Shown: positions 1-64,000 of the stretch, piece after piece
Layout of the letters: the number at the start of each line of letters is the position of its first letter
Numbering within the stretch: the stretch's first letter is position 1
Assembly: GCA_965117065.1 (NCBI GenBank)
Contig: OZ220751.1
Location: 1,789,807-1,853,806, forward strand
Length of the DNA: 64,000 nucleotides
Reading direction: 5' to 3'
From: an uncultured Allomuricauda sp.
GTDB taxonomy: Bacteria > Bacteroidota > Bacteroidia > Flavobacteriales > Flavobacteriaceae
Translations under genes and position numbers: made by a program
Notes under the pieces: generated by a model
Databases searched by the model: none
What the model saw: only the letters and a program-made list of their open reading frames with translations
Told to the model about the DNA's origin: nothing

Positions 1-529
1 AAACTCCCTATGGAGGAAGCTATTCTGCCGTATGCTTCTTCTGAAAAAGCATCGGTCAACAAATTTAAACTAGCTCCAAAAGCAGCAGCTCCATTAGTTG
101 AAGTTCCTACACCGCGTTGTAACTGGAGACTTTCCGTAGAAGATGCAAAATCGGGCATATTTACCCAAAACGTACCTTGCGACTCTGCATCGTTATAGGG
201 AATCCCATTAATGGTCACATTGACCCGGGTAGCATCACTTCCCCTAACCCGAATTCCAGTGTAACCTACTCCTGCTCCAGCATCGGAAGTAGTAACCACC
301 GCTGGTAAATAATTCAATAAAATAGGAATGTCTTGACCTAAATTACGAGGAGCAATAGTTTCCTTGTCCAAATTTGAAAAAGTAATCGGAAACTCTTTGG
401 TAACCCTGATTGCTTGTACCAATACCTCATCCAGTACAATTTTCTTGCCTTCGAGGGAATCCGTAGGATTTTGTTGTGCACTTATTGAAAGTGCAAGCCC
501 AAAAAGGGCTACAGTTGTGAATAAAGATG
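1..529 (-). CDS. TonB-dependent outer-membrane receptor, N-terminal part (gene runs off the left edge of the window); candidate thiamin-related outer-membrane transporter
   Basis: Missing from ORF track because its stop lies beyond position 1. Minus-strand translation from ATG at 529 gives MKTSLFTTVALFGLALSISAQQNPTDSLEGKKIVLDEVLVQAIRVTKEFPITFSNLDKETIAPRNLGQDIPILLNYLPAVVTTSDAGAGVGYTGIRVRGSDATRVNVTINGIPYNDAESQG..., i.e. signal peptide plus TonB-receptor plug domain. A TPP riboswitch lies directly upstream. Confidence 0.7.
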
Positions 530-629
530 TTTTCATTCGTAAAAAATGTTACGAATAAAAGGGGTTATTATTCTGGTTAAAAATTGATTTGTGTTTCTAA
601 GGAAACATAGAAATTCCAAGATGCGCTTA

Positions 630-710
630 GCGCAATCCCTTGGCAGCATTACCCGCCCAGGTTCATTGGGTATAATCTCAGCCTTTAAAAAGCACCCCTT
701 TGAGATGGGA
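630..710 (-). promoter_or_regulatory. TPP (thiamin pyrophosphate) riboswitch aptamer (THI-box) in the 5' leader of the TonB-dependent receptor gene
   Basis: Minus-strand RNA reads CAUCUCAAAGGGGUGCUUUUUAAAGGCUGAGAUUAUACCCAAUGAACCUGGGCGGGUAAUGCUGCCAAGGGAUUGCGC. It aligns block by block with the E. coli thiM aptamer (GGGGUGC, GGCUGAGA, UACCC, ACCUG, GGUAAUGC..GC.AAGGGA). Boundaries are approximate. Confidence 0.8.
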
Positions 711-810
711 CAAATGTAATGCGACAAAGTTATTTATCACAACAAAAAGTTGATGAAATAACATTTACCAATAGAAATAATTCAAATTCAACAAAAACTC
801 CGCGCTAAAT

Positions 811-840
811 GGAAAAAGGCTGCCGAAGCAGCCTTTTAAA
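811..840. terminator. Bidirectional rho-independent terminator-like hairpin
   Basis: GGCTGC-cgaa-GCAGCC perfect 6-bp stem with GAAA-type loop at 818-833. T-runs follow on both strands (TTTT on plus, TTTTT on minus). Confidence 0.4.
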
Positions 841-929
841 TTGCCAATAATCAATCAAATTATGGAGAAATAGGATTGCAGCTACAATTGGCAATCATGG
901 ATAATGCATGGTTAGTGTTTGCATAGCAT

Positions 930-1046
930 CATCCTTTTTTCTTTTGTTTATTATCTCGATATTCTTGTCTTAAAAAGGGCACCACCAGTACGATTGCAAC
1001 AATAAATGATAGAATACTCACAGCCAGAATTATGGTAAATAGCATT
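930..1046 (-). CDS. Possible small hydrophobic membrane peptide (38 aa), hypothetical
   Basis: ATG at 1046 to TGA at 930. Translation MLFTIILAVSILSFIVAIVLVVPFLRQEYRDNKQKKKG is one TM helix plus a basic tail. It is bracketed by terminator hairpins on both sides. Below the ORF-track size cut-off. Confidence 0.25.
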
Positions 1047-1091
1047 TTAAGTGTTTCTTTTTTTAGGACACTTATTTTTAAAATAAGTCAC

Positions 1092-1118
1092 AAAAAAAGG
1101 TCGTACTAAGTACGACCT
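1092..1118 (-). terminator. Rho-independent terminator of the DUF4301 operon
   Basis: Minus strand: AAGGTCGTACT-t-AGTACGACCTT palindrome followed by TTTTTTT, about 200 nt downstream of the DUF4301 stop. Confidence 0.55.
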
Positions 1119-1322
1119 TCTAACCAAATCAACCAACCAAAAAACTAAGCGTCCAAGCTTAGAGGTGTTTTATTATTTCCTACCGATAGTCTATTTTTTC
1201 TTGCAAGCATTTTTGTGTTGCCACTTATTTATGGGACACTGAATTTTTGACTTAGTCACATGGACCAAAAAAAAGCTCCCAAATCTATGGGAGCCTCAAC
1301 TGTTATAAAGATTACTTTGTTA

Positions 1323-2861
1323 TTATGCCTGATGGCTAGGCTTAAACAAGTCGTTCACCGTTTTTACCGGATTAAAGGTAACCAACGGCACTTCAACAAA
1401 AAGAGTGTTCCAAAAAGCCATGGCACCATTCCACAGTCCTGGGAGCTCTAATGCCTTAAGTTCTTTTCCTTCCTTGGTCTTTCCCGTGATAAAGCCTTGT
1501 TTCTCATCTACAAAATCCAAAAGATTGTACTTTTCACCTTCGTGGTTTTTAACCCCACAAATTAAATCTACTGGATTAAAATGGGTTGAATTTTTAAGGA
1601 TTCCAGCCTGTTCTTTATTGGTTAAATCGATTTGGGCCGATTCAATAATTTGAAGCGAAATATTGCCTTGATCATCACTTATCCAAAAAGGCCCTCCTCC
1701 GGGTTCCCCTTCGTTTTTTACCATCCCACAAACACGAATCGGCCTATTAATTTTATTCCTTAATACGGCAAGCTGCCCATGATCATCCAAACTAGCATAG
1801 TTCTCTGAAAACCGAACATTGAGTTCTTTTTCCAAAAAGGACTTGATCTTGCTTTTAAGTGTTTCAGAAACATCACCCTCTCCGAGAACAGTTGCATATT
1901 CAAATGCTTGGTCTTGTACCTTTTTTAAAACTCCTGCCAACATTTTTTTACTGTTGGCCACTGCTTCCAAATTTTGGTCAATGACCACATTGTCAATATT
2001 CTTGATAAAAATGATATCGGCATCTTGGTCATTGAGGTTCTCAATCAATGCACCATGTCCACCAGGTCTAAACAAAATAGAGCCATCTCCATTTTTAAAA
2101 GGCTTGTTTTCCATATCCACGGCTATGGTATCTGTGGATGATTTTTGGTTGGAGTAAGAAATGCTGAATTCTGTGTTCGTAGCTTGGGAAACCTTTGGCC
2201 CTGTCGAAGCATGCTCCGCTCTGAACATGGCATTATGCTGTTCGGAAATAGTAAAGTGAAGATTGGCCTTACCTGCTGTTTTGGCATAAAGGGCAGCTTC
2301 CTTTAAATGTTCCTCAAAAGGTGTGGCAGTCGAGTTTTCATATTTATGAAATGGTAGTAAACCTTTAGGAAAGAAACCATAGTTTAAGCCTTCAGCCACT
2401 AACATTTCCTTTACGAAAAGATAGACTTTCTCGTCCTTGTTCTCTGTTTTTCCAGCTATCCTTTCCATGATTATCCTATAGAATGGAAAGTTCTCCATTT
2501 CTTCAACGAATTTTTCTATCTCGGAATCAGCGGTCCTGTCTAAATAAGTGGCAAGTGTTTCTTTGGTGGGATTGTAGGTTTCCAAGAAGTTGAAAGCAGC
2601 TTTGAACATCCTTGATGCTGCCCCCGAGGCTGGGACAAACTTTAATAACTGAAGCGTTCCGCGGGTATCCTCAAAATACTGAATCAGATCGTTTTGCTCC
2701 TTCTCAGAAAACCGTAGAATTCCATCACCCACCACAGCCGCCTTGTTTAGGCCAACAAATGGGATTCCCGCTTTGAAGGTGGCGATTTGATTTATTACTT
2801 TTTCTTGGGAAATACCTTTTTTCCCAAGTTGTTCGAGGTCTTTTTGACTTAGGTCAATCAT
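1323..2861 (-). CDS. DUF4301-family protein (~512 aa), with motifs resembling UDP-sugar pyrophosphorylase-type nucleotidyltransferases
   Basis: ORF 1323..2891. The internal ATG at 2861 gives an ATGATTGA start/stop overlap with the upstream kinase gene (translational coupling). Motifs PASGAASRMF, RPGGHGAL and IKNIDNV resemble the G-rich loop, PDGHGD and SNIDNL motifs of UGPase/UAP-type enzymes. The gene is last in the pnuC operon. Confidence 0.55.
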   Translation of the reverse strand: MIDLSQKDLEQLGKKGISQEKVINQIATFKAGIPFVGLNKAAVVGDGILRFSEKEQNDLIQYFEDTRGTLQLLKFVPASGAASRMFKAAFNFLETYNPTKETLATYLDRTADSEIEKFVEEMENFPFYRIIMERIAGKTENKDEKVYLFVKEMLVAEGLNYGFFPKGLLPFHKYENSTATPFEEHLKEAALYAKTAGKANLHFTISEQHNAMFRAEHASTGPKVSQATNTEFSISYSNQKSSTDTIAVDMENKPFKNGDGSILFRPGGHGALIENLNDQDADIIFIKNIDNVVIDQNLEAVANSKKMLAGVLKKVQDQAFEYATVLGEGDVSETLKSKIKSFLEKELNVRFSENYASLDDHGQLAVLRNKINRPIRVCGMVKNEGEPGGGPFWISDDQGNISLQIIESAQIDLTNKEQAGILKNSTHFNPVDLICGVKNHEGEKYNLLDFVDEKQGFITGKTKEGKELKALELPGLWNGAMAFWNTLFVEVPLVTFNPVKTVNDLFKPSHQA

Positions 2862-3423
2862 GTTTATGGAGAAGTTTATCGATGTGTTCAACTGCGGTTT
2901 TGAGCCTTGCTTTTTTATCTCCTTTCAAGATAACGAAATTCCGATTATAATTTTTCAAGGTATTATGGAAATATGCAAACATCCGTTCTCTTTCATTGGG
3001 TTTATCCCTTAAATCATCGGCTTCCCAAGGCGTGTCTATATAAGTCAGAAAATATAGGTCATAGGTGTTCTCCAAGGCATATTTTTCCAGTAATGGGTCA
3101 CAATAGCCCAAGTAATAGGCTTCGGAATAAACTTTGGTTTCCAATAAATCCGTGTCACAAATAAGCACATCGGTTGCTTTCTGGGTCAGATTGTTCTCCA
3201 ATCCAATCTGTCCCTCTGCAATGGGCAACAAATCCTTGGGTTCACAGGTTTTGCGCTCGTTGTTCCATTTGTTCTGTAAATATTCACGCGCATACTCCGG
3301 TACCCATACCGTATTGTATTGTCTCGCTAGTTGCTGTGAAAGCGTGGTCTTTCCAGTAGATTCTGGTCCAAAAAGAACTACTTTAATAAGGTCTGAGGGC
3401 TCTTGCCCAAGTTTTTCTTCCAT
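2854..3423 (-). CDS. NadR-type ribosylnicotinamide kinase-like P-loop ATPase (stand-alone kinase domain, no NMNAT domain)
   Basis: 189 aa with Walker A GPESTGKTT near the N-terminus. It sits immediately downstream of pnuC. The annotated start overlaps pnuC by 46 nt, so the true start is probably a downstream non-ATG codon. Confidence 0.6.
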   Translation of the reverse strand: MEEKLGQEPSDLIKVVLFGPESTGKTTLSQQLARQYNTVWVPEYAREYLQNKWNNERKTCEPKDLLPIAEGQIGLENNLTQKATDVLICDTDLLETKVYSEAYYLGYCDPLLEKYALENTYDLYFLTYIDTPWEADDLRDKPNERERMFAYFHNTLKNYNRNFVILKGDKKARLKTAVEHIDKLLHKHD

Positions 3424-4016
3424 GCCTTATAGCCATAAATGGCAATTATGGTTAGTAAAAAATAGAGCAAAGAGCTAAAAATAAGTCCTTTGTACCAATA
3501 CAAAGGTACTGTGATAATATCACCCACAATCCAATAGACCCAGTTTTCCAACTTCTTTTTTGCCATTAACCACATCCCAACAAAAAAGATAGCCGTTGTT
3601 ATCGTATCAACGTAAGCTGTCCAAACATTGAATCGGTCTGCAAGAAAATATACAACAGAAACGAAAATGATAGTGCCCACAAATAATAGTATGGACCATT
3701 TTTTCTCATTTTTAGTGGTTCTTGTAATTGGCACAAAGTGGGTTTCGTCTACTTTGCGAGTCCACAGATACCACCCAACAATACTCATAACAAAGTAGTA
3801 AGTATTGATAAGCATATCTCCCAGTAGCCCCCAGAAAAGCAAAATGTAGGCAGCTATCCCTGTCCCGATTATTCCGGTTGGATATACCAATATATTCTCC
3901 CGCATGGAATACCAAACACTTAGCAAGGCGAAGACAACGCTAATGAGTTCCAGCACCACGATATGTGTTGGAATACCCTCGTATTGCGAAAAAATCCAAT
4001 CAAAAATGTGGCTCAT
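3378..4016 (-). CDS. pnuC: PnuC-family nicotinamide riboside (Pnu-type vitamin) transporter
   Basis: 212 aa multi-TM protein with the PnuC-like pattern ...LSVWYSMRENILVYPTGIIGTGIAAYILLFWGLLGDMLINTYYFVMSIVGWYLW... Adjacent to the NadR-like kinase. Confidence 0.75.
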   Translation of the reverse strand: MSHIFDWIFSQYEGIPTHIVVLELISVVFALLSVWYSMRENILVYPTGIIGTGIAAYILLFWGLLGDMLINTYYFVMSIVGWYLWTRKVDETHFVPITRTTKNEKKWSILLFVGTIIFVSVVYFLADRFNVWTAYVDTITTAIFFVGMWLMAKKKLENWVYWIVGDIITVPLYWYKGLIFSSLLYFLLTIIAIYGYKAWKKNLGKSPQTLLK

Positions 4017-4260
4017 ACCCGCTTCGATCAGATTTCACAATCTTCATCCCCAATACAACATGTTCCAAGGATCCAAAAGCCTCCTTTATTTCTGTCTGAA
4101 GTAACTCCATCACCTCGTCATAATCCCCGTACACTTGGGTACTTAATGGGTTTTCCAAAACCTTAAGACCTGAGGCTCTTAGCTTTTTAATAAACTCGAT
4201 GATTGGAGGCTCAAAATTATCCTGAAGAGGAGTCAAGGTCAATTCAACGGATATTCTCAT
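4000..4260 (-). CDS. MTH1187/YkoF-family small ligand-binding protein (UPF0045, thiamin-binding protein family)
   Basis: 86 aa: MRISVELTLTPLQ...SGLKVLENPLSTQVYGDYDEVMELL... matches the MTH1187/YkoF family pattern. It is the first gene of the operon and overlaps the pnuC start by 17 nt. Confidence 0.5.
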   Translation of the reverse strand: MRISVELTLTPLQDNFEPPIIEFIKKLRASGLKVLENPLSTQVYGDYDEVMELLQTEIKEAFGSLEHVVLGMKIVKSDRSGYEPHF

Positions 4261-4306
4261 GGGTTAAGATTCATTTTTAAGCAGCAAAGCTAGTAAAAAG
4301 ACCTTA

Positions 4307-4948
4307 TCAGTTCCCCATCATTTTAAAGGCAAAAACGCAGGTAAATCCTTCAAATTCTATAAATTCTATCTCGTAATGGGATTTTTTTCCTTTATATATA
4401 ATCTTGGCCACGGTTCGTTTGTCGTCAAAGGCAAAGTCCATAACGTCAATATGTCTTAAAAAGCTAAGACCTTGCTCTGCGTATATTTTATATAGGGATT
4501 CCTTGGCGCCCCAAACTATGGTTAGCTTTCTTATTATGGCATCAGTATTGGCCAATGTGCGATATTCTTCCAAGGGAGTAAATTTATTGGCAATGCGCAA
4601 AATCTTTTCCCGCTGCATTTCAATATCAATCCCAACCTCATCGGTCTTACTCACAATAATGCCTGTAAAATTGTGTGAATGCGTAATGGATATATGGTTC
4701 CCATCTTGCAGGTGCGGCTTCCCAAAACTATCATAATAAAGGTCCTGGTCCACATAGCCAGCTTCAGCCATAAGATGCCTTATACTTAAAAAAGCGCGTC
4801 GATGAAATTCTGATTTCATCCCATCCATCCTATTTTGACAATGCGGCGTAAGTTCAATGCCCTTGGAAAGTTCATCTTCAGGTTCAGTGACCTTCCAGAC
4901 ATATAGGCTGGTTGTAGGGGAGACCGTAATGGTTTTGTATAAGGGCAC
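4307..4948 (-). CDS. 4'-phosphopantetheinyl transferase (Sfp-type)
   Basis: 213 aa with GIDIE and WGAKESLYK motifs characteristic of the PPTase superfamily. Confidence 0.7.
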   Translation of the reverse strand: MPLYKTITVSPTTSLYVWKVTEPEDELSKGIELTPHCQNRMDGMKSEFHRRAFLSIRHLMAEAGYVDQDLYYDSFGKPHLQDGNHISITHSHNFTGIIVSKTDEVGIDIEMQREKILRIANKFTPLEEYRTLANTDAIIRKLTIVWGAKESLYKIYAEQGLSFLRHIDVMDFAFDDKRTVAKIIYKGKKSHYEIEFIEFEGFTCVFAFKMMGN

Positions 4949-4970
4949 GTCTAAATGTTAAGTGATTTCG

Positions 4971-4978
4971 TATCTTTG
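4971..4978 (+). promoter_or_regulatory. Bacteroidetes-type -7 promoter element (TAnnTTTG) upstream of ahcY
   Basis: TATCTTTG lies 44 nt upstream of the ahcY ATG. A TTTG is also present upstream, but at non-ideal spacing. Confidence 0.3.
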
Positions 4979-5022
4979 CTGACTGGTATAGCTAAGCTAC
5001 ATAAAGTTAATTAAAATAAGAT

Positions 5023-6339
5023 ATGAGCACAAAGACAATTCCTTATGTACCGTATAAGGTAAAAGATATTTCCCTTGCGGATTGGGGCCGAAAAGAGATT
5101 GAATTGGCTGAGGCTGAGATGCCCGGTTTAATGGCGTTGCGGGAAGAGTATAAGGATGAGCAACCTTTAAAGGGTTCGCGAATTGCCGGATGCTTGCATA
5201 TGACCATCCAAACTGCAGTTTTAATCGAAACTTTAATTGAATTAGGTGCTGATGTTACCTGGAGTTCCTGCAATATTTTCTCAACCCAAGACCACGCCGC
5301 CGCCGCAATAGCTGCAGCTGGAATCCCTGTATATGCTTGGAAGGGAATGACTGAGGAAGAGTTTGATTGGTGTATTGAGCAAACTTTGTTCTTTGGAGAA
5401 GACAGACAGCCTTTGAATATGATTTTGGACGACGGTGGGGATTTAACCAATATGGTATTGGATCAGTTTCCTGAATTGGCCGCTGGAGTGAAAGGATTAT
5501 CTGAAGAGACCACAACTGGGGTGCATCGTTTATATGATCGAGTGAAAAATGGGACCCTTCCTATGCCAGCCATCAACGTGAACGATTCTGTAACGAAGTC
5601 CAAATTTGATAATAAATACGGCTGCCGTGAGAGTGCTGTGGATGCGATAAGACGGGCCACAGATACTATGTTGGCCGGGAAACGTGTAGTTGTTGCCGGT
5701 TATGGCGATGTTGGAAAAGGTACCGCAGCTTCCTTTAGAGGAGCGGGAGCTATCGTTACAGTTACCGAAATAGACCCAATCTGTGCACTTCAGGCTTGTA
5801 TGGATGGTTATGAAGTAAAGAAATTGGAAACTGTTGTGGGTAATGCCGATGTAGTAATTACTACTACCGGAAACAAAGACATTATTCGCGAGGAGCACTT
5901 CAGGGCGTTAAAGGATAAAGCCATTGTTTGTAACATTGGTCACTTTGACAACGAGATTGATATGGCCTGGTTAAACGGAACCTATGGCAGTACCAAAGAC
6001 GAGATTAAACCTCAAGTTGACAAATATACCATTGATGGCAAGGATGTTATTATTTTGGCCGAGGGTAGATTGGTGAATTTGGGCTGTGCCACCGGTCACC
6101 CAAGTTTTGTGATGAGTAATTCCTTTACTAACCAAACATTGGCACAAATTGAGCTTTGGAACAATAGTGACAAGTATGAAAACGAGGTATATATGCTGCC
6201 CAAACATTTGGATGAAAAGGTGGCCAAATTGCACTTATCGCGATTAGGGGCTGAGTTAACCGAACTCAGGAAAGATCAAGCGGAGTATATTGGCGTTACC
6301 GTTCAAGGCCCTTTTAAGCCAGAGTACTACAGATACTAG
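5023..6339 (+). CDS. ahcY: Adenosylhomocysteinase
   Basis: 438 aa with full-length AhcY-like sequence including the NAD-binding [10 protein letters not shown] segment. Confidence 0.95.
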
Positions 6340-6380
6340 AAATAGAAACTAGATGCTTCGCTCTTAGAAGTAAGAAAATA

Positions 6381-6410
6381 GACCCTTGCAGTTATGTGAG
6401 GGTTTTTGTT
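6381..6410. terminator. Weak terminator-like hairpin between convergent ahcY and the response regulator gene
   Basis: ACCCT...(12-nt loop)...AGGGT followed by TTTTTGTTT. Confidence 0.3.
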
Positions 6411-7165
6411 TACATATCCAGCCACTTTTTAAAATTGGTGGTGCGTTCCCTAGATACAATAATCTGTTCCTCTTCCTTTGGAAGTATCTTGAGCAACAAA
6501 CGACTGTTAAAGTAACTATGGATTTCCACAACTGCTTTTACAGAGACCATAAATTTGCGATTGATTCGAAAAAAATGGATGGGATTCAAAATGTTCTCTA
6601 ATTGATCAATAGTGTACTCAATGGGATAGGATTGCCCAGCATGGGTAAACAAGCAAATCATTCCTTCGTGTGACTTAAAAAAGGCAATGTCTTCTACATT
6701 AAAGGATCTAAACTGATTGCCAACCTTCACCATAAACCGATGCTTATACTCCTTATGGAATAGCTGTTTTAAGTGCTCCAAATCTTCTGTAGCGCCGCGC
6801 CCATTGCGAGTCACATTTTTTTTGAATTTTTCCAGCGCAGTCTTCAAATCTGTTTTGACGATAGGTTTGAGTAAATAATCCACTCCATTGTATTTAAATC
6901 CACGAATGGCAAACTCATTATAAGCTGTAGTAAATATTACAGGAGGATGTTCTTCCATTCCATCCAGAATATCAAATCCATAACCATCGTTGAGTTGGAT
7001 ATCCAAAAAAACGAGGTCTGGAAGGGCATTCGTCTTAAACCATTGTGTTCCGTTCTCTACCGAATTGATACTTGCCACAATATCAATTTCCGGCGCAAGC
7101 TCCCCCACCAACTGAGTTAACCTCTTGGAAGCAAATTCCTCATCCTCAACAATTACTGCTTTCAT
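6410..7165 (-). CDS. LytTR-family two-component response regulator
   Basis: 251 aa with an N-terminal receiver domain (VIVEDEE...DLVFLDIQL) and a C-terminal LytTR DNA-binding domain. Confidence 0.85.
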   Translation of the reverse strand: MKAVIVEDEEFASKRLTQLVGELAPEIDIVASINSVENGTQWFKTNALPDLVFLDIQLNDGYGFDILDGMEEHPPVIFTTAYNEFAIRGFKYNGVDYLLKPIVKTDLKTALEKFKKNVTRNGRGATEDLEHLKQLFHKEYKHRFMVKVGNQFRSFNVEDIAFFKSHEGMICLFTHAGQSYPIEYTIDQLENILNPIHFFRINRKFMVSVKAVVEIHSYFNSRLLLKILPKEEEQIIVSRERTTNFKKWLDM

Positions 7166-7167
7166 AT

Positions 7168-8316
7168 TTAAGATATGGCTATCAAATTCATGTCTGTTAT
7201 TTCCTTATCCAGAAGGGGAATAATCACTTCAAAAAAATTATCCTCTTCTCGTACCAAAACCTGCTTGTTGGTATAATAGGAATATCGCTTTTTTATATTT
7301 TTTAACCCTAATCGGGTAGTTTCCTCATTCAACTGCCTTTTTCGAAGATTGTTTTTTACCACTAAGGCCTCATCGCCAATTGTTGAAATCTGAACTTCCA
7401 AAGGCTTTTCTTTACTATAATAGTTGTGCTTGAGTGCATTTTCCACCAGCATTTGAACGGATAGGGTTGGAATTAGAAAATATTCTGTTGACACTTGGAT
7501 GTCCGATTTAATCACCACAGCATCCTTATGCCGTACATTCATCATAAACACAAAAGAATCCAAAAACCCCAGTTCTTTTTTTAGCGTTACCAAGTCTTGC
7601 TCGCGATGGTCTAAAATGTAACGGTAACTTGATGCCAATCTGGTCACAAAATCTGAGGCCAAATCGCGATCCTCGTACATCAAAGACGTTAGGGTGTTTA
7701 GACTGTTAAACAAAAAATGAGGGCTTATCTGATTCTTTAATGAAGCATATTTAGAGGCCAGCATTTCCCGTTTCAAATCCTCCATTTGCTTGGTCAATTC
7801 ATCCCTTTGGTTCATGGAAAAGTGGAACATATTAAAAAAAATGACGGTCAACCCAAGCAAAATGGCTCTGAAAAAATCGATTGTAAATTCTATAAGAGGT
7901 GGGTCATCACAAATAATACCCCAACTTTCCCTAAAAACAAACAGTCCCAAATAATACACCAAAGCAGTTGTTGGGGCCAAAATGGCAATATTCTTTCCTA
8001 TAATCACAATGCTACTCTTAAAATAGAGACCTCCTTTTGGCCGTTGTTTTTTCAACAACCAATCATTGGTTTCCCAAGTAAGCATAAACAAAAAAAATGC
8101 GCTGACATAGTAGAATACGCTTGTCGCATTAAAAATGCCTTCAACCATATCATCATCCTGTTCCATTGTAATCTTGACCAGAAAAAAGACCACATTGATG
8201 ACCAGTAATCTGAACAATACTTTATAAATCCCTTTCTTCTTCAACATAAAATCTGCTTGGCGTAAAGATACACATCGACAAGTTTCTCTTTTGTCATAGT
8301 CTACTTCAACTGTCAA
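7168..8316 (-). CDS. Sensor histidine kinase (LytS/YehU-type, multi-TM N-terminus)
   Basis: 382 aa with an N-terminal hydrophobic region and the His_kinase motif SPHFLFNSLNTL. Its stop is 3 nt from the response regulator start. Confidence 0.8.
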   Translation of the reverse strand: MTVEVDYDKRETCRCVSLRQADFMLKKKGIYKVLFRLLVINVVFFLVKITMEQDDDMVEGIFNATSVFYYVSAFFLFMLTWETNDWLLKKQRPKGGLYFKSSIVIIGKNIAILAPTTALVYYLGLFVFRESWGIICDDPPLIEFTIDFFRAILLGLTVIFFNMFHFSMNQRDELTKQMEDLKREMLASKYASLKNQISPHFLFNSLNTLTSLMYEDRDLASDFVTRLASSYRYILDHREQDLVTLKKELGFLDSFVFMMNVRHKDAVVIKSDIQVSTEYFLIPTLSVQMLVENALKHNYYSKEKPLEVQISTIGDEALVVKNNLRKRQLNEETTRLGLKNIKKRYSYYTNKQVLVREEDNFFEVIIPLLDKEITDMNLIAIS

Positions 8317-8492
8317 TATATGATTTGAGTTGTCACTTATGGACTTTGTTCGGATTTAAGCTGCAAATGTGTAAAAGTAGTGCCCTAAATGATGGTGCAT
8401 CAGTTCAATAGACAAAAAAGCAATTCAGCTATTTCATAGCCTAACAAATTCATTATTTCCAAGATTTTCGGGGAAACAAAATATAAACCATT

Positions 8493-10874
8493 ATGAAAAA
8501 TACCTTTTTGGCCATTGTGCTTTTAATCTCTTCCATGGGATTTTCCCAAACGGGAATCATTAAAGGAATTGTTCTGGACAAACAATCGGAAAGTCCATTG
8601 GAGGGCGCCACCATAGAGCTTTTGAACATGGAAATTGCCACTGGTGTAATCACAGATTTTGACGGTCAATTTACCTTAAAGAATGTTCCAATTGGCAGGC
8701 AAAGTATCCGGATAAGCTATATAGGGTTCGAGGATACATTTGTTCCCAATATTGAGGTTACCACTGGAAAAGATGTGGTGCTCAACATTACTTTAAGGGA
8801 AAGTTTCAACGCGCTAAAGGAAGTCGTGGTTACTTCAAATTCCAATTTGGACAAACCGAGAAACAAAATGGCAACGGTTTCTGCACGGCAATTTGGGATA
8901 GAGGAAGTGGGCAGGTTTTCTGGAGGTCGGGGAGACATTGGAAGATTGGCTGCTAATTTTGCCGGCGTTTCAGCTCCTGATGACAGTAGAAACGATATCA
9001 TTATTCGTGGAAATTCACCAACGGGCCTACTCTGGAGAATAGAAGGAATACCTGTACCCAATCCCAATCACTATTCCTCCGCAGGCACAACTGGTGGCCC
9101 TGTATCTGCCTTGAATCCAAACATGCTCAAAAATTCGGATTTCATTACCTCAGCATTTCCAGCCGAATATGGCAATGCCATAGGTGGAGTTTTCGATATT
9201 GGTTTGCGAAATGGAAATACAGATGACTACGAATTTGCAGCCCAAGTTGGTGCATTTTCAGGTGTGGAGGCCACAGGAGAAGGTCCTTTGGGCAGTAAAG
9301 GTTCTTTTTTGGTTGCTGGAAGGTATTCACTCGTGGGTTTAATTGGGTCTGCCGGGGCGGGAACCTCTGCTAACCCAAATTATGGAGACTTCTCTTTTAA
9401 TCTCAACTTTGGTAAGGGAAAACTTGGCAGCCTATCCCTTTTTGGAATCGGTGGCACCTCCGATATTGACTTCTTGGGGGATAGCATCGAGGCGGATGAT
9501 CTATTTGCTGCAGAAGATGAAGATGCTTATGTAGAATCTGGCTTTGGGGTTATCGGGGTTAAACATACACTTCCGTTTGGAAAAAAATCTTATTTGAGAA
9601 CAGTGGTAGGTTATTCTACTTCATCCAGTAAGTATACCGCAGACCGCTATTTTGAAAAGGATACGCCGCAGGAAACCATTTTGTTATATACCAAGGATGA
9701 TGAAACGGAAAATCGCCTTACATTCTCTACCTTGTTCAATACTAAAATCAACAACAAAATAACATTTAGGACAGGGTTACAGTACGAAAACTTGTCCTTG
9801 GATTATAGCAATCAAGATCGAGAAGAACAAGCTGATTTAGATGGTGACGGATTCTCAGACCTTGTCACCCTAATAGATATGGACGAAAGTCTAGCTCTTC
9901 TTCAACCCTTTGCCCAGGGCCAATTTAGACTATCTAAGAAACTCACACTAAATACGGGCGTACATGGATTGTATAGTAACTTAAACAAGCAATTTGTATT
10001 TGAACCACGAGCCGGACTCAGTTTTGAAGCCAATGACAACCATAGGTTCAGCTTGGGGTATGGCATTCACTCCCAAAATATTCCAACTCCCATTCTATTT
10101 CTAAACGAGGATATTAATGGCAATCCTGTGCAAACCAACAGGGATTTGGAGTTTGTTAAAAGCGCACATTACGTTTTTGGATATGATGTAAAACTGGGAG
10201 ACAAGTGGCGGGCAAAACTAGAAGCTTATTACCAAGATATAGACAATGTCCCTGTTGATTCGTTTTCCTCAAGCTATTCAACCTTGACCGAAGGAGCCGA
10301 TTTCGGATTTAGTACGGATGCAGTATCCTTGGTCAATCAGGGTACAGCATACAATCAAGGAGTTGAGCTAACTTTAGAGAAATTCTTTAGTCAAGATTAT
10401 TACTTGTTGCTCACCTCCTCTTTTTATCAAAGTAAGTACACGGGTAGTGATACTATTGAACGGAACTCGCCATTTAACAATGGCCAAGTAATCAATCTAC
10501 TTGCAGGTAAGGAATTTGCTATAGGAAAATCTAGGAAAAACAAGTTTTTTGTAGATACACGGGCCACCTATTCAGGCGGGAGATACTATACGCCAATAGA
10601 TCTGGAAACTTCAAGGAATATGGGGTATGAAGTATTGTTTGATAATCTAGCCTATAGCCAACAATACGATAGCTATTTCAGGTGGGATGTGAAGTTAGGT
10701 CTTAAAATAAACAGTAAGGGTAAAAAACAATCGCATCAATTTTACGTGGACATGCAGAACCTAACTAATAAAAACAACATCTTTTCCAGAAGGTATAATA
10801 GACTAACCAACAACATTGATCGCGAAGACCAGATTGGTTTCTTTCCGGATTTTGGTTACCGATTTCAATTCTAG
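8493..10874 (+). CDS. TonB-dependent outer-membrane receptor with N-terminal carboxypeptidase-regulatory-like domain
   Basis: 793 aa: signal peptide, then CarbopepD_reg-like region (GIIKGIVLD...GATIELLN), plug and barrel, with a terminal aromatic residue (…YRFQF). Confidence 0.85.
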   Translation: MKNTFLAIVLLISSMGFSQTGIIKGIVLDKQSESPLEGATIELLNMEIATGVITDFDGQFTLKNVPIGRQSIRISYIGFEDTFVPNIEVTTGKDVVLNITLRESFNALKEVVVTSNSNLDKPRNKMATVSARQFGIEEVGRFSGGRGDIGRLAANFAGVSAPDDSRNDIIIRGNSPTGLLWRIEGIPVPNPNHYSSAGTTGGPVSALNPNMLKNSDFITSAFPAEYGNAIGGVFDIGLRNGNTDDYEFAAQVGAFSGVEATGEGPLGSKGSFLVAGRYSLVGLIGSAGAGTSANPNYGDFSFNLNFGKGKLGSLSLFGIGGTSDIDFLGDSIEADDLFAAEDEDAYVESGFGVIGVKHTLPFGKKSYLRTVVGYSTSSSKYTADRYFEKDTPQETILLYTKDDETENRLTFSTLFNTKINNKITFRTGLQYENLSLDYSNQDREEQADLDGDGFSDLVTLIDMDESLALLQPFAQGQFRLSKKLTLNTGVHGLYSNLNKQFVFEPRAGLSFEANDNHRFSLGYGIHSQNIPTPILFLNEDINGNPVQTNRDLEFVKSAHYVFGYDVKLGDKWRAKLEAYYQDIDNVPVDSFSSSYSTLTEGADFGFSTDAVSLVNQGTAYNQGVELTLEKFFSQDYYLLLTSSFYQSKYTGSDTIERNSPFNNGQVINLLAGKEFAIGKSRKNKFFVDTRATYSGGRYYTPIDLETSRNMGYEVLFDNLAYSQQYDSYFRWDVKLGLKINSKGKKQSHQFYVDMQNLTNKNNIFSRRYNRLTNNIDREDQIGFFPDFGYRFQF

Positions 10875-10895
10875 ACAAGAATCAGCCCATTTTGC

Positions 10896-11441
10896 ATGAA
10901 AAAAATAAGTCTTATTTTACTAGCTTTAGTTATTGTTATAATTACTGTTGTTCTAGTGCGAAATACAGAATCAGGCCCAAATTTTTTAGATGCTCAATTT
11001 TCGGAAATTGTGGATTACATCCCCCAACGTGGTCACAAAAACCAAAAAATTTCGAAAGGGGATGTGGCTTGGCACATAGATCATAGCCTTAAGGCTATAA
11101 ATAGAATCTGCGAATCTCTGGAGCGCTCTGATCCCAATAAATTTAGCTCGAGTTTTAGTTTATCAAGAATTTTTGTGTTTACCTCGGGGATTATTCCCCG
11201 AGGTGTTGCACAATCCCCCAAATCCATAAGGCCGCCCAAGGATATAAATACGGACAGTCTGTACTTGCAGCTTGAAGAAGCCAGGAAAAACCTTAAAAAA
11301 ATAGAAAGCTTGGATGCCAATGCACATTTTAGACATCCCTATTTTAAATTGATCAACAAAGAGCAAACCAAACGATTTTTAAAAATCCATACGGAGCATC
11401 ATTTAAAAATCATAAGGGATATTCTAAAAAACTCAAGTTGA
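10896..11441 (+). CDS. Hypothetical membrane-anchored protein, possibly DinB/YfiT-like (DUF1569-type) metal-binding helical bundle
   Basis: 181 aa with an N-terminal TM helix and His motifs WHIDHSL and HTEHHLK. Confidence 0.3.
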   Translation: MKKISLILLALVIVIITVVLVRNTESGPNFLDAQFSEIVDYIPQRGHKNQKISKGDVAWHIDHSLKAINRICESLERSDPNKFSSSFSLSRIFVFTSGIIPRGVAQSPKSIRPPKDINTDSLYLQLEEARKNLKKIESLDANAHFRHPYFKLINKEQTKRFLKIHTEHHLKIIRDILKNSS

Positions 11442-11509
11442 TTCAAAAATTGAATAACCCCCTTGACATTGTTCCACAAATCCCTACATTGTTTTCAAAT
11501 TAATACTAT

Positions 11510-12622
11510 ATGACTGGAATGTGGTATCAAATAAAAAACATTGAGACAGTTGACTCACCTTCTGTGGTTGTTTATAAGGAACATCTTCAATTTAATATTC
11601 GCGAAATGCTATCCAAAGTTGGGGGCAATTCCCAAAGACTGATGCCTCATGTAAAGACCAATAAAATGCCTAGGGTAATGCAATTGCTATTGGATGCCAG
11701 TATTACCAAATTTAAATCCTCCACCATTTCTGAAGCAGAAATTGCGGCAGAAGCTGGTGCAAAATCCGTTCTCATTGCGCATCAGCTGGTCGGCCCCAAG
11801 GTGGATCGCTTCCTTTCGTTGATTTCTCATTTTCCAAACACTTCCTTCTCCACAATTGTGGACTGCATGGACACTGCGGACTTTTTGAATGAAAAAGCGA
11901 GTTCCCTTGGCATGCAACTGAAAATTTACCTCGACATCAACAATGGCATGAATCGTTCCGGCATTTGTGTTGGAAACGACCTAAGCGAACTTGTAAAATT
12001 TGTCATCGATGCTAAAGCTTTGAATTTTAGTGGATTTCATGTGTACGATGGACATTTGCGCGATACAGATTTCTCCATAAGAAATGAAAAAATAGAAAAT
12101 GGATTTCTTGAGGTATCCCAGCTTTTCGAAACCTTAAAAGAAGTGCATCCCAAAATCGAGATGATTTGTGGTGGCACCCCGTCATTCACCTCCCATTTAC
12201 TGAAGAAGAGCAGAATTACCAGTCCGGGCACTTGTGTGTTCTGGGATTGGGGATATTCCGAAAAACTCCAGGAACAAAACTTCAAATATGCTGCCGTTTT
12301 GGTAACCCGAATTATCTCCAAACCAACTGAAGGAATAGTGACCGTAGACTTAGGACATAAATCCGTAGCGCCGGAAAATCCAATCGACAAAAGAGTAAGA
12401 TTTCTCAATTTGGACAACTACGAACTGCTTTCCCAAAGCGAGGAACACGGCGTCATTAAAGTGGAAAACTGGAAAGAGTTAAAGGTAGGGGACATTCTAT
12501 ATGGCATTCCCTATCATATTTGTCCAACCATAAACCTTCACGATGAAGTCTCTGTTATTGAAAATGGGCAAAAAGTGGATGTCTGGGAAATCACTGCCAG
12601 AAAACGCAGGATTCAGTTCTAA
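11510..12622 (+). CDS. PLP-dependent D-TA/DSD1-family enzyme (alanine-racemase-N-domain fold; D-threonine aldolase/D-serine dehydratase-like)
   Basis: 370 aa with the PHVKTNKMP lysine motif and overall DSD1-family layout. Confidence 0.6.
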   Translation: MTGMWYQIKNIETVDSPSVVVYKEHLQFNIREMLSKVGGNSQRLMPHVKTNKMPRVMQLLLDASITKFKSSTISEAEIAAEAGAKSVLIAHQLVGPKVDRFLSLISHFPNTSFSTIVDCMDTADFLNEKASSLGMQLKIYLDINNGMNRSGICVGNDLSELVKFVIDAKALNFSGFHVYDGHLRDTDFSIRNEKIENGFLEVSQLFETLKEVHPKIEMICGGTPSFTSHLLKKSRITSPGTCVFWDWGYSEKLQEQNFKYAAVLVTRIISKPTEGIVTVDLGHKSVAPENPIDKRVRFLNLDNYELLSQSEEHGVIKVENWKELKVGDILYGIPYHICPTINLHDEVSVIENGQKVDVWEITARKRRIQF

Positions 12623-12702
12623 CTCCGTTGGAGGTTACCCATAAACCCTTTCAGATATAGGAATCAAAAAATCATGAGTTGACAATTAGGAAAAGTCCCT
12701 AA

Positions 12703-12737
12703 TAAAAAAGCCCCACTAAAAAGTGGGGCTTTTTTAT
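12703..12737. terminator. Bidirectional rho-independent terminator
   Basis: AGCCCCAC-taaaaa-GTGGGGCT followed by TTTTTT (plus strand) and preceded by AAAAAA (T-run on minus). It sits between convergent 11510..12622 and rpmA. Confidence 0.8.
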
Positions 12738-12753
12738 TTATAGCAATATTTTT

Positions 12754-13014
12754 TTATGCTTCGAAAGGATCAATGGAGACAAATGATTTCCCTCCAGCCT
12801 TCTTTTGAAACTTTACAATACCATCTATTTTGGCATGTAATGTATGGTCTTTACCGGCATAAACATTTTCGCCAGGATTGTGCTTGGTACCACGTTGTCT
12901 AACAATAATGTTACCAGCAACAGCAGCCTGTCCCCCGAATATCTTAACGCCAAGACGTTTCGATTCCGATTCTCTACCGTTTTTTGAACTACCTACACCT
13001 TTCTTATGTGCCAT
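12754..13014 (-). CDS. rpmA: 50S ribosomal protein L27
   Basis: 86 aa [24 protein letters not shown]... is the canonical L27 sequence. Confidence 0.95.
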
Positions 13015-13037
13015 GATATATAAATTTTAGTTCTTTC

Positions 13038-13592
13038 CTATTTGTTTAGCGCTTCTATTAGATCTGCTTTCTTCATTGAAGAAATCCCAGCAATTCCTTT
13101 TGCCTTTGCCATTTCTTTCAGCTCAGCTACCGTTTTGGCACTTAAATCCTCTGTTGCCTTCTTAGCAGTCTCCTTCTTTGGAGCAGCTTTCTTAGGAGCT
13201 TCTACTTTTGCTGCCGCCTTTTTAGGGGCTGTAGCGGGCTTTTCAGCTTTTGCTTTCGCGGGGGCTGCTTTTTTAGCACCTTTGGCTACAATACCTTCAA
13301 CAATAATTTCGGTCAAAGACTGTCTGTGTCCGTTTTTAACACGGTATCCTTTACGTCTTTTCTTTTTAAAGACTATTACTTTATCTCCTTTTAAGTGCTT
13401 TACTACTTTGGCCTCAACAGCCGCACCTTCTATGACTGGGGCGCCGATAGTTACGTTACCTCCGTCATCCAAAAGAAGTACTTTATCAAAAGTGACTTTT
13501 TTCCCTTCTTCTGTCTGTAAACGGTGAACGTACACTTTCTGGTCTTTTGCAACTTTAAATTGCTGCCCTGCCATCTCTACAATTGCGTACAT
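13038..13592 (-). CDS. rplU: 50S ribosomal protein L21 with Ala/Lys/Pro-rich C-terminal extension and terminal Rho_N/SAP-like motif
   Basis: The N-terminal ~105 aa is canonical L21 (MYAIVEMAGQQFKV...). A low-complexity AKKAAPAKAKAEKPATAPKKAAAK stretch follows, and the protein ends in TVAELKEMAKAKGIAGISSMKKADLIEALNK. Confidence 0.9.
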   Translation of the reverse strand: MYAIVEMAGQQFKVAKDQKVYVHRLQTEEGKKVTFDKVLLLDDGGNVTIGAPVIEGAAVEAKVVKHLKGDKVIVFKKKRRKGYRVKNGHRQSLTEIIVEGIVAKGAKKAAPAKAKAEKPATAPKKAAAKVEAPKKAAPKKETAKKATEDLSAKTVAELKEMAKAKGIAGISSMKKADLIEALNK

Positions 13593-13693
13593 AATGCGTT
13601 AATTTGATTTATTACTTGTGCTTTACTAAAATTAGCGGGTGCAAATATACTGCTAAATCCTTAATGTACAAGTATTATATGGGCTTTTGAAGA

Positions 13694-14149
13694 TTATTTT
13701 TTTGGATTATTTGAAGTTTTAAAGAGCTGCATAAAAGACAGGGTCAAAACCAAGGTAGTTGCAAACCCCATAATAGCTACGGTAAAAAACACAATCCCTT
13801 CAAAATTACTATAATCCTTGGCCCAAACATCGGAAAGTTCATTCAAAAAAGAGCTGCTCAACTCTGTAGCATACAAAGCAAAAAAGGCCGTGAACAGCAG
13901 GGTAGCTATAAACCCAGTGGTAACTCCAGCTGTAAATCCCTTTCCATAACTAAATCCCTTTCCTTCACGCAATTTGGTGTATTTAATGGTTTCATATATC
14001 CCAAAACCAGTTATCACCCCATTAAAGAGACTATAGAAAACATTGGTATGTTTACCCATAAGGGACAAAATCAGAAAATAGGCCATCAAACAGGCACTGG
14101 TAACAATTCCAAATCGGATAGGGAGTGTGAGATTTTTCATTTTTGCCAA
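13694..14149 (-). CDS. DUF4199-family membrane protein
   Basis: 151 aa with four predicted TM helices, matching the Bacteroidetes DUF4199 pattern. Confidence 0.4.
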   Translation of the reverse strand: MAKMKNLTLPIRFGIVTSACLMAYFLILSLMGKHTNVFYSLFNGVITGFGIYETIKYTKLREGKGFSYGKGFTAGVTTGFIATLLFTAFFALYATELSSSFLNELSDVWAKDYSNFEGIVFFTVAIMGFATTLVLTLSFMQLFKTSNNPKK

Positions 14150-14321
14150 ATTTTTGAGTGGATCCTTAATTTACTGAATGTTGGTGAATTATACCACAAT
14201 TTCTTGTAAAAGACTTCAGCCTTTTCACTTATCTCTTTTAAATTTTATCCTATATTTAGTGTAACATCAAACCTAAACTCCTCACTAATCCTTTTTATAT
14301 ATTTAAACAAATTCCTTTACT

Positions 14322-15644
14322 ATGAAGCGATTTCTACTATCTGGACTTTTCATGCTTATTGCGGGTAATTTTCTTGCGGCACAGGAGGTTTCCTTTGAAG
14401 AGTATGATCTGGACAATGGCCTGCACGTAATTTTGCATCAGGACAATAGCGCTCCCGTGGTAACCACAGCGGTTATGTACCATGTGGGCTCCAAAGATGA
14501 GGACCCTCAAAAAACGGGTTTTGCCCATTTTTTTGAACATTTGTTGTTTGAAGGCACCAAAAACATTGACCGTGGTGAATGGGGTAAAATAGTCTCCTCG
14601 AATGGTGGAAGCGGAAATGCAAACACTTTTTTGGACCGAACATATTACTACGAAACCTTCCCATCCAACAGTTTGGAAACAGGATTATGGTTAGAATCGG
14701 AACGCTTGATGCATCCCATCATTGGACAAGTAGGTGTAGACACCCAAAAAGAGGTGGTACAAGAAGAACGGAGATTACGGGTGGACAATTCACCATATGG
14801 TGCATTTTTTGAGGTGCTCCTAAAAAATCTGTATACTGAACATCCCTACAAATGGGCTGTAATTGGGTCTTTGGACCATTTGGCCAGCGCAACCTTGGAT
14901 GATTTCAAAAATTTCAACCAAACCTATTATGTGCCCAACAATGCGGTTTTGGTGGTAGCAGGGGATATTGAGCCTCAAAAGACCAAAAAAATGATATCTG
15001 ATTATTTTGGCCCCATTCCCAAGGGTGCGGAAATCCAACGAAGAACCGTGGTGGAAAGTCCTATTATAAATACTCGAAAAGCCACTTACCACGACCCAAA
15101 TATTCAGATTCCGGCCATTTTGCTGGCCTATAGAACTCCGGGTCAGGCTGAGAGGGATGCCTATGTAATTGATATGATTTCCACTTACCTCAGTGATGGA
15201 GCAAGCTCTAAACTCTATAAAAAGTTGGTGGACGAGAAAAAGATGGCCCTTCAAATTTTTTCAGTGCCGATAAGTGCAGAAGATTATAGCTCTTATGTGG
15301 TAGGCGGGTTGCCTGTTGGTGAGAATTCAATCCAGGATATCAAAAATGAAATTGATGGCGAGATTCTTAAAATACAATCTGAGTTGATCTCCGAGAAAGA
15401 CTACCAAAAGCTTCAAAACAAGTTTGAAAACAATTTTGTAAACGCCAATAGCGGAGTACAAGGGATTGCCAGTTCCCTTGCGACCAATTATATGTTGAAG
15501 GACAACACCAACTTGATTAACACGGAGATTGACATTTATCGCTCTATAACCCGGGAAGAAATCATGGAAGTGGCCAAAAAGTACTTAAAGGTGAACCAAC
15601 GGGTTGAGTTGGAGTATTTACCAGAACAAAAAGAAGCCAATTAA
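14322..15644 (+). CDS. M16-family zinc peptidase (pitrilysin-like, active subunit)
   Basis: 440 aa with signal peptide and the inverted zinc motif HFFEHLLFEGT (HxxEH). Confidence 0.85.
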   Translation: MKRFLLSGLFMLIAGNFLAAQEVSFEEYDLDNGLHVILHQDNSAPVVTTAVMYHVGSKDEDPQKTGFAHFFEHLLFEGTKNIDRGEWGKIVSSNGGSGNANTFLDRTYYYETFPSNSLETGLWLESERLMHPIIGQVGVDTQKEVVQEERRLRVDNSPYGAFFEVLLKNLYTEHPYKWAVIGSLDHLASATLDDFKNFNQTYYVPNNAVLVVAGDIEPQKTKKMISDYFGPIPKGAEIQRRTVVESPIINTRKATYHDPNIQIPAILLAYRTPGQAERDAYVIDMISTYLSDGASSKLYKKLVDEKKMALQIFSVPISAEDYSSYVVGGLPVGENSIQDIKNEIDGEILKIQSELISEKDYQKLQNKFENNFVNANSGVQGIASSLATNYMLKDNTNLINTEIDIYRSITREEIMEVAKKYLKVNQRVELEYLPEQKEAN

Positions 15645-15645
15645 G

Positions 15646-17718
15646 ATGAAAAAGTATATCATTATTTCTGTACTATCCCTTTTTGTTGCAGTATCACATG
15701 CCCAAATTGATCGTAGTAAACAACCCAAACCCGGACCCGCTCCGGAAATTAATTTAAAGGAACCTGCCCGCTTTGAACTTAAGAACGGGCTTAAGGTCAT
15801 GGTGGTGGAAAACCACAAGTTACCTAGAGTTTCAATGCAGCTAATGATTGACAACCCTCCTATTTTACAGGGGAATAAAGCCGGGGTTTCAGATTTAACT
15901 TCCAGCCTATTGGGAAAAGGGTCCAAAAATATGGCCAAGGAAGATTTTTATGAAGAAGTAGATTTTTTGGGGGCTTCCATTAATATTGGAGATCAAGGTG
16001 CATCAGCAAGCTGCTTGTCCAAATACTTCCCCAGAATCCTGGAGTTGATGGCAGATGCCGCCCTAAACCCCAACTTTACCCAAGAAGAGTTTGACAAGGA
16101 AAAAGATCGCATTCTAACGGGTATAAAATCTGAGGAAAAGGACGTCTCCGCCATTGCAACACGTGTACAACTGGCTTTGGCCTACGGTAAAAGCCACCCT
16201 TATGGTGAAATTACTTCCGAAACAACGGTAAACAATGTCACCTTGGCTGATGTAGAACAGCACTACCGCTCCTATTTTGTGCCGGCCAACGCTTATTTGG
16301 TCGTCATTGGCGACGTTGAGTTTGACAAAGTACAGGAATTGGTTACTACTCAATTTACACCGTGGTCCAAGGCCACTCCACCCTCCTATAGTTATTCCAC
16401 CCCAACGGATGTGCAGTACAATCAGATAAATTTTGTCGACGTTCCCAACGCTGTACAGTCAGAAATTGCGGTGCAAAACATCACTAACCTAAAAATGAAG
16501 GATGGGGATTACTTGCCTGCTCTTCTGGCCAATAGAATTTTAGGCGGTGGTTCACAAGCAAGGCTATACATGAATCTCCGTGAAGACAAGGGGTACACCT
16601 ATGGTTCTTATTCCGGAATACGGGCAAATAAGTATAGCCCTATGCGTTTTAATGCTTATGCCCAAGTAAGAAATATGGTCACAGACAGTTCGGTGGTCCA
16701 AATTCTAAAAGAGATTGATGGCATTGTGAACGAAGCTGTTACCGAAGAGGAATTAACCAATGCTAAAGCCAAGTATGCGGGTAGTTTTGTAATGGCATTG
16801 GAAAATCCAGAAACCGTGGCCAATTATGCCTTAAATATAGAAACTGAGGGTTTACCCAAGGACTTTTATAAAGCCTATTTAGAACGTATAGATGCTGTTA
16901 CCATTGCAGACGTACAACAAGCGGCACAAAAGTACTTTTCAACCTCCAATGCCCGGGTGGTAGTTACGGGAAAAGGAAGCGAAGTCCTCGAAAACCTTGA
17001 AAAGGTGACTTTTAAGGATAGAAAAATCCCTGTTTTGTATTATGACAAACATGCTAGTAAAACAGAAAAACCAGATTACTCCGCACCAATCCCTGAAGGC
17101 GTTACTGTTCAATCCATTTTGGAGAACTATATGAGTGCCATAGGAGGAAAGGAAAAATTAGAAGGTGTGCTGTCTTATGCCATGACCGCTGAAGCAGAAA
17201 TGCAGGGTATGAAGTTGGAGCTGGAAATGAAGAAAACAACCAAACACCAATTCATGCAAGACATTAAAGTGATGGGAAACTCTGTTCAAAAACAAGTATT
17301 GGATGGAGAAAAAGGCTATGCCACAGCCCAAGGTCAGCGTAAAGACCTTACTCCAGAAGAAATAGAACGAATAAAAGAGGAATCAGCGGCATTTCCAGAG
17401 CTAAACTATCTCCTAGCTGGTAATTTAGTCCTTGAAGGCATAGAAGCAATTGGAGACAAAAAAGCATACAAGCTCAAGGTTACCGAAAAAAAATCTTGTT
17501 TTTATGATGTTGAATCTGGGCTTAAACTCCAGGTTGTTAATATTGAAGATGTGCAGGGCCAACAAATGATCAACACCCTTGCCTTTGATGATTATCAGGA
17601 AGTATCCGGAATCAAATTTCCATTTAAAATGACCCAGACTATGGGGCCACAAAACTTTGAGTTTGTGGTAAAGGAAGTTAAAGTGAACGAAGGGGTTACA
17701 GCATCCGATTTTGAATGA
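15646..17718 (+). CDS. M16-family peptidase (long, likely non-catalytic partner subunit)
   Basis: The ORF begins at 15604, but the signal-peptide Met (MKKYIIISVLSLFVAVSHAQ) is at 15646, immediately after the upstream stop. Peptidase_M16 and M16_C domains without an intact HxxEH. Confidence 0.8.
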   Translation: MKKYIIISVLSLFVAVSHAQIDRSKQPKPGPAPEINLKEPARFELKNGLKVMVVENHKLPRVSMQLMIDNPPILQGNKAGVSDLTSSLLGKGSKNMAKEDFYEEVDFLGASINIGDQGASASCLSKYFPRILELMADAALNPNFTQEEFDKEKDRILTGIKSEEKDVSAIATRVQLALAYGKSHPYGEITSETTVNNVTLADVEQHYRSYFVPANAYLVVIGDVEFDKVQELVTTQFTPWSKATPPSYSYSTPTDVQYNQINFVDVPNAVQSEIAVQNITNLKMKDGDYLPALLANRILGGGSQARLYMNLREDKGYTYGSYSGIRANKYSPMRFNAYAQVRNMVTDSSVVQILKEIDGIVNEAVTEEELTNAKAKYAGSFVMALENPETVANYALNIETEGLPKDFYKAYLERIDAVTIADVQQAAQKYFSTSNARVVVTGKGSEVLENLEKVTFKDRKIPVLYYDKHASKTEKPDYSAPIPEGVTVQSILENYMSAIGGKEKLEGVLSYAMTAEAEMQGMKLELEMKKTTKHQFMQDIKVMGNSVQKQVLDGEKGYATAQGQRKDLTPEEIERIKEESAAFPELNYLLAGNLVLEGIEAIGDKKAYKLKVTEKKSCFYDVESGLKLQVVNIEDVQGQQMINTLAFDDYQEVSGIKFPFKMTQTMGPQNFEFVVKEVKVNEGVTASDFE

Positions 17719-17742
17719 AACTTATCAAACCAATTAATTGAT

Positions 17743-17780
17743 AAAGGCGCTTCTTTTAAGGAGCGTCTTTTTTATTTTGA
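17743..17780 (+). terminator. Rho-independent terminator after the M16 peptidase operon
   Basis: AAAGGCGCTTC-ttttaa-GGAGCGTCTTT (11-bp stem with two G-U pairs) followed by TTTTTTATTTT. Confidence 0.6.
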
Positions 17781-17821
17781 TTTGCATTATCCTTAATTTT
17801 GCAACGCAAATCAACCAACAC

Positions 17822-18196
17822 GTGAAACGGTTCGCCGCGCACATTTTTGTTCTCCTCTACCTCCTGGCAATGGTTAGGCCTGTTATCCCTTTGGCAGAGT
17901 ACATTATCTATGAAGATTACATTGCGGAGTTTCTCTGTATCAACAAAGACAAAACAGAATTGCAGTGTAACGGAAAATGTTATTTAATGCAGCGTCTTTC
18001 CGAGCAAAATGAGGAGAAGAAGCAAAATCTTCCGAAAATTGCTTTAGAGGAGTACCCAATAGGTTTTGTGGAACTTGCATTCTTTTCTTCGGATACAATT
18101 GAACATCTTCCGTTTCAAAACGATTTTGACTATCACAACCATTACACTTATTTATTCTGCACTTACAATTTTCATCCACCCAGTAACCTTTCTTAG
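17822..18196 (+). CDS. Hypothetical membrane-anchored Cys/His-rich protein (start uncertain: TTG 17738, GTG 17822 or ATG 17870)
   Basis: The ORF-track TTG start at 17738 overlaps the upstream terminator. The downstream part has an N-terminal TM helix plus CINKDKTELQCNGKCY and HLPFQNDFDYHNHYTYLFCTYNFHP. Confidence 0.35.
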   Translation: MKRFAAHIFVLLYLLAMVRPVIPLAEYIIYEDYIAEFLCINKDKTELQCNGKCYLMQRLSEQNEEKKQNLPKIALEEYPIGFVELAFFSSDTIEHLPFQNDFDYHNHYTYLFCTYNFHPPSNLS

Positions 18197-18264
18197 TTTT
18201 TACTGTTCTCAAATTTTTTTAAGGCGAAACTCATAAAATCGCCCAAACTTCAATTTAAAACCGG

Positions 18265-19284
18265 ATGAAAAAATATATCCCGGCCCTATTTCTAGTGGCC
18301 ACAATAGCATTTCATGCACAAGAAAATAATAATCAATCTCAAAAATGGTCTGCAGGAAGACCCGATGGTCATGCACCAATTTCTGTAATGGGAGACCACA
18401 TGCACGGTAAAGGGGAATGGATGTTCTCTTACCGCTACATGTATATGAACATGGATGAACTTAAAATGGGAAGCAATAATGCAACCACGGCTGACGCTTT
18501 GGCCAACTATATGGTAACTCCCACTAGCATGCCCATGAACATGCATATGTTGGGTACCATGTTCGCCCCAAGTGATAAGATAACCCTAATGGTTATGCTC
18601 AACCATTTGAGTATGGAAATGGACCATCTCACTCGGATGAGTGGTACATTCACTACAAAAACTAGCGGTTTTGGAGATGTACAATTAGCACTTATGTACA
18701 AATTCTTCAATAAAAACCAACAGAGCTTACATGGTCAGATTGGGTTTTCAATTCCAACTGGAAGCATTACCCAAAGTGATGTTACACCGGCATCTGCTCC
18801 CAACGAAACGGAATTACCTTATCCAATGCAGCTGGGCAGCGGAACCTTTGACCCCAACATTGCCCTAACCTACCTAGGGCAAACAACCTCCATTTCTTGG
18901 GGAAGTCAGATAAAAGGCGTTTTTCGTCTAGGCGAAAATGATAGGGATTTCCGTTACGGAAACCGGTATAGTCTAAATAACTGGTTAGCCCTAAAAGCAG
19001 CCAAATGGATAAGCTTTTCGGCTCGACTGGAAGGTTTGATCATTGGAGAACTCGAGGGGGCCGACCCTAATTTGAACCCTATGATGGTCATAACTGCAGA
19101 TACTGCTAACTCTGGTGGGACTTATATGAATGGCGGTCTGGGTTTCAACATTTATGTACCCAATGGGGCTTTGAAAAACCTTAGGTTGGGATTTGAGTTT
19201 GCCGCCCCCTTACATCAAGATCTTGATGGGGTTCAGCTCAAAACTAAGGAAACCCTGACTCTGGGAGCACAGTATTCATTCTAA
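18265..19284 (+). CDS. Small outer-membrane beta-barrel protein (transporter / MetA-pathway-like family) with Met/His-rich N-terminal region
   Basis: 339 aa with signal peptide, alternating beta-strand pattern and a terminal ...LGAQYSF. Met/His clusters: HMHGKGEWM, MPMNMHMLGTM, MVMLNHLSMEMDHLTRM. Confidence 0.55.
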   Translation: MKKYIPALFLVATIAFHAQENNNQSQKWSAGRPDGHAPISVMGDHMHGKGEWMFSYRYMYMNMDELKMGSNNATTADALANYMVTPTSMPMNMHMLGTMFAPSDKITLMVMLNHLSMEMDHLTRMSGTFTTKTSGFGDVQLALMYKFFNKNQQSLHGQIGFSIPTGSITQSDVTPASAPNETELPYPMQLGSGTFDPNIALTYLGQTTSISWGSQIKGVFRLGENDRDFRYGNRYSLNNWLALKAAKWISFSARLEGLIIGELEGADPNLNPMMVITADTANSGGTYMNGGLGFNIYVPNGALKNLRLGFEFAAPLHQDLDGVQLKTKETLTLGAQYSF

Positions 19285-19327
19285 CATAACCCCCAGGGAG
19301 TTCTTCTCCCTGGGTAAATTTCTTCTT

Positions 19328-20062
19328 ATGACCAAAAGACAATGGATTCAACGCAATAGAAAATGGCATCGTTATTTAGGGATCATTTTGGGTGTTCAGT
19401 TCTTTTTGTGGACCCTTGGGGGTCTATATTTTAGCTGGACCAGTATTGATGAAATTCGAGGAGATCACATCAAACAAAAGGACCCTCTACTTTCAGCAAA
19501 GCTTTCACTGGCCCCCCCGTCCATCTTTTTAAGTAAACTACATGGCCAGGACAGTATTGTTTCGCTGAAACTGTGTTCTATCTTGGGCAAGCCAACATAC
19601 AGACTAGTTGTTCAGAATAACGGAAGTACTTCTGTAATGCTATTCAATGCAGAAAATGGGTCATTCAGACCTCCTCTGGGCAAGAAAGAGAGTATTGCAG
19701 TAGCTAAAGCAAAACTTGTTGGGTCAGCTCCCGTTACCGAAGCAGAATATTTAACAGAAACTGGAGAGCACCATGAATATAGGGGCAGACCCTTACCTGC
19801 CTACGCCATAACATTTAGTGAGCCCGTTAACACAACTGCATATGTATCCGTTGAACACGGCAACATACAAACCGTTAGAAGCAACCAATGGCGTGCGTTC
19901 GATTTTTTATGGATGCTGCACACTATGGATTACAAGGGCAGGGACAATTTTAATAATCTAGTCCTAAGAGCATTTGCACTTTTTGGACTGTTTACCATAC
20001 TTTCGGGTTTTAGTTTGTATATTTTTACCTCTAAATTGTTTAGCAAAAAAGCATCAAAATGA
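19328..20062 (+). CDS. PepSY-associated TM-helix protein (FoxB-like family)
   Basis: 244 aa: WHRYLGIILGVQFFLWTLGGLYFSW, then a periplasmic region and a C-terminal TM helix. Confidence 0.7.
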   Translation: MTKRQWIQRNRKWHRYLGIILGVQFFLWTLGGLYFSWTSIDEIRGDHIKQKDPLLSAKLSLAPPSIFLSKLHGQDSIVSLKLCSILGKPTYRLVVQNNGSTSVMLFNAENGSFRPPLGKKESIAVAKAKLVGSAPVTEAEYLTETGEHHEYRGRPLPAYAITFSEPVNTTAYVSVEHGNIQTVRSNQWRAFDFLWMLHTMDYKGRDNFNNLVLRAFALFGLFTILSGFSLYIFTSKLFSKKASK

Positions 20063-20481
20063 GAAAAATTTTGTCTGTGTTATTCTTGGTATTGATTACC
20101 ATCAGTTCTTGCAAGGAAAAAGAGAAAAAAGAGGAGGGGCCTACGCAAATGGAAACAGTTATGGAGATTCATGACGAAGTGATGCCCAAAATGGGTACTT
20201 TAGGCAAACTGGTAGGTGAACTCAAAAGTAAGGTGGACACCACAGAAATGGGGAAAAAATACGAAGCTTCCATGAAGGATTTGCAAGCGGCCAACAAATC
20301 CATGATGGATTGGATGATGAACTTTGGCAATCGCTTTGATTCTGACGAAATATTGGATGGCAAAGCCCTAAGTGAGGAGAAGCAAAAATGGCTGGATGAG
20401 GAAGAAATAAAGGTGAAGGATCTCAGGAATCAAATCAATTCCAGTATTGAAAAGGCAGAAGCCCTACTAGCCAAAGAATAG
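20059..20481 (+). CDS. Met-rich lipoprotein, hypothetical
   Basis: 140 aa with lipobox LITISSC. Met-rich (METVMEIHDEVMPKM, SMMDWMMNF). An ATGA start/stop overlap with the PepSY gene suggests translational coupling. Confidence 0.45.
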   Translation: MRKILSVLFLVLITISSCKEKEKKEEGPTQMETVMEIHDEVMPKMGTLGKLVGELKSKVDTTEMGKKYEASMKDLQAANKSMMDWMMNFGNRFDSDEILDGKALSEEKQKWLDEEEIKVKDLRNQINSSIEKAEALLAKE

Positions 20482-20483
20482 GG

Positions 20484-21038
20484 CTATTTTTTCCAGCGAA
20501 GTGTTTCCATAATCCTTCTAACGTCTGTTTGGAGATAGACCGCGGCAGGAAGAATGGAATCGTAATTGGGTTTGGCATAAAAATAGAGAGACCCGGTAAC
20601 AAAGTGGTTTAAGCTATCGGTAACATAAAACTGGGATTGTGACGCTGCATTCCCACTTACCTCATAAAACATTCCATAAACACCATCTTTTGCATTGACA
20701 AAGGGTTGCTCCACAATATTATCCGCTTTGACCACATGCTCATAGGACAGCTTTTGGGCATCCGACAAAAGGGTGTTCAAATCATTATCTACCTGTTTGT
20801 ATGTTAAGTAAATGGAAGCATTCATTTCTGGGTAGTCCAACGTCAAGGCATTTGCATTCTCCAATTTGGTTTTTGCCGTTTCGTTTATCTCAAATGCATA
20901 ATTTTTTGTGCTTAATTTACCATAAGTTGATTTCGGATAATCTAACCGCAATTGAGCGTTGGGCTTGGGCAACACCTCATCCTTACATCCAAATAACAAA
21001 CCAACTAATGCGATATATACCAAGCTTTTATGCTTCAT
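20484..21038 (-). CDS. gldD: Gliding motility protein GldD
   Basis: 184-aa lipoprotein (LLFGC lipobox) immediately downstream of gldE, in the mutY-ssb-gldE-gldD order described for Flavobacterium johnsoniae. I did not verify the assignment by sequence similarity. Confidence 0.6.
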   Translation of the reverse strand: MKHKSLVYIALVGLLFGCKDEVLPKPNAQLRLDYPKSTYGKLSTKNYAFEINETAKTKLENANALTLDYPEMNASIYLTYKQVDNDLNTLLSDAQKLSYEHVVKADNIVEQPFVNAKDGVYGMFYEVSGNAASQSQFYVTDSLNHFVTGSLYFYAKPNYDSILPAAVYLQTDVRRIMETLRWKK

Positions 21039-22356
21039 GGGGCAATGTAATCTTTATTCGTTTTAGTCTTTTCTTATCCAAACTTTCCACTACAAACTGA
21101 TAGTTCTTGAAGAGGACTTTTTCGCCCCTTTTTGGAAAACTCCCTGAAATTTCCAACACAAAGCCGGCAATGGTTTCCGACTCTCCTTTTTGACCCTCAA
21201 AATCCTCTTCATCCTCAATCTTAACCACTCTATAAAAATCCTTCAACGTGGTTTTTCCATCAAAAACATAATTGAAATCGTCCAATTTGGAGAAAACAAG
21301 GTCCTCATCGTCAAACTCATCACTAATATCCCCAACAATCTCCTCAATAATGTCCTCCAAGGTCACTATTCCCGATGTTCCACCGTATTCATCTACCACT
21401 ACTGCCAAGTGATTCTTTTTTTCTTGAAATTCCAGTAAAAGATCATCCAGTTTTTTGTTTTCAGGGACAAAATAGGGTTCCCTGATCAAAGGCATCCAAT
21501 TGAAACTCTTCCGGTCGATATAAGGCAACAGATCTTTCACATAAAGAACGCCAAGGACATTATCCATATTTTCTGAAAACACTGGAATCCTTGAATAACC
21601 ATTTTTTTTAATCTCCTCCAACACTTCCAGAAATTTCATGTCCTCGTTTAGGGCAAAAATATCGATGCGTGGCCGCATGACCTGTTTGGTGTCTGTGTTC
21701 CCAAAAGTGACAATTCCCTCAAGGATTTTTTGCTCTTCCCTGGTGGTATCCCCTTCCGAAGCAAGCTCCAAAGCTTGAGATAGGTGGTCTACACTAAGAT
21801 TGGATTTCTGTTTGCCTAACCTTTCATGCAAAAAGCCAGAAGCTGAACTCATAGGAGAACTCAAAGGGGTAAACATGGTGTTTAAAATCCGTATGGGAAC
21901 AGACATAAACTGAGAAAACTGAACCCTGTTCCTATTAGCATATATTTTAGGCAGTATTTCACCAAACATTAATATCAAAAAAGTGGCCACAACTACCTCG
22001 AGTAAAAATCGCACGGAAACAACTCCAAATAGAACTTGATTAATCTCAGAGAATATTACATTGCCAATAGAACTGAACAAAAGTACTATGCCTATGTTAA
22101 TGGTGTTATTAGCAATTAATATGGTTGCTAGGAGTTTTTTAGGCTTGTTCAAAAGCTGAACGATTAGTTTTCCTCTAGAGGTGTTTTCTTCCTCCATTTC
22201 ATTCAAATCTGTTTGGGAAAGACCAAAAAGAGCTACTTCTGCTCCAGATATTAATGCTGAACAAACCAAAAGTAGCAGTAGCACAATGACTTTTGCGGTA
22301 AACCAACCGCTACTCGCAGTTAAAAAAAGTACCAAACTATGGGGTTCGGGATCCAA
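21028..22356 (-). CDS. gldE: Gliding motility protein GldE (DUF21-CBS-CorC/HlyC transporter-associated family)
   Basis: 442 aa with N-terminal DUF21 TM region, CBS pair and CorC_HlyC C-terminal domain. It lies between ssb and gldD. Confidence 0.7.
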   Translation of the reverse strand: MDPEPHSLVLFLTASSGWFTAKVIVLLLLLVCSALISGAEVALFGLSQTDLNEMEEENTSRGKLIVQLLNKPKKLLATILIANNTINIGIVLLFSSIGNVIFSEINQVLFGVVSVRFLLEVVVATFLILMFGEILPKIYANRNRVQFSQFMSVPIRILNTMFTPLSSPMSSASGFLHERLGKQKSNLSVDHLSQALELASEGDTTREEQKILEGIVTFGNTDTKQVMRPRIDIFALNEDMKFLEVLEEIKKNGYSRIPVFSENMDNVLGVLYVKDLLPYIDRKSFNWMPLIREPYFVPENKKLDDLLLEFQEKKNHLAVVVDEYGGTSGIVTLEDIIEEIVGDISDEFDDEDLVFSKLDDFNYVFDGKTTLKDFYRVVKIEDEEDFEGQKGESETIAGFVLEISGSFPKRGEKVLFKNYQFVVESLDKKRLKRIKITLPHEA

Positions 22357-22378
22357 TTTCTAGTGGTTATTTCTTGGT

Positions 22379-22840
22379 TTAGAATGGCAGGTCATCATCC
22401 TGTTCTGACTCATCCACAGTTGCGGGATCCACAGATTTTGCCTGCCCGCTTTGCGGTAATGTCTCGGCAGTTTGAGGAGCATTGGCATTGGCCATGCTCT
22501 CATTTTTAGTGGACAAAAAGGTAAAATCTTGTACATGTACCTCGGTGGTATATCGTGTGTTGCCATCTTCTCCTTGCCATTGTCTATTTTTTAACCGCCC
22601 CTCCAAATACACTTTATCTCCCTTACTAAGGTATTTTTCGCAGATTTCTGCAGCCTTGTTGCGTACTACAATGTTATGCCAATCCGTATTGGTAACCTTC
22701 TCCCCTGTTTGTTTACTGGTGTAGGTTTCGTTAGTGGCAATTGGGAACCGGGCAATGCATCCTCCACCCTCAAAATAGTGGATTTTAACCTCATCTCCCA
22801 AATGCCCGATCAGCATCACTTTATTTAATGTTCCGCTCAT
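22379..22840 (-). CDS. ssb: Single-stranded DNA-binding protein
   Basis: 153 aa with an OB-fold N-terminus and the acidic tail DDDLPF. Confidence 0.95.
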   Translation of the reverse strand: MSGTLNKVMLIGHLGDEVKIHYFEGGGCIARFPIATNETYTSKQTGEKVTNTDWHNIVVRNKAAEICEKYLSKGDKVYLEGRLKNRQWQGEDGNTRYTTEVHVQDFTFLSTKNESMANANAPQTAETLPQSGQAKSVDPATVDESEQDDDLPF

Positions 22841-22863
22841 AATTCTTCAATTGGTCAAAAGTA

Positions 22864-23901
22864 CTAAATTTTAAATGTCTTTATGAAATTGGCAACCAAA
22901 ACAGGAACAGGAAACGTATGGATATTATTCCACGGGATTCCCCCTTCAGATACTTCATCCCCCTCCAAAATCCAGAACCTTGTATGCAACTGTTGGTGTG
23001 AGAGTTTGTGAACAACCGGTTCCTTATTATACAAGGTTATTGCTTTTATAGAATTAAACTTGACTTTACCATTCAAAGCTTGGGTCAGCTCTTCTGTTTC
23101 CAACAGCTTATCCGACTCTAATAAGGGAAATTGGTACAAGTTTTGCCAAATACCTTTGCCTTTTCGCTGCTCTAGGATAGTTTTTCCATTTGAATCCAAA
23201 ACAACCAGGTAATTAAAATAGCGAGCCCTTACTTTGACTTTGTTTTGTTTAATAGGAAAACGCTCCACTTTATCTTCTTTTAAGGCTACACAACCAGTGC
23301 TTAACGGACAGGCTGGGCAGTTTGGACTTCTGGGTGAGCACTGAATAGCGCCAAATTCCATAATCCCCTGATTGTAATCCCTGATGTTCTCGATATCCAT
23401 AACTTCACGGGCCAATTCTTTAAAATATTTGACCCCTTCGGTACTATTTATGGCTAGGTCCGCTCCAAAATATCTGGATAGCACCCGATATACATTACCA
23501 TCCACCACAGGTTCTGGCAAATCAAAACATATGGAAGCGATAGCGCTGGCCGTATAATCCCCAATTCCTTTTAGTGCTTTCAAACCTTTATACGTATTGG
23601 GAAACTCTCCCCCATAATCATTCACCACTATTTTTGCTGTTGCATGAAGGTTTCTTGCCCGAGAATAGTAGCCTAGTCCTTGCCATAGCTTCAAGATTTT
23701 TTCCTCTTCTGCCTTAGCTAGATCGAACACCGTAGGAAATGCTTCCAAAAACTTGTGATAATAAGGCATTCCTTGAGCCACTCTGGTTTGTTGCAACATA
23801 ATCTCGGAAAGCCAAATTTTGTACGGATCTTTGGTGGCTCTCCAGGGCAAATCCCTTTTGTGCAGACCGTACCACTTTAGAATTTTCAGGGAAAAAGACA
23901 T
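22864..23901 (-). CDS. mutY: A/G-specific adenine DNA glycosylase
   Basis: 345 aa with HhH-GPD, an Fe-S cluster motif (CxxxxxxCxxCxxxxxC) and a C-terminal NUDIX-like domain. Confidence 0.9.
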   Translation of the reverse strand: MSFSLKILKWYGLHKRDLPWRATKDPYKIWLSEIMLQQTRVAQGMPYYHKFLEAFPTVFDLAKAEEEKILKLWQGLGYYSRARNLHATAKIVVNDYGGEFPNTYKGLKALKGIGDYTASAIASICFDLPEPVVDGNVYRVLSRYFGADLAINSTEGVKYFKELAREVMDIENIRDYNQGIMEFGAIQCSPRSPNCPACPLSTGCVALKEDKVERFPIKQNKVKVRARYFNYLVVLDSNGKTILEQRKGKGIWQNLYQFPLLESDKLLETEELTQALNGKVKFNSIKAITLYNKEPVVHKLSHQQLHTRFWILEGDEVSEGGIPWNNIHTFPVPVLVANFIKTFKI

Positions 23902-23982
23902 CTAAGAAATTAATAAGAGTTAAATGTAGCAGTTTATATACTTAAAATTAAAGGCTTTAAACGAAAGATTAATTTTAATTTT

Positions 23983-23990
23983 TATATTTG
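23983..23990 (+). promoter_or_regulatory. Bacteroidetes-type -7 promoter element (TAnnTTTG) upstream of the HU gene
   Basis: TATATTTG lies 33 nt upstream of the HU ATG, in an AT-rich spacer. Confidence 0.35.
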
Positions 23991-24023
23991 CAAGCCTAAA
24001 AATTTAGAAAATAATAATACGAA

Positions 24024-24314
24024 ATGACGAAAGCAGATATTGTAACTAGAATCTCAGAAAAACTAGGTATAGAAAAAGGAGACGTACAAGCAACGGTTGA
24101 ATCTTTTATGGAAGAGGTAAAATCGTCCTTGGAAAATGGTGATAATGTTTATTTAAGAGGTTTCGGAAGCTTTATCATAAAGACGAGAGCGGAGAAAACA
24201 GGTAGAAACATTTCAAAGAATACAACAATTAAAATTCCTGCACATAATATTCCTGCATTTAAGCCGGCCAAAGTATTTGTGGAAGGAGTAAAAAGTAACG
24301 TACAAGTAAAATAA
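24024..24314 (+). CDS. HU-family DNA-binding protein
   Basis: 96 aa with the canonical HU/IHF fold motifs (GFGSF...R...G.N). Confidence 0.9.
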   Translation: MTKADIVTRISEKLGIEKGDVQATVESFMEEVKSSLENGDNVYLRGFGSFIIKTRAEKTGRNISKNTTIKIPAHNIPAFKPAKVFVEGVKSNVQVK

Positions 24315-24341
24315 GATAACTAACACTAAAGGAATAGCCAT

Positions 24342-24431
24342 ATGCCGAGTGGTAAAAAAAGAAAAAGACATAAGGTAGCAACCCATAAGCGTAAAAAGCG
24401 CAGAAGAGCTAACCGACACAAGAAAAAGTAG
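24342..24431 (+). CDS. 29-aa highly basic peptide, candidate ribosomal protein bS22 (AURKAIP1/COX24-like)
   Basis: Not in ORF track (<60 aa). MPSGKKRKRHKVATHKRKKRRRANRHKKK. It is followed immediately by a terminator hairpin. Confidence 0.5.
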   Translation: MPSGKKRKRHKVATHKRKKRRRANRHKKK

Positions 24432-24449
24432 TTGTTGCAACTACTTTTT
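24428..24449 (+). terminator. Rho-independent terminator after HU / small basic peptide genes
   Basis: GTAGTTG-ttg-CAACTAC followed by TTTTT. The stem overlaps the stop codon of the 29-aa ORF. Confidence 0.6.
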
Positions 24450-24578
24450 CATTTTACACCTATACGTTCTTTGACATAGAGATTCAAAAGAGAATTTCAA
24501 TCGGTAATAAACCGATTCTACATATTGTTTAATCATTTATCCCTATAAACAAATTGGGATAAATTAAAATCGATTCAG

Positions 24579-26126
24579 GTGAATAGAGAATTAATCGTTA
24601 GATCTAGTCCTGATGCAGTCGATTTTGCCTTACTAAAGGATGGAAAACTTATAGAATTACACAAAGACGAGGATGACAACAAATTTTCCGTAGGGGATAT
24701 CTTCCTAGCCAAGATAAGAAAACCCGTTACCGGCCTAAATGCGGCTTTCGTAAATGTAGGTTATGAAAAAGATGCATTCCTGCACTATCATGACCTAGGT
24801 CCGCAACTGTCCTCCATGTTGAAATTCATTAAAAAAGTTAGAACGGGAAAGCTAAAAGACTTTTCCCTCAAGGATTTTCCATTTGAAAAAGATATAGACA
24901 AGAATGGCACTATTAACGAAGTTATTAAGGCCAATCAGTCATTATTGGTACAGATTGTAAAAGAACCCATTTCCACCAAAGGGCCAAGGATAAGCTCCGA
25001 GCTTTCCTTTGCGGGCCGATATTTGGTCATGGTTCCATTTTCTGATCGCGTTTCCGTTTCACAAAAAATAGGGAGCAAGGAAGAAAAGGATAGGCTAATA
25101 CGACTTGTAAAAAGTATTAAGCCCAAAGGATTTGGGGTAATTATCCGTACCGTTGCAGAAGGCAAAAAAGTTGCAGAACTTGACAAGGATCTTCAAAACC
25201 TGTTGTCCAAATGGACAACAATGAGCAAGAAATTGCAAAGAGCGCCCCATCCATCAAAGGTGTTGGTAGAGCTTAATAGAGCTTCGTCCATACTCAGGGA
25301 TGTGTTCAACGATTCCTTTACAGGAATCCATGTTGATGATGAAACGCTTTATAATCAAATCAAGGATTATTTGCATGAAATCGCACCTCAAAAGGAATCC
25401 ATTGTAAAACACTACTCCGGATCCGCCCCAATTTTCGAAAAATTTGGGATTGAGCGTCAAATCAAAACCTCGTTTGGCCGTACCGCCTCCATGAGTAAAG
25501 GGGCCTATCTTGTTATAGAACATACCGAAGCACTTCATGTAATTGATGTGAACAGTGGTAACCGTTCCAACAAGGCCAAAAATCAAGAGGACACCGCTTT
25601 AGAGGTAAACCTATTGGCTGCTAGTGAAATTGCCAGACAATTAAGGTTGCGCGATATGGGAGGAATTATTGTGGTCGACTTCATTGACATGACCAAAGGT
25701 GATCACAGACGAAAACTGTTTGACCACCTAAGAGAAGAAATGAAAGACGACCGTGCAAAGCACAAAATTCTTCCTCCAAGTAAATTTGGATTGGTCCAGA
25801 TTACACGCCAAAGAGTTCGCCCAGAAGTGAACATCAAGACCAGCGAGGTAAACCCGAATGGTTCTGGTGCAGAAGTTGAAGCACCTATCGTTTTGGTCGA
25901 CAAGATTAATGTTGATCTTGAGCGAATCATGAAAGGCAACCACAAGGACAATGGCATTATTCTGAACATTCATCCTTTTATTGCGGCCTACCTTAACCAA
26001 GGATTTCCATCACCACGTTTTAAGTGGTTTTTGGAACATAAAAAATGGGTCAAGATTCAACCTAGGGATGCTTATACATACCTTGAATACCGTTTTAAAA
26101 ACAAGGACGGTAAAACAATTAGATAA
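24579..26126 (+). CDS. rng: Ribonuclease E/G family endoribonuclease (Rng-like)
   Basis: 515 aa with GTG start, an S1 domain (FSVGDIFLAKI) and the RNase E/G catalytic core (VIDVNSG, DFIDM). Confidence 0.9.
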   Translation: MNRELIVRSSPDAVDFALLKDGKLIELHKDEDDNKFSVGDIFLAKIRKPVTGLNAAFVNVGYEKDAFLHYHDLGPQLSSMLKFIKKVRTGKLKDFSLKDFPFEKDIDKNGTINEVIKANQSLLVQIVKEPISTKGPRISSELSFAGRYLVMVPFSDRVSVSQKIGSKEEKDRLIRLVKSIKPKGFGVIIRTVAEGKKVAELDKDLQNLLSKWTTMSKKLQRAPHPSKVLVELNRASSILRDVFNDSFTGIHVDDETLYNQIKDYLHEIAPQKESIVKHYSGSAPIFEKFGIERQIKTSFGRTASMSKGAYLVIEHTEALHVIDVNSGNRSNKAKNQEDTALEVNLLAASEIARQLRLRDMGGIIVVDFIDMTKGDHRRKLFDHLREEMKDDRAKHKILPPSKFGLVQITRQRVRPEVNIKTSEVNPNGSGAEVEAPIVLVDKINVDLERIMKGNHKDNGIILNIHPFIAAYLNQGFPSPRFKWFLEHKKWVKIQPRDAYTYLEYRFKNKDGKTIR

Positions 26127-26130
26127 TACA

Positions 26131-26164
26131 AAGCGACTTCAGCAATGGGGTCGCTTTTTTTGTT
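26131..26164 (+). terminator. Rho-independent terminator after rng
   Basis: AGCGAC-ttcagcaatgggg-GTCGCT followed by TTTTTTTTGTTTTATTT. Confidence 0.55.
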
Positions 26165-26220
26165 TTATTTATTTTAAGACAAAATGGTACTTTTAACCAA
26201 ATACTTACTCCATCATAGCC

Positions 26221-28593
26221 ATGAAGCCCATCAACACTCTTTTCATCGGACTTTTGTTTGTTGCATGCACCACCCAATCACCTCATGCTATTTCCGAAAT
26301 ATTGGAGGACTCTCCTAATATCCAAGGAAAACAAGATTATTTGGATTCGCCTTATGTTACCGCAGGAAATAGAGTGTATATGGTAGGGCATCAAAATGGG
26401 AGCTTTCCTTCCCTCGGCTGGCATATAAAAGGCGAAATGGGAGGTATTTGGAACCACCCCATCAAACTAATGGATGGGTTTGAAGGAGAACTTATTGTGG
26501 AGAATGACACATTTAGCCTGGACAAGGCAACCGAATTCACCAATTACCCCTTTGCTAACAAACACGCCTTTAACTGGACAACCAAGAACATTGATGTGGA
26601 ACGTTGGCAGTTTGTTCCTGATGATTTGCAGGGTATTTTGATCCAATATGTTATCAAAAACAAAGGAAATAGTCCAAAGAAATCCACCTTTGGGTTTGTG
26701 GGGCATACGGATTTAAGACCGACATGGTTGGGAGAACGCACTCAAATGTTCGATGCCCAAGATAAGGACCAATATCAAAACGGAATATGGGTGGTGAAGG
26801 ATGAGTCCAATTCTTGGTTTTCCATTTTTGGTTCAGACCAAAACCCCGTTGAATATCAATCGCTCCCCAAAAAGGTCAATAAAAATGGACAATCCAACAA
26901 GCTTACTTATAATTTTACTTTGGCATCCAATTCAGAATATGTCCTGAGCTTTGTCATAGCGGGATCCTATACTTCAAAAGGAGATGCTCTGGAAACCTTT
27001 AATACCATAAAAAAAGGGCACTTCGGTTTGGCAAAAGAAAAAAAGGAGCGCCTTATCGCTTTGGCTTCCCAGTCCAAATTAACCATTCCCAACAAAGAGC
27101 TGGAAAAAACATTTGAATGGCTCAAATACAATGCCGATTGGTTAAAACGTACAGTTCCCGAAATAGGAACAGGCATTGGAGCTGGTATCCCAGATTATCC
27201 CTGGTGGTTTGGCGTAGATAGTGAATATGCCTTAAAGGGTTACATGGCGGTAGGTCAGGACAAGATTGTGGAACAAACCATAAAGTTGCTGGACAGTGTT
27301 TCCATGGCTGTCAATTCAAATGGTAAAATCCTGCATGAAATGTCTACAAATGGGACTGTATTCAATGATGGAAACATCAATGAAACACCCCAGTTTGCCT
27401 CATTAATCTGGGAAATCTATAAATGGAATGGAGACAAAGAGTTTTTAGAAAAATACTTTCCTACCATACAATTAGGACTAGCATGGCTTTTACGGGAAAA
27501 CGACAGTAACAAAAACCTGTTCCCAGATGGATTTGGAATGATGGAAATTCACGGTCTTGATAGTGAAATGATAGATGTTGCCGCATACACCCAAAGGGCA
27601 TTCTCAGATGCTGCTAAAATGGCTGCCGAGTTGGACATGCTCGAGTTGGCAGAAGTTTATGACAAAAACGCAACCCATTTGAAACAAAAGATTAATGCTG
27701 AGCTTTGGTCTGAAGATTTTGGTTCCTACGCAGATTTTTTGGGGACCGATCAACAGGCCATCCATTTGATCGAGGACGCGATGGTAAGGGCAGACACCTT
27801 GAACAAACCTTGGGCTATTGAAGAATTGGAAGCGACAAAGCAACAAATCCTCAAAAACCCTTCCAGCACACTAAAACCATTTGTTCTGCACCACAATTGG
27901 GTAGTCAATACTCCCATGGAAATGGGAATTGCAGATTCTAGTAAAGCCATAAGGGCTTTGGATACCGCCAAAAAATTCACCAATCCATTCGGAGTTTTTG
28001 TAACCGGTATAGACCGGGACGATTCGGCCGGTAAAGATTTTGGTTCCTTTGAAGGTAGTAAGGTCTTTTCCTATACCGGGGCCGTTATGACCCTCCCAAC
28101 CGGAGTGCAGGCCATTGCAGAAAACAACTACGGTAGACCTAACGAGGCCTTGGACTACCTAGAACGTATGACCCGAACCTTCAGCTATGCCTTTCCAGGA
28201 AGTATGTATGAAGTTTCGCCAGATTATGGGATGATGACCCAGGCTTGGAACATATATGCCTACGCCATTCCTATTGTGCAACAATTTTTTGGGATTCAAC
28301 CCATGGCACACCGCAAAACAGTTATAATTAGGCCCCAAATGCCTAGCAACTGGGAGAAAGGAGCTTCTCTGGAAAATGTGAAGATTGCAGACAATTCGGT
28401 TTCCATTTTTTATGCCAAAGATGCCAATGGCCTACACATTGAAGTGCAACAAACAAATCCTGATTGGATTATCCACTTGGAACTCCCTCAAAACAAATAC
28501 CATGTAATAGAAGGTAACACAACATCCTCTCCAAACCCAAATCGGTCGGTTTTCATTACGTCGGATAAAGTCCTTAGAATACAAGAAGAGTAA
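26221..28593 (+). CDS. Lipoprotein with (alpha/alpha)6-barrel glycoside hydrolase-like domain (glycogen-debranching / GH63-GH15-like)
   Basis: 790 aa with lipobox LFVAC and a six-hairpin glycosidase-like C-terminal half. The family assignment is tentative. Confidence 0.45.
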   Translation: MKPINTLFIGLLFVACTTQSPHAISEILEDSPNIQGKQDYLDSPYVTAGNRVYMVGHQNGSFPSLGWHIKGEMGGIWNHPIKLMDGFEGELIVENDTFSLDKATEFTNYPFANKHAFNWTTKNIDVERWQFVPDDLQGILIQYVIKNKGNSPKKSTFGFVGHTDLRPTWLGERTQMFDAQDKDQYQNGIWVVKDESNSWFSIFGSDQNPVEYQSLPKKVNKNGQSNKLTYNFTLASNSEYVLSFVIAGSYTSKGDALETFNTIKKGHFGLAKEKKERLIALASQSKLTIPNKELEKTFEWLKYNADWLKRTVPEIGTGIGAGIPDYPWWFGVDSEYALKGYMAVGQDKIVEQTIKLLDSVSMAVNSNGKILHEMSTNGTVFNDGNINETPQFASLIWEIYKWNGDKEFLEKYFPTIQLGLAWLLRENDSNKNLFPDGFGMMEIHGLDSEMIDVAAYTQRAFSDAAKMAAELDMLELAEVYDKNATHLKQKINAELWSEDFGSYADFLGTDQQAIHLIEDAMVRADTLNKPWAIEELEATKQQILKNPSSTLKPFVLHHNWVVNTPMEMGIADSSKAIRALDTAKKFTNPFGVFVTGIDRDDSAGKDFGSFEGSKVFSYTGAVMTLPTGVQAIAENNYGRPNEALDYLERMTRTFSYAFPGSMYEVSPDYGMMTQAWNIYAYAIPIVQQFFGIQPMAHRKTVIIRPQMPSNWEKGASLENVKIADNSVSIFYAKDANGLHIEVQQTNPDWIIHLELPQNKYHVIEGNTTSSPNPNRSVFITSDKVLRIQEE

Positions 28594-28598
28594 ACTAT

Positions 28599-29087
28599 AT
28601 GTCCAACCCATATCCTACCCATAAACATATTTCTGTTCAGGAGGCTAAGAAAAAACTGGAGCATTATTGTGCCTATCAAGATCGTTGTCATAAGGAAGTA
28701 GTGGTAAAGCTGAAAGAAATGCGAATGATTCCCCAAGCAATCGATTCCATTGTAACTCATCTTATCCAAGAGAATTACCTAAATGAAGAACGTTTTGCCA
28801 AAAGTTTTGCCCGTGGGAAATTCAACATCAAAAAATGGGGGAGAAACAGAATTGTAAATGAGCTAAAACAACGACAAATTTCAAGATTCAACATTAAAAC
28901 TGCCCTTGAAGAAATTAATGATGATGATTACTACGATACCTTAAATGAACTAGCCATCAAGCGATGGGAGCAGTTGCAGGAATCCAACCTCCAAAAGAAA
29001 AAGAAAAAAACTGCAGATTTTCTGCTGTACCGTGGTTGGGAGAGTGATTTGGTTTATCAAAAACTAAAGGAACTAAGTAGCCAATAG
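28599..29087 (+). CDS. recX: RecX-family regulatory protein
   Basis: 162 aa of helical-repeat protein; the LEHYCAYQDRCHKEVVVKL start is typical of RecX. Confidence 0.6.
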   Translation: MSNPYPTHKHISVQEAKKKLEHYCAYQDRCHKEVVVKLKEMRMIPQAIDSIVTHLIQENYLNEERFAKSFARGKFNIKKWGRNRIVNELKQRQISRFNIKTALEEINDDDYYDTLNELAIKRWEQLQESNLQKKKKKTADFLLYRGWESDLVYQKLKELSSQ

Positions 29088-29119
29088 CTATAAAGTGATT
29101 TCCATCTTTTAGGCCATGG

Positions 29120-29998
29120 TCAATTACCTGTATTTTGAATCAAAAGATTGTGGGTCTTGACAATTGCTCTTTCATTTTTCCAGTCAATCCATTTTTGCCC
29201 CTTCAACCTGCGCATTACATTATCAAAATGACGCATAAAAAGAATGTTGTAGACTGCTTTGCTAAAATTCTTAGGTCTACGTGCAATGGCCCGCAAACTC
29301 ATGGAAAATCCAGGGGTAATGTATTTCATATGGTGCCAGTACCCTTCCGGGATGTAGAGCACATTGCCATGTTCCAATTGGGCCACAAAGCCTTTGGCAT
29401 TCCGTAAAGCTGGCCATTTATCCAAATCGGGGTTGGCAAAATCAATATCTTCCCTAGTAATCAAGGAATGCGGAATCTTGTACAGAAATTTGGTCTCTGA
29501 TTGGGGAAACAGAATACACTGCTTCTTTCCTTCAAAATGAAAGTGGAAGATATTGGCCAAATCTATATCATAATGCATAAAGGTGTGGGAGTTACTACCC
29601 CCAAAAAATAACATGGGAAGCCCTTTCATCAGTCGCAATCCAAAATCCGGGTATTTATAATCTTCCTGAAGCTGTGGTACTTCCTTCAGCACATTCCACA
29701 AGAAAATTCGGTATTTGGTGGGTTCACTTTTTAGAAGGTCAATATAATCCCGCATTTTCATTTGGGCATGGGGTTCATTAAACCCCTCATCGTGCTTTAC
29801 CGGTCGATCATCATATAGAGGAACTGTAATATCTCCGGCAATTTCCTTGATGTAATCCAAATTCCATTTGGAATGGGCAGGCCAGTCCTCAATAAAATGC
29901 TCAATAACCACAGGTTTTTGTGGTTTGAAGTATTTTTGGATAAACTCCCTTTTGGAAAGGGTTTTTTCCCGTGGAATTTGATCAAGGTTAAGCTCCAA
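29120..29998 (-). CDS. Cupin-like / JmjC-domain protein (putative 2-oxoglutarate/Fe hydroxylase fold)
   Basis: 292 aa with HYD (HxD) ... distal H (YWHHMKY), consistent with a cupin_8/JmjC facial triad. Confidence 0.55.
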   Translation of the reverse strand: MELNLDQIPREKTLSKREFIQKYFKPQKPVVIEHFIEDWPAHSKWNLDYIKEIAGDITVPLYDDRPVKHDEGFNEPHAQMKMRDYIDLLKSEPTKYRIFLWNVLKEVPQLQEDYKYPDFGLRLMKGLPMLFFGGSNSHTFMHYDIDLANIFHFHFEGKKQCILFPQSETKFLYKIPHSLITREDIDFANPDLDKWPALRNAKGFVAQLEHGNVLYIPEGYWHHMKYITPGFSMSLRAIARRPKNFSKAVYNILFMRHFDNVMRRLKGQKWIDWKNERAIVKTHNLLIQNTGN

Positions 29999-30059
29999 AA
30001 TTTTGGTTATTTTGAAACAACTAAATTAATAAAAGGTTTTTAAACGGTATTTTGTAGCC

Positions 30060-31160
30060 TTATTCCTTAGTAATCAGCTTCCCTTTGTGCTTGGCCTCCT
30101 CATTACGATCAATGGTGTGGCTTGGTCTGGACCATTTTGGTTTTTCGCCTTGGGCTTCTAATTGGGAATCTGAAGCTTCAACCGTTTTTGGTTGTGATAT
30201 TTTGGTAAAGGGCTTTTGTGGATTCAATCCCAAGAGTTCGAACATTTCCATGTCCTCGTTCACATCCGGGTTTGGAGTGGTCAATAATTTATCCCCTGCA
30301 AAAATAGAGTTGGCCCCTACAAAAAAGCACATAGCCTGTCCTTCCCTACTCATCTCGGTTCTCCCAGCGGACAGTCTTACTTGTGTCTCTGGCATAACAA
30401 TTCGTGTTGTGGCTACCATGCGCACCATATCCCAGATGGAAATGGGTTCAATATCTTCCATGGGAGTGCCTTCAACCGCCACCAACGCATTAATTGGGAC
30501 CGATTCCGGTTGTGGGTTCAAAGAGGCCAAAGCAACCAACATGCCCGCTCTATCCTCCAGCTTTTCGCCCATGCCAATAATTCCACCGCTACAAACAGTA
30601 ACGTTGCTTTTACGTACATTGTCTATGGTATCCAAACGATCCTGAAAGGCCCGGGTGGAGATTACATCTTTATAATAATCCTCTGAAGTATCCAGATTAT
30701 GGTTGTAAGCATATAAGCCCGCTTCTGCCAGTCGATTGGCTTGGTTTTCGGTAAGCATACCTAAAGTACAGCACACCTCCATATCCAATTTGTTGATGGT
30801 ACGTACCATTTCCAATACTTGATCAAACTCTGGGCCATCCTTCACATTTCTCCACGCCGCACCCATGCAGACACGAGAACTACCAGAAGCTTTGGCCCTA
30901 AGGGCCTGTGCTTTCACTTGCTGAACGGACATTAAATCATTCCCCTCAATATCCGTATGATATCTAGCAGCCTGTGGACAATAGCCACAATCCTCTGGAC
31001 AACCACCGGTTTTGATGGATAGCAAGGTGGAAACCTGTACCGTATTGGGGTCATGATGTTGCCTATGCACGGAAGCGGCGTCATATAACAATTCCATTAA
31101 AGGTTTGTTGTAGATTTCCAGAATCTCTTCCTTGGTCCAGTTGTGTCTTGGTGCAATCAT
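30060..31160 (-). CDS. bioB: Biotin synthase with ~45-aa hydrophilic C-terminal extension
   Basis: 366 aa with the radical-SAM CPEDCGYC motif and full BioB core. Confidence 0.95.
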   Translation of the reverse strand: MIAPRHNWTKEEILEIYNKPLMELLYDAASVHRQHHDPNTVQVSTLLSIKTGGCPEDCGYCPQAARYHTDIEGNDLMSVQQVKAQALRAKASGSSRVCMGAAWRNVKDGPEFDQVLEMVRTINKLDMEVCCTLGMLTENQANRLAEAGLYAYNHNLDTSEDYYKDVISTRAFQDRLDTIDNVRKSNVTVCSGGIIGMGEKLEDRAGMLVALASLNPQPESVPINALVAVEGTPMEDIEPISIWDMVRMVATTRIVMPETQVRLSAGRTEMSREGQAMCFFVGANSIFAGDKLLTTPNPDVNEDMEMFELLGLNPQKPFTKISQPKTVEASDSQLEAQGEKPKWSRPSHTIDRNEEAKHKGKLITKE

Positions 31161-31225
31161 AGGTTGAATCTAAATCAAGGTCAAAAATAGTCCTTATTCC
31201 GAAAACACTGCAATGATATGCCGTT

Positions 31226-31258
31226 AAAAAGAAAAAGGCCAGGACATATGTCCTAGCC
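31226..31258 (-). terminator. Rho-independent terminator after the flotillin gene
   Basis: Minus strand: GGCTAGGACAT/ATGTCCTGGCC hairpin (one mismatch) followed by TTTTTCTTTTT. Confidence 0.5.
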
Positions 31259-31283
31259 TTTGCTTTATGCAAAATAGCTATGA

Positions 31284-32717
31284 TTATTCTGCTTTTTTAT
31301 CTGATTTCGGCTTACTATCTCCTGTTTTTTGTTCGGAACCATCAGACACATCCTTTCCTTTTAGATATTCTGGCAGTTGCATTCCTGCCATATTGAACAT
31401 CTCTTGTAATGGGGGTACGGATTTATACATTCCAGAGATAAAATTGGCCGTAGAATTTTTACCATCTTCAGATTTAGCTCCAGAATCCCAAACAGTGATC
31501 TTATCAATCTTAATGTTTTTGATGGCCTCGGCTTGCTTCTCTACTAATTCTGGCAGTTTGTCTGCAATCAATAATAACACCGCATCTTTGGGGTTATCTC
31601 CAGCAGCTTTTACAATCCGATCCAATCCTTCAGCTTGTTTGGTCAATACCTCAAAGATTCCTTTTGCCTCAGCTTCTGCCTTGAATAAAATTGCATCGGC
31701 CTCCCCTTTTGCTTTCCTACGAATCATTTCAGCCTCGGCTTCTGCATCAATCTCTACTTTTTTCTTATCTATTTCCGCTGGCACAACAATATCCGCCATT
31801 TGAGAACTTCTTTCCCGTTCCGCCCTTGCAATTTCAGCATCTTTCTCTGCGGCATAAGATTCCTCCAAAGCTTTTGCTGTTTGTACTTTTTCCGCTGCAA
31901 TTGCAGTTCGCTCAGCTTCAGCTTCACGCTGTCTTCGTAAGGAATCTGAGTTTGCCACATCAATCTTCGCAACATTTTCCCCTTCTACAGCTTTTGCATT
32001 GGCAGCGGCAACCTGTGTCCTCTCATCTTGGACCGCGTTCGCCTCTCCAATGGAACCATCTCTGTTTTTTTCAGCAACAGATTTACGCGCGGCATTAATG
32101 GCGTGCGCAGCAGCCTCCTTACCTAAAGCCTCTATATAACCTGACTCGTCTACAATATCCGTGATGTTTACGTTGATGAGTTTGAGACCCACTTTTTTCA
32201 ACTCGGATTCTACACTTTGGGAAATATTGGACAGAAATTTATCCCTGTCCGAATTGATTTCTTCAATATCCATGGAAGCAACAACCAGACGTAGCTGACC
32301 GAAAATAATTTCCTTGGCCAAATCCTGCACCTCCTGCATTCCCAAACCTAAAAGTCGTTCTGCAGCGTTTTGCATAATTCCAGGTTCGGTAGAAATACCA
32401 ATGGTAAATCTTGAAGGCACGTTCACCCGAATATTCTGCCTACTTAGTGCATTGGTTAAGTCTACCTCTATGGAAATAGGGGTCAAATCCAGAAACTCAT
32501 AGTCTTGGATTACCGGCCAAATAAAAGCCGCCCCGCCATGAATACATTTAGCAGAATTACCAGAACCAACTTTTCCATAAACCACCAGAATTCGGTCTGA
32601 AGGACATCTTTTGTATCTCCTAATAAAGGAAATGATAATGATAAAGGCAAAAAGAATGGCAAAGCCAATAGTTAAGAGCGAAGCTCCTCCGCCCAGTTGT
32701 AAGGGTATTAATAGCAT
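31284..32717 (-). CDS. Flotillin-family SPFH/band-7 protein (YqiK/FloT-like)
   Basis: 477 aa with an N-terminal TM, SPFH domain and a long Ala/Glu-rich coiled coil. Confidence 0.85.
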   Translation of the reverse strand: MLLIPLQLGGGASLLTIGFAILFAFIIIISFIRRYKRCPSDRILVVYGKVGSGNSAKCIHGGAAFIWPVIQDYEFLDLTPISIEVDLTNALSRQNIRVNVPSRFTIGISTEPGIMQNAAERLLGLGMQEVQDLAKEIIFGQLRLVVASMDIEEINSDRDKFLSNISQSVESELKKVGLKLINVNITDIVDESGYIEALGKEAAAHAINAARKSVAEKNRDGSIGEANAVQDERTQVAAANAKAVEGENVAKIDVANSDSLRRQREAEAERTAIAAEKVQTAKALEESYAAEKDAEIARAERERSSQMADIVVPAEIDKKKVEIDAEAEAEMIRRKAKGEADAILFKAEAEAKGIFEVLTKQAEGLDRIVKAAGDNPKDAVLLLIADKLPELVEKQAEAIKNIKIDKITVWDSGAKSEDGKNSTANFISGMYKSVPPLQEMFNMAGMQLPEYLKGKDVSDGSEQKTGDSKPKSDKKAE

Positions 32718-32721
32718 ATGG

Positions 32722-33300
32722 TTATTTATTTAGGAGTTTAACAATCAATATTCCGTTATCGGTAACTTCTTTTACTTGGATCACGTTACCTTGTTTAAGG
32801 TCCACATTCTCATCCGTCAAAGCCTCTAATTCGCGTAGGGTACCTTGCACCTTAATGCTCACTTTTCCAATACTAGATCTATTGGCTCCAATTGTGAGGT
32901 ATACCTCCCCAATCTGATCGAGGGCATTTTTAAGTTTTAAAGTACCACTGCTTTGCATTTTGCTTAGGTAGTAAAACAGAGATGCCATGAGCAACATCAT
33001 AAGTAATCCACAGACCACGGAGATAAGAATGGTCATACCATTGGATAGACCGTTTTCCATGCATGAAATACCTGACCACCCAAAAATTGTAAAAAAGCCC
33101 ATTAAATTCTTAAAGGAAAGAAATTGAAATCCTATTCCGCCATCTCCTTCAACGTCTGCATCTATATCTCCGCTTACATCTTCGATATCTCCCCCAACAA
33201 AGGTCAAAACCATCAAAACAACAAGCACAATCGAGCCTGCGATTGCCGTAATCCAATAAACTTTTTCAAACAGCGTAAGTGTGGTATACCATTCTTCCAT
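32722..33300 (-). CDS. NfeD/YqiJ-like membrane protein (flotillin partner)
   Basis: 192 aa with TM helices plus a C-terminal OB-fold-like region. It lies immediately upstream of and co-oriented with flotillin. Confidence 0.6.
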   Translation of the reverse strand: MEEWYTTLTLFEKVYWITAIAGSIVLVVLMVLTFVGGDIEDVSGDIDADVEGDGGIGFQFLSFKNLMGFFTIFGWSGISCMENGLSNGMTILISVVCGLLMMLLMASLFYYLSKMQSSGTLKLKNALDQIGEVYLTIGANRSSIGKVSIKVQGTLRELEALTDENVDLKQGNVIQVKEVTDNGILIVKLLNK

Positions 33301-33366
33301 AATCCGTAGTATTTAGGTTGTTATTTTGATGAAAAAAGATAAGACTTTAAATGAAATATCTGTGTC

Positions 33367-34524
33367 TTATTTGGAAAGTAAAATGGAAACTGCATTCCCG
33401 CCAAAACCTACTGCGTTGACCATAATCTTTTGAATGGGTTTGGCTCCCATATCTTGCCTTAAAAAAGGAGTAGTAATGTAGGTTTGATGCTGTAACATAA
33501 GCAAGGCCATTTCAACACTTAATAGTCCCGAGGCACCAAAGGTGTGGCCTACTTTCCATTTATTGGTTGTTAAAAAGGGTTTTTTGTTACAAAAGATTTT
33601 TTCAATAGCATTAAATTCCGACAAATCTCCCTTAACCGTACCTGGTGAGTGCAGAACAATAGCATCTACCTGCGAAGGGTCTAAATCGCCCAGAGCCATC
33701 TTCATAGAAGCTTGGAAGCACCGGGCATCAGTTGAAATGGAAACATTGTGTTCCAAAGGTTCGGTGGCATATCCAATTCCCACAATAAAAGCCAAAGCAT
33801 TTGCCTTTTCTCCTTTTTCCAAACATGCCATAGCGGCACCTTCCCCCAAGACCATTGAATTTTGCTTTTTGGTCAAGTCCAATGCTCGACAAGGAAATTC
33901 ATTGACTTCTTTTGCATATATTTTCAATGCATGCATCTGCGCAATGGTAAAAGGGGTTAAGGGTGCTTCGCTCCCTCCTACCAAGAATTTATCGGTTAAT
34001 CCGCTTTGAATCCAAGCCACCGCATTCAGCACCGCATGTAGGGCCGTGGAACAGGTGATTGAATGGGAAATTTCTGGTCCCTTCGATTTTAAATCATGGG
34101 CTACCCAGGAAGAGATATTGCCTAAAGTGGTTGTCGGTGAAGACAGGGTTGAAGATTTTCCTTCCTTTAGAAATTCCCCGTGATATTTTTCAAAAAGAGC
34201 CGTAGCTCCACGAGAAGACCCAATGTTGATTCCAAAATTGGCATCGCCCGTCCACTTTGCGCATTCAATAACCTTTCTGGCCGTACATAATGCGAAAAGC
34301 ACAGAATCATCCAAATGATGGTATTTTGAGTCTGATTGCCTTAACGTATTAACTTGCAACTTTGTTGATGCCGGAAGATTAGAAGCCCATACCTCTTGAT
34401 TCCCAATCTGGGTTTGGACTAAGTTATGCCCCTCCTTTTGATAGGATTCCCATACATCCTCAGGGGCACTCCCCAAGGCGGAAATAGACGATAAACTGGT
34501 AATGGAAACGGGTTCTTTCAGCAT
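33367..34524 (-). CDS. Beta-ketoacyl-ACP synthase I/II-like condensing enzyme, short form, embedded in the biotin operon
   Basis: 385 aa with active-site Cys in ITCSTALHA, and His in HSPGTVKGD and VGHTFGASG (Cys-His-His triad of FabB/FabF). The start is 11 nt after the bioA stop. A terminator hairpin follows. Confidence 0.7.
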   Translation of the reverse strand: MLKEPVSITSLSSISALGSAPEDVWESYQKEGHNLVQTQIGNQEVWASNLPASTKLQVNTLRQSDSKYHHLDDSVLFALCTARKVIECAKWTGDANFGINIGSSRGATALFEKYHGEFLKEGKSSTLSSPTTTLGNISSWVAHDLKSKGPEISHSITCSTALHAVLNAVAWIQSGLTDKFLVGGSEAPLTPFTIAQMHALKIYAKEVNEFPCRALDLTKKQNSMVLGEGAAMACLEKGEKANALAFIVGIGYATEPLEHNVSISTDARCFQASMKMALGDLDPSQVDAIVLHSPGTVKGDLSEFNAIEKIFCNKKPFLTTNKWKVGHTFGASGLLSVEMALLMLQHQTYITTPFLRQDMGAKPIQKIMVNAVGFGGNAVSILLSK

Positions 34525-34535
34525 TTCTATATCAT

Positions 34536-35822
34536 CTAAACAATTTCCAGTGCTGATTTTATAGCATTATAAATCTCCTTCATCTGCTCTTTGCTTGTAA
34601 TGAATGGAGCCAATATATAAATGGTATTCCCCAATGGCCTAAGAAAGATTCCTTGGTCCATAAAATGCCTAAAAAGTTTATCTCTTAGGTTTCCATAGCG
34701 CTCCATTTGCACCTTTAAATCCAAAGCATAAATAACGCCCAATTGTCTTGTTGCACCTACTCTAGGGTGGTTTTTAATTTCTGCATCAAATTCTTGGTGC
34801 CATTGTATAATGTTTTGTATGTTTTTTTGAATCCCTTCTGTTTGCAAGAGTTCCAAAGCTGCCAAAGCGGCGGTGCAGGCCAGTGGATTTGCTGTATACG
34901 TGTGTCCATGAAACAGACCTTTTGCGATATCATCACTATAAAAAGCTTGATAAACATTCTGAGTGCAGGAGGTAAGGCCCATCGGAACAAGTCCAGCTGT
35001 CAAGGCCTTGGAAAGACATATGATATCCGGTTTTGTTTCCATATGATCAGAAGCAAAATACTTTCCTGTCTTGCCAAATCCTGTCATCACCTCATCTGCT
35101 ATTGTTAGGACATGATGTTTTTTCAATAGCGACAGAATTTGATTAAGTCCATCCGCATCATGCATTTTCATCGCAGCGGCTCCTTGAACCAAAGGTTCAT
35201 ATATAAATCCGGCAACGTTTGCCTTTTGCAATCTAACTTCCAACTGATTCAACAGAATTGGCAAATTTTCCCGAGTTGGAACAGGAATACGTTCTACTTG
35301 AATAAAAAACTCCTCAAAGGGGCCATTGTAAACAGAAAGACCAGAAACAGACATCGCACCAAAAGTGTCTCCATGAAATCCCTCTTCAAAGGCCAATAGC
35401 ACGTTGCGCTTTTCCCCTCGGTTAAAATGGTATTGCAAAGCCATTTTAATCCCAATTTCCGTTGCTGTGGAACCATTATCTGAAAAGAATAGCTTCTCCT
35501 GATTCTCAGGTAAAACTTTGACTAGTTCCTCTGAGAGTTTTACGGCTGGCTCATGGGTAAACCCACTAAAAACTACCTGATCCAGTTGTTGCATCTGTTC
35601 CCCTACTTTTTCCAAAATGTAAGGATGGCAATGTCCATACACACAAGTATACCAAGAGGATATGCCGTCAATATATTCTTTGCCATTTTCATCAAACAGC
35701 ATAGCTCCTTTTGCCTTGGAAATGGCCAACATTTCAGGATGGGTCTTATGCTGGGTTAAGGGGTGCCAAAGGTGCTTTTTGTCCCTGTCCGATAAATTTT
35801 CCAATGTATGGGGATTAGCCAA
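34536..35822 (-). CDS. bioA: Adenosylmethionine-8-amino-7-oxononanoate aminotransferase
   Basis: 428 aa class-III aminotransferase with the characteristic BioA N-terminus (W.P.TQ...). Confidence 0.9.
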   Translation of the reverse strand: MANPHTLENLSDRDKKHLWHPLTQHKTHPEMLAISKAKGAMLFDENGKEYIDGISSWYTCVYGHCHPYILEKVGEQMQQLDQVVFSGFTHEPAVKLSEELVKVLPENQEKLFFSDNGSTATEIGIKMALQYHFNRGEKRNVLLAFEEGFHGDTFGAMSVSGLSVYNGPFEEFFIQVERIPVPTRENLPILLNQLEVRLQKANVAGFIYEPLVQGAAAMKMHDADGLNQILSLLKKHHVLTIADEVMTGFGKTGKYFASDHMETKPDIICLSKALTAGLVPMGLTSCTQNVYQAFYSDDIAKGLFHGHTYTANPLACTAALAALELLQTEGIQKNIQNIIQWHQEFDAEIKNHPRVGATRQLGVIYALDLKVQMERYGNLRDKLFRHFMDQGIFLRPLGNTIYILAPFITSKEQMKEIYNAIKSALEIV

Positions 35823-35873
35823 ATGTTACATTTTATCTATCTTGCAAAGATGGTGATTTAAACCTAAAAATAC

Positions 35874-35896
35874 TCAACCTCAACCTCAACCTCAAA
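35874..35896. repeat. Hexanucleotide tandem repeat (TCAACC)x3.5 in the bioA / GT39 divergent intergenic region
   Basis: Read directly from the sequence: tcaacctcaacctcaacctcaaag, abutting the GTG start of the GT39 gene. Confidence 0.8.
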
Positions 35897-37381
35897 GTGC
35901 TTCTAAAAGCAAAAGGATTAGATTATTTTCGCAAGCTTCAGCTTCACTGGAAAACGGTATTTCTGGTTCTGCTTCTGCTAGCGCTCTTCATCCGATTCCC
36001 ATTTTTCTTTAGGGATTATGTGGATCGGGACGAAAGTACTTTTATCATCATGGCCCAATCCTGGGTTGATGGCCATTTGCCATATACTCAATTGTGGGAT
36101 CTAAAACCGCCTATTACCTTTTTCTGTTTTGCTGTGGTCATTTCCATTTTTGGTAAAAGTTTTATTGCCATCCGGTTGCTTGGGACTCTAATGGTTGCCC
36201 TTACTTCCCTTTTTACCTATGGAATTGCAATACGGACAACTTCCAAAAAAGTGGGGTTTTGGTGCGCCCTTTTTTGCGTTTTTTTTCAAAGTTTATTTGG
36301 CAGTCTGCAGGGGGTGATGTCTGAGCATATTTGCACCTTATTTTTTGTCATCGCAGTATATTTCCTGCTTTCTAAGCAAAATAGTTGGTGGCATTTAATT
36401 GCAGGCCTTCTCTTTGGACTCTCTGTAATGTCCAAGTTGAATATGGCCTATCCATTACTTTCCTTGGGAATTTATCTAATCTGGAGGGCGCTTAAGGACA
36501 ACGATTTATGGAAAGAACTTCAAAAATTAGTCGGCCTTGGGGCTGGGTTTGTTTTGATGCTAATACTGACAGCGATTCCCTACTACCTTCAAGGGGAATT
36601 AGGCAACTGGTGGCAATCCATTTTTGAAGCCCCATTGGCCTATTCTCAGTCCAAATTCCATTCTGTGGGTAAAGCACTGCCCGTTGTCTTGGGCACACTA
36701 CTCTTATTATCACTTGGAATTGCAACAAAGCTGATCAGCACAAAAACCAAGGAGGTGCAAATTTTACTAGTGGTTATAGTAGGAATACTCATTTCCTTTA
36801 TGCAAACAGGAAAGGTAAATGGACATTATTTGATTCAGTTGTATCCTTTTTTCCTAATTCTGGTAGCTATGGCCGTAAGCAAGTTGCCCTCCCCAAAAAG
36901 GGCATTTCAAATCGTCATGGGGATTTTGATAGCACTAATCCCAATGGAAGCCTATCTTGAATATGCCAACATCTTTTCCAATAAAATGGAAAAGGGCTCT
37001 TTTTATAACGGGGAAGGTATTGATGTCCCTAACTACATTAAAGAGAACAAGCTTGAGACTGACAATATTTTCTTTACTGAATATCATATTGGTTATTGGT
37101 TACTAAGCGAAACCCCTCCCACTAAGGCTGCTACCCACCCTAGCAATATTACGCGCGACCAACTTTTTCCCTATATGAACAATCCTAGAAGAACGGGAAT
37201 GGATGAGCTTCGTTTTATAATGGAGGTGGTGAAACCCAAGACTGTAGTGGCTAGAAATAAGAAAGCCATATTCGATAAAAAATTATTGGAGTTTAACTGG
37301 TATATAGATACCTATCTAGCTCAACATTATTTTTTAGAAGCCACAATAGATAGAGCCCTGATTTATCAACGTTTAGAATAA
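35897..37381 (+). CDS. Glycosyltransferase family 39/83-like integral membrane protein (ArnT/PMT-like)
   Basis: 494 aa with more than 10 TM helices and an N-terminal DxD/E-containing loop (FRDYVDRDEST) typical of GT-C mannosyl/arabinosyl transferases. GTG start. Confidence 0.6.
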   Translation: MLLKAKGLDYFRKLQLHWKTVFLVLLLLALFIRFPFFFRDYVDRDESTFIIMAQSWVDGHLPYTQLWDLKPPITFFCFAVVISIFGKSFIAIRLLGTLMVALTSLFTYGIAIRTTSKKVGFWCALFCVFFQSLFGSLQGVMSEHICTLFFVIAVYFLLSKQNSWWHLIAGLLFGLSVMSKLNMAYPLLSLGIYLIWRALKDNDLWKELQKLVGLGAGFVLMLILTAIPYYLQGELGNWWQSIFEAPLAYSQSKFHSVGKALPVVLGTLLLLSLGIATKLISTKTKEVQILLVVIVGILISFMQTGKVNGHYLIQLYPFFLILVAMAVSKLPSPKRAFQIVMGILIALIPMEAYLEYANIFSNKMEKGSFYNGEGIDVPNYIKENKLETDNIFFTEYHIGYWLLSETPPTKAATHPSNITRDQLFPYMNNPRRTGMDELRFIMEVVKPKTVVARNKKAIFDKKLLEFNWYIDTYLAQHYFLEATIDRALIYQRLE

Positions 37382-37987
37382 TTCCAAAGCTCCCCTAAAC
37401 TCTTCCGCGTACTTTTTTACCGTTACTTTATCAAAATTTTGCTCCTCATTGATTCTGCCAAGAAAAGAGACTTCTGTTTTCCTTAAAATGATACTTTCAG
37501 TGGTCGGATGTTCATTGCCACTAAATATAATTCCAACTTTTAGATTCTTTTCCTGAAGCTTTTCAATGGTAAGCAATGAATGGTTGATACTCCCCAAATA
37601 ATGCCTTGAAACCACAATAACCTTGTCGCTAGGTTTAATTAGGTCGAACACTGTATCCTTATCGTTTAAAGGAACAAGTAACCCTCCCGCTCCCTCAATG
37701 ATTAACTTGTTATCCGTTTTTGGAGGAACAATTTTATCCAACGCTATACTAATTCCGTCAATTTCCGCCGCGGCATGGGGGCTCATAGGTGTATTAAGGG
37801 CATAGCTGTTTTTGTGGATTTGGGTTCGTGGGTTGGAAATCAATGCTGCAATCGTATGACTATCGGAATGGGACAGGTCACCAGCTTGGACCGGTTTCCA
37901 ATAATCTGCTTCCAAGGCCTCAACTACAATAGCCGAAGCTATGGTTTTTCCTACGTCAGTGGATATTCCAGTAACAAATACATTCAT
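37373..37987 (-). CDS. bioD: Dethiobiotin synthetase
   Basis: 204 aa with the P-loop GISTDVGKT and the BioD fold. Confidence 0.9.
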   Translation of the reverse strand: MNVFVTGISTDVGKTIASAIVVEALEADYWKPVQAGDLSHSDSHTIAALISNPRTQIHKNSYALNTPMSPHAAAEIDGISIALDKIVPPKTDNKLIIEGAGGLLVPLNDKDTVFDLIKPSDKVIVVSRHYLGSINHSLLTIEKLQEKNLKVGIIFSGNEHPTTESIILRKTEVSFLGRINEEQNFDKVTVKKYAEEFRGALELF

Positions 37988-38370
37988 GATTGCGGTTTGG
38001 TAATAAAATTACAACGGGTACAACGGTATTTTTTTGGTTCAAAAAATGGAAACAATTTGTAAAAAACCCCCTTTCTGGAATAATATATTTCTGATCTGGT
38101 TGCCTTACAGTTGGGACAGACAATGGGGCTCCCATCCATGTCTGTAGCGTAGTTTCTAACCTCATCATAGATTTGCTTCGCCTTTTCCTTGTCCGTAGTG
38201 TATACCTGTAGTTTTACCCCGCCTATTGCACTACTAATAAGGGGGTCAGAATTAATGGTGTTCTCATCCCTTAAAAAAACTTGTATTCCTTCAGATTCAA
38301 GCTTTCCTTTTATGATTTGAACATCGGCCGGGAATTCAAAGCTACCCAATGTGTAAAATTCCTGTGTCAT
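37984..38370 (-). CDS. Hypothetical protein: DUF2007-like (PII-like) N-terminal domain plus C-terminal CxxC...CxxC zinc ribbon, translationally coupled between bioF and bioD
   Basis: 128 aa. Its ATG overlaps the bioF stop (TAATG) and its stop overlaps the bioD start (ATGA). Cys motifs CPNC...CTRC. Confidence 0.5.
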   Translation of the reverse strand: MTQEFYTLGSFEFPADVQIIKGKLESEGIQVFLRDENTINSDPLISSAIGGVKLQVYTTDKEKAKQIYDEVRNYATDMDGSPIVCPNCKATRSEIYYSRKGVFYKLFPFFEPKKYRCTRCNFITKPQS

Positions 38371-39521
38371 TACTTCATTCCATTCTTTATCAAGTGCAAA
38401 ACTCGGGAAAATTCTTCTTTGGTATTAAATGCATGTAAGCAAAACCTCAGTCTTTCTTCCCCTGTCTTAATTGTTGGCGAAAGAATTGGCTTTACATCAA
38501 ACCCTTCTTGGTACAATTCTTTGGAAAGCTTCTTTGCCTCTTGGTTGCCAGGAACCATCAAACAGTGTATGGCAGAATCGCTAGCCCTAAACCTCCTGTT
38601 CAGTCCTAAATGTTCAACTTCAGCTTTAAAATGTGAAATGTTTTGTTGAAGTGCCAATCTGTTATTCCTGCCGTGTTCCTGCAAATACTTATAAGCTACT
38701 ATGATCGTGGCAACTGCATGCGGGGCAAGTGCGGTAGTGTAAATAAAGCTTCTTGCAAAATTGATGAGGTATGACTTCAAGGGTTCGCTTCCTAAAATTG
38801 CTGCCCCATGACACCCCATAGCTTTCCCAAAAGTTAGGATTCTGGCAAAGACCTTGTCTTGTAGTCCCAATTCAAAAATTAAATCCTTGCCATCACCAAA
38901 AATTCCGGTGGCATGAGCTTCATCCACCACTAAATTATATCCTTTTTCACTGCAAGATTTCGCTAAGGCTTTTAAATCAGGGGAGTCCCCATCCATTGAG
39001 AAAACCGACTCCGTTACCACATACACCTCAGCGTCTTGGCCAATGTCTAAGCTACGCTCGATAAGACCTAGTAAGTCATTTATGTTATTGTGTTTGAATT
39101 TATAGCTCCTAGCATTCCCCATTTTAATCCCATCCCGAATACTGGCATGAATCAACTCGTCATAAAAAACCAAATCCCCTCTTTGGGGAACAGCGGAGAA
39201 AAATCCAACATTGGCATCGTAGCCAGAATTGAAAACAAGTGCCGCATCGGCTTTATGGTAATCAGCCAACAAAGATTCCAATTGAGGGTATAGTTCATGG
39301 TTTCCGGTTAGTAAACGAGACCCTGTTGCACCATTGAGGTAAATCTGCTTTTCCTTCAGAAGTTTCAACACTCCATCCTGAATGCTTTTTGTTCTCGAAA
39401 ATCCCAAATAGTCATTGGAAGAGAAATCAACCAAATTATTGGTGGTCGGGAAGTAGCGCATTGAATTATTGGCTGACCTTTCCGTCAATTTGGATTGCAG
39501 TTTTGGCGGTAATCTCTCCAT
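38370..39521 (-). CDS. bioF: 8-amino-7-oxononanoate synthase
   Basis: 383 aa alpha-oxoamine synthase with the PLP lysine in TFGKAMG. Confidence 0.9.
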   Translation of the reverse strand: MERLPPKLQSKLTERSANNSMRYFPTTNNLVDFSSNDYLGFSRTKSIQDGVLKLLKEKQIYLNGATGSRLLTGNHELYPQLESLLADYHKADAALVFNSGYDANVGFFSAVPQRGDLVFYDELIHASIRDGIKMGNARSYKFKHNNINDLLGLIERSLDIGQDAEVYVVTESVFSMDGDSPDLKALAKSCSEKGYNLVVDEAHATGIFGDGKDLIFELGLQDKVFARILTFGKAMGCHGAAILGSEPLKSYLINFARSFIYTTALAPHAVATIIVAYKYLQEHGRNNRLALQQNISHFKAEVEHLGLNRRFRASDSAIHCLMVPGNQEAKKLSKELYQEGFDVKPILSPTIKTGEERLRFCLHAFNTKEEFSRVLHLIKNGMK

Positions 39522-39584
39522 TCCTCAAATTTAGTGTTTACTGTTCTTAAATGTTTAAATTAGTTGCATTCAAACATCAATCAA

Positions 39585-41375
39585 ATGAAGATAATTTTTT
39601 CCCCTTTTGCCCTGTTGCTTTGCTTTATAATGACTGGGCAGACCAATACCTATGAAATAGCCTTCAAAGATGCAGTTCACCATGAGGCTACAGTTTCCGC
39701 CACCTTTACCAATTTGAAGACCGATGTGGTTTCCTTACGGATGAGCAGAACATCTCCCGGGCGTTATGCCCTGCATGAATTTGCTAAAAACGTTTATGAC
39801 TTTAAAGCCATGGACAGCAAAGGAAATGAATTGAAGGTCTTTAGGCCAGATCCATATGTTTGGCAAGTCGCCGGACATGATGGCACTGTACGGATACGTT
39901 ACACCCTTTTTGCAAATCGGGGTGATGGTACCTATTCGCAAATAGATGAAACCCATGCCCATTTGAACATTCCCGCAACCTTTATGTATGTTCCAGCATT
40001 GGCAGACCGCAATATTGAAGTGACTTTTAAGGTAAGGCAAGATCTTGGATGGAAAGTGGCTACTCAGTTACCATTGGTATCCGGCACAACCTATTCAGCT
40101 CCAAATCTGTATTATTTTATGGATAGTCCAACCGAGATCAGCAATTTTACGCTTAGGTCCTTTGAATTAGATGGGCAAACCATACAATTGGCATTGCACC
40201 ACAACGGAACCGAAGCGGAAGCAGATACATATTTTGAAAGAGTTAAAAAGACCGTATTGGCTGAAAAAGAGGTGTATGGGGAACTTCCCAAATTTGATTT
40301 TGACACTTATACTTTTTTAGCCTGTTATATCCCAAATGCATCCGGTGATGGAATGGAGCACAGAAATTCCACCATTCTGACCAGCACACGAAGTTTGGCA
40401 AATGGGGGAATGGAACGAAATATTGGCACTGTCTCACATGAATTCTTTCATGCTTGGAATGTAGAACGCATTAGACCCAAATCTTTAGAGCCTTTTAGTT
40501 TTGAAACTACCAACATGAGCGGTGAATTATGGTTTGCGGAAGGCTTTACCAGTTATTACACCAATTTGATCTTGTGCAGAGCTGGCTTAATTTCACCCAA
40601 AGATTATGTGGAGGGTCTATCTGGTACTTTCAACTACGTTTGGAATTCTCCAGCTCGGCAATTTTTTAATCCAATTGAAATGAGTTACCAGGCGCCTTTT
40701 GTAGATGCCGCCAGATCTGTAGACCCTGTAAATAGGGAAAATACATTTATTTCCTATTATTCCTACGGAAGTGTTTTGGGGCTGGCCTTGGACCTTTCTT
40801 TACGTCAGGAAAGGCTTAACCTAGATGATTTTATGAAAAAGGTGTGGCAGAAATATGGTAAAAAGGAAGTTCCTTACACTGTTAAGGATTTACATGAAGC
40901 ACTAAAAGAATATGCAGGAAACAAGTTTGGAGACACCTTCTTCCATACTTATATCTACCAAAGTGGAATGCCAGATTATAGTGCTCTCTTTGAATCTGTG
41001 GGAGTGAGTCTACAACAAAATGCAGACCAAGCTTATTTTGGTTCATTTGTTTCCATGGATGAAAACGGTGGAACCATTGCAAGAAATCCAGCTATTGGTA
41101 GCCCCGCACATGCATCCCATCTTGCCAAAGGGGATTTGATATTGGGCATCGATGAACTTCCATTTGTTGATGGACAGAATTTTGTTGAATATCTAGGGCA
41201 ATTTAGCATAGGAGATACATTGAATATTAATTATTCCAGATATGGCAAAGACCAGCGCACCACTCTGATTTTGAAGCCTAGCCCTTCCTATTCCATTAAT
41301 CTGCTGGAAGATGTTGACAAAGCACCTTCTGAGACGATGCTGGCTTTACGAAAATCCTGGCTCAAAATTGATTAA
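39585..41375 (+). CDS. M61-family glycyl aminopeptidase with C-terminal PDZ domain
   Basis: The HEFFHAWN (HExxH) zinc motif matches the M61 architecture. The ORF track starts at TTG 39564; the signal-peptide Met (MKIIFSPFALLLCF) is at 39585. Confidence 0.8.
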   Translation: MKIIFSPFALLLCFIMTGQTNTYEIAFKDAVHHEATVSATFTNLKTDVVSLRMSRTSPGRYALHEFAKNVYDFKAMDSKGNELKVFRPDPYVWQVAGHDGTVRIRYTLFANRGDGTYSQIDETHAHLNIPATFMYVPALADRNIEVTFKVRQDLGWKVATQLPLVSGTTYSAPNLYYFMDSPTEISNFTLRSFELDGQTIQLALHHNGTEAEADTYFERVKKTVLAEKEVYGELPKFDFDTYTFLACYIPNASGDGMEHRNSTILTSTRSLANGGMERNIGTVSHEFFHAWNVERIRPKSLEPFSFETTNMSGELWFAEGFTSYYTNLILCRAGLISPKDYVEGLSGTFNYVWNSPARQFFNPIEMSYQAPFVDAARSVDPVNRENTFISYYSYGSVLGLALDLSLRQERLNLDDFMKKVWQKYGKKEVPYTVKDLHEALKEYAGNKFGDTFFHTYIYQSGMPDYSALFESVGVSLQQNADQAYFGSFVSMDENGGTIARNPAIGSPAHASHLAKGDLILGIDELPFVDGQNFVEYLGQFSIGDTLNINYSRYGKDQRTTLILKPSPSYSINLLEDVDKAPSETMLALRKSWLKID

Positions 41376-41906
41376 ATGATTCAATACGGGCAAGCTTGCA
41401 CATTAGATCAACTTCAGCAAATCCTGTTATTGCAACAACGGAACTTACCTAAAAATTTATCAACCAAAGAAATAGAAAGGGAAGGATTTTTAACTGTGGA
41501 ACATTCTTTGGCGGTTTTAAAGGAGATGAATGACGAATGTGGTCATATCATTGCGCAGGAAAATGGTAAAGTTATTGCATACGCAATCTGTATGCACCCC
41601 AAGTTTGCCGATAGCATTGCTGTTCTTAGGCCTATGTTCCGTGAAATCAATAAGGTCGTAAAGCGAAAGTTAGATTATATGGTTATGGGTCAAATATGTG
41701 TTGCCAAAAGCCATAGGGGTAGGGGTGTTTTTAGACGGCTCTATAAAACAATGGGAGAAAGTCTACCTATAGGTTTTAACTCCATTATTACGGAAGTGGA
41801 TGCCAAAAACCTACGTTCCCTTGATGCCCATAAGGCCATTGGTTTTACAGAACTTAAAAGGTATACTGCAGATGGCAAAGAATGGGTCTTGATTACCCTC
41901 AAATAA
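41376..41906 (+). CDS. GNAT-family N-acetyltransferase
   Basis: 176 aa with acetyl-CoA binding motif A, Q/RxxGxG/A, in HRGRGVFRRL. Its ATG directly abuts the M61 stop. Confidence 0.7.
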   Translation: MIQYGQACTLDQLQQILLLQQRNLPKNLSTKEIEREGFLTVEHSLAVLKEMNDECGHIIAQENGKVIAYAICMHPKFADSIAVLRPMFREINKVVKRKLDYMVMGQICVAKSHRGRGVFRRLYKTMGESLPIGFNSIITEVDAKNLRSLDAHKAIGFTELKRYTADGKEWVLITLK

Positions 41907-41932
41907 AAAGTCGCTCCTGGGAGCGACTTTTG
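41906..41932. terminator. Bidirectional rho-independent terminator between convergent GNAT and atpC genes
   Basis: AAAAA-GTCGCTCC-tg-GGAGCGAC-TTTT. Confidence 0.75.
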
Positions 41933-41958
41933 AACATTTATTTGTTTCTTATATGATG

Positions 41959-42237
41959 CTAATCAGCCAAAACAATTACCTTATTCTCCTTCATTTCAAT
42001 GGTGCCACTGGTAATAGACAAAACCGTCTCGCCATTGGCTCCTTTTGAAAATTTGGTTTGAAACTCTTCCTCAATGGTAATATCTCCTTGAACCTTAACA
42101 TCGCCTTCCTGCAAAAGGGAAACTATAGGTGCATGGTTCTGCAGCATTTGAAATTCACCGTTGATTCCAGGAACAGTAACCGAGGATACCTCGCCTGCAA
42201 AAAGTGTAGCTTCTGGGGATACTATTTCTAAGTACAT
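41959..42237 (-). CDS. atpC: F0F1 ATP synthase subunit epsilon
   Basis: 92 aa with the canonical epsilon N-terminal beta-sandwich sequence. Confidence 0.9.
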   Translation of the reverse strand: MYLEIVSPEATLFAGEVSSVTVPGINGEFQMLQNHAPIVSLLQEGDVKVQGDITIEEEFQTKFSKGANGETVLSITSGTIEMKENKVIVLAD

Positions 42238-42255
42238 GTTTATACGTATTGAGAA

Positions 42256-43839
<1,584 letters not shown>

Positions 43840-43874
43840 TTAAAGAAAAACTTAAAAACCCCTTTTTTTGGCAA

Positions 43875-43903
43875 CAAAAAAGGCACTGATTTTATCAGTG
43901 CCC
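43875..43903 (-). terminator. Rho-independent terminator after the 920-aa TonB-dependent receptor gene
   Basis: Minus strand: GGCACTGAT-aaa-ATCAGTGCC followed by TTTTTTGTTGCC. Confidence 0.7.
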
Positions 43904-43927
43904 TTGATTGTGATTTTCAATCCCTGT

Positions 43928-46690
43928 TTAAGGGTTTATGGTCCATGAAATATAATAAATGGAACCTATATTACCTGTACCAACTGCCTGAAAATATTCA
44001 TCCCCCAGTAAGTTGGAGCCACCAGCCTTGAAAACAGATTTGATACTTGGAACGGAATAATTAATTTGTGCATCCAGTACGGTGTATGCTGGTACATCAC
44101 CATCAGCAAAGGAGGCCTCCCAGAAGAAGGTATCGCTCCACCTATAGTTTACATTGAAACCAAAGTTTTCAAAAAGCGCAGTATTCCCAAAAGAAGCTTT
44201 AACCTTATGTTTTGGGGTGTTAAAATTGGTTCTAAAATCAGGGAATCTAGCCTTGTTGAAATCCAATTCCGAATACGTATAGTTAACCCCTAGATCAAAG
44301 TTTCCAAAAATCTTGGTGTCCACACCAACGGTTCCTCCGTATGAATTGATATCCACAGTGGAATTGGTATATGTCTGATAAGCTTGCCTGTCCCCATTTT
44401 GAAGCGCAAGCAATGAAAGTCCACCATCTCCAGCGGTACCGTAAAATGGAACCAATACGGTTACGTTGGCAATAAAGTCTTTATATCTATTGTAATAACC
44501 ACTCAAGTCTACTGTAAACTTGCCAATTTGCCCTCTATATCCAGCTTCAAAAGCTGTGATTTCCTCAGGTTTGATAACAGCTGTATTTACCGCTTCCGGT
44601 GCTCCACTTAACACAGAGCTTAGGGAATACGCATTTTCATAGGCCGCTCGTCCCACAATGTTAACCGTTGACTGTCCAATTAAGTTCTGACCACTTGCGC
44701 TGACATCAAAAGTCCTGATATCCCGATCTAAATTGGATGGTGCAGAACCAACCAAAATGGCAGCCCCGGCATTTAATCCAATAAACAAATCTTGGGTAGT
44801 TGGGTTTCTAAAACCTTGCTGGGCAGAAACCCGGATATTGTGATTCCTATTTTCTCCTGCGGTATATGCCAAAGAAAGTCTTGGAGAAACAAAGCCATCG
44901 AAGAACTCATTTTTATCGTATCTGGCTGAGCCAGTAAACTTAAACCGGTCGTCAAACAATTTCTTTTGTAATTGGACATAGGCTCCATACTCATTGTATT
45001 CTATGGGACCATCCAAATCCGTAAATATGGTACCTCCTGAATTCAGTTCATATTCACGGTATGATCCTCCAACTTGGATATCGGCCCAATCATCAATTAA
45101 ATGCGCCAAATTGTAATTCCCATTCGCATGCCTAAACTTGGTGTTATCAATAAATTTTGCCCCAGTTGTTAGGTCTCCATCATTAATAACGGTATTAAAA
45201 GCACTTTGAAATCCAGGAGTTCCAGGGACAAGTCTCCCAGTATCCGCTGCCTGTCTTGCTGCAGCATGTGCGGCAACGGAGGATTGCTCAGGTGTAAGAC
45301 CTCCTTGCTGGATACCACCTAGGTAGGCAGGAATGTATGTTCCTGCATATTCGGTAAACCATTCGGTATCCCCTTTCCAACTTCTGTTAATATTGATTGC
45401 AGCAAAACGGGTGTCATATGAATCTCCCGAACTCTCCGTAGTGATATAACCCCTAAGGAAAAAGTTCTTATTTCTAAATTCTATTTTGTGCTGTTGTAGC
45501 ACAAAGTTCTTTACTGAATAGCGGTTGGCCCCTTGATAAATGGTATTACCCCTACCTACTCTTCCGTTATAGATAATTTCAAAGTCATTGGCAAAGGGTC
45601 TATAGAAAACAGAAAAATCGGTTTTCACACTTTCAGCATTATAGTTTGCCAAATCCCTTTCGTCATAACCCGTTCTTGAAATTTGCGCAGAACCAACAGT
45701 GCCAGTTGGGAGGCCAGCAGCGGCATCAAAATTCAACAAGGTAGACACCTCATCACCATAAACATTTAGACCATTGTAGTTGGGGTTTGATCTATCTGCT
45801 CCTGGATTACCAAAATCCATGGTATTGTTCGCATGCCAGTCTTCACCACTTAAATAGGAAAGATTGGCTTTAATTGCCACTTTGTCGCTAAAGGCATGGG
45901 CGACTCTTATTCCAAAATCATAATAGTTATTATCCCCGGCAGCGTCTTGGGATGTAATACCGGTTTTGCCGTATGCGCTTATGCCTTGAAAATCGAAAGG
46001 ACTTTTACTGTTCATGAATAAAATACCGTTAAAGGCACCAGCACCGTAAAGAGCAGATGATGCTCCTGGCAGAATCTCAACACTTTGCACTTCCAATTCC
46101 GACATCCCCACCAAGTTCCCCAAAACGAAGTTTAGTCCGGGAGCAGAGTTATCCATCCCATCCACCAACTGCAAAAATCGATTGTTGGCAAAAGTGGCAA
46201 AACCCCTTGTATTAATGGATTGAAAGGTTAAACTGTTGGTATTGATATCCACCCCTTTTAAATTTTGTAACCCTCCATAAAAGGATTCGGCAGTGGTATT
46301 TTTTATTTCCTTTAGACCGAAACGTTCCACAGAAACAGGAGATTCAAAAATACGCTCAGGGGTTCTGGACGCAGATATCACTATTTCATCCAAAAGAGTG
46401 GATGCTTCTGTTAAGGTTATGGAGAGCGTTTGGTTGTTTGAGCTAATTTCTGCAATAAAATCTGCAAATCCTATAGCTGTAAATCGAAGTGTAAAAGGAG
46501 GTTGTTCGGAGGTGTTAAATGTAAAGTTTCCGTCAAAATCGGTAGTAGTACCTTCCGCTTTTCCAACCAAGACCACATTGGCCCCTGGTATCGGCTCATT
46601 TTTTTCATCAACTACTTTCCCCTGAACTGTTGTTTGAGCATAAGATATGGTACTCAATAACAGGAGGGAAAGAACTATAAGTCTTTTCAT
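43928..46690 (-). CDS. TonB-dependent outer-membrane receptor with N-terminal carboxypeptidase-regulatory-like domain
   Basis: 920 aa with signal peptide, CarbopepD_reg (VQGKVVDEKNEPIPGANVVL), plug (ISASRTPE...SPVSVERF) and barrel. Confidence 0.85.
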   Translation of the reverse strand: MKRLIVLSLLLLSTISYAQTTVQGKVVDEKNEPIPGANVVLVGKAEGTTTDFDGNFTFNTSEQPPFTLRFTAIGFADFIAEISSNNQTLSITLTEASTLLDEIVISASRTPERIFESPVSVERFGLKEIKNTTAESFYGGLQNLKGVDINTNSLTFQSINTRGFATFANNRFLQLVDGMDNSAPGLNFVLGNLVGMSELEVQSVEILPGASSALYGAGAFNGILFMNSKSPFDFQGISAYGKTGITSQDAAGDNNYYDFGIRVAHAFSDKVAIKANLSYLSGEDWHANNTMDFGNPGADRSNPNYNGLNVYGDEVSTLLNFDAAAGLPTGTVGSAQISRTGYDERDLANYNAESVKTDFSVFYRPFANDFEIIYNGRVGRGNTIYQGANRYSVKNFVLQQHKIEFRNKNFFLRGYITTESSGDSYDTRFAAININRSWKGDTEWFTEYAGTYIPAYLGGIQQGGLTPEQSSVAAHAAARQAADTGRLVPGTPGFQSAFNTVINDGDLTTGAKFIDNTKFRHANGNYNLAHLIDDWADIQVGGSYREYELNSGGTIFTDLDGPIEYNEYGAYVQLQKKLFDDRFKFTGSARYDKNEFFDGFVSPRLSLAYTAGENRNHNIRVSAQQGFRNPTTQDLFIGLNAGAAILVGSAPSNLDRDIRTFDVSASGQNLIGQSTVNIVGRAAYENAYSLSSVLSGAPEAVNTAVIKPEEITAFEAGYRGQIGKFTVDLSGYYNRYKDFIANVTVLVPFYGTAGDGGLSLLALQNGDRQAYQTYTNSTVDINSYGGTVGVDTKIFGNFDLGVNYTYSELDFNKARFPDFRTNFNTPKHKVKASFGNTALFENFGFNVNYRWSDTFFWEASFADGDVPAYTVLDAQINYSVPSIKSVFKAGGSNLLGDEYFQAVGTGNIGSIYYISWTINP

Positions 46691-46787
46691 CGGCTTTCAA
46701 TTTGAGTTAAATTAGTTTAAAAATGCGTAAAGCATTGAAGGCGGAAGATACATTTTTTTTCATTTGATTTCGACAAAATCAAAAAAA

Positions 46788-46803
46788 ATTATGCATGCAT
46801 AAT
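46788..46803. promoter_or_regulatory. Perfect 16-bp palindrome ATTATGCATGCATAAT, about 100 bp upstream of the TonB-dependent receptor gene (candidate operator)
   Basis: Read directly from the sequence. It lies in the glmS / receptor intergenic region. Confidence 0.35.
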
Positions 46804-46897
46804 ACTTTTTTGCTAAAAAATGGATCTTTTATCTGCCATTTTAACAAAAAAGATGCTAAAATTGAATGCTTTTTAAAGTATTCTTGATTTAGTTAGG

Positions 46898-48745
46898 TCA
46901 CTCCACGGTAACCGATTTGGCCAAGTTTCTTGGTTGATCCACATTACATCCCCGCATAACGGCAATGTGATACGACAATAGCTGAAGTGGTATTGTAGTC
47001 AACAATGGGGTTAGGCTTTCCGAAGCTTCCGGAACCTCTACCACATGATCGGCCAATTCTTTTACTTGTTTATCACCTTCGGTGACAACAGCTATGATTC
47101 TTCCATTTCTGGATTTAATTTCTTGGATGTTGCTCACTACTTTTTCGTAGTGTCCCTTTTTGGTGGCAATGACCACAACGGGCATTTGCTCGTCGATTAA
47201 GGCGATGGGGCCATGTTTCATTTCCGCTGCGGGATATCCCTCGGCATGAATGTAACTGATCTCCTTTAACTTCAATGCCCCTTCCAAAGCCACTGGAAAA
47301 TTGTAACCGCGACCTAAGTACAAGCAATTAGAAGAATCCTTATAGATATCCGAAATTTGTTCAACAAGGGCATTGGATTCCAATGTCTTTTCCACTTTGC
47401 CGGGAATACTTTCCAACTCCGCTAAAATCTCATGGTACCGTGATTCAGAAAAGACTCCTTTTTCATGGGCAAGTTTCAGCGCAATTAAGGTTAAAACGGT
47501 AATCTGTGTGGTAAATGCTTTGGTGGAAGCAACGCCAATTTCAGGTCCTGCATGGGTGTAGGCCCCTGCATGTGTTTCCCTGGCAATGGACGACCCAACC
47601 ACATTACATACTCCAAAGACAAAAGCTCCTTTTTCTTTAGCCAATTTGATAGCCGCCAAAGTATCTGCAGTTTCCCCCGATTGCGAAATTGCAATCAAGA
47701 CATCATTCTCGGTGATAACAGGGTTTCTATAACGGAACTCCGAAGCATATTCTACTTCTACTGGAATTCGTGCCAAATCCTCAAAAATGTATTCGGCCAC
47801 CAACCCTGCGTGCCAAGAGGTTCCACAGGCCACAATAATAATCCTGTTCGCATTGAGGAATCTTTCCAGATTCTGGTCAATCCCAGACATTTTAATGATT
47901 CCTTGATCAGCTAACAAACGCCCCCTATACGTATCCAAAATGGCCCTAGGTTGCTCATAAATCTCCTTTAGCATAAAATGATCATACCCTCCCTTTTCTA
48001 TTTCTTCAAGGTTGAGCTGAAGTTCTAAAATGTTGGGATAAGCTATGGCGTCATCCTTGATTCTACGCAATTTGATTTCCTTACCAATACGAATAATTGC
48101 CATTTCCTCATCTTCAAGGTATACAGCATTATTGGTGAACTCTATAAATGGCGATGCGTCGGAAGCGATAAAATATTCGTTTTCTCCCACACCAATTGCC
48201 AAGGGACTTCCTAACTTGGCTACCACAATCTCATCGGGTTTATTTTTATCAAAAACAGCAATGGCATAAGCTCCAACAACCTGATTTAAAGCAATTTGAA
48301 CTGCTTGACCAAGTTTGACTCCTTCCTGTTTCTTGACTTCTTCAATAAGGTTAACCAAAACCTCTGTATCGGTATCTGACTCAAAGGAATAGCCCCTTTC
48401 TATAAGCGCTTTTTTAATGGACTCGTAATTTTCGATGATTCCATTATGAATAATAACCAAGTCCCCGGAATTTGAATAATGCGGATGGGAATTTGTGTCA
48501 TTCGGGACTCCATGTGTTGCCCATCGGGTATGTCCCAAACCAAGTTTACCCTCAAGAGCTATGGTAGCCTTACTTTTTTGCTTAAGGTCCTCAACCTTTC
48601 CTTTTGTTTTGGATAGTTGGGTGTCTTCTCCATTGAACAATACTATTCCGGCACTGTCGTACCCTCTGTATTCCAAACGTTGTAGGCCCTTAATAATAAT
48701 GGGATAAGCATCCCTATGACCAATATATCCTACAATTCCGCACAT
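46898..48745 (-). CDS. glmS: Glutamine--fructose-6-phosphate aminotransferase (isomerizing)
   Basis: 615 aa with N-terminal MCGIVGY (Ntn Cys) and two SIS domains. Confidence 0.97.
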   Translation of the reverse strand: MCGIVGYIGHRDAYPIIIKGLQRLEYRGYDSAGIVLFNGEDTQLSKTKGKVEDLKQKSKATIALEGKLGLGHTRWATHGVPNDTNSHPHYSNSGDLVIIHNGIIENYESIKKALIERGYSFESDTDTEVLVNLIEEVKKQEGVKLGQAVQIALNQVVGAYAIAVFDKNKPDEIVVAKLGSPLAIGVGENEYFIASDASPFIEFTNNAVYLEDEEMAIIRIGKEIKLRRIKDDAIAYPNILELQLNLEEIEKGGYDHFMLKEIYEQPRAILDTYRGRLLADQGIIKMSGIDQNLERFLNANRIIIVACGTSWHAGLVAEYIFEDLARIPVEVEYASEFRYRNPVITENDVLIAISQSGETADTLAAIKLAKEKGAFVFGVCNVVGSSIARETHAGAYTHAGPEIGVASTKAFTTQITVLTLIALKLAHEKGVFSESRYHEILAELESIPGKVEKTLESNALVEQISDIYKDSSNCLYLGRGYNFPVALEGALKLKEISYIHAEGYPAAEMKHGPIALIDEQMPVVVIATKKGHYEKVVSNIQEIKSRNGRIIAVVTEGDKQVKELADHVVEVPEASESLTPLLTTIPLQLLSYHIAVMRGCNVDQPRNLAKSVTVE

Positions 48746-48861
48746 AAGACCGGTTTTAAAGTTATTTACTGAATGGTTTTGGTTACAAATTTAGTCCCAA
48801 TTCTAGGAAAACTCGAAATCCTATACGCTATACAACGAAAAAAGTCTATGAATGGTATCCT

Positions 48862-50685
48862 TTAGTTAGCCTCAGTATAGTAAATCTCAAGTTTGAGCTT
48901 CTTATCAATATCAGAGGCATCAACATTACTGCCAAAAAGAACTGTCCCCAGGGGGTTAATGGTGGACATTAAAGGCATATCGATGATTTCCCCGTCATCA
49001 CCCATTGATTCTGCAACATTAGGAACACCAATATTTGATGTTAGGGTCAATGCCAATCTAGCATTTGTAGAATCCCTAACAATAATATTATTTATGTAAT
49101 CGGTAATCCTAAATTTATATTTGACCCCTGCTCCATTGTCTTTTTCCAAAATACCTCCATAATCCAAGAAAAGACCAAGGGGTTCATTGGTATCGCTAGT
49201 CTCTCTGGCGGTATTGTATATGGGCTGGTTGGTTTCGGCATTGTACAGGTATAATCTTGGTGGCTCTTCCACTCCTCCTGCTAAATCCAGGGAATTTCTA
49301 TCAACATAAAATATCACATTGGCCTCATTGATAATCCAATTGTTTTGTTTTATTCCATTGATGATATCCGCACCCCCGTTTTCAGCCTCATCAAATAGTC
49401 TGATTTCGGTAAAGGTCCCTGGTCCTCCTTTTGAATAGATTCTTGCTGTATTTTCACCATTATCCAAAATATTGGCAATTTCTGCAGGATAATCCGCATC
49501 CTCCAAGATGTTGACAGCATTTCCTAAAATGATACCGTTGCTATTGATCAACAGATTCAATACAAAATCCCGTTCTACCGTTTCCACAGCTTCATCTGTG
49601 GTATTGTAGTCCTGAAATTCATAGGTGATGGTAATATTTGCTTGAGTTAAATCGAACAAAAACATGAGTTCTTCCATATCAGTTCCACCTTCCAAATGTA
49701 TTCCTCGTACAAAATCTGCAAAGTTGTTTTGACTGATTAACTCCGATTGTCCTTCTTTATCCAAAATGTTTTGTTGAAAGTAGGTGTTGTCCAAGGGCAC
49801 CCATATCCCAGGATTCAATCTTGTCTCTACTTGAAGTGATTCGTCTATATCAGCGGTTTCCGGGTCATCATCAAGAAAAAACAACATTTCCTCATTGACT
49901 ATGGAAACTTCACCACTAAACAATTCCTGTCCAACAAACGCAGAAAAATCTTGATTGGAAAAATATTCCTGTGCTTCCTCAAAATTGGTGTTGGGATCCA
50001 AATCCCTCAAAAAGTATGTAGAGGTAGAGACTTTTAGATTAAAGGTTTGGGTCCTGTCTCCAAAAATACTATCCAAATCCAATCTTCTTGGGAATGTATT
50101 GGCCACAAAATCATCTCCGGTACCATCTTCGTTGGGATCAAATGGATTGGAGCCAATCACCCGCTCCGCATTGTCCGATACGCCATCGCCGTCTTCATCG
50201 GAATTTGGGTCACTGGAGTCGTTATCAAATTCATCTTCCACCCCATCACCATCGCTGTCCCTTAGTGAGCTCGGCGGCAATTGAAAGGGTATATACAAGT
50301 ACACTTCCTTTACAGTTTCCTCTTCCGGAATGGTAATATCTGAATCGTCAGTGTCTGCATTATCTTCTGTTTCCTGCGAAGAATCGCCAAAAATCGGATT
50401 CCCTTGTCGTCCAGGTAAAGAAAGTTGGGACACAATACTGGCATTTCTTTGGCCATAAATTGGATCGTTGAAAGTCCCAAGCTGGTATAGGGGAAGGCGG
50501 TTAGTTTGAACCGTTTCTATTCCTTTGTTGAAGGCAAAAACATCAAATTCTGCTTTTCCAGTGGTAAAAGGTTCACCAGCAACAACTCCCTCTCCAATAG
50601 TTCCCAATTCCTCCTCGCAAGCGAGGGTGATTAAAAACAAAGTTCCAACCAAGGCTGAAACCTTTATAATCCTAAAAAATTTCAT
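48862..50685 (-). CDS. DUF4270-family lipoprotein with thrombospondin type-3-like Asp-rich calcium-binding repeats
   Basis: 607 aa with lipobox ITLAC and repeats [30 protein letters not shown]. It occupies the conserved glgA-DUF4270-glmS position seen in Flavobacteriia. Confidence 0.55.
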
Positions 50686-50690
50686 GCAAT

Positions 50691-51500
50691 TTATTTTAAA
50701 ACTTCTGTCTTATAGAAATTTGTGTACGCATCCTCCGCTTCTTGTAACGAAACGTAGGGCAGTACTGGTTTGGAAAGATTTGCAATGTGGTTTCTTAAGT
50801 CCTCTGACACTTCTTCCGAGGCTAAAATAATGGCATCGGAATAATCTACTGCAACTTTTAACAAATTATTATAGTCGGGAGCCGAAAGGGATGAAACACT
50901 CTCTGTATCAATCCCGTCAAATGCTATTTTGTTGATCATTTCACCATCCAGTTCCCCATCATATCCTTTTCCATAAACCGAAGTAACAATCTTGCTATCT
51001 GCAAACAAAGGCTCATCAGCATAGTACTTTCTTAGATATAACGGTAGTAATGAGGCCATCCAACCTTGAACATGGATAATATCAGGAGACCAGTTCAGCT
51101 TCTTCACGGTTTCTACCACCCCTTTAGCAAAGAAAATGGCACGCTCATCGTTATCTGGAAACAAATTACCATCGGCATCTGTAAAGGTTGCCTTTCTTTT
51201 AAAATATTCTTCATTATCAATAAAGTATACTTGTATCCTTTCTCTTGGAATGGAGGCAACTTTAATGATAAGGGGCATATCCATATCATTGATCACCAAA
51301 TTCATCCCCGATAAACGAATTACCTCGTGCAATTGATGCCTTCTTTCATTTATATTTCCATACCTTGGCATAAATATGCGAATTTGGCCTCCATTGCTGT
51401 TGACCATTCGCGGCGCTTCGTATGACATTAAGGAAACTTGATTCTCTGGGAGGTAGGGTACTAATTCAGAAGATACAAACAATATCTTTTTACCATTCAT
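50691..51500 (-). CDS. Short-form glycogen/starch synthase-like protein (GlgA N-terminal domain only, Bacteroidetes type)
   Basis: ORF 50691..51539. The likely start is the Met at 51500 ([16 protein letters not shown], the canonical GlgA N-terminal glycine-rich start). Confidence 0.6.
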
Positions 51501-51575
51501 AAACACTTTATTTTGCTTATCCGAAAAACGTAGCTGCAAAAGTACAAAAATTATGCTGATTAGCAGTATTTATAG

Positions 51576-51583
51576 TATTTTTG
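51576..51583 (+). promoter_or_regulatory. Bacteroidetes-type -7 promoter element (TATTTTTG) for panC
   Basis: Located 20 nt upstream of ATG 51603. Confidence 0.35.
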
Positions 51584-51602
51584 CACGCTTTTGGGCTTTG
51601 CT

Positions 51603-52451
51603 ATGCACATATTTGACCACAAAAAGGAACTCATCTCCTATCTGCAAAAAGAAAGGAGCAAAAATCGTACCGTTGGTTTAGTACCTACCATGGGCGCTTT
51701 ACATCAAGGACATCTATCGTTGGTAAAGATGGCTGCAGCCGAAAATGATGTGGTAGTGGTCAGTGTTTTTGTGAATCCCACGCAGTTCGACAAGCAACAT
51801 GATTTGGAAAAATATCCACGAAACTTGGAGAACGATATAAATCTCTTACGAAGTGTTTCAAATGCAGTTGTGGTGTTCACCCCTACCGTTGATGAAATTT
51901 ATGGAGAAGATGTAAGGTCCCAATCCTATGAATTTGATGGATTGGACAAGGTTATGGAGGGTGCATTTAGGGCAGGACATTTTGACGGTGTTGGCACTAT
52001 TGTGGAACTGTTCCTCAAAACCGTAGCCCCTGACCGCGCCTATTTTGGTGAGAAAGATTACCAACAGCTTCAGATTATTAGGAAGATGGTGGATTTCAAG
52101 AAACTACCTTACCTAATTGTGGGTTGCCCCATAGAGAGGGAGCAGCATGGTTTAGCTATGAGTTCACGTAATGAACGACTGTCAAAAACGACAAGAAATG
52201 AAGCTGGTTTTATCTATAAAACCCTGCAGACTGCCAAAACCAAATTTGGCACGGAAAGTGCTAATAGAATAAAGAACTGGGTGCAATCCCAATTCGCTCA
52301 AAATGAGGTGTTGGAATTGGAGTATTTTGAGATTTCAGATGAAAATACGTTGACCCCAATGCTAAAAAAACAGGCAAATAAAAAATATAGGGCGTTTATA
52401 GCCGTTTACGCTGATAACGTTCGTTTAATAGACAATCTAAGACTGAATTAG
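51603..52451 (+). CDS. panC: Pantoate--beta-alanine ligase
   Basis: The ORF track starts at TTG 51591. The first ATG (51603) gives MHIFDHKKEL... with the HIGH-like PTMGALHQGH motif. Confidence 0.9.
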   Translation: MHIFDHKKELISYLQKERSKNRTVGLVPTMGALHQGHLSLVKMAAAENDVVVVSVFVNPTQFDKQHDLEKYPRNLENDINLLRSVSNAVVVFTPTVDEIYGEDVRSQSYEFDGLDKVMEGAFRAGHFDGVGTIVELFLKTVAPDRAYFGEKDYQQLQIIRKMVDFKKLPYLIVGCPIEREQHGLAMSSRNERLSKTTRNEAGFIYKTLQTAKTKFGTESANRIKNWVQSQFAQNEVLELEYFEISDENTLTPMLKKQANKKYRAFIAVYADNVRLIDNLRLN

Positions 52452-52464
52452 TTAATTTTGCACC

Positions 52465-52815
52465 ATGCAAGTTGAAGTAGTAAAATCTAAAATCCATAGA
52501 GTTAAAGTCACAGGCGCTGACCTTAATTACATAGGAAGCATCACCATTGATGAAGACCTAATGGATGCTGCAAACATTATCAGGGGTGAAAAGGTCCAAA
52601 TTGTGAACAACAACAATGGGGAGCGATTAGAGACTTATGCCATTCCTGGTCCCAGAGGAACCGGAGAACTTACCCTGAACGGAGCTGCAGCCCGCAAAGT
52701 GGCGGTAGGCGATGTACTTATTTTGATCACCTATGCTTGGATGGATATAGAGGAAGCCAAATCCTTTAATCCCGCATTGGTCTTTCCCAATGAGGAAACC
52801 AATATGTTAAACTAG
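52465..52815 (+). CDS. panD: Aspartate 1-decarboxylase
   Basis: 116 aa with the pyruvoyl-forming GS^ITID processing site. Confidence 0.95.
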
Positions 52816-52817
52816 TT

Positions 52818-53783
52818 TTGAACGCTTCCCTTAAAAAGTTTCTCAAAATAGCCATTCCGATACTCATTGGAGCAGGCCTTGTCTTTTACTCTTTTTCCTC
52901 CACAACACCTGAAGATCGAAAAAAGATTTTGGAATCTATCCAGAATGCAAATTTGTTCTGGGTTTTTATGTCTATTGCAATAGGTATCCTAAGTCATATC
53001 TCAAGGGCAATCCGATGGAACTATCTATTAGCTCCTATGGGTTACAAGCCAAGGCTTGTTAACAATGTACTCATCATTCTTATAAGTTATTTTGCCAACA
53101 CTTTGGTGCTTAGATCTGGAGAAGTATTGCGGGCAACTGCTTTAAACACCTACGAAAAGGTGCCTTTTGAAAAAGGATTTGGTACCATTGTTACCGAAAG
53201 AATTGTTGATGTCATAATGCTTTTGTTGGTCATAACAACCGCCCTTTTATTTCAAACCGATGTAATCTTGGGAATTCTTCAAGAAAATGGCATTGGACTT
53301 GCAGGTTCACTGGCCCTTTTACTGGTGGGCATACTGGGGTTGATTATCGCCATACGTTTGATTAAAAAGTCCTCTTCCAAATTTGCCTTAAAAATCAAAA
53401 TATTCCTTAGCGGTCTGCTGGATGGTGTTCTCAGTATTTTTAAAATGAAACGCAAGGGGGCCTTTATCTTCCACACCTTTTTTATCTGGTTCTGCTACAT
53501 TGCCATGTTCTGGGTCATCAAATTCACAGTACCGGAAACAACAGATCTCCCTATGGGAGCTTTTCTTGTAGCCTTTGTGGCCGGGGCATTTGCCATGGCG
53601 GCCACTAATGGAGGTCTGGGTCTTTTCCCAATAGTTGTTACAGCCGCTCTATCTGTTTATGGTGTGAGCAAAACTTCGGGAGATGCCTACGGTTGGATCA
53701 TGTGGACAGCCCAAACCCTTATGGTCGTTGTTTTTGGAACAATATCCTTTATTGTGTTACCGTTATTGAATAGAAATCGGTAA
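52818..53783 (+). CDS. Lysylphosphatidylglycerol-synthase-TM-region-like (UPF0104 flippase-like) membrane protein
   Basis: 321 aa with 8 TM helices and the family-typical N-terminal KxxLKIAIxLxIG. Confidence 0.55.
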   Translation: MNASLKKFLKIAIPILIGAGLVFYSFSSTTPEDRKKILESIQNANLFWVFMSIAIGILSHISRAIRWNYLLAPMGYKPRLVNNVLIILISYFANTLVLRSGEVLRATALNTYEKVPFEKGFGTIVTERIVDVIMLLLVITTALLFQTDVILGILQENGIGLAGSLALLLVGILGLIIAIRLIKKSSSKFALKIKIFLSGLLDGVLSIFKMKRKGAFIFHTFFIWFCYIAMFWVIKFTVPETTDLPMGAFLVAFVAGAFAMAATNGGLGLFPIVVTAALSVYGVSKTSGDAYGWIMWTAQTLMVVVFGTISFIVLPLLNRNR

Positions 53784-53809
53784 TCCCCTACCAACAAAAT
53801 TTTAATCTA

Positions 53810-54952
53810 ATGAAAAATTGGCTGTTTCTGTTAATAGGCCTGCTGTGCTTTACTATGGGAGCACAGGTGAAAAAAGAAATCTTCGAATCCTTCAAACTTC
53901 AGGAACGGAGAGGGGTATCCTACTATTTTCCAGAGGACTATTCTGAGGAGAAAAAGTATCCGCTTATTGTGGTTCTCGATGCAGAATACTTGTTCGACCT
54001 GGTTGTGGCCAATGCTAAATTTTATAGCGAACACCAAAGAATGCCAGAATCCATAATTGTTGCGGTGGATCAGGCAGAAAATGACTTGCGTTGGGAAGAC
54101 TGCGATTTTGAGCAGACCACGGGTCTACCCACGGAAAAAGGAGCAAAGTTCTATGAGTTTTTAGGTACAGAATTGATTCCTTACTTGGAGACAAGCTACA
54201 ACATTGCACCCTTTAAAATGTTTGTGGGGTATGACATTACGGCCAACTTTGGCAACTACTTTTTGTTTAAGGATCGATCTCTTTTTAATTCCTATTTGTC
54301 AATTTCTCCAGTATTGGCTACTGAAATGGAAAGTCGGGTTCCCTCACGCTTATCCGATTTAAATCAAGAGATTTTCTATAATGTTGTTCTGGAAAAAGAA
54401 AAAACAGAGGATAGACAGCGCATGCTTCAGATGAGCAACTCCATCAAATCCATTGACAAGGAAAATCTTCACTACTTTTTTGATGAATATGACAATGCTG
54501 ACCATGTATCCATAGCCGCTTATGGCATCAGTAAAGCATTTGACAACGTGTTCAAAATATTTAGACCAATCAGTCCCAAAGAATACAAAACTGAAATTCT
54601 TACCTCTGAGGAACCAGTCTTTAAATATCTTAAGGACCGATATGATATGATTGAAAAACTCCTTGGTTTTAGAAAACCTGTGGAGCTCAATGATATCATG
54701 GCCATCTATGCTGCATGTCTAAAAAAGGAGGATTTTGAATCCTTAAAACCCCTTTCGGAAATCTGTAAAAAACAGTACCCAGAAACCATGATGGGCTTTT
54801 ATTTTGAAGGAGAATACTACGAAGAACTCGGGGAGCCCAAAAAAGCATTTAAAACCTTTGAGAAAGCCTTCCAAATGGAAGAAATAGATTTCTTGACCAA
54901 AGATATGGCGCTGGATAAAATTGATGCCCTCAAAGCAGATTTTGGCTATTAG
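53810..54952 (+). CDS. Esterase-like alpha/beta-hydrolase-fold protein with C-terminal TPR-like helical region; nucleophile serine apparently absent
   Basis: 380 aa with signal peptide. The putative-esterase-like core (YPLIVVLDAEY...) has VGYDITANFG at the position where GxSxG is expected. Confidence 0.35.
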   Translation: MKNWLFLLIGLLCFTMGAQVKKEIFESFKLQERRGVSYYFPEDYSEEKKYPLIVVLDAEYLFDLVVANAKFYSEHQRMPESIIVAVDQAENDLRWEDCDFEQTTGLPTEKGAKFYEFLGTELIPYLETSYNIAPFKMFVGYDITANFGNYFLFKDRSLFNSYLSISPVLATEMESRVPSRLSDLNQEIFYNVVLEKEKTEDRQRMLQMSNSIKSIDKENLHYFFDEYDNADHVSIAAYGISKAFDNVFKIFRPISPKEYKTEILTSEEPVFKYLKDRYDMIEKLLGFRKPVELNDIMAIYAACLKKEDFESLKPLSEICKKQYPETMMGFYFEGEYYEELGEPKKAFKTFEKAFQMEEIDFLTKDMALDKIDALKADFGY

Positions 54953-55055
54953 ATGGTCAGAAAGTTTGAGAACTAACTCTCATGCATCAAAAATCCTGCA
55001 ATCGAATAATCCAATAATCTAATTCGATATCTTTGGCAAAATCCTATTCAGGTTC

Positions 55056-56414
55056 ATGCCCAAGACCAAAACTACTTTCTTTTGCCAAAACTGTGGTACA
55101 CAATACCCTAAATGGATTGGACAATGCTCCTCTTGCAAACAATGGAACACCATTGTGGAAGAAGTAGTCCAAAAGGAAGAAAAAAGAAGTTGGAAAAATG
55201 ATGCTGGCCCATCCAAAAAGGCATCCCGTTCCTTAAAACTAACCGAAATCTCCAATGAGAAAGAACTGCGCTTAGATTCCAAGGACCAGGAATTCAACCG
55301 TGTATTGGGCGGAGGTATAGTTCCAGGATCCCTAATTTTATTGGGAGGCGAGCCAGGGATTGGGAAAAGTACTCTTTTACTTCAAATTGCGCTCAAACTC
55401 AACTATAAAACCCTCTATGTTTCTGGAGAGGAAAGCCAAAAACAGATAAAAATGCGTGCAGATCGCATTCATCCCAATAGTGCAAACTGTTATATCCTTA
55501 CCGAAACCAAAACGCAAAACATCTTTCAACAGATCAGTTTATTGCAACCAGATTTACTGGTCATTGATTCCATTCAAACCCTGCATACCGATTATATTGA
55601 ATCCGCAGCCGGAAGTATTTCCCAAATTAGGGAATGTACCGCTGAGCTTATCAAATTTGCCAAGGAAAGTAACACCCCGGTTATCTTGGTAGGACATATT
55701 ACCAAAGATGGCACAATTGCGGGGCCAAAAATTTTGGAGCATATGGTAGATACCGTACTCCAATTTGAAGGGGATCGCAACTACGTTTACCGCATTCTTC
55801 GCTCCTTAAAAAACAGGTTTGGCTCCACGGCCGAATTGGGCATTTATGAAATGCAAGGTAGCGGGCTTCGCGAGGTTAATAATCCTTCCGAAGTTTTGAT
55901 TTCCAAAAATGAAGAAGACTTGAGTGGCACAGCAATAGCTGCAACGGTTGAAGGTATGCGACCCTTACTTATAGAAATCCAAGCCTTGGTGAGTACCGCG
56001 GTCTATGGTACTCCGCAACGTTCTGCTACCGGGTTCAATGCCAAACGCCTAAACATGCTCTTGGCTGTCCTTGAAAAAAGAGCCGGTTTTAAACTGGGCG
56101 CCAAAGATGTTTTTCTGAACATCACTGGGGGTATTTCCATAGATGACCCTGCTATTGACTTGGCAGTAATGGCGGCCATTTTATCTAGCAATGCAGACAT
56201 TCCCATTGAAAAAGGTGTGTGTTTTGCCGCTGAAGTGGGATTGGCGGGAGAAATCCGACCCGTACAAAGGATTGATCAACGTATCCTTGAAGCTGAAAAA
56301 TTGGGTTTCAATACAATCTACGTTTCCAAGAACAACAAAATTGGATTGAAAATAACTTCCATTCAGGTTAAACTGGTTTCAAAAATTGAAGATGTTGTGT
56401 CTTCACTATTTTAA
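55056..56414 (+). CDS. radA: DNA repair protein RadA
   Basis: 452 aa with an N-terminal C4 zinc finger (CQNCG...CSSC), RecA-like ATPase with GEPGIGKST, and a Lon-like C-terminal domain. Confidence 0.95.
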   Translation: MPKTKTTFFCQNCGTQYPKWIGQCSSCKQWNTIVEEVVQKEEKRSWKNDAGPSKKASRSLKLTEISNEKELRLDSKDQEFNRVLGGGIVPGSLILLGGEPGIGKSTLLLQIALKLNYKTLYVSGEESQKQIKMRADRIHPNSANCYILTETKTQNIFQQISLLQPDLLVIDSIQTLHTDYIESAAGSISQIRECTAELIKFAKESNTPVILVGHITKDGTIAGPKILEHMVDTVLQFEGDRNYVYRILRSLKNRFGSTAELGIYEMQGSGLREVNNPSEVLISKNEEDLSGTAIAATVEGMRPLLIEIQALVSTAVYGTPQRSATGFNAKRLNMLLAVLEKRAGFKLGAKDVFLNITGGISIDDPAIDLAVMAAILSSNADIPIEKGVCFAAEVGLAGEIRPVQRIDQRILEAEKLGFNTIYVSKNNKIGLKITSIQVKLVSKIEDVVSSLF

Positions 56415-56476
56415 AACTCAAAGTTGCCCAAAGAACAGGTTAGTTTCTAAATTTTTATATTTAGAAAAACCACATC

Positions 56477-58642
56477 GTGAAAGTCTTCAAACATCCGGTT
56501 CTTCTAATTTTTATTGTTTTCCTTTCATGCAATAAATCAAATACCGAATCATCCTCGGAAAATTATCATACAACTTGGCAGCATTATTTAGGTGACCCAG
56601 AAAGAACCCATTACTCCACACTTGATCAAATTGACAGTTCTAATGTGAAAAACCTTAAGGTTGCTTGGGTCTATAAAAGTGGGGGTTTAGAGGAAGGCAG
56701 GACCACACAGATTCAGACAAATCCTTTAATCATTGACACTGTCCTGTATGGGGTAAATGCGGCTATCGAACTCTTTGCCCTGAGTGCGAAAACAGGTGAG
56801 GAAATTTGGAAGTTTAATCCAACTTCCAAAGACAATTCTGGACTTGGTCTAAATCGTGGTTTAAGTTTCTGGAAATCCAATTCAGAGGAGAAAAGCCGGC
56901 TTTTCTTCTCTTCAGGGTCAAAACTCTACGCGGTAAATGTGGAGAATGGAAAAGTAATTTCATCCTTTGGCGAAAAAGGACATGTGGATTTAAGGGATGG
57001 TCTTGGAAGAAATCCTGAAAAATTATCAGTTGTGGCCAATACTCCCGGAGCTATATATAAGAACCTATTGATTATGGGGACTCGAGTTGGTGAAGGCCCA
57101 GGTTCTTCCCCTGGTCATATAAGAGCTTATAACGTTTTAACAGGTGCAATTGAATGGATTTTTCACACCATCCCGCAGCCCAATGAATTTGGGTACGACA
57201 CTTGGCCCAAAGAAGCCTACCAAACTGTTGGCGGCGCAAATAGCTGGGCTGGAATTGCAATGGATAAAGAAAGGGGTATCGTGTATATTCCGACCGGATC
57301 TGCCGCTTTTGATTGGTATGGCGGTGACCGTACGGGAGAGAATTTATTTGCCAATTCCTTGTTGGCCTTGGATGCCAAGACTGGAAATCGCATATGGCAT
57401 TTTCAAATGGTCCATCATGATATATGGGACAGGGACTTACCTGCACCCCCAAATCTTTTCGATTTTAATCAGAATGGACAAAAAATTCCGGCGGTGGCCC
57501 AAGTAACCAAAAGCGGACATATTTTTATTTTCAATCGACTTACGGGAGAACCTATTTTTCCTATTGAAGAAAGAACATATCCGGTTTCAAAACTTAAGGG
57601 AGAGCACGCCAACACCACTCAGCCGCTTCCCACAAAGCCCGCCCCTTTTGCCCGTCAAATATTGAGAAAGGAAGATTTGTATGATCCCTCCCGACCAGCA
57701 TTTGTAGATGATTTTGTGGATAAGAATCAAAATATAGATCCTCCGACGGTGCTGCAAAAGTTTGAACAAATAACTTCGGAAGGGCAGTTTGTCCCTATTG
57801 ATACGACTGGAGTTATTCTTTATCCCGGTGCAGATGGGGGTGCGGAATGGGGTGGTGCCGCCTTAGACCCAAACAATGGGATAATGTATGTGAATTCCAA
57901 TGAAATGGCATGGATTGTACGAATGACCAATGTCAAAGCGAAAGATGGACAAAATGCAAATCGAAGTGCTTTGGCCACCAAAATCCATTGTGCCAGATGC
58001 CATGGTGGAGACTTACAAGGGCTAGGGGCTATCCCAAATTTGCAACATCTTGAAGATAAATTTTCGGTTGATTCCATATTCAGTATTATTAAAAATGGCA
58101 AGGGCGCCATGCCAGGAATGCCCAATCTCTCAGATCAAGAAATCAATGGAATTGCCAACTTTTTATCCGGAATAGAAGAAGAAATCGACCATAGAGCAGA
58201 ACAAACGGATTTGGACGTTCCCTATGCAGTTGGTGGTTTTGGTCGATTTAAAGACAATAGGGGCTATCCCGTAGTAAAACCTCCCTGGGGAACGTTAAAT
58301 GCTATTGACCTCAATACGGGCAATTATCTATGGAAAATTCCACTAGGGAATGAGGAGGAATTAAACGATCCCGATTATCCTATTTCTGGATTGGAGAATT
58401 ATGGCGGCCCTGTTATCACCGCAGGAGGACTATTGTTTATAGCCGCAACCAAAGATGAAAAAATTCGGGCGTTCAGTATGAAAACAGGCAAAATACTTTG
58501 GGAAGATGACCTGCCAGCAGGTGGCTACGCAACACCTGCCACCTATGAGATTGAAGGCAAGCAATTTTTGGTCATTGCCTGTGGTGGTGGGAAAATGGGT
58601 ACCCCATCTGGTGATGAATACAGAGCTTATGGCCTAGAATAA
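56477..58642 (+). CDS. PQQ-dependent quinoprotein dehydrogenase lipoprotein (glucose/aldose dehydrogenase-like propeller) with an internally inserted cytochrome c domain
   Basis: 721 aa with lipobox FLSC. PQQ-propeller W-motifs occur both before and after a CxxCH heme motif (CARCHGG...MPGMP) at about residue 500. Confidence 0.7.
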   Translation: MKVFKHPVLLIFIVFLSCNKSNTESSSENYHTTWQHYLGDPERTHYSTLDQIDSSNVKNLKVAWVYKSGGLEEGRTTQIQTNPLIIDTVLYGVNAAIELFALSAKTGEEIWKFNPTSKDNSGLGLNRGLSFWKSNSEEKSRLFFSSGSKLYAVNVENGKVISSFGEKGHVDLRDGLGRNPEKLSVVANTPGAIYKNLLIMGTRVGEGPGSSPGHIRAYNVLTGAIEWIFHTIPQPNEFGYDTWPKEAYQTVGGANSWAGIAMDKERGIVYIPTGSAAFDWYGGDRTGENLFANSLLALDAKTGNRIWHFQMVHHDIWDRDLPAPPNLFDFNQNGQKIPAVAQVTKSGHIFIFNRLTGEPIFPIEERTYPVSKLKGEHANTTQPLPTKPAPFARQILRKEDLYDPSRPAFVDDFVDKNQNIDPPTVLQKFEQITSEGQFVPIDTTGVILYPGADGGAEWGGAALDPNNGIMYVNSNEMAWIVRMTNVKAKDGQNANRSALATKIHCARCHGGDLQGLGAIPNLQHLEDKFSVDSIFSIIKNGKGAMPGMPNLSDQEINGIANFLSGIEEEIDHRAEQTDLDVPYAVGGFGRFKDNRGYPVVKPPWGTLNAIDLNTGNYLWKIPLGNEEELNDPDYPISGLENYGGPVITAGGLLFIAATKDEKIRAFSMKTGKILWEDDLPAGGYATPATYEIEGKQFLVIACGGGKMGTPSGDEYRAYGLE

Positions 58643-58647
58643 GATTG

Positions 58648-59691
58648 TTAGGGAGCAGGATTTGGAATGGTATTATGAATGTCCTCAATACCCTCCAAAA
58701 TCTCATCGGAAAGGTCCACATCGATGCTTTCAATATTTTCTTTTAGCTGTTCCATGGTAGTAGCCCCAATGATATTACTGGTCACAAAAGGTCTTGTATT
58801 TACAAAGGCAAGTGCCATCTGTGTTAAGCTTAAACCATGATCTTTAGCCAGTTGCTGGTACTGTTCCGTAGCTGCTGTTGCTGTTTCCCCACTGTACCTA
58901 TTGTAATTGGGAAAAAGGGTGACCCTTGCTTTTCGAGGTGGAATCTCCGTCAAATACTTCCCACTCAACACACCAAACCCTAGCGGAGAATACGCCAACA
59001 ACCCAATATTTTCACGCATAGAAACTTCCGAAAGGCCTACTTCAAAAAGTCGGTTTAGTAAATTATACGGGTTTTGAATGGTTAACATACGAGGCAGGCT
59101 TTGATGCACCTTGCTCTCCTCCAAAAAGCGCATGGCTCCCCAGGGACTCTCATTGGATAACCCCACATGTCTAATCTTTCCTTCCGAAACCAAATCCCGA
59201 AGTGTTTCCAAAACCTGATGAATGTTGTCTTCCCACGGGTCAACGGAATGGGCGTTAAACCCACGTTGCCCAAAATAGTTGGTATTCCTTTCCGGCCAGT
59301 GAAGTTGGTACAAATCAATATAATCTGTCTGTAAACGTTGAAGACTGTCTTCTACAGCTTTAACCAATGAATCTTTACTAAATCCCGTACTTCGAATATG
59401 CTTGGTAAAGTCAGCCCTACCTGCAATCTTAGTAGCCAGCACCACCTTGTCGCGATTTCCTGTTTTCTTGAACCAGCTACCAATGAACTCTTCAGTAACT
59501 GCATAAAGTTCCTTCTTTGCGGGAACGGGATATAGCTCTGCGGTATCAAAAAAATTAATCCCATGATCTAGGGCATAATCCATTTGTTCATGACCTTCAT
59601 CTTCGGTATTTTGTCTTCCCCAAGTCATGGTTCCCAAACAAATTTTACTTACTCTGATATTGGTATGCGGAAGTCTGGTATATTTCATCAA
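58648..59691 (-). CDS. NADP(H)-dependent aldo-keto reductase (Tas/YghZ-like)
   Basis: 347 aa with AKR catalytic tetrad context (DTAELY, K in LATK, HWPE). Confidence 0.85.
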   Translation of the reverse strand: MMKYTRLPHTNIRVSKICLGTMTWGRQNTEDEGHEQMDYALDHGINFFDTAELYPVPAKKELYAVTEEFIGSWFKKTGNRDKVVLATKIAGRADFTKHIRSTGFSKDSLVKAVEDSLQRLQTDYIDLYQLHWPERNTNYFGQRGFNAHSVDPWEDNIHQVLETLRDLVSEGKIRHVGLSNESPWGAMRFLEESKVHQSLPRMLTIQNPYNLLNRLFEVGLSEVSMRENIGLLAYSPLGFGVLSGKYLTEIPPRKARVTLFPNYNRYSGETATAATEQYQQLAKDHGLSLTQMALAFVNTRPFVTSNIIGATTMEQLKENIESIDVDLSDEILEGIEDIHNTIPNPAP

Positions 59692-59748
59692 GCTAATTTA
59701 TGAGAAAGCAAAAATAGGTAATCCTTAGTGCTGGATTTGTGGGTAGGG

Positions 59749-60513
59749 TTATTTTTCTACTTCAATAAGAATGGGACAATGATCGCTATGCTTTGCATCT
59801 GATAGAATCACGCACCGTTTTAACCTATCCTTTAATGATTCGTTCACCATGCCATAATCCAATCGCCACCCCTTATTATTGGCCCTGGCATTGGCCCGGT
59901 AGCTCCACCAAGTATAATTGTGTGGTTCTTTGTTGAAATGCCTAAAACTGTCAATAAACCCACTTTTCATAAAGTTGCCGATCCATTCCCGTTCTACCGG
60001 TAAAAATCCAGAGACATTCTTGTTGCGTACAGGATCATGGATGTCAATGGCTTCATGACAAATATTATAATCTCCGCATACAATAAGGTTAGGGCGTTCT
60101 TTTCGAAGTTGATCTGCATATTTTTGGAAATCTGCCATATACGTAAGCTTAAATTCCAAGCGATCCATGTTCGTGCCAGATGGAAGGTACATGCTCATCA
60201 CGGAAATGTCTCCGAAATCAGCCCGTATATTACGTCCCTCAAAATCCATATAGTCAATTCCGGTACCATATTCCACATGGTCTGGTTCTTCCTTACACAA
60301 CAAGGCAACACCGCTATATCCTTTTTTTTGGGCACTGAACCAATAATTATATTTATATCCAGCAGCCTCGAATAAGGAAACATCCACTTGTTCCTTCATG
60401 GCTTTGGTTTCCTGAAGGCAAATCACATCTGGTCCCACTGCTTGGAGCCAATCAACAAAGCCTTTGTTTAAAGCGGCTCTAATGCCATTCACGTTATAGG
60501 AAGCTATTTTCAT
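59749..60513 (-). CDS. xth: Exodeoxyribonuclease III
   Basis: 254 aa: MKIASYNVNGIRA...QETK...SDHCP, EEP-family AP endonuclease. Confidence 0.9.
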   Translation of the reverse strand: MKIASYNVNGIRAALNKGFVDWLQAVGPDVICLQETKAMKEQVDVSLFEAAGYKYNYWFSAQKKGYSGVALLCKEEPDHVEYGTGIDYMDFEGRNIRADFGDISVMSMYLPSGTNMDRLEFKLTYMADFQKYADQLRKERPNLIVCGDYNICHEAIDIHDPVRNKNVSGFLPVEREWIGNFMKSGFIDSFRHFNKEPHNYTWWSYRANARANNKGWRLDYGMVNESLKDRLKRCVILSDAKHSDHCPILIEVEK

Positions 60514-60583
60514 TGGTATATTTTTGCTTAAAAATAACCAATGTCAACCGCCAAAAAAAAGAATGTCCAAAATTCCTTAAACA

Positions 60584-62542
60584 CTAATAGGACAAGCCAT
60601 GACCGAAAGGGTACAATGGATTTTCTGAGTCGTAGGGTACATCTTCCAATTGCTTTTCAACCGCCTCTTGGGAAGAGGGTAGCTCAAATGGTAATTTTGC
60701 CTTCGGATTTACCTCCCCAGAAAGGAGGCCTACCAATGCTTCGTCGCTGGTGCCAAAATCAACGAGCAAAGCATTGGCCTCCGCACTGACCTCTGTTAAT
60801 ATGGCTGGTCGTTCAAGAGTAGCTATTACTATTGAAGGTTTTTCGTTGATCAAATCCAGAATTTCTTTTTTCTCCTCATCAGAATAATACAACCTCCCTT
60901 GGTGAAAAAAGGATTCCAGAAAATAGTCTGTGCGCTCATCAAATGGGGTTTTAATTCTGGCAATTACCACATCGGCCTTATTTGGGTTGCTGACCAATTC
61001 GCCCAGGCTTTCATATGCCGATTTATCCTCAGCTCCATGAACATATAGTTTCACCGTTTTCTTTAATGGCAATAAATCTTCATTTTTAAGTAAAACCGTT
61101 GACTTTTGTTGAGCCAATAATCCCTTTTTTCTAAAATCCATATTTCCTGTGATCACAGTAGCAGCTTCTACATCCACATACGGATTGTCAAATAGACCCA
61201 ACTTAAACTTATCGCGCAGAACGCGCCTTACCGAATTATCGATGCGCTCCTCGGATAGTTGCCCTTCGCTGACCAATTCGGTAATTACCTCAGGGATACT
61301 CTCACCTCCAAACTGATCACATCCAGCATCCAACACTTTTTTCACCCTTTGTTTAATAGTCAAATGTTCAACTCCCCAGGCGCGACCCTCACCCATTTTG
61401 GTGTCGGTAATTATATTCCAATCTGTACAGACCACCCCTTTAAAATTCAAAGAGTCCCTTAGCAATCCCGTAATAATATCCTTATTGAACCCAAAGGCTA
61501 CATCCTCGCTGGTCTGGCCAACTGGAATTCCGTAATAAGGCATTATTTGGGCTGTGTTCGCCTCAAAAGCCCCTTTAATGAATGGTTTTACATGGTAATC
61601 AAAGTTATTACCAGGGTAAGCCTGATCTTTTCCATAAGGAAAATGGGGGTCCTCCCCATCTTTTTGCGGGCCGCCTCCAGAAAAATGCTTAGTCATGCAA
61701 GCAATGCTGTTTGTGCTTAACGAATCTCCTTGAAAACCTAAAACATAGGCCTTGGTCATAATGGCAGAAAGGTCTGCATCTTCGCCAAAAGTACCGTTGG
61801 TTCTTCCCCATCTGGGTTCCGTAGCTAAATCTGCCATTGGATGTAACGCCAACCTGATTCCTACAGCTAGATATTCTTGTCTGGCGATGTCAGCAAACTC
61901 CCTAACCATAAGGGTATCCCTTGAAGCCGCTAACCCCAAGGAACTGGGCCATTGTGAAAAGGCTGGGGTAAACAACGAGGCTCCTGGGTTATTGGAAGTT
62001 CCGTGTCTGGGATCGGTAGCAATTGTAATTGGAATGCCCAATCGGGTACGTTCCGCCATTTTTTGGACACTATTGTTATATTTTGCCATCAAATCAGCAT
62101 CCAAAGAAGCTAAAATATTGAAACTGTTCATCTTCTTTTTGGCAATGAGCTCCGAATTGGATGGGAGCACAAAGGACATCATCACATTAATTGGATTTGT
62201 GGACAACAGTGGAGTCTCCATTGGTTCTCCTTTGGGGGTTGTCCCTATCATAGTTACAAACAAGGTTCCTGTCTTTTCCTCCAAAGTCATCTGATCCAGT
62301 AAATCGTTTACACGATCTTCAATGGGGGCATTTTTGTTTTCATAAACATCCAAATGGCCATTTTTGTTTAAATCTCTATAGGTAATTCCCTGTTCAACCA
62401 AAGTTGGAGCTTCCACACCCAGCAGGGCCATGTTGTCATTCGACTTTTTCTTCTTGGTAAAATAGAGTACCGCCCAACCTACTATCAACAAAGTGATTAG
62501 TGTTAGCAGTACGTACTTTAAAATTTTAAGGAATTTTTTCAT
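60584..62542 (-). CDS. Glycoside hydrolase family 3 protein (beta-glucosidase / beta-xylosidase-like) with N-terminal membrane anchor
   Basis: 652 aa with N-terminal TM, GH3 N-domain (KHF.G motifs) and C-domain. It ends ...FGHGLSY. Confidence 0.85.
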   Translation of the reverse strand: MKKFLKILKYVLLTLITLLIVGWAVLYFTKKKKSNDNMALLGVEAPTLVEQGITYRDLNKNGHLDVYENKNAPIEDRVNDLLDQMTLEEKTGTLFVTMIGTTPKGEPMETPLLSTNPINVMMSFVLPSNSELIAKKKMNSFNILASLDADLMAKYNNSVQKMAERTRLGIPITIATDPRHGTSNNPGASLFTPAFSQWPSSLGLAASRDTLMVREFADIARQEYLAVGIRLALHPMADLATEPRWGRTNGTFGEDADLSAIMTKAYVLGFQGDSLSTNSIACMTKHFSGGGPQKDGEDPHFPYGKDQAYPGNNFDYHVKPFIKGAFEANTAQIMPYYGIPVGQTSEDVAFGFNKDIITGLLRDSLNFKGVVCTDWNIITDTKMGEGRAWGVEHLTIKQRVKKVLDAGCDQFGGESIPEVITELVSEGQLSEERIDNSVRRVLRDKFKLGLFDNPYVDVEAATVITGNMDFRKKGLLAQQKSTVLLKNEDLLPLKKTVKLYVHGAEDKSAYESLGELVSNPNKADVVIARIKTPFDERTDYFLESFFHQGRLYYSDEEKKEILDLINEKPSIVIATLERPAILTEVSAEANALLVDFGTSDEALVGLLSGEVNPKAKLPFELPSSQEAVEKQLEDVPYDSENPLYPFGHGLSY

Positions 62543-62558
62543 CTTATTATATCATTTC

Positions 62559-62605
62559 GACACAATAATACGAAATTATTTTTAATGTGTCCTATTGACA
62601 CAATA
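62559..62605. promoter_or_regulatory. Candidate operator: GACACAATA half-site (62559-62567) plus palindrome TGTGTC-N5-GACACA (62586-62602) in the GH3 / NrtR-like regulator divergent intergenic region
   Basis: Read directly from the sequence: tcGACACAATAatacgaaattatttttaaTGTGTCctattGACACAATAgaa. Confidence 0.45.
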
Positions 62606-62628
62606 GAATTTTTGTATTTTTACAAATA

Positions 62629-63423
62629 ATGACAGATATAGCTTTGCAGATTAAGTCCTTAAAGGACCTTATTCCCAAATATCTTCCCGGCCAGTCTGTG
62701 GATTGCGTCATCTTTGGATATGAGGAAAAGCAACTCAAGGTCCTTTTGTTAAAATGGAAGCAAACGGGTTTTTGGGCGCTTCCCGGCGGATTCATTTTTA
62801 AGGAAGAAAACATGGATGATGCTGCCCAAAGAGTTTTGGAAGAACGTACCAGCCTCACTTCCATTTTTCTAAAACAGTTCCACACTTTTGGAAAACTCCA
62901 ACGGTCAGACCGAAGTCAGCAGGAACATCATAATAAAGTGATGGAACTGCTTAAATCCGAAACCAAGGACAGTCATATGGTCGTTGACTGGTTTAACAAT
63001 CGCTTTGTTACCACGGGATATTTTGCACTGACAGATTTAAGCAAAGCCACTCCCAGACCTGATTTTTTGAGCGAAAAGTGCGAATGGAAAAATGTATCGG
63101 AACTTCCCAAATTAATAATTGATCATGCAGAAATTATTGAAAAAGCCATGCATCAACTTAAGATCCAGTTAAATTACCTTCCCCTCGGTATTTCATTGCT
63201 GCCAAAAAAATTTACCATGAACGAGCTGCAAAAATTGTACGAAGCTATTTTGGGAAGACCGCTGGAACGTAGCAACTTTCAACGGAAAATTTTGAAACTC
63301 GATGTGTTGGTTCGACAAGAAAAATTGATGTCCGGTGCTGCTAACAAGGCTCCGTACCTGTATTCGTTTGACCCGGTCAAATACAATAAGTTGCTAAAAG
63401 AAGGTATTGGCTTTAGATATTAA
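62629..63423 (+). CDS. NrtR-family transcriptional regulator (degenerate Nudix domain + C-terminal winged helix)
   Basis: 264 aa with Nudix-box remnant GGFIFKEENMDDAAQRVLEERTSL and a C-terminal NrtR-type wHTH (...ERSNFQRKILKL...). Divergent from the GH3 gene. Confidence 0.6.
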   Translation: MTDIALQIKSLKDLIPKYLPGQSVDCVIFGYEEKQLKVLLLKWKQTGFWALPGGFIFKEENMDDAAQRVLEERTSLTSIFLKQFHTFGKLQRSDRSQQEHHNKVMELLKSETKDSHMVVDWFNNRFVTTGYFALTDLSKATPRPDFLSEKCEWKNVSELPKLIIDHAEIIEKAMHQLKIQLNYLPLGISLLPKKFTMNELQKLYEAILGRPLERSNFQRKILKLDVLVRQEKLMSGAANKAPYLYSFDPVKYNKLLKEGIGFRY

Positions 63424-63486
63424 ACCAAGCCTACCATGTTTTTGGAACACTAATTGATTATTCATGATGGAAATAAAAACTTACTC

Positions 63487-64000
63487 ATGAAAAAGCTACT
63501 GTTTTTAGGCATCTTTCTTTCAGGTTATTTAGCCATGGCCCAAGCCTATCCCAGGTACAATAACAACCATGAATTAAAGTTCAATGCCGGACTTTTCCTA
63601 GCTACAGGATCGGTGGAAGGGTCTTATGAATATTACTTTACCGAAGACACAAGCTTTGGAGGAACTGTTTACTTTAATAATGACGCTACGGACTACAATG
63701 GAAATTTTGGCATTGGCCCCAATCTAAGAGCCTATTTTGGCTACCAACCCAGAACTGGTCTCTTTGTAGAAGCTTTTGGCCTATATTACACCTGGGAAGA
63801 AGAAGATTTGCAGGATACCATAAACTTTAGGAACAATGATTATAGCACCGTGGCTCTTGGTCTAGGCTTAGGTAATAAATGGGTTACTCCTAGCGATAAC
63901 TTTACCTTGGAAATCTATGGCGGTGTCGGTCGAAATGTAAACCCAGAAGATTTCCAGGACACCTTTATGTTCCGTGGGGCACTGTCTATTGGTTTTCGAT
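63487..64000 (+). CDS. Outer-membrane beta-barrel-like protein, partial (runs off the right edge of the window)
   Basis: ATG 63487: MKKLLFLGIFLSGYLAMAQA signal peptide, then Gly/Tyr/Phe-rich alternating beta-strand pattern. No stop within the window. Confidence 0.45.
   Translation, partial: MKKLLFLGIFLSGYLAMAQAYPRYNNNHELKFNAGLFLATGSVEGSYEYYFTEDTSFGGTVYFNNDATDYNGNFGIGPNLRAYFGYQPRTGLFVEAFGLYYTWEEEDLQDTINFRNNDYSTVALGLGLGNKWVTPSDNFTLEIYGGVGRNVNPEDFQDTFMFRGALSIGFR

Follow-up and report, generated by a model that had tools for sequence, protein, structure and literature searches.

A candidate thiamin-type riboswitch in the leader of a TonB-dependent receptor gene of Flavobacteriaceae

Vitamin B1 uptake in Bacteroidetes has been attributed to omr1 and pnuC, and marine vitamin-B1 studies routinely use omr1 as a marker (PMC10881298, PMC12442306). 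In B. thetaiotaomicron, the receptor OMthi (BT2390) contributes to growth at limiting thiamin (PMC5613172), and its riboswitch affects translation but not the mRNA level (bioRxiv 10.1101/867226). Among gut Bacteroidetes, a spacing of >40 nt between riboswitch and start codon is associated with transcriptional control (bioRxiv 10.1101/867226). A first-pass annotation of the DNA described here spoke of receptor regulation by a thiamin riboswitch as something proposed from comparative genomics. Such regulation is indeed known, but the genetics and reporter work on OMthi have made it more than a proposal (PMC5613172; bioRxiv 10.1101/867226).

How does the present locus compare? The window, i.e. 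the whole 64,000-nucleotide stretch of DNA that was analysed, comes from a Flagellimonas-like marine flavobacterium and carries at its left edge the 5' part of a TonB-dependent receptor gene on the minus strand. The leader of this gene is the subject of this report.

An aptamer below the Rfam cut-off

The Rfam model RF00059 (TPP) is matched over its full length (model 1-105) at 619-709 on the minus strand, with 50.7 bits (E = 4.5e-9 in a 501-nt search; 5.7e-7 over all 64 kb, both strands). It is the sole Rfam match with E<=0.01 in the 64-kb window. A THI-box had been placed by the first-pass annotation at about 630-710 of this strand, and it is there; the scan with RF00059 put forward as a check gives a significant match (E=5.7e-7), but one that does not reach the gathering score of 54.3 bits. 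A default scan at the gathering score accordingly returns nothing in the window, and RF00059 appears in 0/11 orthologous loci at that score. At a relaxed E<=1e-3 one of five orthologues gives a match, and orthologous aptamers score even lower than the 50.7 bits of the window. Do the empty scans mean that there is no aptamer? This reading was rejected: the emptiness is a threshold effect, and the match beneath it is full-length. The receptor-leader aptamers of Flavobacteriaceae lie below the Rfam cut-off as a whole subfamily, which is why the pairing is rarely annotated, as had rightly been remarked. Threshold-based Rfam annotation thus overlooks an entire aptamer family, and riboswitch-based vitamin-B1 genotype calls for marine Flavobacteriaceae would consequently be incomplete.

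The features of the promoter and aptamer are as follows.

711-718, minus strand: sigma-A -7 box TACATTTG (TAnnTTTG), from orthologous upstream regions
706, minus strand: predicted transcription start, with mRNA 5' end AUCUCAAAGGGG, placed from the -7 box with its G at -5
619-709, minus strand: TPP-type THI-box aptamer, from the RF00059 match; core 706-631
704-700/635-631, minus strand: P1 of the aptamer core
698-696/670-668, minus strand: P2 of the aptamer core
693-689/685-681, minus strand: P3, which covaries across orthologues
680-676, minus strand: J3-2 UGAGA of the aptamer core
661-659/640-638, minus strand: P4 of the aptamer core
657-653/646-642, minus strand: extended P5, which covaries across orthologues
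652-647, minus strand: L5 of the aptamer core
642-658, minus strand: remodelled pyrophosphate-sensor region, with Rfam alignment gaps at both junctions

Read on the minus strand, the THI-box motifs are GGGGUGC (698-692), CUGAGA (681-676), UACCC (672-668) and AACCUG (663-658), followed in the 3' part by GGGUAAUGCUGCC (654-642) and AAGGGA (641-636). The pyrimidine-sensor helix (P2-P3 with the J3-2 T-loop U39-G40-A41-G42-A43) is present as GGGGUGC...GCUGAGA...ACCC; these motifs are invariant among 65 distinct orthologous aptamers, with covariation at the base of the P3 helix. P1 forms 4/5 pairs in the Rfam register in the window and mostly 1-3/5 in orthologues. The aptamer stands immediately upstream of the orthologous receptor, the arrangement that marks the omr1/OMthi family, in 80/80 loci of other Flavobacteriaceae. 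This conservation, together with compensatory changes in P3 and P5, is more than chance would produce.

The -7 box is found at fixed spacing in 74/77 distinct orthologous upstream regions, and in 62 of these 74 its G is 12-13 nt from GGGGUGC. The consensus TAnnTTTG occupies positions -12 to -5 (PMC9723704). With the box at 718-711, transcription would start at 706 and the aptamer would lie at the 5' end of the mRNA, with just 7 nt ahead of GGGG. Four terminator-like hairpins are present upstream, between the Pnu cluster and the riboswitch-receptor pair. We propose that the riboswitch forms roughly the first 90 nt of an mRNA made from its own sigma-A promoter.

The receptor reading frame opens at the ATG at 536-534 (minus strand) and, as had been noted, runs out of the window. 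Its 178 residues comprise a signal peptide, a Plug domain (PF07715, E=1.2e-9) and DEVLVQA, which we take to be a TonB-box-like motif. Full-length relatives of 710-723 aa (median 720 aa) have Plug and TonB_dep_Rec_b-barrel domains. The barrel of the window gene itself lies outside the window, and the relative L002 (710 aa, 88% identical), with Plug and a PF00593 barrel, serves as a proxy; by these features the protein is a TonB-dependent outer-membrane receptor. NCBIfam offers no specific model for it, with weak BtuB and heme-receptor matches only, and a sequence search of the full-length proxy against solved structures gives no match at E<=1e-3. The full-length aptamer match, the Plug and barrel domains and the constant pairing sustain the core of the original claim: the leader of a TonB-dependent receptor gene contains a thiamin-type riboswitch, and the receptor is a candidate importer of a thiamin-related compound.

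The leader and the proposed switch

Which part of the leader constitutes the expression platform? The features downstream of the promoter that bear on this are listed here.

695-701, minus strand: proposed switching sequence AAAGGGG, 5' strand of P1/P2, complementary to CCCCUUU at 564-558
622-634, minus strand: hairpin H1, UGCGC-UAA-GCGCA, adjoining the aptamer and overlapping the P1 3' strand
592-607, minus strand: hairpin H2, UGUUUC-CUUA-GAAACA, not terminator-like, its sequence varying between genera
567-574, minus strand: conserved box AGAAUAAU, nearly invariant in 69 leaders
553-564, minus strand: invariant 12-mer CCCCUUUUAUUC, exact complement of GAAUAA plus AAGGGG
531-560, minus strand: start-codon sequestor hairpin, UUUUAUUCGUAA (560-549), loop and UUACGAAUGAAA (542-531), with AUG 536-534 in the 3' arm
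519-524, minus strand: second UUAUUC copy, coding region +13 to +18, pairing with the box in the aptamer-constrained fold
1-536, minus strand: TonB-dependent receptor gene, 5' part (178 codons), with Plug PF07715; cut by the window edge

The platform had been sought in H1 and H2. Both hairpins exist, but they vary between genera (H1 is retained in relatives as a hairpin of different sequence, e.g. UACGC-AAA-GCGUA in L007), and the strongly conserved platform lies elsewhere, at 574-531. The U-run reported after the second hairpin is likewise present, at 583-579; it begins 8 nt past the H2 stem, after CAAAUCAA. A terminator scan calls no intrinsic-terminator-like site between the aptamer (619) and the ATG (536), and H2 with its U-run was rejected as an intrinsic terminator.

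The platform consists of AGAAUAAU-NN-CCCCUUUUAUUC and the hairpin that buries the AUG, and is nearly invariant from Flagellimonas to Flavobacterium. The 14-mer CCCCTTTTATTCGT occurs in exactly one copy, at the platform site, in 61/80 loci. The distance from aptamer to ATG clusters at 97-106 nt across orthologues and is about 83-97 nt in the window. RNAalifold finds no consensus structure in the platform alignment, and the helices were for that reason tested explicitly. The sequestor hairpin has 12 bp (-10.4 kcal/mol), with 93.4% of cells paired in 69 sequences vs 42-57% in slid registers. Its inner pairs show compensatory changes, giving a covariation score reached by 0/500 shuffles. In the CCUC clade the AUG falls just outside the stem in the hairpin register unless a U is bulged.

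The elements of the platform have other partners as well. For GAAUAA (573-568), the UUAUUC within the 12-mer and its second copy in the coding region are alternative possible partners. Pairing of GAAUAA with UUAUUC is possible in 100% of the 69 leaders, with no covariation; the sole exception is L031, where GGAUAA occurs together with UUAUCC. Perfect 6/6 sites for the coding-region copy are found in 28/70 leaders vs 4-5/70 in control windows. A 7-bp long-range helix (AAGGGGU:ACCCCUU) between the aptamer 5' strand and the 12-mer appears in the unconstrained MFE. The lengths of the A-run and U-run correlate (rho 0.68, a signal that comes mostly from one clade), and three runs lengthen in step in the CCUC clade, namely the As ahead of GGGG, the Us within the 12-mer and the As that follow the AUG. 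To test whether the box and the -1 base compensate for each other, metagenomes were scanned for the 12-mer in its AUCC variant; the 120 matches listed were all chance 14-mers outside a riboswitch context.

Two other readings of these sequences were set aside. L002 has a 19-codon in-frame ORF over the platform, but neither the window nor Flavobacterium has this uORF uninterrupted. Conservation extends to third codon positions, and within the NN spacer it is codon positions 1-2 that vary. A near-match to the 12-mer at 17367-17380 is antisense within a 704-aa ORF and is due to chance.

Since Bacteroidota start translation without Shine-Dalgarno pairing, initiation should be blocked by structure around the start codon. 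We think it probable that a thiamin-type riboswitch with its own promoter controls this omr1/OMthi-type receptor as an OFF switch whose main target is translation initiation. With ligand bound, AAAGGGG would be held in P1/P2 of the aptamer; the freed 12-mer CCCCUUUUAUUC would pair with UUACGAAUGAAA to form the 12-bp hairpin over the AUG, which in the window genome the GAAUAA box and the UUAUUC at +13 to +18 would strengthen. Without ligand, AAAGGGG would pair with CCCCUUU and GAAUAA with the adjoining UUAUUC. The start region would then be released, with the 12-mer taken up in a bipartite, pseudoknotted helix. We infer both the pseudoknot and the direction of the switch. Nearest-neighbour folding leaves the AUG paired in the free, aptamer-enforced and alpha-enforced ensembles (P unpaired <=0.06), and a purely thermodynamic switch is not borne out. 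Since the AUG is paired in every ensemble, the switch needs the pseudoknot or kinetic control.

Might the leader act on transcription instead? Elongation could be controlled by Rho-dependent or non-canonical termination, or the mRNA by decay, while a constitutive start-codon hairpin sets a low basal translation. The aptamer-to-start spacing in the window is within the >40 nt range tied to transcriptional control in Bacteroides (bioRxiv 10.1101/867226), RNAfold retains the AUG hairpin in ligand-free and ligand-bound ensembles, and the spacer has a U-rich stretch along with the conserved hairpins H1 and H2. However, nothing resembling an intrinsic terminator occurs in 619-536, where CAAAUCAA separates H2 from the U-run, and, with its A/U-rich, C-poor composition, the leader does not look like a typical Rho utilisation site. 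Moreover, conservation in the leader is highest in an element that is linked to the start codon and complements the aptamer 5' strand, and such an element would be superfluous under purely transcriptional control. Control of transcription or decay is, on this evidence, unlikely.

The prospect of translation control offers a point of entry into a wider problem, as how riboswitches control translation in Bacteroidota without Shine-Dalgarno sequences is an openly unsettled question in the literature. The 12-mer and the start-codon hairpin provide a concrete model, open to mutational tests in genetically tractable Flavobacterium species, which have the same leader.

The pyrophosphate pocket and the receptor's neighbourhood

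The aptamer had been called essentially textbook, and here the description fails: it scores below the gathering threshold, and the canonical J4/5-J5/4 internal loop with C77/G78 is missing. P4, P5 and L5 of the pyrophosphate sensor are present. The 2x2 internal loop (AU/CG) between them is cut to one nucleotide per side, which forms a covarying base pair in all 81 sequences (GC12/AU9/GU4/CG1; unpaired in none). In the window this pair is G657 with C642, from the former J4/5 and J5/4 respectively, and the G60 equivalent (658) is opposite A641. A G60 equivalent is retained in most sequences, with A or U in one clade, and that of G78 is missing in 80/81. In the canonical pocket G78 is the sole nucleotide in direct contact with the pyrophosphate, and G60, C77 and G78 bind metal (PMC3764141). 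The pyrophosphate-contacting loop has thus been swapped family-wide for a covarying base pair, which is a new detail. The family is a natural example of the canonical THI-box pocket loop being replaceable, with a bearing on ligand specificity and set-point in transport vs biosynthesis riboswitches.

What, then, is sensed? Judged from its sequence, the candidate aptamer would bind a thiamin-type ligand. In one broad view, the receptor leaders are a distinct THI-box subclass whose rebuilt pocket, lacking G78, has changed the signal to thiamin, TMP or a pyrimidine vitamer, or has moved the set-point for TPP much higher; the pocket would be joined to a Shine-Dalgarno-independent switch that passes one 12-mer between a bipartite pseudoknot and the start-codon hairpin; as a whole we regard this as quite unlikely. 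A narrower form holds only that the THI-box is a specificity variant whose ligand would be thiamin, its monophosphate or a pyrimidine vitamer, or which would bind TPP much less tightly. The loss of the loop and of its contacts described above would favour this, as would the intact pyrimidine-sensor elements and the roughly 10-fold higher thiamin needed by the transport riboswitches of B. thetaiotaomicron than by the biosynthesis one. Yet all else fits RF00059 (UGAGA, ACCC, J2-4, L5 UAAU, AGGGA), a G.A mismatch or bulged G persists at the pocket site and could still hold a metal-pyrophosphate, and TPP is a physiologically sensible signal for an importer. We regard such a specificity variant as quite unlikely too.

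The gene order Thiamine_BP-Pnu-AAA_28-DUF4301-riboswitch-receptor is kept in about 50-60/80 loci. The THI-box stands in the 5' leader of an omr1/OMthi-kind receptor, and a YkoF/Thiamine_BP gene belongs to the conserved surroundings. In several close relatives a 4.4-kb insertion interrupts the synteny and leaves the riboswitch-receptor pair intact. Elsewhere, in L013, a second, divergent Pnu gene is found directly 3' of the receptor, as in the Bacteroides OMthi-pnuT operon.

That the receptor imports a non-thiamin substrate (e.g. nicotinamide riboside or another vitamin) with the adjacent PnuC-like/NadR-type kinase/DUF4301 cluster, the THI-box merely coupling it to thiamin status, is suggested by this gene order, by a Pnu protein above the PnuC equivalog cut-off beside a kinase that matches the NadR ribosylnicotinamide-kinase domain, and by the field's view that omr1 substrate specificity is unclear (PMC12442306), but it is very improbable, given that the riboswitch governs the receptor only and the Pnu cluster is set off by the four terminator-like hairpins and the separate promoter, that the pair outlasts the 4.4-kb insertion, that riboswitch-controlled OMthi aids growth on limiting thiamin in B. 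thetaiotaomicron (PMC5613172) and that L013 has the arrangement just mentioned.

Comparison with known systems

The canonical RF00059 TPP riboswitches (E. coli thiM and thiC; B. subtilis tenA) have the same P1-P5 three-way junction, and share the GGGGUGC/GCUGAGA/ACCC pyrimidine-sensor helix, the J2-4 and AGGGA junction residues and the L5 UAAU. Like the window aptamer, they stand in the 5' leader of a thiamin-related gene, and an OFF switch is expected. In contrast, the window aptamer has no P3a and a weak P1, its loop with C77/G78 has given way to the covarying pair, and it scores 50.7 vs 54.3 bits. The switching strand here would be the 5' side of P1/P2, with its partner about 135 nt downstream and no Shine-Dalgarno sequence.

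Cobalamin riboswitch-BtuB pairs follow the same logic, a cofactor-sensing riboswitch before a TonB-dependent vitamin receptor. They differ, however, in aptamer class and ligand, and BtuB models match the N-terminal part of the window receptor far under their cut-offs (26 bits against 600).

OMthi (BT2390) of B. thetaiotaomicron belongs to the same phylum and has a TPP-type riboswitch directly before a TonB-dependent transporter. That riboswitch is <5 nt from the start codon, whereas the leader in the window spans about 83-97 nt and holds the conserved platform. Most gut Bacteroidetes have an operon OMthi-pnuT-tnr3; in the orthologous loci studied here the receptor is alone or is followed by a Gfo/Idh/MocA oxidoreductase. 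In Flavobacteriales MAGs, omr1 has been reported as a TonB-dependent receptor beside a TPP/TDP riboswitch (PMC10881298, PMC12442306); the anatomy of the leader is not given in these studies, and the likeness is one of riboswitch-receptor arrangement. The pairing described here is thus the known omr1/OMthi arrangement and not a new kind of system. What is new is in the detail, i.e. the remodelled pocket, the sub-threshold orthologues and the near-invariant platform with its AUG hairpin.

The aptamer and its receptor gene

The first-pass annotation had read a THI-box on the minus strand, and this is borne out, as its motifs can be followed through 698-636:

698-692, minus strand: GGGGUGC
682-676, minus strand: GCUGAGA
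672-668, minus strand: UACCC
663-658, minus strand: AACCUG
654-642, minus strand: GGGUAAUGCUGCC
641-636, minus strand: AAGGGA

With permissive filters, the Rfam TPP riboswitch model RF00059 matches 619-709 on the minus strand along its full length (model positions 1-105) with 50.7 bits. The match is significant (E=4.5e-9 for the 501 nt searched, 5.7e-7 for the whole 64-kb window) and is the only one in the window with E<=0.01. It lies below the RF00059 gathering score of 54.3, which is why Rfam's default scan gives no match in the window. The lowered score is explained by absence of the optional P3a, one P1 mismatch and 1-nt deletions in both J4/5 and J5/4. Orthologous aptamers, which in the loci tested lie ~150-330 nt before the receptor start, behave similarly: none of 11 leaders (L010, L015, L017, L021, L035, L038, L043, L047, L053, L064, L073) reaches the gathering score, and one of five (L064, 39.6 bits) has E<=1e-3. 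The riboswitch family is thus missed by standard annotation.

The gene that follows is cut by the window edge:

536-534, minus strand: ATG of the receptor open reading frame, which continues past the window edge; 178 residues in the window, with a Plug domain (E=1.2e-9)

The fragment starts with a signal peptide and carries DEVLVQA, which we take to be a TonB-box-like motif. NCBIfam models give BtuB and heme-receptor matches only, far below threshold, and solved structures searched with the receptor sequence show no detectable similarity. Relatives have a Plug domain and a TonB-dependent beta-barrel. A genome scan finds 80 receptor loci, all in Flavobacteriaceae, the closest in Flagellimonas/Muricauda (85-91% identity), with lengths of 667-750 aa (median 720). 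A regular expression for the THI-box finds it ahead of the receptor in 70 of the 80; the other 10, by inspection, have the box with CCUAG or CCUUG instead of CCUGG, so that the riboswitch-receptor pairing is present in 80/80. The main interpretation, a TPP-type riboswitch leading a TonB-dependent receptor, is therefore supported.

Among 65 distinct aptamers, the three G-C pairs of P2 and UGAGA are invariant. The base of P3 covaries, and this stem can be as short as a few nt or as long as ~70 nt. P5 alternates between GC, AU and GU and is 100% paired, but P1 is weakly conserved in the register of the Rfam model, most aptamers forming 1-3 of its 5 pairs. The inferred 5' end has an invariant UCUC (705-702, minus strand) complementary to GAGA of J3-2. 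A conserved YUUGG after the first leader hairpin, H1 (621-616, minus strand), is complementary to CCAAG of the P5/P4 3' strand; the helix between the two forms in the ligand-free minimum free energy (MFE) fold.

Is the receptor transcribed on its own? The spacer upstream contains the following:

718-711, minus strand: sigma-A -7 box TACATTTG, matching the Bacteroidota TAnnTTTG
842-806, minus strand: terminator-like hairpin
1126-1086, minus strand: terminator-like hairpin
1166-1138, minus strand: terminator-like hairpin
~1300-1262, minus strand: terminator-like hairpin

Of 77 distinct upstream regions, 74 have the -7 box, and in 62 of these its G is 12-13 nt before GGGGUGC. As the box occupies -12 to -5 in Bacteroidota (PMC9723704), its position places the start of transcription at A706, with an mRNA beginning AUCUCAAAGGGG; the aptamer would then be the extreme 5' end of the message. 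The four hairpins (-6.5 to -16.4 kcal/mol), in the ~600 nt between the stop of the preceding gene (1323) and the promoter, together with the receptor's own promoter, make the receptor a separate transcription unit. This spacer (720-1322) is 70-75% conserved, within Flagellimonas only, and may contain a gene for a small protein or an sRNA. It has on the minus strand a 38-aa open reading frame (1045-929) encoding a single transmembrane helix plus a basic tail.

The remodelled pyrophosphate pocket

In the Rfam consensus, P4 and P5 are separated by an internal loop with two unpaired nucleotides per side (AU and CG). In E. coli thiM, the metal that holds the pyrophosphate is bound by G60, C77 and G78, and G78 is the only base in direct contact with the pyrophosphate (PMC3764141); C77 and G78 belong to these unpaired consensus nucleotides. 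The window and all 80 orthologues lack one nucleotide on the 3' side of the junction, and in 80 of 81 sequences this side has no G equivalent to G78. The nucleotides that remain are never unpaired and covary as a base pair (GC 12, AU 9, GU 4 and CG 1 among 26 distinct arm sequences). The resulting extended 5-bp P5 helix is 99.2% paired, vs 19-75% when the register is slid, and four of its five pairs show compensatory changes. A residual irregularity persists at the pocket: a G.A mismatch (G658.A641) or, in the Flavobacterium/Algibacter group, a bulged G. The G60 equivalent is A or U in one clade. The pocket, a defining feature of the THI-box, has this variant structure throughout the family.

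The platform around the start codon

Of the expression platform first proposed, both hairpins are real (H1, 634-622; H2, 607-592). They are kept with altered sequences in near relatives and differ between genera. The U-run does not directly follow H2, and a terminator scan of 619-536 found none. Orthologous leaders mostly have 97-106 nt between AGGGA and the start codon. What is conserved lies nearer the start codon:

574-531, minus strand: conserved platform, from cross-genus leader comparison
560-549 with 542-531, minus strand: gamma hairpin, UUUUAUUCGUAA with UUACGAAUGAAA, 12 bp, -10.4 kcal/mol, AUG in the 3' arm
701-695 with 564-558, minus strand: alpha helix, AAAGGGG (5' strand of P1/P2) with CCCCUUU, from the unconstrained MFE fold of the transcript
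573-568 with 558-553, minus strand: beta helix, GAAUAA with UUAUUC, 100% pairable

The platform, AGAAUAAU-NN-CCCCUUUUAUUCGUA-loop-UACGR-AUG-AAA, hardly changes across Flagellimonas, Maribacter, Eudoraea, Algibacter and Flavobacterium, and its 14-mer CCCCTTTTATTCGT occurs exactly once, at the platform site, in 61 of the 80 loci (~12.5 kb each). In 69 sequences gamma is 93.4% paired, vs 42-57% in slid registers; its loop varies in length, compensatory changes occur in the inner pairs, and its covariation score is reached by 0 of 500 shuffles. Alpha is preserved through single-sided changes (CCUC, UCCC). The CCUC clade has longer runs in all three places, of A before GGGG, of U, and of A after AUG; the correlation of A-run with U-run length (rho 0.68) reflects mostly a single evolutionary event. 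A metagenome scan for independent AUCC variants gave chance matches only. Covariation support for beta is almost nil, its pairing being uninformative because both strands are invariant; the exception is locus L031, which has GGAUAA together with UUAUCC. The leader 12-mer shared by these helices is the exact complement of GAAUAA then AAGGGG, so that alpha and beta would together give one uninterrupted bipartite helix of 12 bp, pseudoknotted with a connecting loop of 3 nt. With the aptamer enforced in RNAfold, GAAUAA instead pairs with a second UUAUUC at +13 to +18 (524-519), clamping the whole start region. Perfect UUAUUC clamp sites occur in 28 of 70 leaders, vs 4-5 of 70 in control windows, and in Flagellimonas the motif is retained across different reading frames. 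The conserved AUG leads straight into the signal peptide in the window, L002 and L005; in L001, L003, L004, L006 and L009 (~5905-6000) it opens a ~30-aa basic extension before it.

How might these elements act together? We propose a translational OFF switch. Ligand binding would lock AAAGGGG into P1/P2, and the 12-mer would close gamma over the AUG with help from the clamp; without ligand, alpha, with beta, would capture the 12-mer and free the start region. Initiation without Shine-Dalgarno pairing in Bacteroidota (PMC9723704) fits a translational switch, and the OMthi riboswitch of Bacteroides thetaiotaomicron, which acts on translation, is consistent with it (bioRxiv 10.1101/867226). Against it, a spacing of >40 nt is associated with transcriptional control (bioRxiv 10.1101/867226). 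In RNAfold the AUG is unpaired in no ensemble (P unpaired <=0.06), and the ligand-free MFE (-48.4) is 15 kcal/mol lower than the aptamer-enforced one (-33.4); the proposed switch would therefore require kinetic control or a pseudoknot, which the folding used cannot compute. That a changed ligand pocket and a pseudoknot-based translational switch both hold is, taken jointly, unlikely.

Neighbouring genes and known systems

Upstream, on the same strand, lies a cluster of four genes:

4000-4260, minus strand: YkoF/Thiamine_BP protein, by family match
3378-4016, minus strand: Pnu-family transporter, passing the PnuC cut-off
2854-3423, minus strand: AAA_28 protein, matching the NadR ribosylnicotinamide-kinase domain
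1323-2891, minus strand: DUF4301 protein, by family match

This gene order, with riboswitch and receptor at its end, recurs in ~50-60 of the 80 loci, even where protein identity is as low as 45%. In L001, L002, L004, L009 and L011, ~4.4 kb is inserted between DUF4301 plus spacer and the riboswitch promoter, including in L002 a hybrid histidine kinase/response regulator (3264-5714, minus strand). The insertion breaks synteny and leaves the riboswitch-receptor pair intact.

DUF4301 is unstudied, with one incidental mention in the papers searched. The window protein has a 100% identical counterpart in the databases (P0121), and its closest named relatives are in Flagellimonas species (<=79% identity), which makes the source a sequenced but distinct Flagellimonas-like genome. 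A putative UDPGP-like nucleotidyltransferase is suggested by the invariant motifs of DUF4301 (KFVPASGAAxRMF, FRPGGHGAL, IFIKNIDN), by weak matches to Pfam UDPGP (E=0.019) and, as a co-linear PDB profile, to yeast Ugp1p, and by an AlphaFold model (pTM 0.75) for which Foldseek gives UDP-GlcNAc/UDP-Glc pyrophosphorylases (TM 0.41-0.45; best E=7e-4, probability 1.0). In many homologues AAA_28 and DUF4301 are fused into one 699-aa protein. A kinase and a candidate nucleotidyltransferase beside PnuC resemble NadR, which makes nicotinamide-riboside salvage the most economical reading of the Pnu/AAA_28/DUF4301 cluster; by this analogy the two proteins may be a NadR-like kinase and adenylyltransferase pair.

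Outer-membrane receptors regulated by THI-elements have long been known. OMthi (BT2390) is preceded by a riboswitch and, with PnuT, contributes to growth at limiting thiamin (PMC5613172). In marine work omr1 is a standard marker of B1 uptake, has been found adjoining a TDP riboswitch in Flavobacteriales MAGs, and has a specificity that is called unclear (PMC10881298, PMC12442306). The window aptamer differs from the OMthi/omr1 kind in its pocket and sub-threshold Rfam score. Whereas <5 nt separate riboswitch and start in B. thetaiotaomicron (bioRxiv 10.1101/867226), the present family has a ~90-nt conserved platform. Operon structure differs also, as here the receptor stands alone or is followed on the same strand by a Gfo/Idh/MocA oxidoreductase of ~333 aa (21 of 79 loci, nearest relatives included), which may be co-transcribed with it:

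8176-9177 of L002 (the locus with an 88% identical, 710-aa receptor), plus strand: Gfo/Idh/MocA oxidoreductase, 43 nt past the receptor stop

Locus L013 has a second, divergent Pnu gene directly after the receptor (8264-8818, plus strand; 27% identical to the window's Pnu), like Bacteroides OMthi-pnuT. The system is thus of a known kind, and the subfamily in which the locus falls is structurally variant and under-annotated, its platform, centred on the start codon, being unusually conserved.

Follow-up and report, generated by a model that had tools for sequence, protein, structure and literature searches.

In nicotinamide riboside salvage by PnuC and NadR, a Pnu-family transporter operates together with a kinase of the ribosylnicotinamide kinase (RNK) type that serves for metabolic trapping, and the transporters are typified by a WxxW(x)3D/N motif (PMC5749112). 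A kinase is combined with a pyrophosphorylase in Fkp and AmgK-MurU, whose kinases have the GHMP or APH fold. Further points of reference are the eukaryote-type UDP-sugar pyrophosphorylases (PF01704: UGP, UAP1/AGX and USP) and the bacterial GalU/RmlA/GlgC enzymes (PF00483). GlgC is absent from Bacteroidetes (PMC10395257), and their glycogen synthase belongs to GT3, the UDP-glucose-using type in eukaryotes (PMC11046441). We analyzed a 64-kb stretch of DNA (the window) from an uncultured Allomuricauda sp., in which a Pnu transporter likewise adjoins an RNK-type kinase, followed by a DUF4301 protein. For this family (PF14134) our literature search recovered one incidental proteomics mention, in a rumen Prevotella proteome (PMC7035244), and no functional study. 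We propose, with about even confidence, that the locus is a mixed compact operon, combining a riboside uptake cassette with DUF4301 as an NDP-hexose pyrophosphorylase, rather than a single pathway.

The operon comprises four minus-strand ORFs at 4000-4260, 3378-4016, 2854-3423 and 1323-2861. A sequence-only reading of this DNA had described them as a pairwise-overlapping, translationally coupled unit, and direct reading of the junctions confirms the overlaps: the first two genes overlap by 17 nt (ATGAGCCACATTTTTGA), the second and third by 46 nt, and the kinase and DUF4301 genes by 8 nt (ATGATTGA), making up a single tightly packed transcription unit. It ends in an intrinsic terminator (1272-1297, minus strand; a 10-bp stem, 5 of its pairs GC, and then a T-run), which begins 26 nt past the DUF4301 stop codon and is the strongest such site within 400-5200. 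At the other end, a candidate Bacteroidota -7 promoter box, TAGCTTTG, was picked out by eye at 4285-4292 on the minus strand, 25 nt 5' of the ATG of the first gene, and fits the Bacteroidota consensus TAnnTTTG. An Sfp-type 4'-phosphopantetheinyl transferase (PPTase) gene (4307-4948, minus strand; PF01648, 1.5e-11) lies 46 nt upstream on the same strand; this conserved neighbor, syntenic in nearly all Flavobacteriaceae loci, is possibly co-transcribed with the four genes. The PnuC, kinase and DUF4301 genes are side by side in 59 of 80 species loci, so their arrangement is not due to chance, and an MTH1187-like gene is present in 41 of the 59 cassette-bearing loci. No homologs of glycogen, rml or galK genes occur within the 64-kb window.

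The transporter (3378-4016, minus strand; 212 aa, annotated as PnuC type) matches PF04973 (1.7e-49), TIGR01528 (92.8 bits, cut-off 42) and the PnuC structure 4QTN (3.1e-7), and its TM6 motif WVYWIVGD aligns opposite WALWIVVN of 4QTN. The domain together with the WxxW(x)3D/N motif places it in the Pnu family, as either a PnuC or a PnuT. The adjoining 189-aa P-loop kinase (2854-3423, minus strand) is a stand-alone protein of the AAA_28 family (PF13521, 1e-43). Its match to the NadR model TIGR01526 (1.9e-31) covers model positions 164-320 of 325 only, and on a second NadR model positions 233-409 of 411; as it aligns solely to the C-terminal RNK part, it is devoid of an NMNAT domain, just as the sequence-only reading had maintained. 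The PDB NadR chains are likewise matched in their C-terminal halves (9x6f, 1.1e-15; 8x7f, 6.6e-12; 1lw7, 2.4e-10), and the Walker A, EY.R.Y, DTD..T and W..D.LR motifs are common to the kinase and these chains (1e-15 to 1e-8). Judged by these alignments, the kinase is a homolog of the C-terminal ribosylnicotinamide kinase domain of NadR. In Pfam searches, none of the four proteins matched the HIGH-motif CTP_transf_like fold (PF01467). The first gene (4000-4260, minus strand) encodes an 86-aa small ligand-binding protein of the MTH1187/YkoF family, scoring above the gathering thresholds of both PF01910 (6.3e-7, 29.7 bits, cut-off 24.9) and PF07615 (5.6e-5, 24.0 bits, cut-off 21); its score against TIGR00106 was under that model's cut-off, and a PDB sequence search with it returned marginal matches only. 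Going by family membership, the transporter and kinase would constitute an uptake-and-trapping cassette, in which a cationic riboside would diffuse through the Pnu channel and be held inside the cell by 5'-phosphorylation; this riboside is most likely nicotinamide riboside, and the MTH1187-like protein probably binds the same small compound.

DUF4301 (1323-2861, minus strand; PF14134, 2.8e-216) is a divergent nucleotidyltransferase of the UDPGP fold. It starts at the ATG at 2861, as in all homologs, giving 512 aa, and not at an upstream TTG. The three-dimensional fold of UGP/UAP/USP, which had been predicted from motifs seen by eye, was recovered for it by fold searches, among whose hits there were no NMNAT-type, HIGH-motif Rossmann-like cytidylyltransferase structures. 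At the sequence level, a search of the PDB gave nothing significant, DUF4301 profiles reached UGPases only marginally (E 0.046 and 0.64), and the match to PF01704 (14.2 bits, E 0.018) is under the cut-off of 22, PF14134 being a separate Pfam family. HMM alignments to 2i5k, 7ppr and 5weg place Q239 opposite the Q of UGPase 'FNQS', PGGHGAL opposite 'PPGHGD', KNIDNV opposite 'ANSDNL', HFNPVD opposite 'FNTNN', and FNPVKTVNDLL opposite 'FLPVKTxSDLL', the motif of the catalytic lysine. DUF4301 thus displays the catalytic Lys in PVK(T/S)xxDLL along with the GHG and NxDN motifs. Over 126-145 DUF4301 representatives of 39-50% identity, no variation is seen at the residues so aligned, K500, G268-H269-G270, N288 and N291 among them, except that D290 is conserved in at least 90%; PASGAASRMF, RPGGHGAL and KNIDNV, the motifs pointed out in the sequence-only reading, are likewise invariant or nearly so. 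In the model, the place expected for a nucleotide-binding loop is taken by a strand (72-76), the loop P77-ASGAASR-M85 and a helix, all invariant; this putative correspondence is one of position and not of residue alignment.

Several features set DUF4301, a bacterial family, apart from the eukaryote-type enzymes of PF01704. Identity to them is 10-18%, and the PASGAASRMF segment departs from the UGPase loop consensus LxGGxGTxMG, with P-A-S-G-A-A-S-R in place of their G-G-x-G-T. An extra helical insertion (295-371) and the motif ELPGLWNGAM..W are peculiar to DUF4301; this motif is invariant, as are R376 and K166. DUF4301 ends 12 residues past the catalytic lysine and has no counterpart of the C-terminal beta-helix domain of UGPases, where 2i5k runs on for about 105 more residues. 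Compared with bacterial GalU/RmlA/GlgC, it is about 200 residues longer, owing to N-terminal and helical additions, and it is nearer to the eukaryotic UDPGP branch than to GalU. The family is a large, uncharacterized one, with 3,759 clusters at 50% identity (E<=1e-3) from Bacteroidota, Acidobacteriota, Syntrophales and Kapabacteria, and the fold assignment gives it a directly testable function.

The gene neighborhoods of DUF4301 in other bacteria bear on the proposal of the sequence-only reading that it converts NMN to NAD. In none of 66 lineages outside Flavobacteriaceae does a pnuC or kinase gene adjoin DUF4301, and no recurring NAD gene was found beside it there, whereas in seven of them glycogen or NDP-sugar genes are nearby; hence, outside this one family, DUF4301 occurs away from pnuC. 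The remaining 59 lineages were uninformative and the sugar genes came partly from targeted searches, so that the enrichment is suggestive, not rigorous. A GT3 glycogen synthase gene (PF05693, 605 bits) lies 61 nt upstream of DUF4301 on the same strand in one locus (L163), a GT35 phosphorylase and a GT3 glycogen synthase start about 1.3 kb away in another (L075), the divergent neighbor is a glycogen phosphorylase in L168-170, and an isoamylase is located 1.2 kb away in L176. Acidobacterial loci (L165-167) have the order RmlB-RmlC-DUF4301 with 4-nt and 1-nt overlaps and are devoid of RmlA, while L177 shows the order DUF4301-GT2-methyltransferase-PMT_2. The DUF4301 proteins of the seven sugar-linked lineages are 41-51% identical to that of the window and retain all motif residues. 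A galactokinase gene lies 51 nt upstream of DUF4301 in L058; as a general rule this adjacency was rejected, being seen in 0 of 80 metagenome loci. Across 89 Bacteroidota loci from outside Flavobacteriaceae there is no recurrent immediate neighbor, the commonest ones being divergent RelA/SpoT, TPR proteins and a radical-SAM protein.

On the basis of these contexts, DUF4301 is most likely a pyrophosphorylase acting on an NTP and a sugar-1-phosphate. The reaction would most likely be NTP + hexose-1-phosphate -> NDP-hexose + PPi, our best guess being the formation of UDP-glucose from UTP and glucose-1-phosphate, which, in lineages lacking GlgC, would feed glycogen synthase of the GT3 type as well as other glycosyltransferases. 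DUF4301 is thus a candidate for the enzyme that provides NDP-glucose to glycogen synthesis in Bacteroidota, whose GT3 synthase is eukaryote-like and which have no GlgC. The nucleotide may not be UTP, because RmlB, its neighbor in Acidobacteria, normally uses dTDP-glucose.

A challenge to the mixed-operon proposal comes from gene fusion, normally a sign of consecutive steps. Single proteins of 699-704 aa that combine the kinase with DUF4301 are encoded by 14 of 59 Flavobacteriaceae species, among which at least three genera are represented. Reading DUF4301 as a sugar enzyme leaves this fusion unexplained, and the fusion favors the model of the sequence-only reading, whereby DUF4301 would join the kinase product (NMN or another riboside 5'-phosphate) to an NTP, yielding NAD or an analogous dinucleotide, with RNK-DUF4301 as an analog of NadR. 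There is indeed a resemblance to NadR, in that these 14 species carry the kinase fused to a domain of a nucleotidyltransferase fold. However, unlike NadR, the pair has neither a HIGH-motif NMNAT nor an HTH domain, the order kinase-nucleotidyltransferase is the reverse of NadR's, and the partner has the GT-A/UDPGP fold, with sugar-related contexts elsewhere. An AF2 model of a 699-aa fusion was poor (pLDDT 68.5, pTM 0.57), and its domain packing is not readable.

The fusions lack a linker and were made by 1-2-nt changes at the overlapping stop and start; since an 8-nt overlap such as ATGATTGA can be fused in this way, fusion and co-transcription would reflect operon packing, not consecutive chemistry. 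In Flavobacterium operons, unrelated PcrB-like and RF-1-domain genes are also joined through overlapping junctions. Moreover, DUF4301 outlives its supposed partners: some Flavobacterium species have lost the kinase core and kept DUF4301, an in-frame deletion having removed the core in locus L050, where PnuC is retained as well, and in two Aquimarina species (L044 and L046) the cassette is lost and DUF4301, directly preceded by the PPTase gene, is kept. Also against the formation of a dinucleotide, no variation is seen in the DUF4301 residues that lie opposite those with which UGPases contact uracil and sugar. In light of these retentions and the neighborhoods described above, we consider the NAD-dinucleotide model unlikely. 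A restricted form of it, in which the Flavobacteriaceae kinase and DUF4301, whether separate, translationally coupled or fused in a given species, are a true two-step NadR analog, with a UDPGP/GT-A domain in place of the HIGH-motif NMNAT, producing NAD or a uridine-containing dinucleotide from nicotinamide riboside that has been taken up and phosphorylated, appears decidedly unlikely; one conserved motif set across the family makes a distinct function in Flavobacteriaceae improbable. If it were true, the RNK-DUF4301 pair would be a previously unseen, non-homologous route to a pyridine dinucleotide. The recurrent fusion is thus either a caution against reading pathways out of gene fusions where operons are compact, or itself a new enzyme of cofactor salvage.

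A further alternative, to which we accord a slim chance, is salvage for UDP-sugars, in which the Pnu protein and kinase would take up a sugar or amino sugar and phosphorylate it for activation by DUF4301, as in Fkp or AmgK-MurU, or salvage a nucleoside (uridine) for NTP supply. A transporter, a kinase and a pyrophosphorylase form the standard layout of sugar salvage, and this alternative accommodates both the fusion and the sugar-nucleotide contexts. The fused proteins resemble Fkp and AmgK-MurU in their kinase plus pyrophosphorylase architecture, the RNK domain has been likened to thymidylate kinase in a review, and the Pnu protein has a SWEET-like fold. In contrast to those systems, the kinase here is of the P-loop NadR-RNK fold, the fusion is linkerless, and some species do without the kinase. 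The kinase motifs EY.R.Y, DTD..T and W..D.LR are those of bona fide NadR, we know of no anomeric sugar kinase of the P-loop NMP-kinase fold, and salvage of a nucleoside would not be consecutive with the UGPase step. The Pnu motif WxxWxxxD, too, suits a cationic substrate (PMC5749112).

Least probable, and very much so, is a thiamine cassette, in which the transporter would be PnuT, the MTH1187/YkoF-like protein would bind thiamine or HMP, the kinase would trap a thiamine-type compound and a TPP-controlled TonB receptor would cooperate: gene 1 does belong to the Thiamine_BP/YkoF family, but the homologs of the kinase are NR kinases, and no thiamine kinase of the P-loop type is known to us. In its favor, D is the last residue of the TM6 motif, which is also the case in the thiamine transporter PnuT (PMC5749112), and pnuC of Bacteroidetes has been counted as a B1-uptake gene in marine B1 studies (PMC12442306). 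A TPP riboswitch and receptor gene also lie downstream on the same strand, as they do in 51-57 related loci, but the riboswitch is located past the operon terminator and none was found upstream of the operon. The nearby TPP riboswitch noted in the sequence-only reading does exist (619-709, minus strand), but control of the operon by this element is ruled out. The adjacency may be an ancestral gene order, since the synteny block includes greA, HIT-family, S-adenosylhomocysteine hydrolase and PPTase genes. The element aligns to the full-length RF00059 model at 50.7 bits (E 4.6e-8), under the gathering score of 54.3, and at that threshold Rfam misses it here and in relatives; it is very probably genuine, as its core motif is conserved before the same receptor gene in 51 loci. 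It forms the leader of a TonB-dependent receptor gene, the 5' part of which was read at 1-535 on the minus strand and which continues beyond the window; in the receptor ortholog of locus L002, the domains Plug and TonB_dep_Rec_b-barrel were recognized.

The sequence-only reading had described four overlapping minus-strand genes as one operon, and this is borne out by their ORF coordinates, junction overlaps and Pfam/NCBIfam assignments. In order of reading, they encode an 86-aa MTH1187/YkoF-like protein (4000-4260, minus strand), which matches PF01910 and PF07615 narrowly above the Pfam cut-off, a 212-aa Pnu transporter, PnuC (3378-4016, minus; PF04973, 1.7e-49; TIGR01528, 92.8 bits), a 189-aa AAA_28 kinase (2854-3423, minus) and a DUF4301 protein (1323-2861, minus; PF14134, 2.8e-216) of 512 aa, as counted from the ATG common to all homologues. 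The junction sequences, read directly, overlap by 17 nt, 46 nt and 8 nt, the last being ATGATTGA. Pfam and NCBIfam models of NadR align with the kinase at their C-terminal ribosylnicotinamide kinase (RNK) part only, and solved NadR structures match it (best 1e-15) every time in the RNK half, upholding its earlier identification as an RNK-only relative of NadR. A TAGCTTTG box, recognised by eye 25 nt 5' of the first ATG, may serve as a Bacteroidota promoter. The strongest terminator of the region, a 10-bp stem with a T-run (1272-1297, minus), lies 3' of DUF4301. The nearest relatives are Flagellimonas/Muricauda species (Flavobacteriaceae). Between the operon terminator and a downstream TPP element, a short hydrophobic ORF of ~38 codons (930-1050, minus) was noted by eye; it is closely preceded by a second terminator-like hairpin (1145-1162).

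PnuC and an RNK-type kinase constitute a textbook facilitated-diffusion/metabolic-trapping pair (PMC5749112). This cassette would import a cationic riboside, nicotinamide riboside or one like it, and the MTH1187-like protein would act as a ligand binder. Among 80 species loci, taken from at least 598 matches, PnuC, kinase and DUF4301 are adjacent in 59, 41 of which also possess the MTH1187-like gene; in five, PnuC and DUF4301 occur but the kinase is missing, and the remaining 16 lack both PnuC and kinase. Cassette-bearing loci belong without exception to Flavobacteriaceae, and 14 of the 16 cassette-less ones come from other families (Saprospiraceae, Prolixibacteraceae, Prevotella, Lentimicrobiaceae and Cytophagales). 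When DUF4301 sequences from the cassette-less loci outside Flavobacteriaceae served as queries in a further scan, 80 metagenome loci were obtained; in none of them do PnuC, kinase or MTH1187-like genes occur 6 kb or less from DUF4301, and no DUF4301 neighbour recurs among them. The family is also present in Acidobacteriota, Syntrophales, a 'Deltaproteobacteria' MAG and Kapabacteria, and outside the flavobacterial cassette DUF4301 is a stand-alone gene nearly everywhere.

Within Flavobacteriaceae, two Aquimarina species keep DUF4301 beside the phosphopantetheinyl transferase (PPTase) gene without the cassette, which is present in three others. In Flavobacterium selenitireducens (locus L050), PnuC and DUF4301 are kept and the kinase core is deleted in frame; pieces of the kinase termini remain attached, and sequence comparison indicates that this core was lost from a fused ancestor. 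Furthermore, Flavobacterium operons include two additional genes, a PcrB-family (GGGP-synthase-like) one overlapping pnuC by 8 nt (L055:6120-6854; L050:6591-7346) and an RF-1-domain (ArfB-like) one that shares 1 nt with the stop codon of DUF4301 (L055:9545-9946), so that gene overlap is here no proof of a shared pathway. Taken with the stand-alone occurrence elsewhere, these cases argue that DUF4301 is independent of the cassette.

The nucleotidyltransferase fold postulated for DUF4301 is confirmed. The majority of its contexts outside Flavobacteriaceae (66 lineages, clustered at 70% identity) are uninformative, and in seven of the 66 it lies beside genes making or using NDP-glucose or hexose-1-phosphate. 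These comprise a eukaryote-type GT3 glycogen synthase 61 nt upstream (L163; PF05693, 605 bits); a GT35 phosphorylase and GT3 glycogen synthase starting ~1.3 kb away in Prevotella (L075); a divergent glycogen phosphorylase gene (L168-170); an isoamylase 1.2 kb away (L176); rmlB-rmlC-DUF4301 with overlapping stop/start codons in acidobacterial, Thermoanaerobaculia-type contigs (L165:6350-9629, L166:5350-8629; TIGR01181, 483 bits; TIGR01221, 237 bits), where neither rmlA nor rmlD was found nearby; a galactokinase 51 nt upstream (L058); and a DUF4301-GT2-methyltransferase-PMT_2 order (L177). NDP-glucose is their common denominator. Since the DUF4301 proteins concerned show 41-51% identity to the window protein and have every motif residue in common with it, we assume a single function for the family. 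Its best-supported, and most likely, role is that of a predicted UDP-glucose (NDP-hexose) pyrophosphorylase, which would be co-transcribed with the uptake cassette yet stand outside its chemistry. DUF4301 would thereby be a new, divergent bacterial form of a known kind of enzyme, open to concrete biochemical test. Lou et al., in 1997, reportedly demonstrated UDP-glucose-dependent glycogen synthesis biochemically in Prevotella bryantii. According to reviews, GlgC is absent from Bacteroidetes (PMC10395257), which possess the GT3 type of glycogen synthase that in eukaryotes depends on UDP-glucose (PMC11046441); as weak evidence, just one of the four columnaris-group Flavobacterium species covered by a VFDB-based survey was seen to have galU (PMC12087154).

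In 14 of the 59 cassette species (Flagellimonas, Croceivirga and ten Flavobacterium) kinase and DUF4301 form a single ORF of 699-704 aa. Junction alignment shows that 1-2-nt changes abolish the TGA of ATGATTGA and that no linker is present; hence such fusions are mechanically easy to make. Their persistence is unexplained by the pyrophosphorylase reading and would be expected of a two-step enzyme, for which reason two one-pathway readings are retained. The earlier proposal that DUF4301 acts on the kinase product, as an NMN adenylyltransferase, accommodates this persistence but is unsupported in view of the seven NDP-sugar contexts and the retention of DUF4301 where kinase or cassette was lost, and we consider it unlikely. 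That the cassette and DUF4301 form a single UDP-sugar salvage route, which the persistent fusions would also fit, is less likely still. The predicted structure of the fusion was of too poor quality to be informative. The N-terminal extension of DUF4301 in L050 (7932-9563) aligns with the kinase C-terminal tail of fused relatives (L055:7431-9545). Elsewhere, a CN_hydrolase-family gene (261 aa; L178:6485-7270) lies 18 nt downstream of DUF4301, and a 48%-identical homologue (L131:3522-4274) ~1.7 kb upstream of DUF4301 in its own locus.

Past the operon terminator, a TPP riboswitch (619-709, minus; 50.7 bits, E 4.6e-8, under the Rfam gathering score of 54.3) heads a TonB-dependent receptor gene (1-535, minus). 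It is in all likelihood real: 51 related loci show the same conserved core motif, and the element-receptor pair lies 3' of DUF4301 in 51-57 related Flavobacteriaceae loci. At the gathering threshold this element escapes Rfam both here and in six relatives, and under-calling of TPP elements in flavobacteria may thus be systematic. The receptor-operon pairing is conserved across genera; because the greA, HIT-family, GFO/IDH/MocA oxidoreductase, S-adenosylhomocysteine hydrolase and PPTase (4307-4948, minus) genes are equally so, ancestral gene order is enough to explain it. The TM6 motif of the window Pnu transporter ends in D, as does that of the thiamine transporter PnuT (PMC5749112). One 17.5-kb Flavobacterium locus harbors three copies of Flavo-1 RNA (RF01705, 43-52 bits; L050:54-138, 357-450 and 10423-10511), one of them in the leader between TPP element and receptor gene.

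Directly beyond the S-adenosylhomocysteine hydrolase gene are a LytTR-type response regulator (6410-7165, minus) and a His_kinase-family sensor (7168-8316, minus). Farther along, a biotin cluster of bioB (30060-31160), a ketoacyl-synthase-like gene (33367-34524) and a class-III aminotransferase (34536-35822) is followed by a PMT_2 (ArnT-like) GT-C glycosyltransferase (35897-37381). A 282-aa protein (50691-51539, minus) with the GT5 starch/glycogen-synthase N-terminal domain only (PF08323, 3.8e-50) appears to be the conserved Bacteroidetes 'GlgA-GT5 fragment' named in PMC11046441; its gene is flanked by panC (51591-52451) and DUF4270 (48862-50685), just past which lies glmS (46898-48745).

Follow-up and report, generated by a model that had tools for sequence, protein, structure and literature searches.

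We describe a small open reading frame (ORF) that lies between hup, the gene for an HU-family DNA-binding protein, and the gene for an RNase G-like ribonuclease of the Rne/Rng family. It begins with ATG and ends with a TAG stop codon at 24429-24431 on the plus strand of the window, by which we mean the whole stretch of 64,000 nucleotides that was analyzed. Its product is the peptide MPSGKKRKRHKVATHKRKKRRRANRHKKK. An A-rich spacer separates the ORF from HU, a hairpin followed by T-runs overlaps its 3' end, and a further stretch of about 150 nt leads from this hairpin to the ribonuclease gene (Table 1).

The peptide contains 10 lysines, 7 arginines and 3 histidines, so that 20 of its 29 residues (69%) are basic. 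Set against the 529 ATG-initiated ORFs in the window that have 20 aa or more, its fraction of K/R/H residues (0.69) is an extreme outlier, the runner-up reaching 0.43; a small ORF of such composition is not a chance feature. The first-pass annotation of this DNA had pointed to a 29-aa poly-basic ORF after HU with about 70% K/R/H, starting 28 nt past the HU stop codon and ended by its own hairpin and T-run. That description holds in its particulars: the length is exact, the basic fraction is 69%, the gap measures 27 nt with the ATG beginning at the 28th base, and the hairpin has a perfect 13-bp stem with T-runs after it.

Table 1. Features of the hup-bS22 locus, in window coordinates
Feature	Position	Strand	Basis
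TAnnTTTG match TATATTTG, 33 nt before the HU start codon	23983..23990	+	Window sequence and relatives
hup, HU-family DNA-binding protein, 96 aa	24024..24314	+	PF00216, E 4.8e-28
A-rich spacer, HU stop to bS22 start, 27 nt	24315..24341	+	Window sequence
bS22 gene (Bacteroidota type; assigned with high confidence), 29 aa plus TAG stop	24342..24431	+	ORF, PDB match, synonymous-only variation, metagenome family
Intrinsic-terminator-like hairpin and T-runs	24422..24455	+	Folding, 3'-end comparison
Rne/Rng-family ribonuclease (RNase G-like), outside the bS22 gene	24579..26126	+	TIGR00757, E 7e-121; PF10150, E 2e-100

Match to ribosomal proteins placed in structures

When the peptide was compared by phmmer with the sequences of all PDB chains, three matches were returned in total: chain 5 of 7JIL (“ribosomal protein S22”), which is identical at 28 of 29 positions over residues 1-29 (E 4.2e-11); chain 10 of 9I5V, the bS22 of P. 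gingivalis (E 2.7e-8); and chain V of 8FMW, the “30S ribosomal protein bS22” of Borrelia (E 2.1e-6). A profile version of the search found the same type of protein with E-values between 5e-16 and 3e-14. The peptide had been put forward as a candidate ribosomal protein bS22 from the letters of the DNA, and the matches to these three chains bear out that proposal. The best of them is a full-length match to a bS22 of the Fjoh_1533 type, a chain modelled in ribosome density. The peptide also has the features of that type, being very basic, within the range of about 28-31 aa, and carrying the motif MPxG[KR]KRK..K..THKRKK...NRHKK. All 18 columns that are invariant in an alignment of four sequences are present in it.

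The structures behind these matches have been described in some detail. 7JIL is the 70S ribosome of F. johnsoniae, and its chain 5 is Fjoh_1533, a protein of 30 aa formerly annotated as hypothetical. Jha et al. modelled it de novo in previously unassigned density of the 30S subunit, between h44 and h45, where it touches H70 of the 23S rRNA, and gave it the name bS22 on account of its superposition on the bS22 of M. smegmatis (PMC7797042). The F. johnsoniae protein was later seen in 70S initiation complexes and was absent from isolated 30S subunits, and the authors of that study speculate about an interplay with IF3 or with the 50S subunit (PMC13000457, 2026). A bS22 has also been modelled in the ribosome of P. 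gingivalis (PMC12123416) and in that of Borrelia burgdorferi, where its gene was unannotated (PMC10618245).

The bS22 of Bacteroidota is thus an established ribosomal protein, already known rather than a candidate. From the 97% identity to the structurally placed F. johnsoniae protein, we infer a ribosomal location in the present organism as well. Its binding to the ribosome may be conditional, given the absence of the F. johnsoniae protein from isolated 30S subunits (PMC13000457). In the PDB, the same 30-aa sequence goes by two names, “30S ribosomal protein S22” and “50S ribosomal protein L38” (entries 7JIL, 9OZ9, 9OZN, 9OZZ and 9P0E). The L38 label looks like a deposition error, because bL38 is a different protein, Fjoh_4981, with a DUF4295 domain (PMC7797042).

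Family models and the actinobacterial bS22

Neither PF08213 (COX24_C; gathering threshold 23 bits) nor NF047430 (ribo_bS22, the actinobacterial equivalog; cut-off 34 bits) matches the peptide at E <= 10, so that by these models it belongs to neither family. The bS22 of M. smegmatis, which served as a positive control, reaches 46.2 bits with PF08213 and 62.6 bits with NF047430, and a PDB search with it as the query finds chains of mycobacterial bS22 and of mS38. With PF08213, the P. gingivalis-type sequence attains a sub-threshold 11.7 bits (E 0.26) and the Borrelia bS22 has no match; neither of the two matches NF047430. Both models, then, detect the actinobacterial/mitochondrial type only and miss all three structurally validated sequences from Bacteroidota and Borrelia. 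The HMM search for PF08213 / bS22 that the first-pass annotation had recommended as a check is accordingly negative, though the identification it was meant to check is right.

Comparisons in the other direction give the same picture. Searched to E <= 10, a profile built from four Bacteroidota/Borrelia sequences finds its own three PDB sequences only and picks up neither mS38 nor actinobacterial bS22 chains, and BLASTP of the window peptide against the M. smegmatis bS22 yields E = 3. The initial label “bS22 / AURKAIP1-COX24-like” therefore survives in its first half: bS22 stands, and kinship in sequence with AURKAIP1/COX24 does not, in view of the HMM, BLASTP and profile results. On the same three grounds (HMM, BLASTP and the small profile, all negative), we rejected “COX24-like” as the label of a sequence family.

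On its sequence, the peptide is a member of the Bacteroidota/spirochaete bS22 family. The name that it shares with the founding, actinobacterial bS22 reflects a common position in the structure, homology between the two being unproven. Going by published structures, the peptide corresponds in position to actinobacterial bS22, mS38 and eL41, but homology to them cannot be demonstrated from sequence. Convergent evolution of the bS22 types has been suggested by the authors of the P. gingivalis structure (PMC12123416). Automated pipelines tend not to name the peptide because it lacks detectable homology to actinobacterial bS22/mS38. The exact peptide is absent from a collection of 15 billion proteins, though it is encoded in 79 of 79 complete related loci, and the collection likewise lacks peptides of the F. 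johnsoniae type with 29 or 30 aa; a length floor or skipped ORFs are possible reasons.

The probable transcription unit and its neighbors

Two sets of loci were used for comparison. The first consists of relatives, one genome per species, located by a scan anchored on the neighboring ribonuclease; the best 80 loci, with 86-96% ribonuclease identity, come from Flagellimonas/Allomuricauda (up to 96%), Arenibacter, Maribacter, Croceitalea, Eudoraea, Croceivirga and other genera. The second is a broad sample of metagenome contigs matched by a degenerate DNA pattern that specifies codons 1-19 only, and it comprises at least 120 loci.

Among the relatives, HU (92-100% identity) lies directly upstream of bS22 in all 76 Flavobacteriaceae loci with enough sequence. 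A single TAnnTTTG box, which we take to be the Bacteroidetes-type -7 promoter consensus, stands 31-41 nt before the HU ATG in 74 of 74 related loci; the same box occurs inside HU or the spacer in two of the 74. The box in the window, TATATTTG, is likely the promoter of a hup-bS22 transcript, and a two-gene transcript is likely because the promoter box precedes HU and almost never bS22. A scan with a sigma-70-type promoter model gave 4 weak matches against 2.9 expected, the model being uninformative for a Bacteroidota genome.

A Shine-Dalgarno-like AAAGGAA (24328-24334, with GGA at 24331-24333) is found 8 nt before the ATG at 24342. An AGGA, GGAG or GAGG core is present at -20 to -4 in 27 of 80 related loci, mostly from Flagellimonas/Allomuricauda and some of them with AAGGAG, and such a core stands upstream of none of the 38 long ORFs in the window. 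Shine-Dalgarno sequences are generally lacking in Bacteroidota; in this group, those that precede the genes for bS21 and bS18 have been shown to act in regulation. The core upstream of bS22 is not kept across all genera and may be incidental.

The transcript would end at the hairpin that overlaps the bS22 stop codon. Its perfect 13-bp stem (24422-24434 paired with 24438-24450) encloses a 3-nt loop, TTG, and has a predicted stability of -15 kcal/mol (z = -6.2), which none of 200 shuffled sequences equalled. One T-run, TTTTT at 24445-24449, closes the 3' arm, and after C and A a second one, TTTT, follows at 24452-24455. The 5' arm consists of the last three lysine codons and the stop codon of bS22. 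The 80 loci have 71 distinct 3'-end sequences, and all but two of these retain the hairpin and T-run in an unchanged position; the lower, ORF-coded part of the stem is fixed, and the apical part varies in a compensatory manner (for example GTAGTTG/CAACTAC, GTAGTC/GACTAC and GTAGTTA/TAACTAC).

A consensus terminator scan of 23850-24650 reported no terminator, most likely because the stem absorbs the first T-run and leaves a tail with too few T. The sole Rfam match at E <= 1 was to a plastid psbA 3'UTR family on the minus strand (21.5 bits against a gathering threshold of 56.8, E 0.58); being sub-threshold, it was rejected and taken as a chance match of a generic hairpin.

Beyond the terminator, three conserved blocks precede the ribonuclease gene: 24464-24477 (ACGTTCTTTGACAT), 24501-24517 (ATCGGTAATAAACCGAT, a hairpin) and 24523-24535 (TATTGTTTAATCA). 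Across 79 distinct sequences from several genera, conservation is at least 90% for ACGTTCnTTGACAT, right after the terminator, for a GGT...ACC stem and for TGTTTAATC. The region between terminator and ribonuclease has no Rfam match. For the ribonuclease gene, this region may serve as a promoter of unusual type or as a 5' leader with a regulatory role.

In the broad sample, the same surroundings recur with some variation. Among the metagenome matches listed, HU adjoins bS22 in 51 of 86 loci, while in 27 of 86 it is 200-1100 nt away on the upstream side, separated from bS22 by a single ORF of about 170-290 aa. The ribonuclease is downstream of bS22 in 65 of 75 loci with enough sequence, again among the matches listed, and the order HU..bS22..ribonuclease is found in 45 of the 52 listed that have room on both sides. 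The inserted ORF has a hydrophobic N-terminus and ends 1-105 nt before bS22, and many of the contigs that carry it are Bacteroidota-like but not from Flavobacteriaceae (L084, L091, L092, L097, L100, L101, L113, L121, L126, L132, L162, L176, L195, L200 and others). In seven further loci (L127, L135, L141, L182, L189, L196 and L199), an HisG-like ORF (M..KVLKLGLPKGSLQE..) lies upstream and HU is not nearby.

This arrangement invites the question of whether the small ORF acts through its RNA. A leader peptide followed by a hairpin, about 150 nt before a ribonuclease gene to which it stays linked in most of the listed metagenome loci, could form a transcription attenuator of that gene, and a TAnnTTTG box between the bS22 stop/terminator and the ribonuclease occurs in only 1 of 74 related loci, so that read-through could contribute to its expression. 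Leader peptides, however, are usually constrained at a few codons only, whereas this one is invariant across genera. Moreover, no alternative anti-terminator pairing was seen, the minimum free energy structure having an ensemble frequency of 0.92, and ribosome structures contain the peptide in near-identical form. The ORF could serve in both roles at once, but attenuation is unneeded to account for it, and we consider it very unlikely as its explanation.

Still less probable, to a degree that makes it close to negligible, is a protamine-like peptide that acts on DNA together with HU and is nucleoid-associated rather than mainly ribosomal. The support for such a role is the adjacency to HU, with probable co-transcription in all 76 related loci, and a charge so extreme would permit binding to any nucleic acid. 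The adjacency is nevertheless broken by the inserted ORF in the metagenome loci just described, and in three independent structures, from Bacteroidota and a spirochaete, a near-identical protein is found in a specific and ordered pocket of the rRNA.

We give a low probability to a further idea, namely that the order hup - (optional membrane/TPR-like ORF) - bS22 - RNase G-like gene, which is kept widely in Bacteroidota, ties the supply of bS22 to the maturation of the small subunit. The 5' end of 16S rRNA is trimmed by RNase G in E. coli, and bS22 adjoins the 3' minor domain (h44/h45). Alternatively, under the same low probability, the Shine-Dalgarno-like AAGGA(G) of the Flagellimonas clade would be an autoregulatory element, as for the bS21 of Flavobacteriia, sensed by ribosomes with a free anti-Shine-Dalgarno sequence.

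Conservation of the reading frame

The identical 29-aa peptide is encoded in 79 of the best 80 Flavobacteriaceae loci, and in the lone exception the contig ends 135 nt upstream of the ribonuclease. At the DNA level, the 80 ORFs (window included) comprise 74 distinct versions. Of the 31 sites that vary, 26 are third positions of codons and 5 are first positions, where arginine codons switch between AGR and CGN; second positions do not vary. The amino-acid sequence is the same in all 80 ORFs, and none of them has an indel. All 31 variable sites are synonymous, and the frame is under strict purifying selection. Each of the other five frames of these 90 nt yields between 26 and 74 peptides, and stops interrupt two frames on the minus strand. 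The first-pass annotation had held that a frame unconserved in relatives would count against a gene; with one peptide from 74 DNA versions, the comparison favors a protein, and the frame is kept as such in relatives.

Two minus-strand ORFs of 75 and 31 aa, at 24213-24440 and 24326-24421, overlap the 3' end of HU and bS22. Over the bS22 portion, the three minus-strand frames give 26-74 distinct peptides, with stops in 10 of 80 and 76 of 80 loci for two of them, and these ORFs look like shadow ORFs rather than genes.

The conservation extends well beyond the relatives. Among the metagenome matches listed, the 118 complete ORFs are without exception 28-36 codons long, and the tail, which lies outside the search pattern, keeps the motif R-x-[RK]-x-N-R-H-K-K, with 0-4 basic residues after it. 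Roughly 65 distinct peptides are represented among the matches listed, and the bS22 sequence family is large and widespread.

A chance open frame in the A-rich 3' UTR of the HU mRNA, where only the RNA (the terminator and its surroundings) would be functional, might have been expected of an ORF that is very short, of low complexity, A-rich, overlapped by a terminator hairpin and without a Pfam or NCBIfam match, but it is effectively refuted by variation that is synonymous in the bS22 frame only, by a spacer that ranges from 18 to 32 nt among relatives next to an ORF that has no indel, and by 97% identity to a chain modelled in cryo-EM density, and its probability is negligible.

Taken with the structural matches, we are highly confident that the ORF is the bS22 gene of a Flagellimonas/Allomuricauda-like flavobacterium, and the gene appears to be the second cistron of a hup-bS22 transcript.

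Proposed role

In the model that we favor, transcription would start at the TAnnTTTG box upstream of HU, pass through hup into bS22 as the second cistron, and end at the conserved terminator of hairpin and T-run. The 29-residue basic peptide would then form a short helix inserted between h44 and h45 of the 16S rRNA, at the subunit interface and by the decoding center, and its C-terminal lysines would reach H70 of the 23S rRNA to make an extra intersubunit contact. This placement has been seen for the F. johnsoniae protein and is expected here on the strength of 97% identity; a stabilizing or bridging role for the bS22 of this organism would follow from it. In near-identical proteins, a basic helix fills the h44/h45 pocket and C-terminal lysines touch the 23S rRNA (PMC7797042, PMC13000457, PMC12123416, PMC10618245). 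In Bacteroidota, bS22 genuinely belongs to the ribosome, and it probably does so throughout the phylum.

In the ribosome, bS22 adjoins both the decoding center and the aminoglycoside-binding site on h44. Deletion of the M. smegmatis bS22, the counterpart without recognizable sequence kinship, raises susceptibility to kanamycin via a changed h44 pocket (bioRxiv 10.1101/2023.03.31.535098), an effect shown in that species only. The site of bS22, its conditional absence from free 30S subunits and a possible interplay with IF3 are already published, and the main value of the present analysis lies in annotation. Pfam and NCBIfam models are blind to the Bacteroidota/spirochaete type, and ORF-length cut-offs hide the gene, which can go uncalled or be called “hypothetical”, as happened in F. 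johnsoniae, P. gingivalis and Borrelia; this gap would be closed by an HMM built for the type.

Comparison with known systems

The closest known counterpart is the bS22 of F. johnsoniae (Fjoh_1533; 7JIL chain 5, and 9OZ9, 9OZN, 9OZZ and 9P0E), likewise from Flavobacteriaceae, of the same size and with the same C-terminal lysine run. The single difference among the 29 aligned residues is R21 here versus A21 there. The window peptide is one residue shorter, with three C-terminal lysines versus four in F. johnsoniae (PMC13000457), and the host genus differs, being Flagellimonas/Allomuricauda-like by 96% RNase G identity.

More distant members of the same family share the motif given above and are unannotated or “hypothetical” in their genomes. 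The bS22 of P. gingivalis (9I5V chain 10), from another order, is 83% identical and sits in the same rRNA pocket; that of Borrelia burgdorferi (bb0822, 8FMW chain V), from another phylum, is 71% identical and again occupies this pocket. The Borrelia gene starts with GUG and was found by translated search only, and bottom-up mass spectrometry missed its product (PMC10618245).

The bS22 of actinobacteria (M. smegmatis; 5O5J, 5O61 and 5XYU) and its counterparts mS38/AURKAIP1/Cox24 resemble the window peptide in being about 30-33 aa long, basic, helical and lodged in the h44/h45 pocket (PMC7797042, PMC12123416, PMC10618245), but a sequence relationship to it is undetectable by HMM, BLASTP or profile. 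A last parallel is offered by eL41 of eukaryotic cytosolic ribosomes, a tiny basic helix that occupies the equivalent pocket of the small subunit and bridges the subunits (PMC10618245, PMC12123416). It differs in being eukaryotic, about 24-25 residues long and free of a bend, and the likeness to bS22 drawn here concerns the pocket.

Follow-up and report, generated by a model that had tools for sequence, protein, structure and literature searches.

A divergent ketoacyl synthase in the biotin locus of an uncultured Allomuricauda sp. as a candidate source of the pimeloyl thioester in Bacteroidota

The biotin locus of an uncultured Allomuricauda sp. contains a condensing enzyme gene of the KAS I/II type, and we favor, with moderate confidence, its assignment as a specialized elongating ketoacyl-ACP synthase that supplies the pimeloyl thioester of BioF, both here and in much of Bacteroidota. 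The family to which it belongs is probably the missing pimelate-building enzyme of the phylum. Within biotin biosynthesis, the part that varies and is still incomplete is the synthesis of the pimelate moiety, with four characterized routes (BioC-BioH, BioI/BioW, BioZ, and BioE) and a fifth, from Desulfovibrio, that has genetic support only. According to genome surveys, all four late biotin genes are present in most Flavobacteriia (PMC9561691). Our literature search found no paper that assigns a pimelate route to the Flavobacteriaceae and Cytophagales bearing this KAS, none on the family itself, and none that describes a KAS I/II biotin enzyme in Bacteroidota.

Gene content of the biotin locus

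We analyzed a window of 64 kb from a contig of the uncultured Allomuricauda sp., and all coordinates are window positions (Table 1). The four late genes bioF, bioD, bioA, and bioB were all present, as an earlier note on this DNA had stated, and were identified by NCBIfam matches on the minus strand. The bioF product fell below the cut-off of its best model, with the Kbl and serine palmitoyltransferase models scoring lower still. BioF is the consumer of the pimeloyl thioester. bioF and bioD share one operon with a translationally coupled 128-aa ORF between them, whose start shares 1 nt with the bioF stop and whose stop overlaps the bioD start (ATGA).

Table 1 Features of the biotin locus, in window positions
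Feature	Position	Strand	Evidence or remark
bioB (biotin synthase)	30060-31160	-	TIGR00433, 405 bits vs cut-off 225
Strongest terminator-like hairpin on the bio strand	31234-31261	-	Between flotillin and bioB
Flotillin	31284-32717	-	Band_7/FloT matches
NfeD-like membrane protein, 192 aa	32722-33300	-	Membrane-protein sequence
KAS I/II-type condensing enzyme, 385 aa	33367-34524	-	Pfam ketoacyl-synt and Ketoacyl-synt_C; candidate for pimeloyl-thioester formation
His292, Lys322, and His327 stretch (FabF His303, Lys335, His340)	33544-33651	-	Alignment
Catalytic Cys158 codon (FabF Cys163)	34051-34053	-	Alignment
Arg105 codon (FabF Ile108 position)	34210-34212	-	FabF 'GSGIGG' reads 'GSSRGA'
bioA (adenosylmethionine-8-amino-7-oxononanoate transaminase)	34536-35822	-	TIGR00508, 539 bits vs cut-off 405
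PMT_2 glycosyltransferase	35897-37381	+	Opposite strand; variable insertion between bioD and bioA
bioD (dethiobiotin synthase)	37373-37987	-	TIGR00347, 108 bits vs cut-off 83
DUF2007-like and zinc-ribbon protein, 128 aa	37984-38370	-	Between bioF and bioD
bioF (8-amino-7-oxononanoate synthase)	38370-39521	-	TIGR00858 best match, 315 bits, below cut-off 426

The KAS gene follows bioA closely, and its ATG lies exactly 11 nt after the bioA stop, the distance given in the earlier note. That note also had the gene ending at a terminator, which the DNA did not bear out: the 66-nt spacer between the KAS and nfeD held no G+C-rich hairpin, and the first strong terminator-like hairpin 3' of the KAS on the bio strand (31261-31234; a 12-bp stem with 6 G-C pairs, then a T run) came only after the flotillin gene. 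The NfeD-flotillin pair (31284-33300), a variable insertion that separates the KAS from bioB, stands outside the pathway; roughly half of related loci lacked it and had bioB directly 3' of the KAS. The PMT_2 gene was likewise found in some related loci and not in others. The word AAAGCAAA, which in the window precedes bioF, bioA, and bioB, was considered as a shared regulatory word and dropped because it was not conserved in 80 related Flavobacteriaceae loci.

Signatures of BioC, BioH/G, BioW, BioI, BioZ, and BioE were not found in the 64-kb window. A Pfam scan that covered 50 of the 54 window ORFs of at least 90 aa (all except those of 92, 96, 116, and 652 aa) returned no BioC-type methyltransferase, DUF452 (BioG), BioW, P450, or FabH-type protein, matching the earlier claim that no homolog of bioC, bioH/G/K/J/V, bioW, bioI, or bioZ is visible in the 64 kb. 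Dedicated ACP, FabG-like, and FabZ-like genes beside the KAS were also absent among these ORFs. For BioE, we ran a relaxed scan of six-frame translations for the ferritin-like diiron spacing E-x26-ExxH-x68-E-x29-ExxH, and found no match in any of the six frames of the window, nor in loci L001-L080 and L082-L094. Two ORFs of the window were considered as hidden pimelate genes and rejected: the 192-aa ORF, as BioE, BioG, or BioC, because it is a membrane NfeD-like flotillin partner absent in half of the relatives, and the 128-aa ORF, as BioE, because this DUF2007-like protein with a zinc ribbon lacks both a diiron motif and any PDB relative. Flagellimonas, Muricauda, Maribacter, and Zobellia do not appear in the supplement of the BioE paper, which is uninformative on the presence of BioE in these genera. 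The part of the genome beyond the 64 kb may hold genes like bioC and bioH, or bioE.

A KAS II fold with an invariant arginine at a FabF pocket position

The enzyme belongs to the KAS I/II class by its ketoacyl-synt domains (PF00109, 84.5 bits; PF02801, 57.8 bits), its FabF-like fold, and its Cys-His-His triad with the Lys and the Phe of the GFGG loop. An AlphaFold model (pLDDT 96.6) matched FabF structures at TM 0.86-0.91 (about 0.9) with 21–25% identity. C158/H292/H327, K322, and the gating F374 aligned with FabF C163/H303/H340, K335, and F400, and all five residues were 100% conserved in 140 family sequences. The catalytic apparatus is intact, and the enzyme is predicted to be competent. The earlier description of a 385-aa KAS I/II-type protein with an intact triad, shorter than FabF, agrees with both Pfam and the alignment: E. 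coli FabF has 413 aa, 28 more, and the deletions lie around FabF positions 243–248 and 376–390.

Despite the shared fold, triad, Lys, and gating loop, the KAS cannot be classed as a housekeeping FabF. Against the fabF equivalog TIGR03150, which has a cut-off of 493.75 (~494), it scored 136 bits, and all 18 NCBIfam KAS models that it matched fell below their curated cut-offs. ACP_syn_III gave only 22 bits, below cut-off, and the best PDB sequence match reached 95 bits. Mean identity of the family to E. coli FabF was 24%, compared with 39% between FabF and FabB. The family forms a deep Bacteroidota group spanning Flavobacteriaceae, Cytophagales, and Pedobacter, and source databases label the KAS just 'beta-ketoacyl synthase'.

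The family also departs from FabF at the acyl pocket, where in FabF I108 and F202 are gating residues (PMC7138838; for Ile108 also PMC5206705, PMC4606726) and residues 138–140 line the pocket (PMC4606726). Arg occupied the FabF Ile108 position in 140/140 family sequences; it was invariant in alignments A1 and A3, and HMMER pairwise alignments to two FabF structures gave the same register. The changes from FabF to the family are I108R (100%), V134S, I138T, N140G, A162T, A193P, G198T, and F202M. The hydrophobic gates Ile108 and Phe202 are therefore not kept, being replaced by Arg and Met, and Ser/Thr residues stand at positions 134, 138, 162, and 198. Judged from the alignment and the published FabF structures, Arg105 is predicted to sit in the acyl pocket.

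Linkage of the KAS to bio genes in relatives

In all 80 Flavobacteriaceae genome loci (80/80; L001-L080), bioA and the KAS shared a strand. Taken alone, this is weak evidence for linkage because the whole region from the M61 peptidase to recX is syntenic in these loci. A scan of metagenomes that started from a Pedobacter family member found bio genes in 56 of 68 informative loci, 53 of them (53/68) with a bio gene at most 700 nt from the KAS, while about 12/68 had no bio gene nearby. The KAS was bio-linked in 7/8 distant contexts, where family members with rearranged gene orders had 36–41% identity. These orders were bioB-F-D-A-KAS (L087/L088, L092, and L094), bioF-D-A-KAS with an 8-nt overlap (L082), bioD-KAS-bioB (L091), bioD-KAS-hydrolase (L090), and bioF-KAS (L089); the KAS of Pedobacter sp. 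P351 (L093) had no nearby bio gene. Insertions of PMT, NfeD-flotillin, and a 143-aa membrane protein varied between loci, and the KAS stayed.

No other partner recurred in this way. Among 105 non-bio proteins flanking divergent KAS members, no Pfam family occurred more than 6 times, and the 25 most frequent families included no methyltransferase, DUF452, ACP, SDR, or FabZ. Across about 170 KAS loci we found no AcpP or FabH homolog and a FabG-like gene in only 2, and the flanks of the same loci held no housekeeping fabF, acpP, or fabH beside the KAS. An E. coli BioC probe, which is a weak one, found no match in 80 metagenome loci. Two neighborhoods deserve mention. In L090, an Abhydrolase_1 gene adjoins bioF and a Ser_hydrolase gene overlaps the KAS stop. 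In most Flavobacteriaceae loci, a gene for a JMJD5-like 2OG oxygenase (JmjC/cupin) follows bioB, a pair kept through an inversion; Cytophagales and many metagenome clusters with the KAS lack this gene. Linkage between the KAS and bio genes survives gene-order shuffling across deep divergence.

Proposed route, known systems, and alternatives

In the route we propose, an omega-carboxy acyl primer would load on Cys158. The primer would be glutaryl-ACP/CoA, as with BioZ, or else two successive rounds would use first malonyl- and then glutaryl-ACP, the scheme proposed for Desulfovibrio. The free omega-carboxylate would lie in a shortened polar pocket, where the invariant Arg105 may neutralize it in place of the hydrophobic gate Ile108 of FabF. 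His292, His327, and Lys322 would decarboxylate malonyl-ACP, condensation would give 3-oxopimeloyl-ACP, and the housekeeping FabG, FabZ, and FabI would reduce this to pimeloyl-ACP for use by BioF, with the KAS presumably the sole source of pimelate. Two points speak against this route: acyl-ACPs are the usual primers of KAS I/II enzymes, and we know of no source of glutaryl-ACP. More tentatively, one stand-alone Arg-pocket KAS with the ordinary ACP and reductive enzymes might suffice to carry malonyl-ACP to pimeloyl-ACP in two rounds, dispensing with the methyl-ester disguise. If true, this would be a minimal additional pimelate route serving the majority of Flavobacteriaceae and Cytophagales, both major producers of biotin in the environment.

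The earlier note had suggested a dedicated FabB/F-type enzyme, conceptually like BioZ, on a route outside the characterized ones. Linkage, divergence from FabF, and the invariant Arg strongly favor the dedicated enzyme, but it is not without precedent, and the note had not considered the BioE route. BioZ, from alpha-proteobacterial bio clusters, is a 3-ketoacyl-ACP synthase of the KAS III/FabH type (PMC7645780, PMC8024396), and its residues S84/R147/S287 are proposed to neutralize the glutaryl carboxylate (PMC8024396). Both are dedicated condensing enzymes of biotin clusters that have no bioC or bioH, Arg/Ser at the bottom of the BioZ tunnel are proposed to neutralize the omega-carboxylate of its dicarboxylic primer as Arg105 may do here, and the product of both would pass through housekeeping FabG/Z/I to BioF. 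BioZ has a FabH scaffold, a Cys-His-Asn triad, and a CoA primer, whereas the KAS here has a KAS II fold and Cys-His-His. The two share no closer kinship than membership of the thiolase superfamily.

The precedent is DVU2563, a FabF-like KAS encoded in the extended bio cluster of Desulfovibrio, DVU2558-2565 (PMC545781, PMC10102598), which was predicted in 2004 (PMC545781) and is needed for biotin synthesis 'without methyl esters' by RB-TnSeq (PMC10102598). This genetic support qualifies the claim of a route outside those known. By published description, DVU2563 is likewise a KAS I/II-type gene in a bio cluster without bioC/bioH, and the proposed elongation of free-carboxylate intermediates at an active site of lower hydrophobicity agrees with the Arg/Ser/Thr pocket here. 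The Desulfovibrio module DVU2560-2563 differs in having its own ACP, FabG-like, and FabZ-like genes and in requiring a nitroreductase-like protein, whereas the KAS here stands alone, in aerobic Bacteroidota; Trotter et al. (2023) found comparable clusters to be confined to Desulfobacterota and Chrysiogenetes, all of them anaerobes (PMC10102598). BioE, a ferritin-like diiron oxygenase whose route was reported in 2025 in the related family Weeksellaceae, also has homologs in several further families, Flavobacteriaceae among them, according to homology searches (PMC12704756, PMC12915131). BioE fills the same slot of pimeloyl thioester supply in a sister family within Flavobacteriales, and the late genes bioF-D and bioA/B are similarly laid out, but it is an unrelated protein that cleaves long acyl chains oxidatively at C7-C8.

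One alternative, that the KAS is an ordinary FabF/FabB paralog for fatty-acid elongation located in the bio region by chance, we regard as highly improbable. The intact catalytic residues, FabF-like fold, and generic database label are what such a paralog would show, but the low FabF identity, scores below every curated KAS cut-off, the change of gate Ile108 to an invariant Arg, the scarcity of acpP, fabH, fabD (none nearby), and FabG-like genes (2 loci) around it, and the recurrence of bio linkage across families and gene orders all argue otherwise. It is also unlikely, though less so, that the KAS acts inside a BioC-type pathway, condensing malonyl- and glutaryl-ACP methyl esters that a housekeeping Bacteroidota KAS may handle poorly, with bioC and an esterase elsewhere in a genome of which the analysis covered 64 kb. 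The L090 hydrolases would fit an esterase, and Arg105 could hydrogen-bond an ester carbonyl. These hydrolase neighbors occur in one lineage only, however, no BioC-like methyltransferase turned up in the window, among the 25 most frequent families of the flanking proteins, or with the weak E. coli probe, and an invariant Arg with Ser/Thr suits an anion better than a methyl ester.

Another explanation, to which we assign a similarly low probability, is that the pimeloyl moiety comes from an unlinked BioE-type oxygenase, from the JmjC/cupin oxygenase by bioB, or from salvage, with the KAS serving an accessory function or an unrelated one in lipids and staying close to the bio genes because of regulation or history. 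The reported BioE homologs in some Flavobacteriaceae (PMC12915131), the persistent pairing of the JMJD5-like gene with bioB, and the family members that are not bio-linked are consistent with this. However, the BioE motif was absent from the window and all scanned loci, and bioE in Weeksellaceae lies in a bioEFD operon (PMC12704756); the cupin gene is absent in Cytophagales and many metagenome clusters that keep the KAS; and the KAS-bio linkage outlasts several independent rearrangements, including ones with overlapping stop and start codons. A dedicated, pimelate-building KAS remains the reading we prefer. Fitness data for Pontibacter, Echinicola, and Pedobacter were not found in the literature.

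The KAS is a one-gene, easily testable candidate for filling the pimelate gap, with a clear structural signature, the Arg that replaces Ile108, the gate of FabF. If the assignment is true, it would correct the generic 'beta-ketoacyl synthase' label carried by this gene in thousands of genomes and improve predictions of vitamin auxotrophy from metagenomes. The enzyme would also offer a compact part for engineering the production of biotin or odd-chain dicarboxylates, and an example of a KAS II pocket retuned for charged substrates.

Gene content of the biotin locus

The window, which belongs to a Flavobacteriaceae member, had ~40% G+C, contained the gliding-motility gene GldD, and carried its biotin genes on the minus strand at 30060–39521. 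As the earlier note had read from the sequence, bioF, bioD, bioA, and bioB were all present and the ATG of the 385-aa KAS I/II-type ketoacyl synthase (KAS) lay 11 nt past the bioA stop. The reported lack of bioC/bioG/bioW/bioI/bioZ-type genes in the 64 kb also held, as a Pfam scan covering 50 of the 54 window ORFs that reach 90 aa turned up neither a BioC-type methyltransferase nor any DUF452/BioG, BioW, P450, or FabH-type protein, and the BioE diiron motif was missing from all six frames of the window. The terminator placed at the end of the KAS gene was not found: the 66-nt spacer after KAS contained no hairpin, and the earliest strong terminator-like structure on that strand came past the flotillin gene.

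Features of the biotin locus in the window, in transcription order of the bio genes
Feature	Position	Strand	Remarks
bioF	38370–39521	-	best match TIGR00858, below cut-off; first in transcription order
DUF2007-like zinc-ribbon gene, 128 aa	37984–38370	-	overlaps bioF stop and bioD start
bioD	37373–37987	-	passes NCBIfam equivalog cut-off
PMT_2 glycosyltransferase	35897–37381	+	opposite strand, between bioD and bioA
GAGGTT tandem repeat, 3–4 units	about 35868–35890	read on -	upstream of bioA
bioA	34536–35822	-	passes NCBIfam equivalog cut-off
KAS, 385 aa	33367–34524	-	directly after bioA
NfeD-like membrane protein	32722–33300	-	after KAS
flotillin	31284–32717	-	after NfeD-like gene
terminator-like structure	31261–31234	-	past flotillin gene
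bioB	30060–31160	-	passes NCBIfam equivalog cut-off; last in transcription order
Cupin_8/JmjC 2-oxoglutarate oxygenase-like gene, 292 aa	29120–29998	-	61 nt downstream of bioB

The 128-aa protein had a weakly DUF2007-like N-terminus, a C-terminal CxxC...CxxC zinc ribbon, and no solved relative. Its gene was translationally coupled to bioF and bioD (TAATG and ATGA overlaps) and was kept in most Flavobacteriaceae bio loci, while in Hymenobacter (locus L094, 6721–7308) a 195-aa multi-pass membrane protein occupied its position. The GAGGTT repeat sat in the short spacer separating bioA from the divergently transcribed glycosyltransferase gene. Human JMJD5 was the top PDB relative of the oxygenase-like protein (89 bits). 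The bioB-cupin pair was kept in nearly all Flavobacteriaceae loci, and in one related locus (L168) the two were adjacent but inverted relative to KAS and recX. The cupin gene was absent from Cytophagales and several metagenome clusters. This oxygenase may be relevant to biotin chemistry.

An atypical KAS II-type enzyme

Fold and catalysis. Both Pfam ketoacyl-synthase domains were found in the window KAS, and its AlphaFold model (pLDDT 96.6) matched FabF crystal structures with a TM-score of ~0.9 at only 21–25% identity. The Cys-His-His triad was intact as described, with Cys158, His292, and His327 aligned to FabF Cys163, His303, and His340; Lys322 and Phe374 aligned to FabF Lys335 and Phe400, and all five residues were invariant in 140 family sequences. 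The protein scored 136 bits against the fabF equivalog model (cut-off 494) and likewise fell below the cut-offs of all other curated KAS models, and its top PDB sequence match reached 95 bits. Mean identity between E. coli FabF and the family was 24%, compared with 39% between FabF and FabB. The window KAS is a genuine KAS II-type enzyme, though not a typical one.

Acyl pocket. The invariant family motif GSSRGA aligned with FabF GSGIGG in three independent alignments, one built in MAFFT with the FabF and FabB of E. coli and two made pairwise in HMMER against FabF structures; this places Arg105 in the position of FabF Ile108. In FabF numbering, the family substitutions were I108R, V134S, I138T, N140G, A162T, A193P, G198T, and F202M. 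In published structures, Ile108 and Phe202 gate the acyl-binding pocket of FabF (PMC7138838), and residues 138–140 are among the few differences between the active-site and substrate pockets of FabB and FabF (PMC4606726). From these substitutions we infer a short, polar, cationic pocket that would suit an acyl group with a terminal carboxylate. Such a pocket would parallel that of BioZ, where S84, R147, and S287 at the tunnel bottom are proposed to neutralize the glutaryl carboxylate (PMC8024396).

Family distribution and linkage to biotin genes

When 1.8 billion cluster representatives were searched, 421 clusters matched with E < 1e-30, and pairwise identity fell to 28% among the 139 full-length members aligned from the best 150. 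Named members came from Flavobacteriaceae (Flagellimonas, 77% identical to the window KAS), Cytophagales (Hymenobacter, Pontibacter, Adhaeribacter, and Rufibacter), and Pedobacter, all with generic names only. Complete genomes that encode this KAS include those of Pontibacter korlensis (CP009621), Flagellimonas sp. W118 (CP186326), and Zobellia laminariae (CP130738).

KAS followed bioA on the same strand in 80/80 genome loci, which spanned at least a dozen Flavobacteriaceae genera. The stretch from an M61 peptidase to recX was wholly syntenic across these loci, so we widened the survey. Insertions around KAS were variable. The NfeD-flotillin pair and the PMT_2 gene were each present or absent among related genomes, indicating that the biotin locus tolerates unrelated insertions. 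Ten loci (L019, L032, L046, L048, L059, L063, L072, L075, L077, and L079) had a conserved single-pass membrane protein gene of ~143 aa separating bioA from KAS and reading in the opposite direction (about 9500–9950), and KAS cannot be co-transcribed with bioA there.

Family members at 36–41% identity had other arrangements: bioB-bioF-bioD-bioA-KAS in L087/L088 and L092 (Pontibacter), the same order in Hymenobacter with the extra 195-aa ORF separating bioF from bioD, bioF-bioD-bioA-KAS with 8 nt of overlap (L082), bioD-KAS-bioB (L091), bioD-KAS-hydrolase (L090), and bioF-KAS (L089). When the Pedobacter KAS, the one unlinked member, was used to seed a scan of metagenomes, it gave 68 informative loci, of which 56 contained bio genes and 53 had one within 700 nt of KAS. 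The minority of family members lacking bio linkage shared no consistent alternative neighbor. KAS-bio linkage exceeds inherited synteny.

The divergent members were flanked by 105 non-bio proteins, in which no single Pfam family occurred more than six times and methyltransferase, DUF452, ACP, SDR, and FabZ families fell outside the 25 most frequent. No fetched KAS locus had an AcpP or FabH homolog. FabG-like genes occurred in just two of about 170 loci, L075 and L092. In L092 (Pontibacter korlensis) the gene, at 3815–4615, precedes the bioB-F-D-A-KAS operon by about 1 kb, and its short-chain dehydrogenase product shares 39% identity with E. coli FabG. In L090, from a distant unclassified bacterium (GCA_016786595.1), two alpha/beta-hydrolase genes (199–1029 and 9179–9742) flanked KAS, one after bioF and the other overlapping the KAS stop, and KAS also adjoined LysW/LysX-type lysine (alpha-aminoadipate pathway) genes (6099–7214). 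These neighbors might point to an esterase step, or to some connection with C6/C5 dicarboxylate metabolism.

A possible role in pimelate synthesis

We hold with moderate confidence that the KAS makes a pimeloyl thioester. An omega-carboxy primer would acylate Cys158 with its free carboxylate held by Arg105, the His-His-Lys apparatus would decarboxylate malonyl-ACP, and condensation would yield 3-oxopimeloyl-ACP, which general FabG, FabZ, and FabI would convert to pimeloyl-ACP for BioF. The primer could be glutaryl, needing one round as with BioZ, or it could be malonyl followed by glutaryl, needing two as in the Desulfovibrio proposal. BioZ complements E. coli deletions of bioC and of bioC plus bioH (PMC7645780). 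By analogy, housekeeping reductive enzymes would accept free-carboxylate C7 intermediates, which makes a lone specialized KAS plausible.

One of the two main alternatives is that the KAS serves a BioC-type pathway encoded outside the window; methyltransferases and DUF452 were, as noted, not among the 25 most frequent neighbor families of the divergent members. The other is that a different enzyme supplies pimelate. The diiron oxygenase BioE, the fourth characterized route (late 2025), lies in a bioEFD operon in the sister family Weeksellaceae (PMC12704756, PMC12915131), and at the locus scale BioE was missing from the window and every related locus examined, although a copy could lie elsewhere in the genome.

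The claim that such a route is uncharacterized needs qualifying on two counts: BioE is now a further characterized route, and as early as 2004 Desulfovibrio was predicted to have a FabF-like KAS within its bio cluster (PMC545781). Our literature search found no paper on the family described here. We liken the window KAS to that protein, DVU2563, from the published description of the Desulfovibrio module. That module carries ACP, FabG-like, and FabZ-like genes of its own, and its authors found it in no groups but Desulfobacterota and Chrysiogenetes, in every case in anaerobes, whereas the KAS here stands alone and its family belongs to Bacteroidota. The observation made in the earlier note is real, and its proposal of a dedicated FabB/F-type KAS for pimelate looks largely correct; the KAS-bio linkage, the distinction from FabF, and Arg105 support that proposal. 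The KAS would then be a dedicated, stand-alone pimelate condensing enzyme on a KAS II scaffold, as yet unproven, that is widespread in Bacteroidota.
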